A DNA stretch of 64,000 bases from Chiloscyllium plagiosum. Its lineage: Eukaryota. Below, piece by piece: positions 1-64,000 of the stretch. How positions within the stretch are numbered: the first letter of the stretch is position 1; each line of letters begins with the position of its first letter. The position numbers and the translations under genes were made by a program. The stretch lies in assembly GCF_004010195.1 (NCBI RefSeq), contig NC_057749.1, forward strand, positions 12,454,591-12,518,590. The letters are read 5' to 3'. The notes under the pieces were generated by a model. It had not been told where the DNA came from, made no database searches, and was given only the letters and a program-made list of their open reading frames with translations.

Positions 1-2900
1 TACTAACCATGCCTTCTATATTCATATCCAGATCAGTTATATAACTGACAAACGAAAGAGAATCCAGGGCTGATCTCTGTGGAACACCACTGATCACATG
101 CCTTCAGTCCGAAAAACAACCTTCCACCATTACTCTGTCTCCTGCCGTTAAGCCAACTATGGAAGCAATTGGCAAGCTCGTCCTGAATCTCATGTGACCT
201 AACTTTACTAATCAGTCTACCAGGCGGAACTTTGTCAAAGGCTTTACTAAAATCCAAATAAACAACGTCTACTGCTCTGCCATCATCAATCTTTTTGCTA
301 ACTTCCTCAAAAGAACTCAATCAAGTTTGTGAGACATGATTTTCCTTGCACAAAACCATGCTGACTATCCTTAATCAATTTTTGCCTCTCTAAATATCCA
401 TAAATCCTATCTTTTATAATTACCTCCAACAATTTACTCACATGTCTATAGTTCCCCGGTTTCTCCTTACAACCTTTTCTTAAACAGAGCTGCAACATTA
501 GCAACCCTCCAGTCATCAGGCACTTCACCTGTACTTGTAGATGATGCAAATATTTCAGCAAGGGGTCTCGTAATTTCCTGTCTTATTTGCTAAAACTTTC
601 TGGGATACATTAGATCAGGTCCTGGAGATTTATCCACCTTTATATTCTCGAAGACTTCCTAAATTTCCTCTTCTGTAGTGTGAACTGTTTTTAAAACATC
701 AACATTTATTTGTGTGCATTTTCTAGACTCTGTTTCTTTATCCACAGTAAAAATTGACAGGAAATATTCATTTAGTATCTCCCATCTATTGGGTTCAACA
801 CAAAGATGATCGCCTTGATCGTTAAGAGGCCCTACTCTCTCCCTACTTACCCTCTTGCTCTTAATGTATTTGTAGAATTTCTTTGGATTATCCTTAACCT
901 TATCTGCCAATGCTATCTCATGTCCCCTCTTTGCCTTCCTGATTTCTCTCTTAAGGATGACCCTATCTTGTTTATATTGATTAAGAGATTCAGTTGAACC
1001 AAGTTGTCTATATATAAAATAAGATTCTCTTTTATTCTTGATTGGAACCTCAATATCTATATTCATCCATTTTTCCTTAGTCTTAGCAGCCTCACCCTTC
1101 ACTCTAAGGAACTCTCATCATCACATTCTTAAACACCTTCCACTTGTCAGACATCCTTTTACCTGTGAACAGTCTACTCCAATCAACTTTTGAAAGTTCT
1201 TGTCTCATATCATTAAAATTTGCCTTAGTCCAATTAAAAGCTTTAACTTTTATGGAAGGCTTATCCTTTTCCATAACTATTTTGAAACTAATAGAACCAT
1301 GATTGCTAGACCCAAAGCGTTCCCCCATTTTTAACTTCAGTCACCTGCCCTGCCTTATTGCCCAAAAGAAGGTCTAATTTTGCTCCTTCTCGAGAAGGAG
1401 CATCCAAATATTGATGATGATAAATTTTCTTGAACCCATTGAACAAATTCTTCACCATCCAAACCTTTAACACTACGGTAGCCATAGTCAATGTTTGGAA
1501 AATTAACATCCCCCATTATTGCAACCTTATTATGCTTACACATATGGGAGATCTCTCTCCATATTTGTTTCTCAATTTCCCTCTTACTATTGGGGGACCT
1601 ATAGTATAATTCCATAAAAGTGATCTTTCCTTTCTGATTTGTCATTTCTACCCATATATTTTTACTGGACGATTTTTCAGAAATATCTTGCCTAGTTACA
1701 GCAGTAATGTAATCCTTAATCAAAAAAGCCATCCCTCGCCCCCTTTCTTGCCTCCTTTTCTATCCTTCCTGTAGCATCTAAAACCTGAAGCATTGGGCTG
1801 CCAGTGTTGTCCATCTCTCAACCAAGTTTCTGGAATAGCTATGACAACCCAATCCCATGTTCTTAAATATGCCCCGAGTTCATCTGTCTCATCTGTAAGA
1901 CTCCTTGCATCGAAATAAATGCCATTTAGTTCTTCAGAGTTACCACATACTCTTGACTCTGTCTGTCTTTCTTTTCTATATGATGTGCTTTCCTCACATT
2001 CAGAACCTTCCCCACCAATCTTTCTAGTTACACTGCAGCTTTGAATTCTTCCACTCCCCCTCTCTTTCAGTATAAAGTCTCCCCTAATGGAATGAGCAAA
2101 TCACCCTGCTAAGATACTGTTCCCTTTCCAGTTTAGGTTAGACTCGTCCTTTTTGGATGGGTCTTTTCTATCACACAAGACATTCTAATTATCCAAAAAC
2201 CTGAACCCCTGAACAGTACACCAGCTCTTCACCCGTTGATTTATCTCCTTTAACCTTTTGTTCCTTCCCTCATTTGAGTTTGGCATTGGGAGTAAACCAA
2301 AAATTACTACTTTTAAGGTTCTATTTTTGATCTTTTACCAAATCTCTTAAATTCACACTGTACTGCTTTAATCTTTTCCTGATAAAATCATTCCTAGCAA
2401 TGTATACAATAATTACTGGCTTCTCAGTCTCATCTTTAACAATATGTTTGAAACGTTTAGATACAACGTCCTTAATCCCAGCACCAGGAAAGCCATAAAC
2501 CATCCTAAATTTACACTCACTGCCACAATCTATGCTCCTGACAGTAGAGTCCCCGATAATAATAATTCTATTAAATCTTGTCAAATGCTCCATGGCATAA
2601 TAATCATTCCAAGTGTCCAAAAACAGATTGCCCTTTCCATTTTCCTCAGAGAGACTATCCCTTTTTACAGTTCCAAAAACTCAATACCTATTTGATAGAG
2701 GAATAGCCACCGGAGACTTTTGAACTACGTTCTTACTTTTCTCAACAGTTATCCATCCATCTGACTGATTCTGCAGTGTAATAACTTTTCTAAATCTACT
2801 AGCCATCTCACTCTGTATTTCATATGTGCTCTTAATAATACTAAGCTTAAAAAGGTATTTCAGTAACACCTTACATATAAGTTACCCTTCATTACCTACA
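1..2900 (-). mobile_element. CR1-clade LINE, 5' part (esterase-like ORF1 remnant, APE endonuclease, start of RT), degraded; runs off the window start
   Basis: Fragmented ORFs with VDVVYLDFSKAFDKV, QHGFVQGKSCLTNLIEFF, YYRSPNS, MGDVNFPNID and ORF1 motifs PVAIPLSNRY / IIIGDSTVR (SGNH-like). Confidence 0.9.
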
Positions 2901-4151
2901 GAAAATAATGTTAAAATAGAAAAAATTCGGAATATATATCAAACATATAACATTTAAATAAAATCAACCAAATAGCTGATTAACTGAATAAAAAAGACTC
3001 CTCCTCAATAAATTCCTCAAACAAAAAGAAATCTTCTCCAGATCCGACCACGTGTAGGACTCCCTGGCATGAAAACATAACTTATTTTTAAAAAGAAAAG
3101 GTTTTTAAAAAGAAAACCTTTGCAATGTTAAAGAAAGCCTTCTAAAGCACATAGACTTGTTTAACTTCTGAATTTAGAATAAAAAATCCTGTGTTCACTG
3201 TGGGCCGTGTAAAGCTCATTTTGGAAAACGTCCATTTAAAACAAAATGTGATTTTTTTTTAATGGCTTTTTTGGTTTTTGAATGTTAATGAAACAAAATG
3301 AATAAAAATCTTGTATTAGTAAACTGTAAATATGTAATAACTTTAAAACATACATATAATAAATCTTTTAACTAAGCCTACAATTCTAGGAGCACCTGAA
3401 AGATCCATACTGCTTCTCTTGTCAACCTGGAGTATATCACCTAGATGAACTATCATCATTGTTCCCTTGCATTACGACAGACTATGTAATTATTTCTGAA
3501 ATAAGCCTAATTCTGTTCTTCATATTTTATTTCCTGGTTACTATGTAGTCTTACATTTTGACCTCATAAGCTGAAGGCGAAGTTAGATCAGCAGAAATAT
3601 TTGTATAAACACAAGTTGCTTGGAATGAAGACTCATTGGGGCCTGACAGCTTTTGAGCAACTATTGGCAGTATCTGGTGAAGATTGTGTAGATGGCCTTC
3701 AATATCCTGTCCACTGACCCAGCCATTCACATCTTCTGTATCTTAGGTGCTATCAACCATTTTGTCAAAAACCCTGGTCACCGTGATAAAAACAAAATGC
3801 CATTTTCCAAAAGAGTGTATTTGTACACTTATGTGTGTTTTACTATTATACTAACCATTTTTGAGGCCATTAAAAATTGCAATGATTTTGTTGAGAGTAC
3901 ATTTAATTGGTAAATTAGAAAAAATAAAATTAGTTAAGGATTTAGTGAGGAGTGGAGAAGCTTGTGGTGCGTTTCATTTCTTGGGTTGCAACTTAGTTGA
4001 CCTTCCCATCCCACAGGTGGGGTACATACCACTGCTCCAACTTTTAGATGCTGAATCATATTTATGATTTACAGGAAATGGGAAGAAAGTTTTAGTACAA
4101 ATCTTCACTGGATTGATGTCTTAATTCTTCCCACACCACTTGCACACTCCA

Positions 4152-4265
4152 CTCCTGAAGGTGCTGACTCTCACTGGGAGGCAGTTCCTGAAGGTGCTGA
4201 CTCTCACTGGGAGGCAGTTCCTGAAAGTGCTGACTCTCACTGGGACACAGTTTCTGACGGTGCTG
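4152..4265. repeat. 33-bp minisatellite, ~3.3 copies
   Basis: Unit ctgaaggtgctgactctcactgggaggcagttc repeated in tandem. Confidence 0.9.
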
Positions 4266-5842
4266 GCAGGTAGAAGGTTCATGAAAAACAATAATGGGCT
4301 CTTCAACTATGAAAAACAGTCTTTATCCCCACTGAGATCCATGATCCAAACAGGAATTACCAGGATTTAGCTCTCTGTTGGCCCCTGAGCATAGGTTAGT
4401 TATGGATTGTTGAGATTCCTGATGAATGGGACTCAGTCCTGGAAATCAGTTATTCTGTGATGGGATGGAAGCTGAAATAATGGGAAAAATCATATTATGG
4501 CCACATCTGTGGAGAGAAACAATTAACGTTTTGGCCTTCTATCAGAATTGGAGAAAGTTAAAAATGTAGTGTAATATTACATTTTTAATTTTCCCAGTTC
4601 CAGTGAAGGTTTGGGTTTACTAGTCCAGTGACATTACCACTTTGTCACAGCCCCCTTCACAATGAGGACATTGCAGTCATCAGACCATGAGGGAAGCAGA
4701 ATGGTTTAAGAGTTCCAGATATTATACAGTAGAACTATCTTCTAAGAGTCAGAGTTACTTGGAGGTGTTGTTACTGGGAAGGAGTATGTGACTGACACAA
4801 ACATCCATGAATTTTCTGAGCTTACAGCTTGGTTATAAGTCTTAACGAGTTTGTCTGAAATTTGATGAGGTATTGGATTAGTTGAAGCAAAGTGAAACAA
4901 GCAGGGAGTGCTTAGAGCCACTAACAAGACCCAGCGCAGCACAGGTGTTCGATGTGTTGATTATTTCTCAGCAAAATATTCGAGGGCCCAAATGACAGAT
5001 TTGCAGTGAGAACAGTGGGCTTTATTTCACATTAATAAGTAAGTGTCAGGCTGCATCTCATATTTCCATATGGTGAATTTTTAGACAGTAGAAGCATAGC
5101 CTCAATGTGCATCTGATTCGCATTTCTGAGATGTAAATAGTGCTTACCATTGAGCTTTGCTACAGCCTCCAGTCATACCTGCAAATCTCCATCCTTAATT
5201 ATTTCACTCTCTTCCCAGCCATGTTTTCCATTTCATTCCTCCTTCCTCCTTGTCCTGAAGGCTCTCACCTTTGCAGCAATATAACTTCCTGGGTTCAAGT
5301 AGCTTTCTTCTCCCTCAGCCAAATGACTGCATTCATGTGGACATGACGAGAGTAACTGTGGCACTTTAATCTTGAGGAGCTAGGCACTGGGGCAGCAAAG
5401 CTGATTTCACCATGTTGTGGCATCCAAGCCTTTGCTTTCTTCATGAACTCTTTGAATGGCTACAAGGAATTAGAATCTTGGTCAATCTCCCATCCTCTTT
5501 GTACTGAAATGAATGCCAGCTGCAGCTGAGATCTGTTAATTGTGTCGAGACTTGGCACTTGTGTGATGATCCTGTGACTTTGCTATTCTGAGTCACTTGG
5601 TAGCACACTGAACAGTGCATTTGTTCACCAGTCAATGTGACAATTTCAGCTGATTCCTTCATTCAGAGAGAAGTGTCACATTGGCTTGTTTCCTAGCTCA
5701 TTGAGGATTCTGTTGTAATACTCATATCACGATCTGTTATTTCTTCGCAAGATTGGGCAATTTTCATTAAAACATAAGGTGCTTATTTTGCAGAAACATT
5801 GTAACTTTTTTCATTTAATGTTGCTTCTCCATTTCTCTACAG

Positions 5843-6160
5843 AATCTATGATCCGAACATTCACCCCTTTCTACTTCACGGTGGAGCCAGCAGACACAGT
5901 AGCAATACGAGGGGCCTCCGTAATACTGAACTGTTCAGTGTTTGCTGAACCCAGGGCCAAAATTGAATGGAGAAAGGATGGGACATTCCTAAACCTGGTT
6001 TCAGATGAACGCAGGCAGATGCTTCCAGAAGGTTCACTGTTAATACGGAGCGTAGTACATTCCAAACACCACAAACCTGATGAAGGATTTTATCAGTGCG
6101 TCGCTACTATCGATAGCCTGGGGACAATTGTGAGTCGGACAGCAAAGGTAACAGTGGCAG
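5843..6160 (+). CDS. neo1: Neogenin exon encoding Ig domain 1 (equivalent to human exon 2)
   Basis: Translation (E)[18 protein letters not shown]...[34 protein letters not shown] matches neogenin Ig1. Pyrimidine-rich acceptor ttctctacAG at 5841-5842 and donor GTATGT at 6161; 318 bp, phase 1-1. Confidence 0.96.
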
Positions 6161-9100
6161 GTATGTACTATTGTGGAGCGTTACCCTCCAAGGTCACTCC
6201 ATTTACTCTATAATTTGTGCTATTGCTGAGATACTTGGAACCTCTACATTCCAGTCACCTTTTCCAATTTCAAGTCTTTGCCATGAACACGCACAGAGCT
6301 TCAACTTCTAGATCCCATTCCTGTACTCAATATAATCACTGTCCTACTCCTTTTGTTTCAAGCAAATTAAATGCCCCCTCTCATCCATCCTCATTACCAG
6401 TATTGTATGCAACAGTTGGTTAAACTCTGGCAGTCATTTTGGTCATCCTTGCATCTAGCTCCTGCCAACCTGTGGCTAGTATTTTTTGACTCTTATCACA
6501 GAATCTGGGTGGCAGAGGTAGGAATAGAGTATGAAAATGAAATCTCTTCCTCTGGGTGTCTCAGTGGCTTTTGGTAGGTTTCTATGTTTACATAGGATGC
6601 TTGTCTCTGCCCTGCCATACGCCACTGTGCAGTGCACGAGAAGCTGGTCCAATGATGTTAATACCCATCAAAGCAGTTACTCGCTGGCTGTCGCTAGAGC
6701 TTAGCAAATTACCAAAATCTAGGGAATAATTCAAGTCGAGTTTTCTTGGGCTTTTGGAGAGTGTATGCACTTAATATTTGGTCCTCTTTAGAGACAAAAC
6801 AAGTGCATTTTCTGGTTAGTTTTACCATTAGAACTTTAAAGGCATCAGACAGATTGTTCCTGATATCCTGGGACCATCGTCTGGTCTATAGCAATCAGGC
6901 CTGTTATAGACTTCTTAAAAAAGCAGAGCAGTCTCAAGGACCTCATTTGCCAGTTTCTTGACCCCACTGTTTTCCAATCGCTGACTGCGTTGGCCCTCTA
7001 CGAGTGTCAGTTCTGACAGTGGGGTATGTAACATTTTCTCAGTTATAGGTACATGAACCAAGTCCTGTGTAGATAATTTCTTGTTGGATTAAGAAGAGGA
7101 ACCTCAGTCGAACCCTATCCTAGTTCTAACCTAGGGGCACTCACATGCGTTGTAGTAATTCAGCTGCTGTTTCGTTCAGTGCGGAGAATGGGGTGAATGT
7201 GGTGCTTATGGTCTGTGTAGGTTATTTTCATGCTGGGTGGTGAATTTACTGTTTGAAACATGAGAGAGTTGTAGTATCTGGACATTATAGTCAGGCAAGG
7301 AAGACTATGCAGTGAGCAGTGTCATTCCTGATTGAATAATTCAAGTTGAGTGAGGTTTTTGTACATTCATTAAGATGGCTCAATCCATCCTGAACCCAGG
7401 GAATATTTATGTTCTGCTCAGACGTGTAAAACCTTTTTCCCTTTTTATTCTGGAATTTCCTTTGACCTGGATTGGGTTTTGTAAATTGGACAGCATTTGA
7501 ATTGAATAAATAAATATAGTGTAAAATTTGCGAGTGCTGAGTTTTCTCAGTAATTTAATTTAAATTGTGTTTCAGAACTCAGTTTCACACCATGTCTAGC
7601 TTGTTACTAATTAGCAAATTGAGTTCAGACTTTGCTCTTGCCTTACATTGGGGCACTTTGATGGAACTCAGAACTGTGCATATTATTAGTCTGTAGTAAA
7701 TTATACAGTGTCGCAGGCATGTCATTGTAGAAATGATTGAATTGAATATAATAATTATCATATGTTCATCAATCTAATGTTTTCAGAATAGTACCAATTC
7801 TTGGATAATGTGTTGAAGCCAGTACTGTCAGTTCTGCACATTCTATCCAACAGCTTATCATCTCACTTCAGTATTTTGTCCCTTTCCTCATTTGCTAAGG
7901 CTGTTGACTTTTGTTGTTGCCAGGGACCTGTTGCTTTCCATTACATTGTCTTGTCTCGCTTGACCAGCAAGTTACCAAAATTTCCACCCTGGGTGAAGTA
8001 TTCACTCTGGCATGACTGTGAACAGGCTCTAACTTTGAAACTCTGTAGTTCACATGCCATAGTCTACACTGGAAATGCTTTATTGCAGCCCTTGAGGCTT
8101 TCCACGCTATGATGGAAAGCAGTAGATTAAGGGTTTTTTATTGAAATAAGCTGTGAATTTTTTTAAATCCGTTTCAGTCAGTGTTTGAAACGCCTACTTT
8201 TGATGCATCTTTAATTCAAATGTTACGGAATTTCAACATTTTGTTGAAGCTTTTGATTTTGCACTCATCTCACCTTGGTTTTGCAGTGAATATACGTGTT
8301 CTTTCTGTTTGCAAAGACCAGGACTTGGTTTATTAATATGTATCATCCAGTACACACAGTGTGCTATACTGGGAGTTCAACTGACCATCATAAATTGGTT
8401 GTCAGCATCATTCTTCATGCTCAGGATAATCCAGCAAATCCAGACGCATAAATCATATCCAATGTTACAGACTGTGTTATGAGTTTTGCAAATGCTGGCT
8501 AATGGGATATGGTCAGTACCTTTTTTTTTTAACAGGATGTTGTGAACAGCTGAAGGGATGTGCTGTTTGACATGATTTGCCAGTTTTTAGGATCTACATC
8601 TACGTACCTGATGTTACACCACAGCATTAAAATTCATATCCTTTCTTATTCATTTATTTAACACACCAAATTTTCTTTGCCTTTTGAGTAATTCTGACAA
8701 TTCATAATTGATTTTGAATATTGATTTCCCATGTCAGCTGAGGCTCTGTTGCTTGCAAACTTGCCTCTAGGTTAGAATGTAGATGTTTTCAGACGTTGGG
8801 CCATATTGTCCTGGCTCACATTCCAGTATGATGGAGTCTTGTTGACTCTTGTAGAAACTTTCAGCTCAAAACATTATCAGTTTCATTTCTTCAAAGATAC
8901 TGCCAGACTTGAGCTGTCCTGCATTTTCTGTTTTTATTTGAGATTTCCAACATCTGCTCTATTTTGCTTTTATTTGAATATATAATAGAATGCTGCCTAT
9001 GAGTATTTCATGGTTAGAACTACAAGAATTGTACCAGAAATATTTCCATAATTAAACATATACATTTACATAGAATTTTACCATTTCAGTAAATATGTCT

Positions 9101-9699
9101 CAATTCAGTATAATGCTGTAAAGTGGGGTGATTGTTGTGTTGGCAATGTGCTACTGTATTGTATACAGAAAAACCCAATTGGAAGATGGAATATTTCAAT
9201 TCAGCTATAGGAGCATTCACTCTGGCCTTCGATTTGATGTATGAAATAAAGGGTGGTGTCTCCAACAATGTGGTACTCCCTCGGTATTGCACAGAATCCA
9301 GCTGAGGTGACTTTGTACGTCTCAGCTATGTATGACAGAATTTATTTGACAGTTTTTGCCATATTGTATGAAGAAAAATATTGCATGTGTTTGGCGCAGA
9401 AGATTTGATGTAATGAATTCTTACCCACAAGTAACAGCTCCACGTGATTCGAAGCCATATGGAGCAGAAAGTCACAGGTTCGATACCCGCTGTCTGCTTA
9501 GGTTGGCTGATTCCAGTTCACTAACAGCAGAACTGCTGTATTTATTCTCAGCAGCCATAGGCTGGAAGGTTTTAAAAAAAAGGGTTCCTGCTGTTGATCA
9601 CAATCCATTGACTTGTACAGGAAGATTCCTCAAGAGAAGGATAAGATTGAATTCAATTGTATGAAAGGGACTGGATTCAGATCTCTTCAGAAGAGATGT

Positions 9700-10580
9700 G
9701 TAGGCCTTGGAATGGGTGCACACTGAGAATGACTCCAAGGCTAAATGGATTAAATGTCAAAGAGAGCTTGCATTGCTTATGTTCTATTTTTTTGAGAAGT
9801 TTGGGAGTGATGCATTTTAGATGATTAAAAATTAGATAGAGGGAAACTATTTTCTCTGGTAAAGTGAGAACCTATAAAAGCGACCATAATCTTAAAATTA
9901 TGTTCACAGTTGGTATATCCGAATTGAATTCAAAGTAGGAGATATTGTCAAAGGGTCCTAGATGCCAGGTAATTGTCCATCAGAAATGTTAACATCCAGG
10001 TCTATTCCAATTAGCCAGTATATCAGGACTTCTGAGGAGACCCGTAGCACATTTTTTCTGGGCACATTGCTACAGAAACTGTCTTCCAATTGGAAGATCT
10101 GTGTTCAAGAGTTCTCACTTTTAAGATGGAGATGAGAAGTGTCATTAGTCTGTGGAATTCTGTTTCCCACAAACAGTGTAAACGGTGTCACTGAACGTAT
10201 TCAGAACTGAGGTTGGTAGGCTTTTGATAGACAAGGGAATCAAAGGCATTGGAGGACAGGCAGGAAGGTGGAGTTGAGATCGCAATCAGATCAGTTGTGA
10301 CCTTAGTAAATGGCTAAAGAGGCTCTTGGGGCTGAATGACCTAATCCTGCTCTCAAGTCTTTTATTCCTATAACAGGAAACATTCCTTCATTGAAAGGAT
10401 AGTAGGAATTTGGAATTCTATTCCCCATAAATGCTGCTGAGGCTGAGAGTCAGTTGAAAATTTACTAAAACTGAGACTGTTTGATTATTGATTTATTATA
10501 AGTGATGAACTGAGGTAAGAGATGGGCAAACCATGAATGACAGAACAAGCTCGTTTGAATGGCCTCCTCTTGTTTTATGG
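9700..10580 (+). mobile_element. Cluster of old CR1 3'-end fragments
   Basis: Degenerate CR1 3' motifs (gagatgag...tctgtggaattc...gggctgaatgacctaatcctgctc). Confidence 0.6.
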
Positions 10581-11679
10581 TCTGATATGATGCTGCATGT
10601 TTTAATTAGCCAAGAGTAGTCAATGTGTAGGTTCACAAATGAAGACTAGCAGTCTGAATGAAGTGGCAAAATATAGTATGTGCAGAGCTGAACACCAGCA
10701 AAAAAAATTGTGAAATTATATCTGTAGACATTGATTGTGACAGTGGGCTCATGTGAAGGTCCTGCCAGAATTCTGATTACTGTGAACACAGAAGTAGAGT
10801 CATTGACCCATCAGCATCTGCTAACTACTTCCCACCTCCAATGTGGCTGCAGTATCTAATTACTATCAGCTTTGCTTTCATTGTGTGAACGCCAACAGGA
10901 TTTTCAGTTGCCAGGTTACGGAAGAGAGAGAGAATGAGCTGATGCTGAATATTTGGCATCCAGTAACTCTGTGTTGTGCTATTTCTATAAATGTAATGAC
11001 TACATTTCACAAATACCTGTATTTCACTAGCTGTAAGACAATTTGGAATGTACTGAGTTTGTTAAGGGTGCTATATAAATGCAAGTCTTTCTTTACTGAG
11101 CTTAGAAACTTGCTAATTAGTGGAATGTTGCTTGATATTAAAGCTGTTTTTACTTGCTAAGTGAGACCCTGTAAAGTGCTATGAATGAAGGGAGAGACGG
11201 CCAGTGTTCCGTGAATCTCGTGGCTGGTAAACTTTATAATGGTATGTTTGCCCAGTCATTGTTCCTATACATTTTATGGTCACTTTACATCTGGCTCCAA
11301 GAGAATGGTGCTTTCTGAAACTGGCAGTGTTCAGATGGAAGAGTGATTCACTGCTGCCTGCTGGTTTTCACTAAATTTACTTCGAGTTACTAGCACTAAT
11401 TATAGGAAAAATCACACTTCTAATTTGTGATGTGCTTCAGTATAATATTCACATAGTCAGTTTGAATTGCTTTCTCCAGTGATAGCTGTAATTACTTTAG
11501 CTCCAACTGAATATGCTCCAATCCTTAACACAGTCAAATTTCCAAGAAAACCTATAATTTTATTATGGACATTTGACAGTTTTAAGTGACTGTTTGTTTC
11601 CCAGGGCCTCCAACCTTTGGTGCTATTGCCTTACCTTCAGTGGCACCTTATCACTGCTGAAATCAAAGGAGTAGGAGGT

Positions 11680-12040
11680 GACTTGATTTAAATATAAGAG
11701 CTTGAAGGAAGTCTTGACAGGGTGGCATGGAAAAAATGTTATCTCTTGTGGAAAAGTCTAGAATTGGAGTCACTGTTTTAAAAAAAGAGACCATCCTTTA
11801 AGACAGAGATAGGAGAGTCTTTTTCTCCAGAAGGTCAAGTATTTTTGGATCTATCTTCCTTTAATGGCTGTGATATTTGTAAAGCAGAGGTGAATGGATT
11901 CTTGGTAAGCAGAGGGGTGAAAGGTTGTCAGGTAGGCAAGAATGTGGGGTTGAGGTTACAATCAGATAAGCCATGATCATATTAAATGGTAGAGCTAGCT
12001 TCATAAGCAAAATGGCATATTCCTGCCCCTAATTCGTGCA
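11680..12040 (+). mobile_element. CR1 3' fragment
   Basis: RGDLI-type end of ORF2 (aggaggtgacttgatt) followed by a typical CR1 3' UTR. Confidence 0.65.
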
Positions 12041-12189
12041 TTCATATGTAATTAATATGAACTTTACCCCTGCTGTTTCCAACCTTGGAGCTGTTTAACA
12101 CTGTGACCCTTGGCCCTTTACCTGAGCTTCCCAGTGGTAAAAATAGGCTTTTGAGACATGGAATAAAGCCACTGAGATAAATAGAGTTT

Positions 12190-12690
12190 TCACAAGATGG
12201 AAGGATGGACATGAGCATCATGTCCACACTCGTCGTTCGTCTATTCTAATCCCATTTTCCATCACTTGGCCTGTAGCTTTATATGTATGGTATTTAAAAT
12301 GCATTAAGTTCTTTGTAGATGTCTTAAGTCCTCTACTACCCTATCAGGCAGCAAGTTCCAGAAATCCAGTACCTTCTGGATGAGAAAGATTTTCCTCCAA
12401 TCTCCTCTAAATCTCCTGCTCCTTACCTTAAACCTATGCCCCCTGGTTATTGATCCTACTCTACTAAGGGGAATAGTCTCTCCATACCCATCGTGTCTGT
12501 GACCCCTCCGAACTTAGTACATTCAAACAGACCAACCCTCGGCTGTCTCTGCTGGCTCCCTTGCTGTTTGTTTTATACACTAATGATTTGGACGTGAATG
12601 CCCTCTACTCTAAGAAAAGCACACCTATCTAGTGTCTCTTCCCAGTTGAATCCCTCCAGCCCAAATTACATATTCCACTGCAGCCTCTCT
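12190..12690 (-). mobile_element. CR1 3' fragment
   Basis: Reverse-strand CR1 tail motifs (ccttaccttaaacctatgccccctggtt). Confidence 0.6.
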
Positions 12691-12972
12691 CATGTGGGGG
12701 GGAGGGGGTGGGTGGCGGCTGGCGGGGGTGTGGATTTTGGTGGGGTGGGTGAGTGATGAAGGGGGTGGGTCTGTTTGGGGTACTCTTTGGGGGGTTGGTG
12801 CAGACTCAGTGGGATGAATGGCCTTTATCTGTTTTGCAGAGATTTTATGATCTTTAATTATGTGTTTGAGATAATAAGGCAGTTCGGACTCGGTGATGTT
12901 TTCCTGTGCTACCTCATCCTAGTGACTGCTCTAAGTGTGTGAATCTGGGCCAGCGGTGTTCATGGGCTGGAC

Positions 12973-13511
12973 CGGAATGGGACTATTTGGCGCCGATCAT
13001 TTGGCCCCGCCGTTTTGGCTCTAAACTGTTTTGGCACTCATTACTTTGGTGCTGAGGTGTTTTGGCGCCAATACATATAGATAACCATCGTGTGAAAATT
13101 TTGGTTTGTCTCTCTTGCTTAGAATGTTTTCAGCCATTTCTGGTATGGACTCTACAAGAAAATAGAAAGAAAATTGTATTACAGCTTTCCAATCTGAAGA
13201 CAGAAGGGCTTAAGTGTCATCAAGGCAGTAGATGACTATTAACAATTGTTAAGTGAGAAAATGATTACAAAACGAGATTTGAATCTACAGCGGATCATTA
13301 CAGCTTTGACTATCAACTCTTGCTAGTTGAGAAAATTATATCGGGTCGTTAGTCATCCTCTCTTCTATAACCAAACAAGACTTTTTTTAAAATTCTGAAT
13401 TGGCGCCAAAACAGCTCAGCGGCAAAGTAATGAGCGCCAAAACAGTTTAGAGCCAAAACAACGGGGCCAAATGATCGGCGCCAAAAGGGCGACGCCAAAA
13501 CAACCTGACCC
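12973..13511. mobile_element. Non-autonomous DNA transposon with ~90-bp subterminal inverted repeats, Mutator/MuDR-like
   Basis: 12986-13072 and 13400-13484 are near-perfect reverse complements built of ttttggcgcc-type modules. Flanks share ctggac (ggctggac / tactggac) as a degenerate TSD. CpG-rich arms sit in CpG-poor DNA. Confidence 0.7.
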
Positions 13512-14749
13512 TACTGGACAGTGTAGGCATCAAATCCATGCATAGCTGATGCTGAGATAGGAAACAGTGGTTAGTATTTAGGAAAAGGAATTTTGGATTG
13601 TTTTGTTTCACCCACATTGCCCTAATGCAAGAGCCCTCAGGGCACTTGTAACACCTGGTTCAGATCACTAATCTCTTCAAAGACCATGAATCTCATCTGG
13701 TACCTAGGTAATCTGTATTGTCTCCAATATATCTGGCTGTGCATTTACTGGTCTTTGGGGATTGGGCTGGGGGCAAGTAGAATAATATCTACATTCTAAC
13801 AGGTGATAGTGATAGTTCCCATGCCTAATGTTTCCATCCTGAGATATAAGTTCCACTGTCCTCAGGACATGCTATATGACTTAAGTGTTCAAAAAAGCAT
13901 GAGAAGCTAACTTGATGTAAAGAAATGAGCAACTAGCTGTGTAATATGAAGAACAAATACCCGGGAGTGTGTGCAGAGCATGTAATTCAATCTCTGTCTT
14001 CGATGCTGCAGTTTCTGAAGCCATCAGAATGGTTGAATTGAATTAATGCTTTGTAAAGTGGCTGCCAGGCAGTCAGCCGTCACCTGATGTTTATTCATTT
14101 ACAACACGCACTGTACCACACTCCAACCTCCCCTCCATGCACCCTGCCAGTTGGCTGCTATTTCTTTAAATTTTCCTGTTAAATATGCTGTGTAATGTTT
14201 GGCGAAAGTGGAGCATTTGATTTTGGGAAATAAATAATGTACATTTTTTCCAAGATGTTCAACTACTGTGATAGTTGGGGTTGTGTTGAGTGTCACCAAT
14301 GTGCTGTGGCATCATGGGTTGCATCATAGCTAAATGCAATTTTGACCCTTATCCTGAAATGCACTCAATCACTGCTCACTGGGTTGCTTTTCCCCACAGA
14401 CCACTGATGAAAATTGTTGCATTGTGACTGTAATGCCACCCAGAGTGAGCTCAGTTACTTCTGCGTAGACAGGGATTTGAATTTGGGGATCCTGTGTTTT
14501 GGATGGCTCAGTTACACATTCCTAATCCAGAAAGTCAGCTTTCACATTTCAGTCGTAAATTCTCCCAGTGATTATCTGTAGCTGTTGAGCTCTTAGTAAC
14601 CTTACTGCATGTCAGTGGCATTCTTAATGGTGCAATTATGAACCACTCCTGTCCTTACAGTCTCTCATTGCTGCTGAATTATGGAATTAGTGAGTCTTTA
14701 CTGTTAATGTTCAGAGTCAATTGGATCACAGCAAATTCTGTGAAGTGAG

Positions 14750-15210
14750 TATGTATGTGTGTGCTTGGTTAATATCAGTGTATATGTCTACGAAGCACTG
14801 AACATTGTATTTGCTTGCTGAGTGGAATTTACGTTTGTGTTTGCTGAGTGGCTATATGTGTGTTTGATGATTGGAGTTTGTGTGTTTACTGAACTTTATG
14901 TATGTGTTGGAGCAGGGTGTGTGAGTATGTTTGCTGAGTGGGGTATACCATGTGTTTCTATGTGGAGTGTTTGTGTTTGTGCCTGTGTTTGCTGAGTGAG
15001 ATGTGTTTGTGCTGAGTGGGATTTATGAGTATTTGCTGAGCAGGGTGTATGTTTGCTGAGTGGGGCGTGTGTGTGTTTGCTGAGCAGGGTGTGCGTGTCT
15101 ATTTGCTGAATTGTGTGTGTGTTTTTGCAAAGGGGGGTGTTGTGTGCCTTTGCTGAGTGGTTTGAGTGTGTCTGTTATGTTTGCTACATGGTATATTTGA
15201 GTATGTGTGC
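14750..15210. repeat. Degenerate GT-rich minisatellite
   Basis: Recurring gtgtgtttgctgagtgg motif. Confidence 0.75.
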
Positions 15211-16084
15211 ATTCATTGAATGATACACAACAAGTGGGAGAGTGTGCAAAAGGTTTGTGTCTGCGGTGGGGACCAGTAAAGTCCATGTGGCAACAACATG
15301 CATTATACATGGTACCATCTGACCCCCATACCCGAGGCTATCGTTCCCTGATATCATACCTTTAATGGGCACAACTGTCATGCAATTTTCATCAGATGTA
15401 ACAATGACTGTATTTTGAATAATATCTATTCAATTGTTAAAAATACTACCATCGCAGTTACACATTCTGTAATCCCAAACCTGGGTGTTCTGCACTGCTC
15501 ATTGCTTTTAACCCTTGAGGCAGTTTCTTAACCGTTTCCAGATTCAACCTGAGTAACTGTTGCTTTGCATTGAACCATTTGTCTTTTGTCCAATTCTGGT
15601 CAGAGTTGGAGTTGTAAAGGATTATAAACGGGCCCAGTTTAGGGAAGCAGAATAAAGGGTACGTTAAGGGTTGTGTCATTAGTGGACAAAAGGAAAGCAA
15701 TGCTGTGTTGATGCTGGAAATTTGAAATAAAAACAGAAAAGCTGGAAATTTGAAATAAAAACAGAAAATCTGAAAATAATCAGAAAATTGAGCAGCATTG
15801 ATGGAGAGTCAAAGAATAAAAATTTCAGACCAATGACCTTTCATCAGAGTCAAAAGATGTTCAAGATGAAATGTTTAATAATGAGGGAGTAGAAGAAAAC
15901 AAGAGAGAGAGAGAGAGAGAGCGCAGTCATGTGGGGGCTGGTAGTATTGATTAAAGGACTAATGTTATAGTGATGCAAATAGAGTCAGGCAAATTATTTT
16001 GATATTTATAATCAAAATTCCTTTTGGCCCTGCCTCCAGCTTATCATCTTCCCAACCCGATTCCTCCTTTTTGACACAACTCTA

Positions 16085-16650
16085 AATTGACCCCACTTCC
16101 CACTCCCCACTAACACTGACCCATTCCACCCTCCCCAGTAACGTTGACCCATTCCACTCTCTTCACTTACACAGATACATTGCATACTCTGCACTAATAC
16201 TGACCCATTCCACCCTCCCCACTAACGCTGACCCATTCCACCCTCTTCACTTACACTAACACTAACACATTGCATACTCTGCACTAAAGCTGACCCATTG
16301 CACATTCCTCACTAACACTGGCCCACTGCACCCTCTCCACTAACGTTGACCCATTCCATCCTCTCCACAAATACTGACCCATTGCACACTTCCTACTAAC
16401 GCTGATCCATTGTGTACTCTGCACTTACACTGACCCATTGCACCCTCCCACTAACACTGATTATTGTGTACTCTGCACTAACACTGACCATTGTGTACTC
16501 TGCACTAACACTGACCCATTGCATACTCTGCACTAATACTGACCCATTGTGTACCCTGTACTAACACTGACCCATTGCATACTCTGCACTAATACTGACC
16601 CATTGTGTACTCTGCACTAATACTGACCCATTGCACACTCACCATGAACA
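16085..16650. repeat. ~28-bp minisatellite, about 20 copies
   Basis: Unit cactaacactgacccattgcatactctg and variants. Confidence 0.92.
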
Positions 16651-17355
16651 CTGTCTACTCACACACACATGACTTCTGAATCTTTCCTTCACTGTTTTGC
16701 TGTATCACTGCTATTTGTCTCAGCATTTTGGAACTTCCCTCCTAGTATTTTGTCATATCTCTTCTCATTTCAGCAGGATCCTGCTTGCCTACACTTCAGG
16801 TTATTGCCCCTATTCCTCTTCTGATTTCTGAATCCTTTGGTGAAGTGTGTTAAACCTTGCTAGAGTTTGGAGCTGCTGCTGTTGTGTTGCTGTACCAGAC
16901 GATCCTTGTTTTAAAAAAAAGTACCATGTACATTGAAGACATTATTACAATTAGCACTAGTATGTTCATCTCTGATTGTTCTTATGTGGAGCTACACTAG
17001 GAAGTAGGAGCAGATTGAATGGTTGTAAGAAGAATGGCTTCCTGTTGAAATCAGTAAATTATGATGAATGTTACATGTCTGCATTGATCTTTAATAATTC
17101 ACAATATCCCACTTGTCTCCTTAAAACCTTGCATTTTTTTACCAAGCTTTCCATATTCCCTCCTATCATCAAGTGAGCATTCCCGATTAAAAAGTATACC
17201 AGGAGAAAGGAATGAGTAACAAACGGAAATACAACTGGGGCTAATAAGTTCAAATTCTGCTCCCTGGTGTGATTCTGACTGCTTGCCCATGATGCTAAAT
17301 GCTGTGCAGATTTGTATTTGTCTTTGTCTGGTGAGCAGTACATCTAGAAATGAAC

Positions 17356-17450
17356 ATCTAGATCCTGAAGAAGGGCTTATGCTCGAAACGTCGATTCTCC
17401 TGTTCCCTGGATGCTGCCTGACCTGCGCTGTTCCAGCAACACATTTTCAG
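17356..17450 (+). mobile_element. Short hammerhead-bearing Penelope-like non-autonomous insertion
   Basis: cCTGAAGAagggcttatgctcGAAACGTCga core; 14-bp TSD atctagaaatgaac at 17342-17355 and 17451-17464. Confidence 0.8.
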
Positions 17451-17934
17451 ATCTAGAAATGAACCATTGGGAGTAGTTTGCTTTCATCAATGTATGGTCG
17501 TGTTCTTTCGTATTCCTGGTAGAACTTGCTTTTGTATCCTGAAATTACAGATATTGGCAATTGTCCATTCCCTTTATCATTTTTTTGTGATGTTCTTGCC
17601 ATTTTTAAAAGATCTGACTTATTACTGTAGCAATTGAGAAATTACAGAGGAAGGCTGCACCCAAACAATTCAATGAGTGAATGGATTAGTCACCTGGACT
17701 CAAAATTTTAGCTTGTGCTCTCCATGGAAGCTGGGTGACCCGTGTGATTTCCAGCTTTTATTTTCAGTGATTGAACACCATCTCTCTCCTGTCATTTGCT
17801 GGGCTTGCTGTATGAGCAGTATGACTCCTCTGTTATCCTGTAAGGGTCTTGGAAAGACTGCACTAACTTTAGTCTGTTGCTTTGTGAAATGTTGAGTGTT
17901 GTAGATACTTTTAATCAATCTCTTTAGATTTCTT

Positions 17935-18290
17935 TTTTCAATCATTCATGGTATGTGGGCACTACTGGCTAGGCCAAAATTTATTGCCCATCCCTAATTG
18001 CCCAATTAAGAGTCAACTGCATTGCTCAGGGTCTGGAGTTACATGTAGGCCAGACTGGGTAAGGATGGCAGATTTCCTTCCCTGAAGGACATGAGTGAAA
18101 CAAGTTGGTTTTTACGACAAATTGATAAGAGTTACATGGTCACTATGAGGCAATCCTTTTATTCCATATGTTTATTGAATTCAAATTTCGCCATCTGCAA
18201 TGGTGGATCCAAACCCATGTTCTCAGCAGATTAACCTATGCTTCTGAATTGCTAGTACAGTGACAACATCACAATATCACCGCCTCCTAT
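17935..18290 (-). mobile_element. SINE/LINE-tail element sharing its 3' end (tcattcatgg.atgtggg...atttattgcccatccctaattgccc) with the L2/CR1-like LINE at 58110
   Basis: The same terminal motif occurs at 58112-58175; a related body occurs at 47320-47610. Confidence 0.6.
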
Positions 18291-18760
18291 AAAATTTTAT
18301 GATACTTCTGGAGCAGATGGGACTTGAACCCTGATCTTCTGGCCTAGATTTAGGGGAACTAACAAGTACTAAATTGCATTTTCACAATACTTTTTTAAGC
18401 TTTTTCGTTTTCTTAAATTTAAAGTGTCACAAATCTGGAGCAGGAATGACTTGAATCTGGGCTTTCTGGCATGGAGTGGTAGGGACTCATCACAAGACCG
18501 TCAGTGCTGACTGTTTTGATATTTTTAATCAACTTGTTCATACACACACTGACACATGTAGGGCAGGTGGGACTTAAATCTGGACTGTCTGACACAGAGA
18601 TAGGGACATTACCACTGTTTCACAAGAGCCCTGTGATGGATGTCGTAGATATTTTTAATCAGTTTGTTCAGAAAGATGTTATGACACACCTCTGTAACAG
18701 GTGGGAGTTCAACCTTGGCAGTCTCACTCAGAGATAAGGACACTACCATTTGCCACACTG
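18290..18760 (-). repeat. Tandem array of four short tRNA-derived SINE units
   Basis: Four degenerate copies of ctggagcaggtgggacttgaacc...agggacactaccac (reverse A/B boxes). Single + copies occur at ~45590-45680 and ~58450-58550. Confidence 0.7.
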
Positions 18761-19203
18761 AATCTAATTTATTTAGTGAATAACGAATGCATGAATGAGC
18801 GTGTTGGCTGTTTTTCTGCCTTTGTTAGGTGGTAATATGGAATGTCTTCCTGTTCTGAAGAATGTTGCCTGTCTGCTTTCATCTTTAATAATTCATCTTT
18901 ATCCTGTGTCCATCACATTTATCTCCTTTGCATTGCTGTATAAGACCTACTTCTTTTATGAAGCTGTCAGTAGCTATACTGACATTTCATCATTCACGGC
19001 TACAAGCCAATTGCTGGAAAATGGGATTAAAATAGAAGAATGTTAGATAACTGGTATGAATGTGATGGGCTGCAGGGCCTCCTTCTGTGCTGTAAAATAC
19101 AATATGACTATAAGCTGTCAATCCTCTGTTCTGTTAAATTTAGTTTGATAAAGTACCTGTAAAATAACCTTGGGATGTTTTGCTTTATATTTAAGGGCTA
19201 TAT

Positions 19204-20374
19204 TGTTAGACCTCACTGGGGTAGCACCCTGAAGATCAAGCCCTGCTATTCCCAGAATTGTCACGAAGTTAAAGATTTTGAAAAGTATGCAGATTCCCCT
19301 ATTTACCTACCTTTTAAACCCATATTGATAGAAAACATTGATGAGATTTCTTAACAAGAACTACTATTTATTATTATTATACTCTAGCTATTGGTAAACA
19401 ATTATTAACCATCGACATATAATTGTGCAAGTCTAACGCCTTAAAAACCTTCCTTTACACACAATACAGGCAGAAACAGACAAGGAAACAAACATGGGTG
19501 TTTGGACTGAGGAAAAGATTGGGAAGGCTGTCAATGGTCCCTGTTCACAAGATTAACTGAAATGATTCTTGTGTTGATCCAAATGCTGCTACTTGCTTCC
19601 TTGTTCTGATGCTTTCACTTATTTTCAAAAGGCACAGGTGACTGGTTCAGACTTGTGAAGTGTTATCTATTGGTTTTTTTAATTAAGATCCGTTTGCATC
19701 AACTGCTGAAGGAAAAATGAACCTTTTTTAATGCAGAAAGTGGAGGCAATTTATGACCTTAGAGATTTGGTGGCTTCTCATTTGTTCACAGACCCAAGCT
19801 GGTCATTTACCAGGGAGCCAGTCATGTAGTTATTGGCAGACAGCAGGTCTTTGTAATTGGCAAGTGGTCACTTGTCCACTTGCTTGTTGCTGACTGAAGT
19901 ACCATTTTTACACACCCCTTGACTTTTCAAGCCATCCGTTCCAGCTTGAACCAACAGCTGTGTAAATAGCACTCACATTGAGTGCCAGGTTACTTGTAGT
20001 GTCATAGAGGTGTACAGCATGAAACAGACCCCTTGGTCCAATGCGTCTGTGCTGACCAGATATCCTAACCTAATCTAGTCCCATTTTGTCAGCATTTGAC
20101 CTATATCCCTCTCAGCCCTTACTATTCATATAACCATCCAAATGCCTTTCAAATGCTGTAATTGTACTAGACTCCACCACTTCCTCTGGCAGCTCATTCC
20201 ATACATTCACCACCCTCTGCGTGAAAAAGTTGCCCTTTAGGTCCCGATTAAATTGTTCCCCTCTTACCGTAAACCTATGCCCTCAAGTCAGTCAAGTTCA
20301 GAAGATTATCTTGATGGTGAGTGAATTCCCAGGCTACATTTTTTTCTTTTTTCATGTATCCAGATATTCTAACA
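19204..20374 (-). mobile_element. Candidate solo LTR, interrupted by a CR1 3' fragment
   Basis: Termini TGTTAGA...TCTAACA form a 7-bp inverted repeat (TG..CA). A minus-strand AATAAA lies near 19370. No clean TSD. Confidence 0.4.
19998..20285 (-). mobile_element. CR1 (HER1-like) 3' fragment
   Basis: Matches the 3' end of the CR1 copies at 30310 and 56400-56680. Confidence 0.85.
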
Positions 20375-20775
20375 CACAATTGATCATCTTATCCCCACTG
20401 TCAAACCACCAGTGAGTTTTTTCTTTCAGCCATTAACCACCACCAGTAAATTCCCTGTGCTGTCCAGTTAATTAATTTATGTACAAAGGTCATTAAGGAC
20501 AATACAAACCATCACAGTTGAGGAAGAGGCAGGGAGAGTCATAGGAGGATAAATCAAAATGGAGTTGGAAGGGGAAGGCTCCATTTTTAATTGTGGTGGA
20601 ATTAGCTCATCTCCAAAGGAATGGAAATTGTGATCCCACATTAACCCCAAATCCCTGCGCTGGGAAGCAGCAATATCAGACACAGTTCTGGCTCCCAGTC
20701 AATGTTGAGCAACCACCCCTGTGTTCTCTCACCCATCAAGGGGTATACACCTACACCACTGTAGCTAGATAGGAC

Positions 20776-22455
20776 TTTTTTTATTTCAAAAATAGGCTTT
20801 ATTCATAAAATATTTTGATCTGTACAATTGGTGATGCCATTCATAGGCATACCTTGCATTTCTTTACATACAGAGATCGGAATTAATCATTCATATACAG
20901 GTCTGTATGTTTACCATCCATATATTTAGCTGAGGCGTCAGCAGAGCCCACTTACTGAGTGGGCCCCCTGTTCTTCTTTGGCAGGCAGACGTTACATGGT
21001 GGTCTTTCCCCAGTGTGCCTTGGCGGCAGCTGCCCAAGCTTCAGTGCGTCCCTCAACACGTAGTCCAGGAGCATGGAATGTGCCAGTCCGCAACACTCAG
21101 TCGGGGTCAGCTGCTTCAGCTGGAAGATCAACAGGTTTTGGACAGACCCGCGGAACAGACCGTAGAGCACGGAGTCCCGCGTCACGGCGCTGCTCGGGAC
21201 AAACCTCGACAAACACCACTGCATTCGTCTCCAGACTTCCTTTGTGTAGGCACATTCCAGAAAAAGGTGTGTGACAGTCTCGTCCCCTCCGCAGCCACTT
21301 CGATGGCAGCGAGCAGTGCGGCAGAGAGTCCGGGCGTACATAAAGGATCTCACAGGCAGAGTCCTTCTCACCACCAGCCAAGCCATGTCTTGATGCTTGT
21401 TGGAAAGTTCTGGCGATGAGGCATTCTGCCAAATAACTTCTGCACAGGGAACCACTTGACAGATTCCGCCCTCCTTTTCCCGAAGGGTCTCAAGGACACT
21501 ACGTGCTGACCACTTCCTGATGGACTTGGTGGCAAAGGTGTTTTTCTTCATAAATTTCTCCACGAAAGACAGATGATACGGAACAGTCCAACTACTCGGA
21601 GCGTTCCGCGGCAGTGAGGCCCATCCTTCGCAACACCGGGGACAGGTAGAACCTCAGTACGTAGTGACACTTGGTGTTTGCGTACCGGGGATCCACGCAC
21701 AGCTTGATGCAGCCACACACAAAGGTGGCCATCAGGGTGAGGGAGGCATTGGGTGTGTTTTTACCCAGATTTTTGTACATCGAGTCCCTTTGGACCCGGT
21801 CCATCTTTGATCTCCATATAAAATGAAAGATGGCTTGGGTGACTACGACGGCACAGGTTCTGGGAATAGGCCAGACCTGTGCCACATATAACAGTGCCTC
21901 ACACCTGATGACCAGGTTTTTCCCCGCGATGGAGAGCGACCGTAGTTTCCAACTGCCCAGTTTCTGCCTCACGTTCTTGATACGCTCCTCCCAAGACTTG
22001 GCAAATCCCCCAGCCCCTCTGAACGAAATACCCAGCACCTTCAAGTGGTCGGTCCTGATGGTGAAGGGGATGAAGGAATGGTTGACCCAGTTCCCGAAGA
22101 GCATGGCCTCGCTTTTGCCTTGATTTGCCTTGGCCCTCGAGGCCCGTTCGAATTGGTCACAGATGCACATGAGTCTGTGCACCGACAGCGGATCCAAGCA
22201 GAAAACGGCAACGTCATCCATGTACAGGGAGGCCTTAACTTGTAGGCCCCCGCTGCCAGGAATAGTCACCCCTCTCAGGTTCGCATCCTTCCTGATGGAC
22301 TCGGCAAATGGCTCTATGCAGCACACAAACAAGACAGGAGCGAGAGGGCAGCCCTGCCTGACTCCAGATCTGACTGGGAAGCTATCTGATTCCCACCCAT
22401 TGATTGAGACTGCACTGACAATGTTGGTGTAGAGCAATCTGATCCAATTGCAGAT
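20776..22455 (-). mobile_element. Tx1-like (L1 superfamily) non-LTR retrotransposon copy A, 5'-truncated
   Basis: RT motifs GVRQGCPLAP and YMDDV, C-terminal C..C...ET..HLFLEC, AATAAA plus A-tail; TSD agataggac at 20767-20775 and 22452-22460. Confidence 0.92.
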
Positions 22456-22461
22456 AGGACC

Positions 22462-23580
22462 TATTTTTTATTTCAAAAATATACTTTATTCATAAAATTA
22501 TTTGGATCTGTATACAATTGGTCATGCCATTCTTGTGCACACATTACATTGCTTTATATACAGACATCGAAATTTATTTTTCCTATATACAAGTCTGTAC
22601 ATTTACTATCCAGCTCTTCTGCTGAGGCGTCAGCGGAGCCCAGATGACTGGGTGGGCCCCCTGTTCTTCTTTGGCAGGCAGACGTTACTTGTGGTCTTTC
22701 CCCACCGCGCCTTGGCGGCAGCTGCCCCAGGCTTCAGCGCGTCCCTCAACATGTAGTCCTGGACCTTGGAATGTGCCAGTCTACAGCACTCAGTTGGGGT
22801 CAACTCCTTCAGCTGGAAGATCAACAGGTTTCGGACCACCCAGAGAGCGTCTTTCACCGAGTTGATGATCCGCCAGGCACAGTTGATGTTCGTCTCTGTG
22901 TGCGTCCTGGAGAACAGACCGTAGAGCATGGAGTCCCGCATCACGGCGCTGCTCGGGACGAATCTCGACAAATACCATTGCATTCCTCTCCAGAACTCTG
23001 CATAGGCACATTCCAGAAGGAGGTGTGTGACAGTCTCGTCCCCACCGCAGCCGCTTCGAGGGCAGTGTGCGGTGCAGCAGAGAGTCCGGGTGTACATAAA
23101 GGTTCTCACAGGCAGGGCCTTCCTCACCACCAGGAGAAAGTGAGGTCTGCAGATGCTGGCCTGTGCCCGAAACGTCGAATCTCCTGTTCCCTGGATGCTG
23201 CCTGACCTGCTGTGCTGTTCCAGCAATAAAGTTTCAACTTCCTCACCACCAGCCAAGCCATGTCTTGGTGCTTGTTGGAAAGTTCTGGCGATGAGGCATT
23301 CTTCCAAACGACTTTGACAGTCTGCTCAGGGAACCGCTCGATAGGATCTGCCCTCTATTTTTCCCGAAGGGTCTCAAGGACACTACATGCTGACCACTTC
23401 CTGATGGACTTGTGGTCAAAGGTGTTTTTCTTCATAAAGTTCTCCACAAAGGACAGGTGATACAGAACGGTCCAACTACTCGGGGCGTTCCGCGGCAGCG
23501 AGACCAGGCCCATCCTTCGCAACACCGGGGACAGGTACCTTAACTTGTAGGCCCCCGCAGCCAGGAATAGTCACCCCTCT
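22462..23580 (-). mobile_element. Tx1-like copy B, 5'-truncated and internally deleted
   Basis: 3' UTR and ORF2 C-terminus homologous to copy A. At 23537/23538 the sequence jumps to a segment matching 22233-22275. Confidence 0.9.
23134..23237 (+). mobile_element. Short Penelope-like insertion nested in Tx1 copy B
   Basis: 15-bp TSD cttcctcaccaccag at 23119-23133 and 23238-23252. Inverted terminal piece plus gcccGAAACGTCgaatc (3' half of the hammerhead core). Confidence 0.85.
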
Positions 23581-26500
23581 AAGGTGACAATCTGCCAAAA
23601 CTGCAAGCAGGAAGGCCACCCGACCAAGGAATGTAAGGAGACCAAGAACTGTAATCTGTGCGGAGAGGCGGGCCACATGTACAAGGGGTGCCCAAGACGA
23701 GGGACCGCCACCTATGCACAGATGGCCAGAGGTGGCAACACGAGCCGTGGACCTAAGACCAGCAAGGTACCACAAGACAGCACGGGATCGGTGTCTGGAG
23801 GGACCCAGAAGGAAGGGCAGGCTGTAGCGGAGCAGACGGCAGACAGCGGGGAGATGCAGCAGCCGATCCAAGCTCCTCCAAGACAGACGGAGGAAATGGA
23901 AGAGGAGGGAACAAAGGAGGCAGAGGATTGGATTACTGTCAAAAGCAGGAAGAGGAAACCTCCCAAAGCCACCCAGCGAAGGGGGAAGCAACACCTATAC
24001 GACGAGGATACAGGCAGCTCTTCCGACGGTGAGGACGGGCGCAAGGAGGGTCGTCACCAGAGGAAGAGACAGAGCGCTGTGGGGAAAAAGGAGGACAGCA
24101 CCGCCCAAGCAGGAAAAGACTACCCCTCTGAGGGGATGGGTAAAGGCCTCCCCCCACCCGGTGAGAACCAAGAGGTACCCACCGGCCCAGAGTTGCCAGC
24201 ATCAATGTGCGTAGCATCAAATCGGCTACGCGATGTGTTTCTACGATGGCCTTCCTGGCCAACGTTAAAGCCAACGTCCTGTTTCTGCAGGAGTGTGGGA
24301 TACCGCACCTCAGCAGCTACAGGAGATGGTCGAGCTTGTGGGCCCATGGGCCGTCAGTTTGGTCGGGGGGGCAACGATAGCCGCGCCTCCAGACTGGGTA
24401 TCCTGTTGCGAGGAGGCAACTTCACCATCTCCGAGGTTAAGGAAGTGGTGGGCGGGCACCTCCTTGTCGCCGACATCATGTACAGGAATGCTCCCCTGAG
24501 ACTGATTAATGTGTACGCCCCAGTGGGTAAGAGGGAATGGTTGGCCGTCCTGTTGCAGCTCCCACTGTTGCTGGCTACGTCCAGGCTGGTCATTCTGGCC
24601 GGTGACTTCAATAGTATCATTGATGCAGATGGACGATCCGGCGGAGGAGACAGTAAACTGGACCCTCGTCCAGAGCCCTAATGGACACGGTAAAAGATGC
24701 CAAGCTGCACGACGTCTTCAGCAGCCCTGCAGACGGAGCGCAGTGTAGATACACCTGGTCACGGGCAGACGGGTCTTTCCGCTCAAGGATAGATTACGCT
24801 CTCAGTCAGATCCACCGACGTCAAGCCGGTGTTCTTCTCTGACCACTGCCTCCGGCTGGCTGGCTGTCACCTACAGGACGAGCAGCGGGCTGGTAAGGGA
24901 ACGTGGAAGCTGAACACAAAGCTGTTGACCCTGGGAAACATCGAGGAGCTCAAGAGGGACTACGCAGGTTGGAGAACCGTGAAGCCCCTCTTTGAGTCCC
25001 CAGCGGACTGGTGGGAAACAGTAAAAGGGAACATCAAGAGGTTCTTCATCCTCAAAGGTGTTCAGGAGGCGAGAGAGAGGCGGGGAGAAATGTCCCAGCT
25101 CCAGGAAAGTATGCAGAACCTGCTCCTGCTGTAGACGATGGGGGTGGATGTCACAGAGGACCTCAAGGACGTGAAGGGCCAGCAAGCCTCGCTCTTTGCT
25201 TCGGAGGCCTCCAAGATAATCTTCCGGTCCAGGGTCCGCCCGGTGGAGCAGGACGAGACGTGCTCACGTTTCTCCTTCCAGAAGGTGCACAAAGAGAGCT
25301 ATGTGCTCAGCAGCCTGAAGGAAGAAGATGGCTCAGTAACATCATCTCAGGCTGACATCATGAGGATCAGCAAATCCTTCTATGCCAGTCTGTATGACGC
25401 GAAGCCGACCGACAGCACGGCCTCCCAGTCNNNNNNNNNNNNNNNNNNNNNNNNNNNNNNNNNNNNNNNNNNNNNNNNNNNNNNNNNNNNNNNNNNNNNN
25501 NNNNNNNNNNNNNNNNNNNNNNNNNNNNNNNNNNNNNNNNNNNNNNNNNNNNNNNNNNNNNNNNNNNNNNNNNNNNNNNNNNNNNNNNNNNNNNNNNNNN
25601 NNNNNNNNNNNNNNNNNNNNNNNNNNNNNNNNNNNNNNNNNNNNNNNNNNNNNNNNNNNNNNNNNNNNNNNNNNNNNNNNNNNNNNNNNNNNNNNNNNNN
25701 NNNNNNNNNNNNNNNNNNNNNNNNNNNNNNNNNNNNNNNNNNNNNNNNNNNNNNNNNNNNNNNNNNNNNNNNNNNNNNNNNNNNNNNNNNNNNNNNNNNN
25801 NNNNNNNNNNNNNNNNNNNNNNNNNNNNNNNNNNNNNNNNNNNNNNNNNNNNNNNNNNNNNNNNNNNNNNNNNNNNNNNNNNNNNNNNNNNNNNNNNNNN
25901 NNNNNNNNNNNNNNNNNNNNNNNNNNNNNNNNNNNNNNNNNNNNNNNNNTGCAGGACAGAGGGTTGGACACCTGCCTGATCAGCCTGGATCAGGAGAAAG
26001 CCTTTGACAGGATAACACACAGGTATATGAGAGATGTTCTCTCCAAAATGGGCTTTGGGGAGGGAATCTGCAATTGGATCAGACTGCTCTACACCAACAT
26101 TGTCAGTGCAGTCTCAATCAATGAGTGGGAATCAGATAGCTTCCCAGTCAGATCTAGAGTCAGGCAGGGCTGCCTTCTCTCTCCTGCCTTGTTTGTATGC
26201 TGCATAGAGCCATTTGCCGAGTCCATCAGGAAGGATGCGAGCCTGAGAGGGGTGACTATTCCTGGCAGCGGGAGCCTGCAAGTTAAGGCCTCCCTGTACA
26301 TGGATGACGTCGCTGTTTTCTGCTCGGATCCGCTGTCCGTGCACAGACTCATGTGACCATATGTGACCAATTCGAACGGACCTCGGGGGCCAAGGTAAAC
26401 CGAGGCAAGAGCGAGGCCATGCTCTTTGGGAACTGGGCCGACCAATCCTCGATCCTCTTCAACGTCAGGACCGACCACCTGAAGGTGCTGGGTATATGGT

Positions 26501-27820
26501 TCGGGGGGGCTGGGCACGCGCCAAGTCTTGGGAGGAGCGTATCAGCAAAGTGAGGCAGAAACTGGGCAGATGGAAGCTACGGTCGCTCTCCATCGCGGGA
26601 AAAAACCTGGTCATCAAGTGTGAGGCACTGTCATTGCTATTATACGTGGCACAGGTCTGGCCTATTCCCAGAACCTGTGCCGCTGCAGTCACCCGGGCCA
26701 TCTTCCAGTTTATATGGAGGTCAAAGATGGACCGGGTCCGAAGGGACTCGCTGTACAAAGATCTGGGCAATGGGGGAAAAAATGCACCCAATGCCACCCT
26801 CACCCTGATGGCCACCTTTGTGTGTGGCTGCATCAAGCTGTGAGTGGATCCCCGGTATGCAAACACCAAGTGTCATTACGTACTGAGGTTCTACCTGTCC
26901 CCGGTGTTGCGAAGGATGGGCCTGGCCTCGCTGCCGCGGAACGCTCCGAGTAGTTGGACCGTTCTGTATCACCTGTCTTTCGTGGAGAAGTTTATGAAGA
27001 AAAACACCTTTGACCACAAGTCCATCAGGATGTGGTCAGCACGTAGTGTCCTTGAGACCTTCGGGAAAAGGAGAGGGCGGACCCTATCGAGCAGTTCCCT
27101 GAGCAGACTGTCAAAGCCATTTGGCAGAATGCCTCATCGCCAGAACTTTCCAACAAGCACCAAGACATGGCTTGGCTGGTGGTGAGAAGGGCTCTGCCTG
27201 TGAGATCATTTATGCATGCCCGGACTCTCAGCCGTACCGCACGCTGCCCTCGAAGCGGCTGCGGTGGGGGGACGAGACTGTCACACACCTCCTTCTGGAA
27301 TGTGCCTACGCAGAAGAAGTTTGGAGAGGAATGCAGTGGTGTTTGTCGATGTTCGTCCCGAGCAGCGCTGTGATGCGCGACTCCGTGCTCTCCGGTCTGT
27401 TCCCCGGGACGCACACCGAGATGAACATCAACTGTGCCTGGAGGATCATCAACTCTGTGAAGGACGCTCTCTGGGCGGTCCGAAACCTGTTGATCTTCCA
27501 GCTGAAGGAGTTGACCCTGACTGAGTGTTGCAGACTGGCACATTCCAAGGTCCAGGACTACGTGTTGAGGGATGCGCTGAAGGCGCGGTGTGGAAAGACC
27601 ACCGTGTAACATCTGCCTGCCTAAAGAAGAACAGGGGGCCCGCCCATTCATTTGGGCACTGCTGACGCCTCAGCTAAAAATGTAATCGTACAGACCTGTA
27701 AATAGGAATGATTACTCTGTTTTCGGTATGCAAACAAATAGAATGTTTACATATGTATGGCATGTCCCGTTGTACAGATCATCAAAGTATTTTATGAATA
27801 AAGTATATTTTTGAAATTAA
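23581..27820 (+). mobile_element. Tx1-like copy C: ORF1 zinc knuckles, APE endonuclease, RT, 3' UTR; frameshifted; spans the gap
   Basis: CQNCKQEGHPTKEC and CNLCGEAGHMYKGC (CCHC), RVASINVRS..LFLQE, LINVYAP, AGDFN, SDH, SLDQEKAFDR, YMDDV; ends tttatgaataaagtatatttttgaaattaa. Confidence 0.93.
25431..25949. other. Assembly gap (519 N)
   Basis: Run of N inside ORF2 of Tx1 copy C. Confidence 1.
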
Positions 27821-29269
27821 GAAGCCAGCATGGAGATCGTTCAAGAGCAGGTCAGCACAACCAAATGAAACTCCAACATCCTATCACGATCCAGTGATGA
27901 TATCCAGTAGCTCTGATGACTCGCAACTCGACCCCTGTGGTATCTCCCCTGCCAGTACATGTCTGCTGTGTCGAACCTGCAGCACTCGAGCAGAATCTCT
28001 TCCTCTGATCCTCAGGAACTACACATATTCCGAGCCAAAAGGCCAAGAAGCGATAGGACTTGGAGAATGTTGAGGAACTGCTGCTGTCTTCAGCCAGTGC
28101 ATTGAGAGCTGTGGGAATGAATCCATCTTCAGTGTCTGTTATTCTTGGGTCAGAGTGAATGTTTTGGTATTTGGTCATTAATGTTCACAACTCTCTTTGC
28201 CTGTATAGTTGTGAATTTAAATGAAACCTTTTTTTTAAATGCTTATTAACATGCAGTGATTTCCTTTTCCCAAGATACAAGGAAATTTGGAAATAAATGC
28301 TAATAAGACACAGCATCCGCATAAGAGATAGATTGGGTGTGGGAACCGGGGTCTTTAACATGAATGCACGGGTTGCTCTGTCGATCCTTGGGAGCCTGCT
28401 GTGTATTTGTAGCTTTCATTCTGATTGTGGGTGTGACTCCATCCCTGTGAAACCTGTTTTATACTTTCTAGATTGAACCAAAGCCAGTAAACAAGAGCTG
28501 GGAATCTGAGAGCCCAGCATTGACTGCTGATTAAAACAGGAGCGATTTGGACACACGGATACCTCATAGACAAGACTTTTACACATTTCAGCGCGAGCCA
28601 TTCTGAGGAATTTCTGCTTCAGTCTCGGGCTCCACAAGGTGCCTATGTGTTGCTGGCTTAATTCCCCTTGGAATTACCAGCACAGAAACATTCAAATCCT
28701 TTAGTGTGTCTTTTGGGGGTAATTTGTGAGCAGACGTGGAAATGCCTCTTGCCTCAGGATTTTTACAGTTGATGGGAAAGTGTGGAGTGGATCAATCCTC
28801 TTGTCAGGAATGTTACTTCTGATGAGAAGATATGGGATGGAGTAGCTCCCTTGCTGGAATTGGTAAACTGAAGTCATGAAGGGTTTACAAGAAAATCAGG
28901 AGTGGACTTTTTCTCAGATTGGGAACAGTGTTGAGAGAGACAATTTGCAGAATAGAGTAAGTAGTTCTTGTTCTGGGACTGGAATGCATTAGGAGAAAAT
29001 ATCTGGTTTGTGGAGCAAATCCTACTATAGTCAGAGGTTTGTAAAACAATTACAGAGCAGAGTCAAGCTTTTCCTGGGGTCAGGATGGTCTGAAAGCATA
29101 GAATAGATGAAATTGTGTTGGAGTGAAAACCTGCAGGTCAGAGAGGTTCAGATGTTGGATCAGATTAGTTACTGAATGAGGATTGACTCCCGTGCTGGAT
29201 CAGTGTGGTTACTGAGTAAGGATTGCCCCCCACCGTGTGTGTGTGTATGCGCGTGCACGCTGCCAGGAA

Positions 29270-30100
29270 GGGGGTGTTCCAGGATTTTCATTCAGCGAGA
29301 CTGAAAGAACAGTGATATGTTTCCAAGTCAGGAAGGTGAATGACTTGAAGGGAACTTGCAAATGGTGGTGTTCTCATGTATCAGCTCCCTTTGTCTTTCG
29401 AGATGGAAGTGGTCCTGAGTTTGGAAGTTGCTGTCTTAGGCACATTGGTAAATTTTTGCATTGCCTCTTTAGATGATACAGACTGCAGCTACTGAGCAGT
29501 GGGGAAAGTGAGTATTTGTGGCTGTGGTGCCAATCAAGTGAGATTTTATTTTCCTGTTTGGTATCAAACCCTTGAGTTTTCCTGGAGCTATAGTCATCCA
29601 GACAAGTGAGGAGTATTCCAATACACTCCAGACTTATACCTTGTGGACGATGAACAAGCACTGGGGAGTTGGGGGATAAGTTACTCGCTGTAGGATCCCT
29701 AACCTCTGGCCTGCTCTTTGTCATAATTTATTTACATGCTGAGTCCGGTTCATTTTCTGGTCTGTGGTAACCCCGAGGATGTTGACAGTAGGATTTCAGT
29801 GATGGTAATGCTGTTGAATTTCAAGGGTCAATGGCTAGATTCTCTCTTGAAGGATATGGTCTTTGCCTTGCATTTGTCAGCTGAAATCTGGGTATTATCC
29901 AAGTCTTGCGACAATTAGACTTGGGCTGTTTTAATATTCAAGAAGTTGTGAATGGTGCCGAACATTGTGAAATCATCAGTGAACATTTCACTTCAGACCT
30001 TATGCTGGAGGGAAAGTCACTGAAGCAGCTGAAGATGGTTGGCCCTAGGACACCACCCTGAGGAACTCTTGCAGAGATATCCTGGAGCTGAGATGACTGA
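29270..30100 (-). mobile_element. Old L2/CR1-like LINE fragment, continuing at ~32530-33110
   Basis: Contains the reverse of the QGSVLGPTIF..FINDLP RT region (30000-30080), the same family as 58110-58900. Confidence 0.65.
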
Positions 30101-30104
30101 TTAG

Positions 30105-30297
30105 TTGATTAGAGTAGATTCCCTACAGTGTGGAAACAGGCCCTTCAGCCCAACCAGTCCACACCCACCCTCTGAAGAGTAACCCACCCCCCTCTGACTA
30201 ATGCACCTGACACTATGGACAATTTAGCATGGCCAATTCACCTGACCTGCACATCTTTGGACTGTGGGAGGAAACTGGAGCACCTGGAGGAAACCCA
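30105..30297 (-). mobile_element. HE1 SINE, 3' part
   Basis: Reverse complement of the 3' part of 35809-36128. Confidence 0.88.
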
Positions 30298-30304
30298 TAG
30301 CTTT

Positions 30305-32522
30305 TAGAATCATAGAATCGTAGAGATGGACAGCATGGAAACTGACCTTTTGGTTCAACCTGTCCATGCCGACCAGAGGTCCCAACCCAATCTAGTCCCA
30401 CCTGCCAGCACCCGGCCCATATCCCTCAAAACCTTTCCTATTCATATACCTTTGCAAATGGCTTTTAAATGTTGCTATTGTACCAGCCTCCACTACTTCC
30501 TCTGGCAGCTCATTCCAAACACGTACCACCCTCTGTGTGAAAAGGTTGCCCCTTAGGTCCCTTTTATATCTTTCCCCTCTCACCCTAAACCTCTAGTTCT
30601 TGACTCCCCTACCCCAGGGAAAAGACTTGGTCTATTTATCATATCCAGGCCCCTCATAATTTTGTAAACCTCTATAAAGTCACCCCTCAGCCTCTGATGC
30701 TCCAGGGAAGACAGCCCCAACCTGTTCAGCCTCTCCTTTTAGCCCAATCCTCCAACCCTGGCAACATCCTTGTAAATCTTTTCTGGACCGTTTCAAGTTT
30801 CACAACATCTATCCAATAGGAAGGAGACCAGAATTGCACGCAATATTCCAACAGTGGCCTAACCAATGTCCTGTACAGCTGCAACATGACCTCCCAACTC
30901 CTGTACTCAATACATTGACCAATAAAGGAAAGCATACCAAACACCTTCTTCACTATCCTATCTACTTGTGACTCCACGTTCAAGGAGCTATGAACCTGCA
31001 GTCCAAGGTCTCTTTGTTCAGCAACACTCCCTAGGACCTTACCATTAAGTGTATAAGTGCTGCTAAGATTTGCTTTCCCAAAATGCAGCACCTCGTATTT
31101 ATCTGAATTAAACTCCATCTGCCACTTCTCAGCCCATTGGCCCATCTGATCAAGATCCTGTTGTAATCTGAGGTAATATTCTTCGCTGTCCACTAAATCT
31201 CCAATTTTGGTGTCATCTGCAAACTTACTAACTGTACCTCTTATGCTCGCATCCAATCATTTATGTAAATGACAAAAAGTAGAGGACCCAGCACCAATCC
31301 TTGTGGCACTCCACTGGTCACAGGTCTCCAGTCTGAAAACAACCCTCCACCACCACTCTCTTTGACCTTTGAGCCAGTTCTGTATTCAAATGGCGAGTTC
31401 TCCCTGTATTCCGTGAGATCTAACCTTGCTAACCAGTCTCCCATGGGCAACCTTGCCGAACGCCTTACTGAACTCCACATAGCTCACGTCTACCGCTCTG
31501 CCCTCATCAATCCTCTGTTACTTCATCAAAAAACTCAATCAAGTTTGTGAGACATGATTTCCCACGCACAAAGCCATGTTGACGATCCCTAATCAGTCAA
31601 TGCCTTTCCAAATACATGTACATCCTGTCCCTCAGGATTCCCTCTAACAACTTGCCCACCATTGCTTCAGGCTTACTGGTCTATAGTTCCCTGCCTTGTC
31701 CTTACCACCCTTCTTAAATAGTGGTACCACATTAGCCAACCTCCAGTCTTCCTGCACCTCACCTATGACTATTGATGATACAAATATCTCAGCAGGAGGC
31801 CCAGCAATCACTCCCTAGTTTCCCACAGTGTTCTCGGGTACAGCTGATCAGGTCCTGAGGATTTATCCTCTGTAATATGAACATTTTGCAAAGTATCACC
31901 ATCTATTTCGCTACTTTCTATATCTTCCATATCCTTTTCCACAGTAAATGCTGTTGCAAAAATCTTATTTAGTATCTCCCCCATTTTCTGCAGCTCCACA
32001 CAAAGGCCGCCTTGCTGATCTTTGAGGGGCCCTATTCTCTCTGTAGTTACCCTTTTGACCTTAATATATTTGTATAAACCCTTTGGGGTTTCTCCTTAAT
32101 TCTATTTGCCAAAGCTATCTCAGGTCCCCTTTTTGCCCTCCTGATTTCCCTCTTAAGTATACACCTATTGCCTTTATACTCTTCTAAGGATTCACCCGAT
32201 CTATCCTGTCTTACCTTACATATGCTTCTTTCTTTTTCTTGACCAAACCCTCAATTTCTTTAGTCATCCAGCATTCCCTATACCCACCAGCCTTTCCTTT
32301 CTCCCTAAAAGGAATATACTTTCTCTGGATTCTTGCTATCTCATTTCTGAAGGTTTCCCATTTTCCAGCTGTCCCTTTACCTGCGAATATCTGCCCCCCA
32401 TCAGCTTTTGAAAGTTCTTGCTTAGTACAGTCAAAATTGGCCTTCTTCCAATTTAGGACTTCTACTTTTAAATCTGGTCTATCCTTTTCTATCATTATTT
32501 TAAATCTAATAGAATTATGGTC
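30305..32522 (-). mobile_element. CR1 (HER1-like) LINE, 5'-truncated, ~2.2 kb
   Basis: [33 protein letters not shown]; short tandem tail at the 3' end (tagaatcatagaatc). Confidence 0.93.
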
Positions 32523-32529
32523 ACTAGCC

Positions 32530-33110
32530 TTTTGCAGTATCTGGTGTATTTAGTCATTGTTTGTCACCATGAAGAGTGAATCAAACTGGCAGAAGACTGT
32601 CATCTGTGATACTTGGACCTCTGGAAGAAGAGATGGATCAACTACTTGGCATTTATGACTGAAAAGTTATTTCAAATGCTTCAACCTTATTTGTTATGCC
32701 AGTGTGCTGGGCTCCACCATCATTGAGGGTGGGATAATTTTGGAGCCATTTCCTTCATTGAATTGTTTCATTGTCAACTAGTATTTGTGACCGAGTGAAA
32801 TCACTTATCTCTATTATTTGATGCTTATTCTGTTTGCTATGGATTGTTTTGTAGCTTCACTAGGTTAACAAGTTCCTGGTGCTGTTCCTGCCTGTCCTTC
32901 TGCACTCTTCATAGAACTAAGGTTAATCCCCTAGTTTGATGGTGATTGCAGAGAGTGGGACATGCAAAGGCCTGACGTTGCACATTGTATTGGAATATGA
33001 TTCAGCCACTGCTGAAGGCCCACATGCCTCATGGATGCTCAGTCTTGAATTGCTAGATCTGTACAAGGTCTTCCCCATTAGGTATGACTTAACATGACTG
33101 AATGATTCTC
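32530..33110 (-). mobile_element. Continuation of the old L2/CR1-like LINE
   Basis: Degenerate LINE-like sequence in the same orientation as 29270-30100. Confidence 0.5.
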
Positions 33111-35011
33111 CCTTGGAATTATACATTGAAACTGCTTCTGATGAAGTTGCATTGTAGTGTGAGATACTTTGCTTTAAATTCTGAAATTAAAGGAGGTACT
33201 GTGGAACAAATTGGGGAAAATGTAGTGAGCAGCAGGATAACTGACAGCTGTTGGACCTGCTGTTGTTGTATTCTCACTCTGAAAAGGGCATAAGGGTTTA
33301 CTGTCTGTCCTTCGGCTAGATACAGTGTGAAGCTTTATGGTGCCTCCAGAGAACTGATAGGACAATTAACACTTTGGTGAAAGGGTGCAGATTCTGTGCT
33401 GTTTGCAGATATCTGGTTATTTTTTAACTTCATCTTCTATGAGTGGATGTGTTTCCATGGCGTTTGCATGAAGCTTGGAAAGTTCCTATTGTCAAACTAA
33501 GGCCTGAATGATGACATTATCTGATATCACAGTCTGTCTAAGCTGCTTGGTGAAGAATGACCATGGATATAGAGTGGATACTGTCAGTTGCCATGGAACT
33601 GGAGCAAGAGTTCAGTTGATTTGTCAAGGGAGTAGAGAGAGAGAGACACAGCAGTCAATGATGGTTTTATCTTGGGACTCGTGAGTTAGGCTAGTGGCAG
33701 GGCTATGGTCATGGTTCCTTGAAAATATGATTAATAACACTTTTTCCAGTTCTGCTTTGGCTGAGTGACATTTTACAGCAATAGAAGTGTTTGCTGTGCA
33801 GTCAGCTTTCGATCAGGATTGGACTGTGCTTAGAATTCTGTGGCACAGAACTGTATGTCATTGGATATTGCATCCAAATACTGAAATATCAGGGAACTAT
33901 CCAATGCTATTGGAGTTCAGGGGTGTTGTGGATCTTCAATCTGTTCTTGTCTCGAGTTGCAGCTTACTTGGGAATGCACTGACATGGGGTGATTGAAGAG
34001 AAAGACTCTGAATGTTCAGCAATACCATCAGCACCAAGATGTACAGCAAACTTTAGACAGTTATGTCAGGCTTAGAATAACAGGCAACATATTCGAGCAT
34101 GTGGAGAGGAAAAGGAGGATATAGGGTTAGTGAGATGGAGATGGGCTAGATGCTGTGTTGATGAGTTTTTCAAGCGATCTGGTCAATGGCATCAATTCTA
34201 AAAAAAGAAGGGATAGTCCCCGAGGAGAGAAACTGTTTACTATGACAGCTAACATGAGGACTGTAAGGGACTTCTGTTGGTTAGCAGGAGCCAAATTGAA
34301 AATCATCAAATTAATACAACATTGAAGAAGGCCATTTAACTCAATGCGTCAATGCTGGCCCTCTGAAGGAACAATTCACCCAGACCCTCTCTTTTACCTT
34401 CTTCTTGCTCTAAATATTTTTCAAACAATAACCTCATTCCACTTTGAAAGCCATGGATTGATGCTGCACCTCCAACTCTCTTGGGCTGTACATTCCAGAT
34501 CCTAACCACTTGCTGTGTAAATAGGATTTCCTCATGGGGAGGGTATAATAGGTAGAAAACCACAGAGAGATAGGGAGGGAGCAGCTTGGTAATGAGATGT
34601 CCTTCACATCCTCACCTTTATTGGAGGTGAGAGTGGAGGGAGCAGGGGAGATGGTAAAATAGAGAGTCCTGGAGCCCACCACGCTGTTGGATACATTTTG
34701 AAGTGTTTCTGCCATGATGGCTGTCAGTGATTAAGATCTCCACTATCTGAGCTGCTGTTCATATTGGGTTTGGTTGTCGAGTGAGATCCTGTCTGACGCA
34801 CTGATTTTCCGTATGGATTGGGGTGGGCCATGGAGGTGACTGAACTGGGTGAACGTTAGATTGTCCTAAACAGCAGGAGAGTCATTGGCACAGCAATATT
34901 ACACGTAAATGACTCTTGTTGCTGGTTGTCTCACAAGCATAAAGTCTAATCTTGTGCTGCTCAGCTAAGCCCTTGAGTGAGTGAGTAAAGACTGACTTAT
35001 CAATAGGATGG

Positions 35012-35258
35012 CAAAAGTGAGGACTGCAAATGCTGGAGATCAGAGTCTAGATTAGAGTGGTGCTGGAAAAGCACAGCAGGTCAGGCAGCATCTGAGGAGC
35101 AGGAAAATAGACGTTCTGGGCAAAAGCCCTTCATCAGCAATGAAGAGCTTTTGGGAAGGGAATTCTTGATGAAGGGTTTTTGCCCGAAACATCGATTTTC
35201 CTGCTCCTCGGATGCTGCCTGACCTGCTGTGCTTCTCCAGCACCACTCTAATCGAGAC
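35012..35258. mobile_element. 247-bp fold-back Penelope-like element with two opposed hammerhead cores
   Basis: ~105-bp inverted arms; perfect 17-bp TSD acttatcaataggatgg at 34995-35011 and 35259-35275. Confidence 0.9.
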
Positions 35259-35299
35259 ACTTATCAATAGGATGGATCTGTTAAAAATTGTGTATGCCT

Positions 35300-35660
35300 A
35301 AGTGTGGGAGTGAGAATATCTGTGTGTTTGTGTATGTATAACAAATGAAAGTATTTGTGTCTGTGTAGTTTGGGAATGAGAGTGTTGGTGTCTGTGTTTG
35401 TTTGGAATGAGGGAGTGTATGTCTGTGTTGTGGGAATGACAGAGCGTGTGTGTCTGTGTCCGTATGGGAATGACGGGGCGTGTGTGTCTGTGTCCGTATG
35501 GGAATGATGGGGCGTGTGTGTCTGTGCCCATGTCCGTGTGGGAGTGACAGGGCGTGTGTGTCTGTGAAGGTGTGGGAGTGACAGGGCGTGTGTGTCTGTG
35601 AAGGTGTGGGAGTGACGGGGTGTGTGTCTGTGTCCGTGTGGGAGCGACAGGGCGTGTGTG
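35300..35660. repeat. ~32-bp GT-rich minisatellite
   Basis: Unit gtgtgtgtctgtgtccgtatgggaatgacggggc and variants. Confidence 0.85.
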
Positions 35661-35808
35661 AATCACAAAATTGCTACATTGCAGAAGAAGGCTGTGCACC
35701 TATCATTTCTGACCATTGTAACTTATTGCCAATCTCCTGTCTATTCCCAACTAACCCTGCACATTGGTCCTTTTTATAAAGTCATCAAATGTCCTCAAGA
35801 CATTTTGA

Positions 35809-36128
35809 GGGCGGCACGGTGGCTCAGTGGTTAGCACTGCTGCCTCACAGCACCAGGGACCTGGGTTCGATTCCAGCCTCGGGCGACTGTCTGTGTGGCG
35901 TTTGCACATTCTCCTCATGTCTGCCTGGGTTTCCTCCAGGTGCTCTGGGTTCCTCCCACAGTCCAAAGATGTGCAGGTCAGGTGAATTGGCCATGTTAAA
36001 TTGCCCATAGTGATAGGTGCATTAGGAGGGAGGAGGGGAATGAGTCTGGGTGGGTTACTCTTCAGAGGGTCAGTGTGGACCTGGTGGGCCGAAGGGCCTG
36101 TTTCTACACTGTAGGGAATCTAATCTAA
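35809..36128 (+). mobile_element. HE1 SINE, full length
   Basis: tRNA-like head ggcggcacggtggctcagtggttagcactgctgcctcacagc...ggttcgattcc, V-type core, CR1-like tail with aatct repeats. Confidence 0.92.
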
Positions 36129-36449
36129 GAATGACTCCATTTAACCTGCCTGACCCACGTTTCTAGGCAGTGCATTTCAGATCATAAATTCTTGGTGTGT
36201 GCAAATATTTTTCTTGTTTGTATAAGTAAGCAGCACTATATGTATGAGTGTGACGGTACGTGGGTATACTCATGTGGGTCAAGGTATGCATGTGTTCTCG
36301 GCTGTGTGCGATTGCATGTCTGTCGTGAAGGAAGGATTCAGGAATGATAATCTGAGGACGCATACCACTTGTCCTCCCAAATGTTGGGAGGGATTGTAAT
36401 GAGAGTGAAAATGTCAAAAAGTGCTTAATGAAGGTTATCACCTTCAAGA

Positions 36450-36770
36450 TAGTATATATGTATGTATGGAACTGAGTGAGTGTGTCTACATATCTATGGG
36501 ACTGTGTTTTTCTGCTTATGTATGGGAGTGTGTATGTCTGTGTTCATATGGGAGGGAGAGGTGTGTATGTCTAGGTATGGGGCTGTGTATTCCTGCATAT
36601 GTTTAGGAATGTGTGTGTCTGTATGTATGGGAGTGAGGGGGAGAGGTGTGTGTATGTGTATGTAGGTATGGGACTGGAAGTGTGTCCCTGTATATATAGG
36701 TCTGGGACTATGTGTGTCTGGAAAGATATAGGAATGAGAGAGAGTATGTAGTATGTACACATGGACTGAC
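36450..36770. repeat. Degenerate GT-rich tandem repeat
   Basis: Recurring gtatggga...gtgtgtatgtctg. Confidence 0.65.
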
Positions 36771-39017
36771 AGGGATGTGTTTGCTGGTGTATCTGAATCC
36801 AAGGGTGACGTATACAACGGGGTGAGTAGAAATGAATAAAGGAGTTTCATTTTCAAACATCAGAAGCTTTTATGATGTCACTATACAGCTGAGAGATTGA
36901 CCCCTGGTATACTCAGCATTGCCAGCAATAGTTAAAACCCACTGTGGGCAAGAGACGACCAGGGCACAAAACAAGGTACTGTTTAACATTTTACTTTCTG
37001 TGTTCACCAATGATTGCTTTGTCCTACTGGAAAGTTTAGTTCTGTCACTGTTCAGCTGGTTTTTGTCTGTGCAGTCATTTTATATGTTAACCAAATCTGT
37101 TATTGATTAACTACCACACAAATGACTGCCAGCTTTCCTTTTATTCCAAAAACTTCAATGAGCTCCCAGCCTGCTCTGCAAGTGGGAGGCGAATAGGATT
37201 GAGTTCGCCGCTGTTTAGTTCCAGCCATTCCAGAGTTTATTATTACTTTACATCATGCAGTTATCCCGCGTTATTATGCTGCAGAAGTTGGTTGTCTGCT
37301 GCCCAGTGCACTCTTTATATTCTAGATGGGCCTTTCATAGCAAGAGCCTGTCAGACCAAAACATCGCTGGAGTTCAGCTCACCTCAGGGAAACCTGGGTT
37401 AGACAGCAGCCAAATCAGTCTGGACTTCCATCTCCGGAAAGGTAGATGTGTCATGGCAATTTTTATGGCACTTTCTGCAATATTCTCACTACCTCAGCTC
37501 TGATGTGATCTTCACATCTGCTGACACCTGTGGTTAAGATTTTGAACATTTTCCAAGGAGCAGATGTCTGTACTGATGTGGAACAGACTAACTGAGTGGG
37601 CTGTGTGTAGACACTGCAGGCAGATCCTTTAAACATTTTCAGGCATTAGGAACACTTCCGGGTTCTCAATCCATAAGGACAAGGTGTGCACTGACATGGG
37701 GAATCTTCCAGGAGGCATAGAGTTAAGATGCAACCTCTATATTTGCAGTCCAATTAAAGAAAGCCAGCCAGTTCCTGAGGCAGCAGAGCGGGTTCTCTTG
37801 GCTCACTCCAGGCCTGACTGCTGTGAGAGAACTGCTGCACACCAGATACTGGAATGGCAGAGACGCAGTGCTGCTGCTTGTAACATCTGTGGCACTTATG
37901 GAAGGTTCATTGCATGTGGCCATTGGCGACATCTACCTTTACAATTCTTCACTCATTGGCAAGGCAGTAGCGATATGGGAAAACATCAGTCTTGCGATTT
38001 GCTCCTGGTAAACTCTTCCACAACCCAAAATAACAGCTCCAGGCACCTGTTGTAAGGAGCATACTGTCAGCTTCCTTGGAGTGGACACAGAGGATTGCAA
38101 CACATTATGGAATCCATGTGCCACTCACAAGATTCCAGCAATGTCTAAAGATAATGATTAATTAGTCAGTTGAAAACCTGCTGCAACCAGGCAGGCAGCC
38201 ACTGCTGTAAAAATTCTATCTCCAGGAAGATCTCCTGGAGGCAGGAACATGTTAATGTGTGGAGTTCCAGGTTTCCTACCTGTGCTTTCTAAGCTGCCTC
38301 TATAGGGCTGGTATGATTCCACCCTACTTTTTTGCTCAATTACCAGTCCTTCCCCATCTTCAGAGTCAAATAAGTCAAAATAAAACTTACAAGTTGACAG
38401 CAGCCAGAACCCAGTGTCTATGTAAAGCTGGAAATTAGGCTCCAGTATAACCCAGCTGGCTGGGCCATCTGGGTTAAACAGAAGGACTTCTGTTATGTAT
38501 AACTAGTGAAACTCTGTGTTTCTCTGGATTTTATGGAGTTTTTATGTTTTACTGAACTTTCCCTTTCAGATGGATGTCAAACCCTCACTTCCTCTCCCCA
38601 CCCTGACTGGAAATTTCTGGGTGTTACTGAATCCTCCCTTCAGAGTCCAGTCCAACAGCAGTTTGCTGCCAAACTAGTTGGCGCCTGTGTTTACAGTGGA
38701 CCCTTAATGGATGGGGAATTAGATGAAGTGCTGAAATTAGTGAGATAAGGGGAAAAAATGAGAATGTAGATAAAGGAGTGATGAATGACATTTTATACTG
38801 TTTACTGGCCTGGAGGCCTTATTAAGAGATGTGAACAATAATTACCATTTTGCACAGTGGGATCTCTCTCTCTCTAATTCAGTCAACCAGTTTGCACCAA
38901 CCATTCCACTTTTTACATTAGTCCAAACCTAAACCATCAGAATTCATTGATCCCAGACTCACTGTTAGTAATATTCCAGACCAGTTAGCATTCACCAATA
39001 CCATGAAAATACCAAAA

Positions 39018-39372
39018 GGTCGGCACAGTGGTTAGCACTGCTGCCTCACAACACCAGGTACACTGGTTTGATTCAATCCTCGTGTGACTGTCTGTTTGGG
39101 AGTTTTCATGTTCACCCCGTGACTTTGTGTGTTATCTCCGTATGCTCTGGTTTCTTCCCAGTCCAAAGATGTGCAGTTAGGTGGATTGGCCATGGTAAAT
39201 TGTCCCATGGTGTCTAGCGATGTGCAGGCTATGTGGATTGGCCATGGGAAATGCAGGGTTACAGGGATAGGGTAGGGGAGTGGGCTTGGGTGAGATGATC
39301 TTTGGAGGGTCAGTGTGTACTTGATGACCCAAATGGCCTGCTTCTACACTGTTGGGATTCTATGATTCTATG
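39018..39372 (+). mobile_element. HE1-family SINE, older copy
   Basis: Same head and core as 35809; ctatgattctatg tail. Confidence 0.85.
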
Positions 39373-40320
39373 GAATAATGTTTACTTATAAAGACCTGCT
39401 GTGTTTTCTTCAGGTAAGTATTTTTCTTTTTACAATACCTGCTTCCAATGAAGGATTGAATTCTGCTCAAATCTGTTCTTTTAACATCCCTGTGACAATA
39501 CTGAAGAGTGTATGAGAAAAATCTTGACATTTTATTTCCTTTCCTTATAATTTTACCTTCCATACTACCTCGCAATCTTTCTTGTCCTGCTCCATTTATT
39601 GATTCTACTGTTAGTTATTGCTAGTCTTAATTTTCCCCTCTCGTTCCTCTTAAATTCCTGCATATTTTGCATCCTCCCTGTTTTAAAGTCTGGATCCATC
39701 ACACTATTGCTCACTTTCACTACCTTTGCCTTGACTCCCTTTAAAACGCACCAGCTCTCAGATTTGAATGAGATGCAGGAACAGACAAGGAGAGACTCTG
39801 TCAAACATGCATAGTGAGTTCAGTGTTCTTACTGAAAGTTTGCAGAAGATATAGATTGGTGATCTGGCAAGTAACAGCAAAATGACGAGGAATCTTCTGA
39901 TTCTTCCACATCGAAATTTGTATTCTGAATGGAGACTGAAAAAAGCTTTAATGAATTCAGTGTTGAAATATAGAATAGCTACATAGCTACATGCATATGT
40001 GCACATGTATCGTACACATTAATGAGGAGAATTTGAGGGAGGAGCATAATTAGCATGATTTTCTGTGTGAGCTAAACAATGTGTCAGTATGTGTACTGAA
40101 CAATGTCTGTGTTTGTGTGCATGTTTGCTGACCAGAGGGTTGTGTAAACTGAGTAGTCTGTGTGCTGAATGGAGTGTTTGAGTGTGTACAGAGTGGGGTC
40201 TGTGTAAACTGACCAGTGTATGTGCATACACTGGGTGGTCCGTGTATATGTTTGAATGGGTCTATGTGTGCTCAGCAGGATGTGTGTGCGTGTGCGCTGA
40301 CTGGAGAGTGTGTATGTCTA

Positions 40321-40515
40321 ATTCAGCAGGTCTGGCAACATTTGTAAAGAGAGAAACAGAGTGAACATTTTGAGTATAGTATGACTTTTTTAGAGTCTGA
40401 AGAAGAGTCAAACTTAACTCAACACATTAACTCTGTTTCTCTCTTCACAAATGCTGCCAGACCCTCCAGCATTCTCTTTGTTTCAGATTTCCAGCATCCA
40501 CAGTATTTTGCCTTT
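40321..40515. mobile_element. Older fold-back Penelope-like short element
   Basis: Inverted arms cagcaggtctggca..gagagaaacagag / ctctgtttctctc..tgctgccagac around a degenerate CTGAAGA core. Confidence 0.7.
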
Positions 40516-43229
40516 ATTCAAAGGTGTGCACACGCTGAGCAGCTGGTGTGTTGGCTGAGGCGTATGTGTCCGGGTGGGGGTTCTGAGTTGTGTTTAAGTG
40601 TGGGTGTGTGATAGTGAGTGTTAACATTGTTTCCTTCTCTACTTTTGAGTTTTGTTTACTTTGCCATCTTGTGCTGTACAATGTGACCACACTTCCCAAG
40701 TGTGCTTTGTCTGCACACCCAACTTGATCTCCACATTTTTAATTGAAAACAGTTCACTGTGCAATGATCCTAACTGTTCTTGGGATTATTTTTCAGCACT
40801 TAATATCGATGCATCTGTCCAGTCATTAAACTCTCTTGCTCTCTGAATGGCATCAGAAAATATGTTTCAACTGGTGTGACATCAATATGGGATTAAGCTT
40901 GACTGGTAAACCTCTTGCAGTTTTTACGAATGGCTGTAGTTCTGCAAATGAGAGCCACCTAGTAACAGAAGGCGGGTATTCAGTCCATTAGGCCCATGTT
41001 AACTCTGTGTGGAGCAATCCAGTCAGTCCTGCTGCCTCATCCTATCCCTGTGGCCCTGCACGTTCATTTCCTGCTAGTGTCCATCTAATTCCCTTTGAAT
41101 TAATTGATTGTCTTTACTTAGATCATCCTGGTAAGAAGAAAACTCTGGGTAATTATCCCTCGCTGCCCGCTGCACCTCACCAAAAAAATCTAAATCTGTA
41201 TTTCCCAGCAACTGTCCATCTCAGTGAAATAATGCTACAGACTGCACGGATGAATTTCTCTTGTTTGGCAAACTCTCACCTATGTGCTTGCGTTGGTGTG
41301 ACTTTGTTTTAAATTTTGGAATGCGCTGCTTGAAAGAGTGGTGGGAGCAGATTTAACAGGAACATTCCCAAGGGAATTGGATCAGTACCTGAAAAGGAAA
41401 GGTTTTCTGGGCATGAGGAAAGTGGCACTAATGGAAAAAGATTTCAAAGAGCCAGCACAGTCACAATAGGTTGAATAGCCTCCTCCTGTGCTGCATCATT
41501 CTGTTGGCATCAGCAACAAGGAGAGAGATCCTTTCAGTCTCCTTATCGTCAGTAAAGCTGATGTTCTTTTCAAACTAAGAATCAAAAGAATTGAAGAAAG
41601 TGTATCATTTTCTTCAACAATGAAAAGCTCTTTGAACAAATGTACTTCCCTTACACATGCTTCCCCCTTTAAGGTGCAAGCTGATTTTAGTATAGTGAAG
41701 GGAGAAGAGGTGATAGTCTAATAGAAGATTTAAAGCCTGCTGAGGTTTTGTGTAGCCTGTACTTTGATGCCCTATCTCTAATTGACACATTTTTCAGCTT
41801 CCTTGAATTGGAACAGTTTCTTTGACACTGGTGTTGCTATGGAGATGTTCTCTTTTGTCAGTCAGTATGAAGATTGCACCGAACTGTTTCTTAAAGGGGA
41901 AAAAGTTAAATTGTTTTACTTTAAAGCAGCAGAATAACTATGACCCAACGATTCTGTCAGTGCTCTCCCAAGTTTGGTGCTAATTGAGATATTTAAAATG
42001 CCAGAAGGATTTGATCATGGTAATACCAAATAGCTATTTCCTGTGATGGGGAGTTGAGAACAATGGCAGGAATCAGGGAAGCATTCTTCCCAGTTTGCTC
42101 ATTTCTCTAGCTCTCAGTCCACAGTTTGTACACACCAGTGCCCATGCCACATTTTCTGTATGCCCACATCTCAGGACTGCTCCAGCTGATCTCTCGCCTC
42201 ACTGCTGTAGCTGTGAACAATCTTCTCCATCATCTTGGAGTTTTTCAGTAATAAGAAAAAATGGTGAATGCGGGAAATGTAAAATAAAAGCAAAAAATGC
42301 TGGAAGTATTGTGATATTTCACTTTCATATTTGTGTTTATGTCATTGTCAATTGTTTTCTGGGAATACCCCTTATGAAGAAATTCTCTTCTTAGCTGTTT
42401 TACTTTTATCCTGGTCTCATACTGATCCCCAACTCCTCCACAATCCGTAGTATTCCTCAATCATAGATTTTTAAAACACTGCTGGACTTGGACACAGTGA
42501 CTCATTCTGGTCAGACCCCCAGCACTGTTAAATTATTTTCCCCAATAAGACTTAATGTTAGTGCTTTTTTTTACTTAAAGCTGCTGACTGGATTTTTGAG
42601 TATATAGCTTCATGTTCTTTTAAGTTCATCCAGTCAAACTGCTTCCCCATCAGTGATATGCCTGTGACATCCCCCCCACCCCCTGCCTCACTCCACTTCT
42701 TTCCTACTACTTCACCTTTACTTAACTGATACTGTGCTCTGGAAATTAGTCAAATTCACCTTAAATACAGAAACTCATTATTCTTTTGCTGTCCTTCACG
42801 GCTCAGGTTAAGACAGTATGGAGCTCCTTGCAACCACTGGCACACACTATTGAAATGGTACTAACATAAAAAGCTGAAATTGTTGAATCATACTATACAG
42901 AAAGTGGCTATTTAGCCTGTTGTGTCTGGGTTGACTCTGTAAAGAGCTATCTAGTTAGTTCCCCATTGCCCCGAAAATTTTTCCTTTTCAGTGATTTTAT
43001 GCCATTTGCTTTTGAAAGTTACTATTAAAACTGCTTCCACCATCCTTTCAAGCAGCATAGCTTGCTGTGTAAAAAATGTTCTCTGCATCTCAGTATGGTT
43101 CTTTTCCAAACTTCTCTTTCCTTCATTCTCTGTCCTCTAGTGACAGACCCAACTGTCAGTGCAAATAATGCAATCCTTAATTACTGGTTTTGGGGAACCT
43201 GACTTCGGGAGAAGATGTGATGAATACAC

Positions 43230-44030
43230 TGCTGTGTTGGAGGAAAGCAATTTTATTGCACCTTAACCACAGAAAGCAAATTGTACTAAGGAGTATCCCT
43301 GACTACAGTATAGAAGGCACATGGTGAGACCACATGTATGATTCTGTCCGTCAGTTGCCAAGTGGAAGCTTTGTACTTCTCCCAAAGGGAAAGGGATGAA
43401 CATCTGTGACTTCCACACATCGGGCTGTGAGAACTAGGATAACACTGCCTGCTGACAATGCCATTCCGACAGTTTCATCCATGTAGGAAGGGATGAAAAA
43501 GTGAGGTAACAGCAGTGAATATAAATGTGCTGGAGATCGTTGAGAGAAGGTTTATTAGGTGAATAACTGATTGGGAGGGTTGTCTGATAAGGAACAGTTG
43601 GGCGGGCTAGGCTTGTATCCACTAGAGTTTAGAAGAGTAGTTGATGACTTAATTGAAACATACGTAAGATCTGAGCGCTCTTGAGATGATGGGTGAGAAG
43701 AGGATGCTTCCTTGTGTGAGTGAATCTGAACTAAGGGTCATTGTTTAAAAATCAGGGTTGCCCATTTAAAACAAAGGCGAGGCAGTTTTTTTTCTGCGGG
43801 TTGTGAGTCTTCGAAACACAATCTTACACAGTGGAAGCAAAGTCCTTGTGTATTTTAAGTTAGAGGTGGCTACTTTTCTTGTTCAGTAAGAGAATGAAAT
43901 GTTGTCACGAGTAGTTGCAAATGCACACTTGAGGTGGCGATCAGATCTGCCATGATCTTATTGAATAGCAGAGTCGGCTTAAGGGGCTGAGTGGCCTTCT
44001 CCTGCTCCTAATGTATATGTTTACATGTTT
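43230..44030 (+). mobile_element. Old CR1 3' portion
   Basis: Degenerate LVRPHL, RGDLIE and 3' UTR motifs. Confidence 0.65.
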
Positions 44031-44398
44031 CTCACCGAACAGTACAAGGTGCTGTCAGAAGCAATAACACAGAGTGCGACAGGTGGAAACAGCTGCTGGA
44101 ACTTGATGGATATCACTGGGAAGAGTCAACATAGTTCATGTTTGAGCTGAGAGGTTTGTTTGACTTTATTTTCAGACATTGGAGCTGAAAAGATGGATAA
44201 GCAGAGTAGCAGTGTCTGTAATGTTGACCCACTGACTCAGTGAACAGTGACTGAACATTGCCAGATTGTATCCTCCCTCTGTGGCTGTTTGTCACACTCT
44301 ATTCAACCTACATCGGAGCATGCACTCAGTCTCCAGATTTTGTATAAGTTCTGTATTCGCTTTTGTAGAATTTTGAATCATCTGTCTTCCTTTCCTGA

Positions 44399-44585
44399 TC
44401 AAATTGCTGGAAAAATTCAGCAGGTCTGGCAGCATCAGTGCAGAGAAATCCAGTGACCCTTTGTCAGAACCACTCGACCTGAAGTGTTAACTTCTTTTTT
44501 TCTCTCCACAGATGCTGCCAGATCTGAGCTTTTCCAGCAATTTCTATTTTTGACTGATTTACAGTATCAGTTCTTGCAGCTTTTA
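44399..44585. mobile_element. Older fold-back Penelope-like short element
   Basis: aaattgctggaaaaattcagcaggtctggcagcatc ... gatgctgccaga..tttccagcaattt inverted arms. Confidence 0.7.
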
Positions 44586-47500
44586 TTTGGCAATACAATG
44601 CAACTTGTTTTTTGCAACAAAGATTTTTCTAATTTCAGAATTTTGATTTGCAGACTAGTCACTGGTTGTAGCTAACAGAGTTCAACATTGCTTTGAAATT
44701 CTGTAAATTTTAATTCGAGGGGTTTGGCTGGATTCCAAGTCTATCGAGTGGCCTTCCTACTGTGGAGTCAAACAGGACATTCTAAACATCTGTTGGTCTG
44801 ACTGTACTTGAATTAAGACTTGGGTGGTCTCAGAACTCCAATTCCATACTTTTTCTGTGCAGGTACAAAATCTCTGATGCAGAATGTCTCCTTGCTATCA
44901 GTTGGAGTGGATTGCAGACTACAGTAATTTTGGTTCCATTCCGGATGATAATGAGAGCTGCATTGCTGGAACACACTCGTCAACCTGGATCTCACTTGTG
45001 AATCTTAGCAGACTGCTTCCTCCTGGTTTAGGATTTACAATGAGGCCCATAAATGTTGCTCATTTTGAGCTCCAAAATCTAATTTTGCATTTAACCAGTT
45101 TTATCTGTTTATTTTCTCCTGCCTCCTGTCCCTTTAATAATGTGTCTTTTTCATTCTGACACTGATACGTAATGAACATTGGAGACACAAAATGTAGAAA
45201 CCACACAGAGCAACAATCGATTGTCAGGCAACAAGCTGCTGACTGTGTTTGTGGATGTTCTGTTGACAATAGCACACTGACACTAAAATAGCCAAGGAAA
45301 ACAGGTGAGCCCACTGAAGAGATTCCTAGGCAATTGAGACCGATTAATAGTGCACGGGTTGCAGGATTCCTAGATGACAGGAACAGTCTGTGAAAATAGA
45401 TTTGGGATTGACTGGGATTGCCCAGGTAGAGAAGTTTGAAGATCCAACTCGAGTCCCAAGAACTAAATTGCTTTCTGGTGTATAGGGTGGAGAGTGGGAG
45501 TGGGGCAGAGACCTACATCAGTAATGGATGTAGTCACTGTAGGAGTTTCAGTAGCCAATTGTTTAGGTACTTAAAAAAGACTTGAAGGTTTTTGTGGCAC
45601 AGTAGTAGTGTCCCTGCATTTGAGCCATGAGGCCAGGATTCAAGTCTCACCTGCTCCAGAGGTGTGGAATAATATTGGAAATATTTAAAACAAGCAAGAC
45701 GTGAATAGAAAAAAGACTTGATGAAGTATGTGTTTGTATGTGGGGAAGACGTTGGTGCGTTTATGATTGTGTGTAATATATATAGATAGAGATATACCTG
45801 TAAAGGTGTGTGCACAAATTTGGTAGGGACTTTCCTGAATTTCTCTAAGCCATCAGTTTGGAGAGGAGGGGATTTACCTCAATTCATTCACTCACTCAGA
45901 ACAGAAATGTCTCTTTGCTCTTCACTGACAAACTGATCACCTCACACATTTGCTATTTTTTTTCCTATCAAAGTCTGTAGCTGCTATTTGGCTACTGAAA
46001 CTGTGGGTGCTAGCTGTTATTTTTGTTCAAAGCATGTGCCAGTTTTACTGAGAAAGATATTCTAACTGTGCTGACATAAATCTTTCTTGACTTTTGAAAG
46101 AACCACAGTTTCCTGATTGCCAGGAGTATATGGATTAGGCCTGGTCCTAATAAAACTAGTCTATGATATCATTGATGAGGGCGGTCTTATGTATTTGAGC
46201 ATCCCGGGGCCCTGAGTTATTACTCAGGCTGTTAGGATGTTGACCTTGAACTTTGTAGCCAATGGGTCTATTAGGCTCCAGAATCTTATTAATGATGTCA
46301 TGTTATTATGTTTCCTGTGGTTGGGGAGACTAGAACCATGGTGCATAATTTAAAAGTAAGGAGGAGCCACTTAAGTCTGCAATGAGGGACTTTTTTTAAC
46401 TCAGAAGGTTGTAATCTTTGGAATTTACAGATGGCTGTAGAAGCTCAGTTTTGAGTTGGTTGATGGATTTCTGATTGCCAGTGACATACGGGGTTATGGA
46501 ATGGGTTAAAAGGCATTGAAGTGTTTAATCAGCCATGATTGTATTGAATGGCAGGGCAGGCTCAAATGGCCTCCTCCTGTGCCTTTCCTCTTAGGTCATG
46601 GAATGGAAACACATCTCACTGTTTCCATTTACTCTGCACATTGGTATTTGGAAAAAATAAGAGATTCTTCTTCCTCTTCAAATTTAAATTTGAATAAAAA
46701 TTTCCTCCTCAGCTTTCCCCCTACCCCTGTTAGTTTCATCATCAGTTCAGTGTTTGTCTGTTCTTTCTTACAGCTGGTAATGATGCGAGCACTGGTGCTT
46801 TGTGTGTTGAAAGCTGGATCACAGCTGGAATTGATCAGCATTCTCCCTGGCTTGCATCCTCTCCCTCTCGTTTGCTTTTTTAAAATTCATTTATGGGATG
46901 TAGCTGAATAAAAATAGAAAAAAATTGATGTGCTGAATTGCTGGTGTTTGTCATGTCATTATTTACTGTGAAGAGAATGAGTAATCAGAGTTATAAGCTT
47001 CCCACAACTCTTGTGTTGCCATAGGTCCTACATAGTATGAGAAGATAAAGCTCCTGCTTCTATTTCTAGTTGCTACTGAGTTTCACTGATGTGACCTGGC
47101 TGGGTTTAAACTGGAAAGCAACTAGCGCAGTTCCTACTCTGATCACTGCCCCTGCTGGAAAGAAAGTGGTCTGACGGAGAAAGGGTGGAATTAGCTGTGT
47201 TGCCATCTTTGATGATGCAGGATGATACTGGGATGCTGGTCACCATGGAAATGTAACACAGCAGCATCAGGAGAACAAGAGGCAGGAAATAAATCAGTGA
47301 AAGAAATATTCTGTTCATTTGCAGTTAAGAGTTAACCACATTTCTGTGGGACTAGAGTCACATTTAGGCCAGACCAGGTAAGGACACCTGTTTCCTTCCC
47401 AAAAAGACATTAGTGAACTAGGTGGGGTTTTCTCACAATCAACAATGGATTCGTGGTCATTATGGTCATTAGAGTCTTAATCCCAGATTTTTATTGAATT

Positions 47501-47689
47501 TAAATTCCACCATCTGCTATGGCATAATTTGAACCTGAGTCCCCAGAACCTTACCTGGTCCCCTAGGTTAACAGGCCAGTGATTATACCACTAGACCATA
47601 GCCTCTGCCAGAAAGCGTGCAGAAAATGAATGAGTTGGTATGCAAATGTGCAGAATTGAGAGCTTTGATAGAAGCTGGAATCAGATGTA

Positions 47690-50295
47690 ATTGTATTACA
47701 GTTGAGAAAATGTAACCACAAAGACATGAGGGAGGAACTGGCCAGAGTTGATTGGAAGGCGAGCTGAGCAGGGAAGATGGTGGTGGGGTAATTCAAGAGA
47801 CACAGCAGAAATTCAGCCTAAGGAAGAAGAAACATACTATGGAGAGGGCAAAGCAACCATGGCTGACAAGGGAAGTCAGGGACAGTATAAAAACAAAAGG
47901 AAAATCATACAAAGTAGTCAAGATTAGTGGGAAGCCAGAGGATTGGTAAGCGAACAGAACCACAACAACGAGCAACCGAGCTACAAATCTTTTCACAAAC
48001 TTTGATTGGTAAGCCTTTAAAAGCCAGCAGGAGGGAAGGGCGGGTGGGAAGTAGATGGAATCTGGGTAAGCTAGTTAGTAATTTAAAAGAAGATGGCAAG
48101 AGTTTTTTTGGATATATAAAAGATAAGAGAGCAAAAGTAGACATTGGACTGCTGGAAAATGAGGCTGGAGAAGTAGTAATGGAGAACAAAGAAATGGCAA
48201 AGAAACTGAATAGGTACTTTGCATCAGTCTTCATGGTGGAAGAGACCTGCAGCATACCATTCAAGAGAGTCAGTGGCTGAGTGTAGAGGCCATTACTGAG
48301 GAAAAGGTGCTGGGGAAGCTGAAGGGTCTGGTGATAAATCACCCAGGCTGAATGGACTGCTCCCCAGACTTCTGAAGGAGATTAGCTGAGGAGATTGCAG
48401 AGGCATTCAGCAATCACTGGAGTCAGGGAGGGTCTCAGAGGACTGGATAATGTAACATCCCTCTGTAAGAAGAAGGGAGGCAGAACATTGGAAATTCTAG
48501 GCCGGTTAGCCTGACCCTGGTTGTCGGGAAGATTTTGAAGTCCATTATTAAGGATGAGATTGCAGGGTACTTGGAAGAACAGTATGTAGTAAAATAGCAT
48601 GGCTTTGTCAAGGGGAGGTCATGCCTGACGAATCTCTTAGAATTCTTTGAAGTAATGAGCAAGTTAGATAGAGGATAATTTACGGTTAGTTCTGCTATAA
48701 TGCGGTAGTTCTGTTCTTGTGCAACTCCATGCTATAAGAAAATGGTGCAATAGCAGCACCATTTAAACTAATGGGGCCAAAATCGCATTATAACCAATAT
48801 ATGCTTCAAATGTTAGTGCTTTAGAAACAGTGTCTCCAGTTTGTCAATCACATTACAGTGAATTCACATCAAAGAAACGCGTATTAAGGCAGAACGACCT
48901 GTATTTGGATTCCAGAAGGCCTTTGACAAGGTGCTGCATGGAAGTTGCTAAACAAGATAAGAGCCCATGATGTTAGAGGCAAGCTACTGGCATGGATAGA
49001 GGATTGGCTGACTAGCGGAAGGCAGAGAGTGGGGATAAAAGGGTCTTTTCAGGATGGCAACCGGTAACTAGTGGAGTTTTACAGGGGTCTGTAACTATTC
49101 ACGTTATACATTAACAATCTGGACAAAGGAGCTGAAGGCATTGTTGCTAAGTTTGCGGATGACACAAAGATAGGTGGAGGGAGAGGTAGTGTTGAGGAGA
49201 CAGGGAGGTTACTGAAGGACTTAGAGAAGCTAGGTGATTGGGCAAAGAAATGGCAGATAGAATACAGTGTGGGAAAGAGTGAGGTTATACAGTTTGGTAG
49301 GAAGAAGAGAGGTACGGTTGCTGGCAGGTGGGACTAGATAGGGTTGGGATATCTGGTCGGCATGGACGGGTTGAACCGAGGTGTCTGTTTCCATGCTGTA
49401 CATCTCTATGACTCTATAAACCATTTTCTAAATGGGGAAAGGCTTTGGAAACCTGAAGCAAAAAAGCATTTAGAAGTGCTAGTTCAGGATCTTTAATGTT
49501 AACTTTAAGAGGAAGGGTTTAGAGGGATATGGGCCAAATGCTGGCAAATGGGTCCTGACTTATTTAGGATACCTGGTTGGTATGGATGAGCTTGGATTGA
49601 AGGGTCTGTTTTGTGCAGTATATCTCAAATTTACAGGTTCTGTTGACAGTTGGGCAATTGCAGTGATAGCATTCATTTCTCGAGGGATAGAATAAAAGAA
49701 CAGGGATGTACTATTGAGCCTGTATAAGGCTCTGGTGAGACCACATTTGGAATGTTGAGAGCAATTTTGGCCCCATATCTAAGGAAGGATGTGCTGCCAT
49801 TGGAAGGGGTTCAGAAGAGGTTCACAAGAATGATGTCAAGAGTGAAGGGCTTGTCATAGAGCAGCGGTTGAAGACTCTGGTTCTGTCCTCAATGGAGTTT
49901 AGAAAGGTGAGGGGGGAGCCTGACTGTAACTTACAGAATACCGTGGTGATGCCTAGATAGAGTGGATGTGGGGAAGATGTTTCCACTCTTCGGAGAGACT
50001 AGGCCCCGAGGGCACAGCCTCAGAGTGAAGAGATGATCCTTTAGAACTGAGATGAGGAGGAATTTCTTCAGCCAGAGGGTGGTGAATCTGTGGAACTAAT
50101 TGCCACAGTATGCTGTGAAGGTTAAGTCACTGAGTGCCTTAAAGACTGAGACCGGTTCTTGATTGGTAAAGGGATCAAGGGTTACAAGGCAAAGGCTGGA
50201 GAATGGGTTTGAGAAACATATCAGCTGTGTTTGAGTGGTGGAGCAGACTTAATAGGCCAAATGGTCTCCTTCTGCTCCTATATCTTATGGTCTTA
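47690..50295 (+). mobile_element. CR1 LINE ~2.6 kb with three nested insertions
   Basis: Degenerate QHGF.KGRSCLTNLLEFF, YLDFQKAFDKV, KFADDTK, LVRPHLE; 3' tail tcttatggtctta. Confidence 0.88.
48683..48901. mobile_element. 219-bp Tc1/mariner/pogo-type MITE
   Basis: Imperfect ~23-bp TIRs (cggttagttctgctataatgcg / cgcgtattaaggcagaacgacctg) flanked by TA on both sides; it interrupts the CR1 RT. Confidence 0.78.
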
Positions 50296-50354
50296 AGGAT
50301 ATCCTTCTATATGGAGTGTGTTCCAAATCCCACTATTAAATGTAACTAAATAAT

Positions 50355-50563
50355 CCAAAGAACTGCTGATGTTGGAGATCCAAAACAAAAACAGAAATTA
50401 CTGGCAAAATTTAGCAGGACTGGCAGCCACTGTGAAGATTTAGCAGAATTAAAGTTTCAAGTCCAGTTCTGATGAAGAATCATTGAACTTGAAATGTTCA
50501 TTCTGCTTTTTCCCCTCAGATGCTGCCAGACCTGCTGAGTTTCACTAGCAGTTTCTGTTTTTG
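50355..50563. mobile_element. Older fold-back Penelope-like short element with hammerhead core
   Basis: Inverted arms caaaaacagaaattactgg.. / ..cagtttctgtttttg; CTGATGAagaatcattgaacttGAAAtgtt at 50469. Confidence 0.75.
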
Positions 50564-51134
50564 TACTAAATGTACTTGTTGGGCAATCTATGAAACTATA
50601 CTGCAAAATAGATCTAAAAATGGTCTGAGTGTCAAACTAGCACATGATGTTAACACTCTGATAAATTTGCAGCACAGGCCAATACTCGTTGTGGATTGGT
50701 GCTCATGTAGTTAATTATAGAAAAGACCTCCAATACTTTGGAAAACTTCAACTAAGCACTCAATTCTTTCACTGTTAACGATTGGAATGCTGACTTCCTT
50801 CAGGAATTCTCCTTCTATAGTTCCATAACTTTTAAAATGCAATGTTCTTTTCAACTTATTGTAGTTTCCTGTTTCATTCAATTTGGTTCCCAACAAGAAA
50901 AGTTTCAAACATCTATTACAAGCTGACCACAAACTTCTCTTTTTGAATTGAAACTTTTGGCAGCCGGATCGCACTTCAGAGCCCTGGAAATAATGTTTGA
51001 AGGATACCAAACCTGAATCCTTTACATTGATCTGGAACATTTCAAATGTTGCTCATTGACTGAGCTATGATAGTTCTCCTTGGAGTCACCCTGATCAGAG
51101 CTATCCCTGCTGTCCTGCTTCCAAGGACAGCAGG

Positions 51135-51570
51135 TGTTGGCCTTGGCTCAGTGGTACGCAAGGTCACCTCTGAGCCAAGTTCTACTGCAGAAGTTTGAAC
51201 ACAATATTGAGGCTGACATTTCAGTACAGTAACTGAGGGAATGCGGCACTATCAGAGATGTTGTACTTCGGATGAAACATTAAACTGAGTGCCCACCTGC
51301 CCTCTCAGGAGGATTTGAAATTCCTACAACCATTGTCTTGATGGAGAGCAGGGAAATTCCCTGGTGTCCTAGCCAATATTCATTCTTCAATCAACATTAC
51401 TAAAGCAGATAATGTAAATATTTATTTAATTGCAATTTGTGGAAACTGGCTGTGCACAAATTGGTTTCCTGCATGACAACTGTGACTATGCTTTGAAAGT
51501 GTTTCAATGTCTGTAAAATTCTTTGGGATGCTCTGAAGTGATAAGAAACATTGTGTAGAGCGTGCTTTTG
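51135..51570 (+). mobile_element. DeuSINE (SacSINE1/AmnSINE-like)
   Basis: tRNA-like head tggctcagtggta; Deu-domain-like ggatgaaacattaaactgag...ccctggtgtcctagccaatatt; L2-like tail ctgtaaaattctttgggatg. Confidence 0.7.
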
Positions 51571-51656
51571 TGTCTGTGTGGTTAGGATGATTGGTAACAA
51601 TTTGTTTGTTGGTATTATATCCAGGGTAAAGTGATTCATGGCCTTGCCTGTTTCAG

Positions 51657-51932
51657 GTCTTCCCCGATTCAGTGGTCAACCCCAAGCTGTCTTTGTGCAT
51701 CAAGGCGACACCACCCTGTTAGGATGCGAGGTGAATAGTGATCTTGTTCCTTTTGTGAGGTGGGAACACAACCGTCAGCCTGTAGTGTTGGAAGGAAGGT
51801 TCCTCAAACTGCCCAGTGGCTCCTTGGAGATCGGCAATGTCTCTGACAGTGATGCTGGATCGTACCGCTGCTCTGTGGAAACCGCCGGTCTCTCTAAAAT
51901 GAGCGAAGAGACAGAGCTCACCATTTCACCAG
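51657..51932 (+). CDS. neo1: Neogenin exon encoding Ig domain 2 (exon 3 equivalent)
   Basis: GLPRFSGQPQ...CEVNSDLVPFVRWEHNRQP...YRC is neogenin Ig2 (DLVPFVRWE is neogenin-like rather than DCC-like). Acceptor tttcAG, donor GTAAC; 276 bp, phase 1-1, in frame with the previous exon. Confidence 0.96.
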
Positions 51933-52039
51933 GTAACTGTCTATCCAGCAACTAGGGTAGAGTGATGTAAAAAAACTGGGGCGATGGCCAGGCTGCTGTT
52001 TTTCACCTGTGGACACGGGGGCAATTTTTAAAAAAAAAA

Positions 52040-52250
52040 ACCATTGTTTGAGAGTGGAATGACCTGCCTGAGGAATGACCTGCAGGTACAGTTACAACAT
52101 TTAAAAGACATTTTTATAAGTACATGGATAGGAAATGTTTACAGGGAGATGGCCCAAGCGCAGGCAGGTGGGACTAGTTAAGTTTGGAATTACGGTTGGC
52201 ATGGATTTGTTGAACCAATGGGTCTGTTTCTGTGCTGTATGACTCTATGA
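52040..52250 (+). mobile_element. CR1 3' fragment
   Basis: Matches the CR1 tail at 56470-56680. Confidence 0.8.
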
Positions 52251-52539
52251 TGACCCCAGCGTTTGTGAAGTGAGTTTGGGTAATTTTAATCCAGTGTGCA
52301 ACTGCTTTTATTTCAACATTGTCAGCAATCTCACAGAGAGCGTAAGATGATGGGTAAGTAAATGTGAACTGTCATTCTGTTACAGTTGGGGTTACTCCAA
52401 AATTGATGTTAAGTAAAGTAAGCTTTTACTTTGTCAAACTTTGTCAGTGTACCACTGTAGCAAGCAACCTTTGCCTCAGTGAACTCAAGATTAATTCTGC
52501 AAAAAAATTTTAAAATCTATACTGTTACTCATTCTGCAG

Positions 52540-55500
52540 TTGCATTTTGCAAAGGCAAATCCGGGCAGGACTTAGACATTTAGTGGTAAGGTCCTGGGGA
52601 GTGTTGCTGACCAAAGAGATCTTGGAGTGCAGGTTCATGGAACATAGAATGGTACAGCATAGTACAGGCTCTTCGGCCCTTGATATTGTCCTCGCCTTTT
52701 ATCCTACTCAAGATTAGACTAACCTATATACCCTTCATTGTACTATTCCATGTGCCTATCCAAGAGTCGCTTAAATGTCCCTAATGTATCTGACTCTACT
52801 ACCACTGCTGGCAGTGCATTCCACACACCCAGCACACTCTGTAAAAAAGCTACCTCTGACATCTCTCCTATACATCCTTCCAATTACCTTAATATTATGC
52901 CCCCTCATGATAGACATTACCACTGTGGGCAAACGTCTCTGGCTATCCACTCTATCTAAACCTCTCAACATCTTGTACACCTCTATGAAGTCACCTCTCA
53001 TCCACCTTCACTCCAATGAAAAAGCCCTTGCTCCCTCAACCTTTCTTCATAAGACATGCGCTCCAGTCCAGGCAACATCTTGGTAAATCTCCTCTGCACC
53101 CTCTCTTAAAGTTTCCACATCCTTCCAATAATGAGGTGACCTGACCTGAACACAATATTTCAAGTATGATCCAACCAGGGCTGTGTAGAGTTGCAGCATA
53201 ACCTCGCGGCTGTTAAACTCAATCCCCCTGCTAATGAAAATCAACATACCATACTTAGCCTATCAACTTGTGTAGCAACTTTGAGAGATCTATGGATGTG
53301 GACCCCAAGATCCCACTGTTTTTCCACACTGCCAAGAATCCTGCCTTTAACCCTGTATTCTGCATTCAAATTCGGCCTTCCAAAATTAATCACTTTACAC
53401 TTTTCCAGGTTGAACTCCATCTGCCACTTCTCAGCCCAGTTCTGCATCCTCTTAATGTCTCATTGCAACCTACAATAACCCTTCACACTATCAAAACTCC
53501 TCCAACCTTCATGTCATTGGCAAACTTACTAACCGACCCTTCAATTTCTTCATCCACGGCATTTATAAAAATCACAAAGAGCAGAGGTCCCAGAACCGAT
53601 CCTTGCGGAACATCACTGGTCACCAAGCACCAGGCTGAATACTTTCCATCTACTACCACCCTCTGTCTCCTATGGACCAGCCAATTCTGTATCCAGATAG
53701 CCAGACTTTTGTGTATCCCATGCCTCCTTACTTTCTGAACGAGCCTACCATAGGGAACCTTTTCAAATGCCTTGCTAAACTCCATGTACACCACATCCAC
53801 TGCTGTATCTTCATCAATGTGTTTTGTCACATCCTCAAAGAATTCAATAAGGCTTATGAGGCATGACCTGCCCCTCTCAAAGCCATGCTGGCTATCTCTA
53901 ATCAAACTATGGTCTTCCAAGTAATCATAAATCCTGTCTCTCAGATTCCTGTCTAATACTTTGCCTACCACTGACATAAGACTGACTGGTTTGTAATCCC
54001 CAGGATTATTCCTATTCCCTTTCTTGAAGAAGGGAATAACATTTGCCACCCTTCAATCAGCTGATACTACTCCAGTAGACAGTGAGGACACAAAGATCAT
54101 CGCCACAGGTGCAGCAATCTCTTCCCTTGCTTCCTGTAGTAACCTTGGGTATATCCCATCTAGCTCAGGGGATTTACCAATCCTTATGTTTTTCAAAATT
54201 TTCAGCAAATCCTCCTCCTTAACATCAACCAGTTCTAGCATATCAGTCTGTTTCACGCTGTACTCACAAACGTCAAGGTCCCTCTCAGTGGTGAATACTG
54301 AAGCAAAGTATTCATTAAGGATCTCCCCTACTTCTTCTGACTCCAGGTGCAAGTTCACTCCACTATCCGTGATAGGCCCTACCCTCACTCTGGCCAAACT
54401 CTTGTTCCTCACATAAGTGTAGAATGCCTTAGGGTTTTCCTTAATCCTACCTGCTAAAACTTTCTCATGCCCCCTTCTAGCTCTCTGCAGTTCCTTCCTG
54501 GCCAACATGTAACCCACTAGAACCCTGTCTGATCACTGGCCTCCTCAATCTTAAATAAGCATCCTTCTTCCTCTTGACTAGATGTTCCACATCCCTTGTT
54601 ACCCAAGGTTCTTTGAACCTACCATCTTTTCCTTGCCTCAGTGGGACAAACCTGTCCAGCACTATCAATAAGTGCTTACTAAACAACCTCCACATTTCTG
54701 TGCATTTTCTTGAGAACACTTGTTCCCAATTTATGTTCCACAGTTCCTGCCAAATCGCATGGTAATTCCCCCTTCCCCCAACTGAATACTTTCCCATCTG
54801 CTCTATACCTCTCCATGAATATAGTAAAGGTCAGGGACTTGTGATCACTATCAGTGTAATGCTGTTCCACTGAGAGATCCTACACTTGGCATGCTTCGTT
54901 GCCAAGCACCAAATTCAATATGGCCTCCCCTATCGTCAGCCTATCTACATATTGAGTCAGGAACCTGTTCTGGACACACCTGACTAAATCTCGTCCATCC
55001 AAACTATTTGAACTAAGGAGGTTCCAATCAATATGAGAGAAGTTAAAATCACCCATGACAACAATCCTGTTACTTCTGCACCTTTCCTAAATCTGCATCC
55101 AAATCTTCTCCTCTATGTCTCTGTTGCTACTGGAGGGCCTGTAGAAAGCTCCCAGTAAAGTGACTGCTCCTTTCCTGTTTCTGACATCTACCCATACTGA
55201 CTCTGTAGACAAACTCTCCTCAACAACCTCCCTTTCTGCAGCTGTGATACTCTCCCCAATTAGCAATGCCACTCTCCCACCTCTTTTACCACCCCCCTCA
55301 CATTCCTTTTGAAACATCTAAACCCTGGAACATCCAACAACCACTCCTGCCTCTGTGATATCCAAATGTCCATAATGACCATGACATCATAGTTCCAAGT
55401 ACTGATCCATCCTCTGAGTTCATCATCTTTATTCCTGATACTTCTTGCATTAAAATAGATACACTTCAACCATCACACTGACTGTACCTTTGCCCTATCA

Positions 55501-56685
55501 ACAGTCTATCACTCCTCTCAGGCTCTTTGCACACTGTATCTGGCTGTTCACTACCTACTCCATCATCTGATCCATAGCTCAGGTTCCTACCCCCTGCCAA
55601 TCTTGTTTAAATCCTTCCGAAGAGCTCTAGCAAACCTCTTGTCTAGGATACTAGTGCCCCTCCAGTTCAGGTGCAACCTGTCCTTTCTGTGCAGGTCCCA
55701 CCTTCTCCAGGAGATATTTCAATGATCCACATACCTGAAGCCCTCCCTCCTACACCAGTCCTGCAGACACATGTTCATCTACACTCGCTCTCTGTTCCTA
55801 GCCTCACTAGTACGTGGCATCGGTAGCAATCCTGAGATTACTATTCTGCCCGTTCTGCCTTCTAGCTTTCAGTCTAACTCCCTATATTCTCATTTCAGGT
55901 CCTTCTCCCTTTCCTTATCTATATCATTGGTATCGATGTATACCACAACTTCTGGCTGCTCTCCCTCTCCATTAAGAATCCAGTAGACTCATAGTTCCTT
56001 GAAAGTGGAGTTGCAGGTAGATAGGAGAGTGAAGAAGGCATTTGGTATGCTTTCCTTTCTTGGTCAATGCATTGAATATAGGAATTAGAAGGTCATGTTG
56101 CGGCTGTATAGGATATTGGTAAGGCCACTTTTGGAATGTTGTGTGCAATTCTGGTCTCTGTGCTATAAGAAGGATGTTGTGAAACTTGAAAGGGTTCAGA
56201 AAAGATTTACAAGGATGTTGGCAGGTTTGGAGGGTTTGAGCTATAGGGAGAGGCTGAACAGGCTGGGGCTGTTTTCCCTGGAGCATCGGAGGCTGAGGGG
56301 TGACCTTATAGAGTTTATAAAATCACGAGAGGCATAGATAGGGTAAATAGACAATGTCTTTTCCTTGGCGTGGCGGAGTCCAGAACTAGAGGGCATAGGT
56401 TTAAGGTGAGAGGGGAATGAATTGAAATGGACCTAAGGGGCAACTTTTTCATGCAGAGGGTGGTGCGTGTATGGAATGAGCTGCCAGAGGAAGTGGTGGA
56501 GGCTGGTACAATTACACCATTTAAAAGGCATCTGGATGGGTATATGAATAGTAAGGGTTGAGAGGGATATGGGCCAAGTGCTGGCAAATGGAACCAGATC
56601 AGTTTAGGATATCTGGTCGGCATGGACAAGTTGGACTGAAGGATCTGTTTCTGTGCTGTACATCTCTATGACTGTATGACTGTAT
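52540..56685 (+). mobile_element. CR1 3' fragment (52540-52638 plus 55989-56685) split by an antisense CR1
   Basis: The two halves join seamlessly (gtgcaggttcat|agttccttgaaagtgg); LVRPLLECCVQFWS, RLRGDLIE. Confidence 0.88.
52640..55985 (-). mobile_element. CR1 LINE ~3.35 kb: ORF1 end plus complete but frameshifted ORF2
   Basis: KCIYFNARSIRNK (APE start), YRP, QHGFERGRSCL, VPQGSVLGPLLF, RGDFIEVYK; 3' tail at 52640. Confidence 0.93.
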
Positions 56686-56809
56686 TCATTCTGTCTAATG
56701 GTTTTCAGTGTACAAGTTAGCGCCTGTAAAGTCTGTTATCATTGAAAACAAGAGCTCTGTGTAATTATGATAACTGGTTCACTGACAGTCTCACTTTGTT
56801 CTTTTTCAG

Positions 56810-56960
56810 AGATAGGTGTAGAGCGAAAGATGAAGTTTCTCCAACAACCTGTTCCCATTAGTAAGATAGCAGGCCAGACAGTAATATTACCTTGTGTGGT
56901 CTCTGGCTACCCAACCCCCACCATTCACTGGAGCCGGAATTCAGAGACCATCTTTGAAAG
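56810..56960 (+). CDS. neo1: Neogenin exon, N-terminal half of Ig domain 3 (exon 4 equivalent)
   Basis: EIGVERKMKFLQQP...GQTVILPCVVSGYPTPTIHWSRNSETIFE. Acceptor ctttttcAG, donor GTGCGT; phase 1-2. Confidence 0.93.
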
Positions 56961-58109
56961 GTGCGTTATTGTTTCCATTCGCAGAGTGAACTTGTTAGTT
57001 CAGACTGAGAGAACATCTTTGATTATTCATTTAGCACCCTTAATTTATACAACTCCATGTGACTCACTTGCCTGTAGGATTTTGCCATTTTCTTGGGTCT
57101 GTGGCAAGTTGGCATATAAATATGGTTTTGAGGCAGGATGGGATGAAAACCCTTTCATAAAATGCCATCTGTGTGGACATTGCAGCCCAGTCACTCTTTC
57201 TTTGCTCTAGAAATCCTGCTACACAGACATCAATCATAAATTACTAGGTATGAATTGCAGAATAATGAGCTCATTCAATTTAACTGAATTTGAGAGCTAA
57301 AGAAAATATGGAAAATGCACAACTTAGAAGTAATCATCTGTGGCTTTGCAGAATGGAGTGAAAATCAAATCGAGAAGCAGAGTTACGAGGCAGCGAAAAT
57401 GTAAACCACATCACAGATAGAATCAGCCTCCACTTAAAAGCTAGGCAATCGCACAATTTTGACTCAATATTGTGATCCATGGTTAATATACAAAACTTGC
57501 GATGTGATGGATTAATGGCTGTGGTGCCAGGTTGGTAAATCAGAGTGTAGAGTTCAACTCCAACCATGGCACACTGTGGAATTTAATTCATTAATCAATG
57601 AAGGTTAATCGTTTATGAGCTGGTATCAAAAAAATGACCACAAAACCTGCTGGATTATGATAAAATCCAATTTCCCAAAGCCCTTCAGAGAAGGGAAGCT
57701 GCCTCATCTGTTTTGCTTGGAATTTCAGTTTCAACCTAAATGGCCACTGGTATCAATAATAAATATCCCTTTGCCAGTATTACCTGCATCCTGAAGAGCA
57801 GATTTCAAAAATATTTTGGAATAGATTTGGTTGGAATGCTGGCTTTAACTGCATTGCAGAATACGCAGCGAGTTTTAAAAGTACATCACCACCACTGGAA
57901 GGAGGGTGTAATTACAGCAAGAAAGGCTGATAGAGGCAGCCTGCGTTCCCCATAAGTATACAAGGACTTATAATTGAGAACAGTTGACAAAAATATTGAG
58001 AGATCTGGACATGTATTTGATGAAACCATTAAATAATTGCTCATAAGACAAGAACATAACAAGGAACAGGACAGGGGCAGACCATTTGGCCCTTTAAGCC
58101 ATTTTTAAA

Positions 58110-58900
58110 AATTCATTCATGGGATGTGGGTGTGGCTGACTGGGTCAGCATTTACTGTCCATCCCTAATTGCCCTTGAATAGATGGTGATGAGCTGCCTT
58201 CTTGAACTGCTGAAGGTATGCCTCCAGGCTGTTCGAAAGGAAGTTCCAAGATTTCGATCCAGAATCATTGAAAACAATTGATGTACTTTCAAGTCAGGAT
58301 AGTATGGGAAACTTCTGACTGGAGGTGCTGAACTTTGTGCAATCATTATAATTGACATCCCCACTGCTGACCTGATGATGGAGGGAAGGTCATTAATGAA
58401 ATAGTTGAGGATGGTAGGACCAAGGACAGTCAGTTGAGGATCTCTGTGACTGTTATGGTGTAGTGATAGTGTCCCTACCTCTGAGTCAGGAAGCTTGTGT
58501 TCAAGTCCTACCTGCTCCAGAGGTACGTAATAACATATCCGAATAGGACAATTAGAAAATTGAAAACAAAAGTTCTGAAGATTTCCTACAGAGATGTCCT
58601 GGATCTGAGAAGTCTGACCTCCAACTACCACAGCCATCCTCCTTTGTTTAAGGCATGACTGCCACCACAACCACCCAGCCCTCGCTTTTCCTTGATTCCA
58701 GTTTTGTTTGGGCACTTTCATGCCACATTCAGTCAAAAGCAACTTGATGTCAAGGGCAGCCACTCTCCCCTCATCTCTGCAATTCAGTTTTTTTTCTATG
58801 TCTGCACTAAGGCTATGATGAGGTCAGCAACTGCATGCCCTTGGCAGAACCAAGTTGAGCAACAGTGATTGAGTTATTAAGTTATTGCTGCTCTGATGGG
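58110..58900 (-). mobile_element. Internally deleted L2/CR1-like LINE with a nested short tRNA-SINE (58450-58560)
   Basis: VLGPTILNYFINDLPSII RT motif; 3' end attcattcatgggatgtggg. Confidence 0.7.
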
Positions 58901-59409
58901 TCTGACTTTGGTCTAGTGAAGGGTTAAGTAGCCAAGATGGTTGCTGCTGTTCACTGACTGTCCTTTTGCCTGTGGTGTAAATGAAACACTGGCTGAGAAT
59001 AGCAGTGGACTTGGCCAACATACTCTTTTCAGACATGTACAACGGTGACAGGACAAGATGTAGAACACCAGCATGAAATGCCTCTTCAGAATAGACAGGA
59101 GAAGAAGAGGGAAGAGGGAAGAAATAGGATTTTGAGGTTGAGGTAGAAGAGGGCTGCTGTGAGCAGAGAGAATTCCCTGAGGTTTGTTTTTTCTAAGTAT
59201 ATTTTCCCCAAGTGGCCTACACTGAGATAATAGACACATCCCAAACAGGGAAGTGAATGTCCAGTTAAAGTTGTGCCTGAAGCTGTGTGCAGACCGGCAG
59301 GGACTTTCCTTCAGCTGTTTTTAGGTGCTACTGAAATGGTGGAAACAGCAGGAATTTATCAGATAAACTTTATGGATGATTTCTGATTGAAGTGGATGTA
59401 ATTTAATGA

Positions 59410-59533
59410 AGAAGGGCTTATGCCCGAAACGTCGATTCTCCTGCTCCTTGGACGCTGCCTGACCTGCTGCGGTTTTCCAGCAACACATTTTTCAGCTCTG
59501 ATCTCCAGCATCTGCAGTCCTCACTTTCTCCTC
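59410..59533 (+). mobile_element. Short hammerhead-bearing Penelope-like insertion (single arm)
   Basis: TGAAGAagggcttatgcccGAAACGTCgattctcc...ctcactttctcc; 12-bp TSD gt(a/g)atttaatga with one mismatch. Confidence 0.82.
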
Positions 59534-62371
59534 GTGATTTAATGATGGTCTATAATTCAATACATTCTGCTGGGGCTGAGAAGTAAGCAAATGGAGCTAC
59601 AGCCATCATGGTGATGTTGAATACAGATTATTGTCTATTCAGGCTGTTTCTGCTTGCTGCGCGTTTATATTAGTATTAAAAAGCATTTTATGTTAAAGCA
59701 GATGTTTGCAGAGAGCAGCTGCTCGCAGGCTCATGTAGAATAATGAATTTTGTAACTTACCAGTGTGTAAGACTGGGGAAAATAAGTAGTTAATCTAAAA
59801 TGAGCCAAAACTTCTGCATTTATCTTGAAGTATTGTCAGAAACTGATAACAAAAGTGACTATTCACTTATGCAGCAATGTAATCTATTACATTCGATTCA
59901 AACCCCAAACAAGCATTGTAATGGTTATGACGAGACAGAGTCAAATTCCCAGCCCCTTAAAATAAACTTCGTGGATTCTGACCTTATCCAAGCACTCTGA
60001 GCAGTCAGTGTCTTGTGAGTGCTGCCTACAGGGGAGATTGTATTCCCTTACATATGTTGTATCTTCTCTCAAATTATTATGGATGAGATTTAACTCCTTC
60101 AAGACACAGGCATTTGGACAGAGTTACAGTAAGCCCAAAATATATGTAACTGTTGCTGAGTGTGCGCACGTGTGAGTGTTATCCATGTGAGGGATTCTCC
60201 AACCCAAGTTGTAGCTCAGCAAACAATTCCTTTGTCTCCTTCAGCAAGTTAATTTGTTGTTCTTAACCTCTTCAGAAGTCCCAGTAGCATCCCTGCCTCT
60301 GTTCAGATAATGATTCCCAGGTTTTTGGCATCCCTGTTTCCTGGTAGCTGATGTTCTCCACTAATCCACATTTCAACTTCAGATAAGTTATGTGCTGACT
60401 TTCTGTTTCATTACCTGCAGTGTAGTGATGTTAAGACAGTTACATAATAAGATGAAAGACTGCCAAATATGTGGATATTTCAGCTCCTATTGAGTTCAGG
60501 CACTCTCTGTACTACAGAGGCGTTGAATGAGGTATCCCCTGGGGGAATCAAATTCAAACGCAAACTCAGAACTGTGTTATAAAAACAGATCCACATTTTA
60601 TTAATTTGGGCTCATTCCAACAACCTTTTAATATGATAGCTATCTCTATATCAGGACTCCAATTAGGTGAAACGTAATTGCAGGGTCTCTTCTGAAATCC
60701 AGTCTGACAGGCCTTTTAAGCTGTGGTTGAATTTTTAAAATTCAGTGTAAACCCAGAGGTTTGTTCCTTGCCAACCACTTCACAATATAGGCAGGAATGT
60801 TGGCTAATAATGTGCTTAATTCTCACTTAAAGAATCCTTCAAATTATCCAGCCCATCCTGTTGTGAGTTGTACATCACCTAAATATACACCCAAGACTTT
60901 ACACCAAAAGCCCATTAATCCTGGGAAAGCATATTGCCTTTGGAGAAAACTAAGAAATGTCTCCTTGTGGATGATTTTCCTTTTCCTCTCTCTTTCTTGG
61001 AAACCCTGACTGCGCTGCCTGCAGATTTTTGTCCCAAGGAGTTATTCCTTCGGTGTGTGCCTGGTAAAGGAACAGAAAACCATTTCACCTTGAGTCTGTT
61101 CTGCTGTTCGGGTAGATCATTACTGATATATTTCGTGCCTTGATTTCTGTGAACTCGAATACCCTTGCCTAACAAAAGGGTACTTAATGTTGTTCTATAC
61201 TTCAGCTTAATTTACTTCCATTTCTCTTAATCCTTTTATCTAACAAAACATTTATTGATCTTAGTTTTGAAAGTGTCAATTGATCTGGATTCTCTGGTGG
61301 CAGGCTACTTTCAAGACATCTCAGCCCAATGCTCTGCTCGTGCAACATTCACTCAGAGGAATCACTGGACAATGGTCACACGAGAACCATGACTTATTTT
61401 TTCCTTCCATAACCCTGGGGTTAATTGTAGTGTTCACACTGAGATTAATTATTTCACTAAAGCTATGAACTTGGACCTTCTGGTTTGAATGCCTCAGTGT
61501 GAAAGCAGGCAGTTCCATTTACCCTGTCTTTGCATTGACTTGGTCATTGCAATAATAATGCATGGGTTCAGGGAAGGTGGATGGTGATGCAGAAGCACTG
61601 ACTACATAAGACCTAAGGAGTAAGCTTCTGAAGGAATCTGATGAATGATGGGACTGTGGAGGCCAAAGTTAACAGAAATTCTACTCTTGGAATATCAAGA
61701 GAGACATAGTGAAATGTTTGGATAATTACTTTGACAGTGAGAAAAAATTTCCACTTATTCTTTGTTTGTTGAAATCCTGTGTGTTAATGAAAAGCTATGG
61801 CTGAGATGAGAAGGGGTTGTTATTTGCAGAGTTTCATTATTGAGAAGGGCACATTATGGAGGCTCAAGCAGGTTAACCAACTTCCACTGCAGAATGACAT
61901 GATTCTAAGGTGAAAATCATACAGTTATTGAAATCAAGACTGAATAATTTAATAGGATGTTATAATTCAAGTCATCAATAACTTTTCAAAACAAATTTTA
62001 ATTCTGAAATTTAAAGATTGAACAAGATTATTTGTAAGTGGGGATCAGACTTTAGAGAATAGATGGGAGAGTTTGTATTTTTAAAGTTTAGTTTTCAGGA
62101 TGTTGCTGACAAGGCCAGAGTTTATTGCTATGAGAAGGTAGTGGTGAGTCTAGCTGAGCAACTACAGTCAGTGTGCTGTACATACACTGTGCTGTTAGCG
62201 ACGGAGTTCCAGGATTTTGAAACAGTGACAATACAACAGGTGAGAAAGAGGGTAGGATTTTTACTAGTTAAAAAGATGGTTGCCTTTATTCCTACTGTTT
62301 TCTTTTTGTATTTCATATTATGCTCTGTTATCTGACTTCCCTTTCTTAATAATGTCTGTTTAAAAATGTAG

Positions 62372-62508
62372 GTTCCAGAAGATCACTTTGGTCGGAAGTG
62401 GTAGTCTACAGATAAGTGATGTCTCAGAAGATGATGCTGGGATTTACAACTGCATTGTGGAGAATGGGAATGAAACGATGCATGCTCAAACAGAGCTTAG
62501 TGTGCAAG
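62372..62508 (+). CDS. neo1: Neogenin exon, C-terminal half of Ig domain 3 (exon 5 equivalent)
   Basis: (R)FQKITLVGSGSLQISDVSEDDAGIYNCIVENGNETMHAQTELSVQ. Acceptor tgtAG at 62370-62371, donor GTACAA; phase 2-1, joins in frame to the previous exon. Confidence 0.92.
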
Positions 62509-63879
62509 GTACAATAACCAAACATATAACTAAGTGTGTTGGGGATATCTCAGCTCCTTTAGATGATCACTCTCAGTTTGGGTAATTACACAAATCAGGC
62601 ACGATCCATTTACTATTAACACAATAATGCTTTGCGCAGTGGAGTGTGTGATGTGTGTAGTTAAGGTCTGTGTGGGGTGAGTAGATGGTATAATTGTTTA
62701 TTTGTTGTTCAGACACAAATCATTCAGCCCAACAATCTAACGAGCTTTCTCCTATCTCACTTCCTTTCACCCACTAAGCATAGCCTTCGATTACTTTCTC
62801 ATTTATTTAGGAAAGCTCTTCGAAACTTATCGAAAATGAAAGCAAATAATGCAGATGCTAAAAAACTGAAATTTTAAAAAAAATCCTAGCGAAACTCAGC
62901 AGGTCTGATAGCATATGTAGAGAGAAAAACAGTTTCGACAGCACTTTGTGTTTTTGTTTTATATTTTATCTCATAAATGAACACACATTCTAATGATAAC
63001 ATTGTTTTGGACACTGGAACCAGAAACAGCTTTTTGCTCATTTGCTCCCCTCCTGCTATGAGGATGCTGCTGATGAAGAGGTTTTGCATGTTCCAAAAGC
63101 ATAGTCCCACCTAAGTATAAATTTAAATCTTGAAAATAATCTGGAGTCCAGCAGGGAAATGCTGTCAAAAACTTGTCATTTAATTCTTTCTTTGATTTTT
63201 TTTTCTGAGCATTGCCAGTTTCCAGCTTCTGACCAGGCTTGCTCACAACAGTTATGAGTCTAGCCCTTTCTGAGCCTATTTGGCCTGTTCCATTTATATG
63301 GAGATGTTGGATGTGCTCTGGGTGTTTACTGTGTTGGTTCATGCACATAGTCCCATTTCCTTTCAGGTTTTCTTCTTCATCCCAGATCCCAATCCTGATC
63401 TGTGCTACTGACTTAATTGCAATTTATGCCTTTGAGTCCCTCAGGTTGGTAAGGGAATGTCAGCCAGAATTTTGCATCCCGATCACTATTCAATGCCCTG
63501 ACCCCAACTAGACAACGACCATCAGTGTTGGGCAGGAGCCAATGTTACTCTGATGCCTACTATGGTTGACTAGCCTGGTTGCAGATCGGAGATACTTTGG
63601 AAATGGTCATTTTGGAAAGTACTAGCAGCTGACCTGAGAATTAACAGTAATATGTTTGAACTCAGCAGTACGATGCCTGGTTCCCTTCTCCCAAACTCCA
63701 GTTGTTTGGTGAGCACTCTGAGCTGTGAGATCAAATATTGAAGATTATTAAATCACTGCTGCTAGCAGTGGAATGAGATTAAAGTAATGAATTAAGATTA
63801 AATCACACATAGAATGTATCATACAGACATATGTCCAATAGGCCATCAAACTTTAAGATATAGAAGCAGACGTGGCCAA

Positions 63880-64000
63880 TCATAGAGTCATAGAGATGTA
63901 CAGCACGGAAACAGACCCTTTAGTCCAACCCGTCCATGCCGACCAGGTATCCTAACCCAATCTAGTCCCACCTGCCAGCACCTGGCCCGTATCTCTCCAA
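63880..64000 (-). mobile_element. CR1 3' end, running off the window
   Basis: tcatagagtcatagagatgtacagcacggaaacagaccc, the same family as 30305. Confidence 0.85.

What the first reader, a model, noticed from the sequence alone, without database searches (positions are those of the whole stretch)
35012..35258. Fold-back 247-bp retro-insertion carrying two opposed minimal hammerhead ribozymes
Seen: ~105-bp inverted arms and a perfect 17-bp TSD. The + arm has (t)TGATGA-AGGGT TTTT GCCC-GAAACATC with a stem-I-like ggaattc/gattttcc pairing. The - arm has CTGATGA-AGGGC TTTT GCCC-agAACGTC. Known: CUGANGA...GAAA with a palindromic ACGU replacing helix III is the minimal, dimer-dependent hammerhead described in Penelope-like element (PLE) terminal repeats, and PLE insertions often carry an inverted 5' repeat. 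Inference: this is a protein-free, PLE-mobilised, ribozyme-bearing mini-retroelement (SINE/retrozyme-like) of sharks. It looks like a MITE, but the long TSD points to retrotransposition. Both cores in this copy carry point changes.
Basis: partly seen in the sequence, partly recalled or inferred. Interest (0 to 1): 0.85.

Follow-up and report, generated by a model that had tools for sequence, protein, structure and literature searches.

The report
Truncated inverted Penelope-like retroelement insertion
This 247-bp fold-back is a real but old and decayed double insertion of the ribozyme-bearing end of a Penelope-like jumping gene, and its layout has already been described for that class of element.

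Summary
There is a 17/17-bp target-site duplication (34995-35011 / 35259-35275) around two 104-nt inverted arms that are 88% complementary.

Each arm is the same about 100-130-nt module. It holds a minimal type-I hammerhead: CUGAUGA, one extra A, a 4-bp helix II, GAAA, and ACGU in place of helix III. This is followed by 65 nt (+ arm) or 98 nt (- arm) up to the element end. Both cores in this copy are damaged.

The window holds at least 8 more loci of the family. Their duplications vary from 11 to 17 bp. They end at two discrete 3' termini about 33-41 nt apart. Four more are head-to-head fold-backs with different junctions.

These are the published hallmarks of Penelope-like element (PLE) insertions: extreme 5' truncation, an adjacent inverted 5'-truncated copy, a 30-40-bp "tail" at one end only, and a min-hammerhead (PMC4209133, PMC8557442, PMC11167929).

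Contigs of a second organism label carry both junctions. The family is massively repeated in runs under three organism labels.

I could not test a link to an RT/GIY-YIG element, or a dedicated SINE-like status. Verdict: ordinary, a new member of a known kind. A MITE is rejected.

The parts
34995..35011 (.). Left copy of the 17-bp target-site duplication
   Evidence: family D4: 17/17 identical to 35259-35275.
35012..35044 (-). 33-nt 'tail': the extra 3'-terminal extension. It is present only on the minus-strand arm (long-type 3' terminus).
   Evidence: The alignment of 3' ends shows that arm B runs 33 nt beyond the point where arm A ends. The same long-type end is seen at 59533, 23134 and 50345.
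35045..35109 (-). Body of the minus-strand arm, from the nucleotide after the hammerhead cleavage-equivalent site down to the short-type terminus position
   Evidence: nhmmer E = 6.7e-26.
35110..35137 (-). Minimal hammerhead motif of the minus-strand arm: CTGATGA-A-GGGC-TTTT-GCCC-AGAA-CGTC. The GAAA box is changed to AGAA.
   Evidence: It fails the strict descriptor. In one search table 3, 99% of family contig depth differs from this copy at 35116 (X5: 477,679 of 483,836). A loose-end consensus there reads GAAAC.
35138..35165 (.). Junction region. It holds 4 nt upstream of the minus-arm core, then about 24 nt upstream of the plus-arm core, including the helix-I 5' strand GGGAATTC.
   Evidence: One search gives 20 nt between the arms. 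The helix-I pairing was read by hand.
35166..35193 (+). Minimal hammerhead motif of the plus-strand arm: TTGATGA-A-GGGT-TTTT-GCCC-GAAA-CATC. C3 is changed or a T is inserted, and the ACGT palindrome is broken to ACAT.
   Evidence: It fails the strict descriptor. In one search, 46% of family depth reads G at 35191 (X5: 1,087,731 of 2,355,725).
35194..35258 (+). Body of the plus-strand arm, 65 nt from the cleavage-equivalent site to the short-type (tail-less) 3' terminus
   Evidence: The ends of arms A, D, E and H fall within 2 alignment columns of each other.
35259..35275 (.). Right copy of the 17-bp target-site duplication
   Evidence: family D4.

Best explanation
The element is a dead relic of one integration event made by the reverse transcriptase/endonuclease machinery of a Penelope-like element (PLE).

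Each arm is the 3'-terminal module of the PLE-type RNA. The module runs from the minimal hammerhead, which needs a partner copy to form helix III, to the internal site where reverse transcription starts.

A staggered double-strand cut left 17-nt overhangs. Both exposed 3' ends primed cDNA synthesis on family RNA. One started at the distal start site, giving the arm with the 33-nt tail. The other started at the proximal site, giving the tail-less arm. Both cDNAs stopped at or just beyond the hammerhead, and the two 5'-truncated copies were joined head to head. Fill-in produced the 17-bp duplication.

Shown: the anatomy, its recurrence in the family, the variable duplications, the two discrete termini and the age. 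Inferred: priming from both strands, use of two start sites, and that a PLE enzyme did the work.

The hammerheads acted, if at all, in the source transcripts, not in this copy.
For: 1. Anatomy.

2. The motif meets the published sequence-readable min-hammerhead features of PLEs (PMC4209133, whole main text read). It has an extra A between A9 and G10.1, a G10.1-C11.1 pair, and ACGU at 15.1-16.1 in the - arm. An intact version lies at 17365.
 - The strict descriptor found 3 hits in the window, against a mean of 0.14 and a maximum of 3 in 50 mononucleotide shuffles.
 - Helix II pairs in 32 of 36 cells across 10 copies of diverged subfamilies. 3 of its 4 pairs change on both sides. Slid controls pair in 55.6% of cells or fewer. 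10 of 500 shuffles reach the covariation score.

3. Duplications vary in length: 17, 15, 14, 12 (1 mismatch) and 11 (1 mismatch) bp in 5 copies.

4. There are two discrete 3' termini. 4 short-type ends lie within 2 alignment columns. 4 long-type ends lie 33-41 columns further on. [quoted passage not shown]

5. Head-to-head fold-backs recur at 5 loci in 64 kb. All 3 that have recognisable duplications carry one long-type and one short-type end. PMC8557442 describes an inverted 5'-truncated copy as typical. PMC4209133 reports paired min-hammerheads on opposite strands 100-700 bp apart. PMC11167929 shows the enzyme cutting and extending both strands in vitro.

6. Repetition: 57,187 contigs of run X5 (organism A), 91,292 of X13 (organism B), 8,879 of X18 and 9,041 of X16 (organism C) lie on the element at 90% likeness or more. 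The flanks have depth 7.3 and 15.3.

7. Age: organism B contigs reach 35017 from the left and start at 35224 on the right. Flank divergence is 22 differences plus 2 gaps in 418 nt.
Against: - No Rfam hammerhead model matches, even at E up to 10 or at gathering score over the whole window. This is expected for a motif without helix III, but it leaves the ribozyme assignment resting on a descriptor and on published features.
- Neither core in this copy is intact.
- No PLE reverse transcriptase or convincing GIY-YIG domain is in the window. The one GIY-YIG match (2324-2680, minus) has E = 0.0048, below Pfam's cut-off. The RT fragments sit beside AP-endonuclease domains, so they are LINEs. The link to a PLE enzyme therefore rests on architecture alone.
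- The arms differ by 12% while the duplication is perfect. If the arms began identical, the chance of that is about 0.11 (my arithmetic: 0.88^17). The arms may have come from two different templates.
- Snap-back synthesis could also give an inverted repeat.
Confidence: 0.8

Rival explanations
1. The module belongs to a dedicated, protein-free, SINE-like family of about 100-135 nt. It parasitises PLE enzymes in trans, and this fold-back is one of its insertions. This is the first reader's reading, minus the idea that the fold-back itself is the unit.
For: - All 5 copies of the finding's own subfamily in the window end at their 5' side between about 24 nt upstream of the hammerhead and the middle of helix II. 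None runs on into longer element sequence.
- Very many contigs in runs under three organism labels hold the module.
- The AUG inside CUGAUGA opens only a 17-codon frame that ends at the conserved GCCTGACC. The commoner subfamily reads CTGAAGA and has no AUG. So, unlike the Anolis element (PMC11167929), the module is non-coding here (read).
- PLE-derived non-autonomous elements are proposed in the literature (PMC7229834 passages; bioRxiv 10.64898/2026.07.22.740005, parts 1 and 3 and passages).
Against: - Extreme 5' truncation is normal for autonomous PLEs. [quoted passage not shown]
- Five copies are few.
- The plus arm carries about 24 nt of further upstream sequence, so the source RNA is longer than the common module.
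- The apparent common 5' break at 35137 in the joints can be explained by this copy's own divergent 4 nt there.
- Contig counts are not copy numbers.
Confidence: 0.25
2. It is a MITE or fold-back DNA transposon: the terminal inverted repeats are recognised by a transposase, and the duplication comes from cut-and-paste integration.
For: Long inverted arms flanked by a perfect direct repeat, and a hairpin fold with z = -20.4.
Against: - Duplication length varies from 11 to 17 bp among 5 copies.
- Single-arm copies at 59410-59533 and 17356-17450 have their own duplications.
- The two termini are unequal, with 33 nt extra on one side.
- Junctions and arm lengths differ between fold-backs.
Confidence: 0.03
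3. It is a LINE-mobilised SINE or a LINE 3' fragment. The inversion arose by twin priming, and the hammerhead-like motif is coincidental.
For: LINE fragments with AP endonuclease plus RT are common in the window. Twin priming gives inverted 5' segments (recalled from the L1 literature, from no call).
Against: - There is no tRNA, 5S or 7SL match in or near the element.
- There is no poly-A or microsatellite tail.
- Two discrete 3' termini with a 33-41-nt tail are described as unique to PLEs (PMC11167929 abstract and section 3).
- The CUGANGA and GAAA boxes and the extra nucleotide persist across subfamilies whose helix II has covaried.
- Twin priming should not give two arms that cover the same part of the template.
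Confidence: 0.05

Closest known systems
Minimal hammerhead ribozymes (min-HHR) in the pseudo-LTRs of Penelope-like elements (Cervera & De la Pena 2014, PMC4209133; Lunse et al. 2016, seen only as a citation in PMC6765202)
   Same: The CUGANGA and GAAA boxes, an unpaired nucleotide between 9 and 10.1, a G10.1-C11.1 pair, no helix III but a palindromic ACGU that only a second copy can pair with, a type-I layout, many scattered single copies, and pairs on opposite strands 100-700 bp apart.
   Different: Helix II here has 4 bp (GGGC/GCCC), while the Schistosoma families have 7-8 bp. Both cores in this copy are damaged. Association with a PLE ORF is not shown here. My searches found no paper that holds 'hammerhead ribozyme', 'Penelope' and 'shark' together except a review that uses 'shark' only for the shape of the motif.
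PLE insertion architecture: 5'-truncated copy with an adjacent inverted 5'-truncated copy and a 30-40-bp tail at one end (Craig et al. 2021, PMC8557442; Frangieh et al. 2024, PMC11167929)
   Same: Inverted 5'-truncated partner, a 33-nt tail on one end only, two discrete 3' termini, and variable duplications. The hammerhead lies 65 and 98 nt upstream of the two termini. In the Anolis element the cut site is at +26 and the RT start at +111-118 of the ORF.
   Different: Both copies here are truncated to the terminal module alone, so there is no ORF. The module is non-coding here, whereas in the Anolis element the ORF starts inside the hammerhead.
Metazoan non-LTR retrozymes (Cervera & de la Pena 2020, PMC7229834; Li et al. 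2026, bioRxiv 10.64898/2026.07.22.740005)
   Same: Short, protein-free, hammerhead-bearing sequences thought to be moved by PLE enzymes.
   Different: Retrozymes are head-to-tail tandem units with canonical type-I hammerheads, and they give circular RNAs. This locus is head to head, has a minimal hammerhead, and no circular or unit-length RNA was seen or could be sought.

Membership tests
PLE minimal hammerhead (min-HHR) | Conserved core boxes CUGANGA and GAAA, with a C3-G8 pair | tested here: inconclusive
   Not met by either arm of this copy: TTGATGA with CATC in one, AGAA in the other. Met by family copy 17365 and by the loose-end consensus of 178 contigs of X13, agreement 0.54.
PLE minimal hammerhead (min-HHR) | [quoted passage not shown] | tested here: met
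   There is an extra A in both arms and in copies C, D, F, H and I. The pair at columns 22-40 is G-C in 6 of 9 copies with letters.
PLE minimal hammerhead (min-HHR) | No helix III; positions 15.2-16.2 palindromic so that two copies can pair | tested here: met
   ACGT in the minus arm and in copies C, D and E. It is broken to ACAT in the plus arm.
PLE minimal hammerhead (min-HHR) | Helix II kept by compensatory change | tested here: met
   32 of 36 cells paired. 3 of 4 pairs change on both sides. 10 of 500 shuffles reach the covariation score. Slid controls pair in 55.6% or fewer. The set is small, 10 partly decayed copies, and the structure was derived from these sequences.
PLE minimal hammerhead (min-HHR) | Self-cleavage after H17, as a dimer | not testable with these tools
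   Needs in vitro transcription of dimeric constructs of intact family members.
Penelope-like element insertion | Inverted 5'-truncated copy next to a 5'-truncated copy | tested here: met
   5 head-to-head loci in the window.
Penelope-like element insertion | A 30-40-bp tail at one end only; two adjacent RT start sites | tested here: met
   short-type ends within 2 columns of each other and long-type ends 33-41 columns further on. All 3 fold-backs with duplications have one of each.
Penelope-like element insertion | Made by, or part of, an element that encodes a telomerase-like RT plus a GIY-YIG endonuclease | not testable with these tools
   No genome is held. No PLE ORF is in the window. The metagenome and genome-contig scans gave only chance bacterial matches.
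Non-LTR retrozyme | Head-to-tail tandem units, each with a type-I hammerhead | tested here: not met
   The two units at this locus are head to head. No direct tandem of the module appears.
MITE / DNA transposon | Fixed-length duplication and equal terminal inverted repeats | tested here: not met
   Duplications of 11-17 bp, unequal ends, and single-arm copies with their own duplications.
Classical SINE | A tRNA-, 5S- or 7SL-derived head with a pol III promoter | tested here: not met
   No such Rfam match at E up to 10 in 34900-35400, or at gathering score in the window.

The most novel reading that the evidence does not exclude
The module is a discrete, non-coding, SINE-like parasite of PLEs that has been amplified hugely in several related species. 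On this reading, its fold-back insertions are the in vivo footprint of concerted priming on both DNA strands by a dimeric PLE enzyme that uses its two RT start sites. All 3 fold-backs with duplications in this window pair one tail-bearing end with one tail-less end. So far that mechanism has been seen only in vitro, for one lizard element.
Probability: 0.25. Interest if true: 0.45.

Novelty: new member of a known kind. Interest (0 to 1): 0.2.

Why it matters
As it stands, this is a correct recognition of a known thing: a PLE-type minimal hammerhead inside a typical PLE inverted, truncated insertion.

Its modest value is as material. The family is very abundant, and it carries clean duplications and two sharply defined 3' termini. 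A genome-wide census of one-arm and two-arm insertions could test in vivo the two-start-site, two-strand model of PLE integration, which so far rests on one in vitro system (PMC11167929). It could also test whether short hammerhead modules have become autonomous 'SINEs of PLEs'.

Tried and rejected
- Rfam: no hammerhead family matched at E up to 10 or at gathering score. The best matches (MIR831 at 70 bits against a cut-off of 100, MIR6024 and others) only reflect the long hairpin and are below threshold.
- Own genome: not held.
- Earlier findings of this scan: nothing by sequence, place or words that bears on this. The one note returned concerns another genome.
- Viral contigs: 0 matches to a 19-nt family word.
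- Metagenome contigs: 119 loci matched a 17-nt word. nhmmer with the family profile found only 4 marginal matches of about 30 nt (E 1e-4 to 4e-4) and no family member.
- Genome contigs: 6 matches, all bacterial records, taken as chance.
- PLE protein in the window: none. The GIY-YIG match is below cut-off. The RTs lie beside AP endonucleases.
- RNA: no RNA holder was listed for the locus. The runs guessed to be RNA (X18, X16) cover the repeat but not the unique flanks. They are contigs, so they show no ends, strand or level.
- No contig joint across the whole element (an empty site) was among the 15 joints listed. 491 more were not shown.
- I first read the many joints that start at 35137 as a fixed 5' end of the family at C3. 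I dropped this because this copy's own 4 nt there differ from the AATT seen upstream of the core in two other copies, which would break alignments at that point anyway.
- Lunse et al. (PMC5785218) is not held.
- The supplements of the 2026 preprint and of PMC4209133 were not seen. They may list cartilaginous-fish motifs.

Full report
**Observation**

ACTTATCAATAGGATGG occurs at 34995-35011 and again at 35259-35275, 17 of 17 identical. Between the two copies lie inverted arms, 35038-35141 and 35162-35265: 104 nt, 88% complementary, 20 nt apart. Folded as RNA, the 247 nt form one long hairpin of -168.8 kcal/mol. The 200 shuffles average -74.6 +/- 4.6, so z = -20.4. This is far beyond chance.

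**Anatomy of an arm**

Read in the sense that shows the hammerhead boxes, both arms are copies of one module:
- a short upstream strand (GGGAATTC in the plus arm);
- CUGAUGA;
- one extra A;
- a 4-bp helix II (GGGC/GCCC) with a UUUU loop;
- GAAA;
- CGUC, so that A15.1-C-G-U16.1 is the palindrome ACGU with no loop;
- then GAUUUUCC..., whose first 8 nt pair with the upstream strand in 7 of 8 positions (read by hand).

The plus arm runs 65 nt from the cleavage-equivalent site to its end at 35258. The minus arm runs 98 nt to its end at 35012. The difference is a 33-nt extension, 35012-35044.

Both cores are damaged. The plus arm has T at or beside C3 and CA instead of CG. The minus arm has AGAA instead of GAAA. 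Neither passes a strict descriptor.

**The family in the window**

- blastn and an nhmmer profile built from 7 seeds found 16 matches with E below 0.01. Seven of them are the seeds themselves.
- Single arms with their own duplications lie at 59410-59533 (12 bp, 1 mismatch, long-type end) and 17356-17450 (14 bp, short-type end).
- Head-to-head structures lie at:
 - 23134-23237, a 26-nt inverted tail joined to an arm, with a 15-bp duplication;
 - 50345-50563, with an 11-bp duplication (1 mismatch);
 - 44402-44570, no duplication found;
 - 40323-40500, no duplication found.
- Their arm lengths and junction points all differ. The fold-back is therefore made anew at each insertion and is not itself a copied unit.
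- Aligning the 3' parts shows two discrete termini. Four short-type ends fall within 2 columns of each other. Four long-type ends lie 33-41 columns further on.
- Each of the 3 fold-backs with a recognisable duplication has one end of each type.

**The ribozyme motif**

- No Rfam hammerhead model matches. The sub-threshold microRNA matches only reflect the hairpin.
- A strict min-hammerhead descriptor (core boxes, optional extra nucleotide, helix II of 3 bp or more, palindromic or absent helix III) hits 3 places in the window. The 50 mononucleotide shuffles gave a mean of 0.14 and a maximum of 3. One hit, at 17365, is an intact member of the finding's own subfamily.
- Across 10 copies from diverged subfamilies, helix II pairs in 32 of 36 cells. 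Three of its 4 pairs change on both sides. Slid controls pair in 55.6% of cells or fewer. 10 of 500 shuffles reach the covariation score. The set is small and partly decayed, so this is modest support.
- In public contigs most family depth differs from this copy at its odd positions. In run X5 the figures are 35116 at 99%, 35109 at 80% and 35191 at 46%. One loose-end consensus reads an intact helix II followed by GAAAC-GTC.

**Comparison with print**

- Cervera and De la Pena (PMC4209133; whole main text read) defined exactly this motif in PLE terminal repeats. They list as its unplanned regularities the nucleotide between 9 and 10.1, the G10.1-C11.1 pair and the palindromic 15.2-16.2. They note that most motifs are scattered singles, probably truncated PLEs, and that some lie in pairs on opposite strands 100-700 bp apart.
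- Craig et al. (PMC8557442; passages) describe strong 5' truncation, an inverted 5'-truncated copy at the 5' end, and a 30-40-bp tail often at one end only.
- Frangieh et al. (PMC11167929; abstract and section 3) show that an Anolis PLE protein cuts and extends both DNA strands. It starts reverse transcription at two adjacent internal sites, and the stretch between them is the tail. The hammerhead cut lies 26 nt after the start codon and the RT start lies at +111-118.
- Every structural feature I could test here fits this picture. The fold-back is best read as two convergent target-primed cDNAs, one from each start site, both stopped near the hammerhead. That mechanism is inferred, not shown.

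**Age and abundance**

- Contigs of a second organism label (run X13) reach 35017 from the left flank and begin at 35224 running into the right flank. Both junctions therefore exist there.
- The left flank differs by 22 letters and 2 gaps in 418 nt.
- The unique flanks have depth 7.3 (X5) and 15.3 (X13). The element itself collects 57,187 and 91,292 contigs at 90% likeness or more. It also collects about 9,000 contigs each in two runs guessed to be RNA, one of them under a third organism label.
- These figures show massive repetition. They are not a copy number and do not show expression.

**What stays open**

- No genome is held. The window has no PLE ORF. Scans of viral, metagenome and prokaryote contigs gave only chance matches. 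So I tested neither 'a PLE shares this repeat' nor 'this is a dedicated protein-free family'.
- The 5 copies of the finding's subfamily all end at their 5' side between about 24 nt upstream of the hammerhead and the middle of helix II, and the module is non-coding. Both points hint at a short dedicated RNA. Extreme truncation is normal for PLEs, however, and the plus arm shows that the source extends further upstream.
- The organism was never named by a tool, so 'shark' is unverified.

**Verdict**

The finding is a PLE-type insertion with minimal hammerheads, which is a known kind, in a family for which I found no description in print. Interest is low.

Noticed in passing
window 4419-4450 (+) and 4499-4545 (-): The strict min-hammerhead descriptor hits the plus strand at 4419 (6-bp helix II, GAAA, TC). 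This stretch seems to be the reverse complement of the tail of a decayed minus-strand family copy whose own degenerate core lies at about 4545. It is either chance or a tail hairpin that mimics the motif.
   Followed up: partly
window 15713-15768: There is an exact 28-nt tandem duplication inside the tail region of the minus-strand family copy at 15853-15756. It may be a footprint of re-initiation or slippage at the RT start region.
   Followed up: no
window 35288-35600: A GT-rich minisatellite with units of 31-40 nt lies immediately downstream of the right duplication (families D1-D3). PLEs are reported to favour microsatellites (PMC8557442 abstract). I did not examine any link.
   Followed up: no
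window 5719-6210, 51635-51952, 56746-57207 (+): Open frames with immunoglobulin I-set/Ig_3 domains (E 1e-7 to 1e-12) suggest exons of an Ig-superfamily gene on the plus strand. If so, the element may lie in one of its introns.
   Followed up: no
window 36-2100 (-), 20955-22467 (-), 53244-55086 (-): LINE fragments with AP endonuclease and/or RVT_1 and zf-RVT domains. The family copy at 23134-23237 sits inside another decayed zf-RVT frame (22633-23325).
   Followed up: no
window 35070-35233: Rfam MIR831 (70 bits against a cut-off of 100, E = 1.2e-14) and other microRNA precursor models match the hairpin below threshold. This is an artefact of the long inverted repeat, although such hairpins can yield small RNAs.
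   Followed up: partly
window 25431-25949: An assembly gap of 519 N.
   Followed up: no
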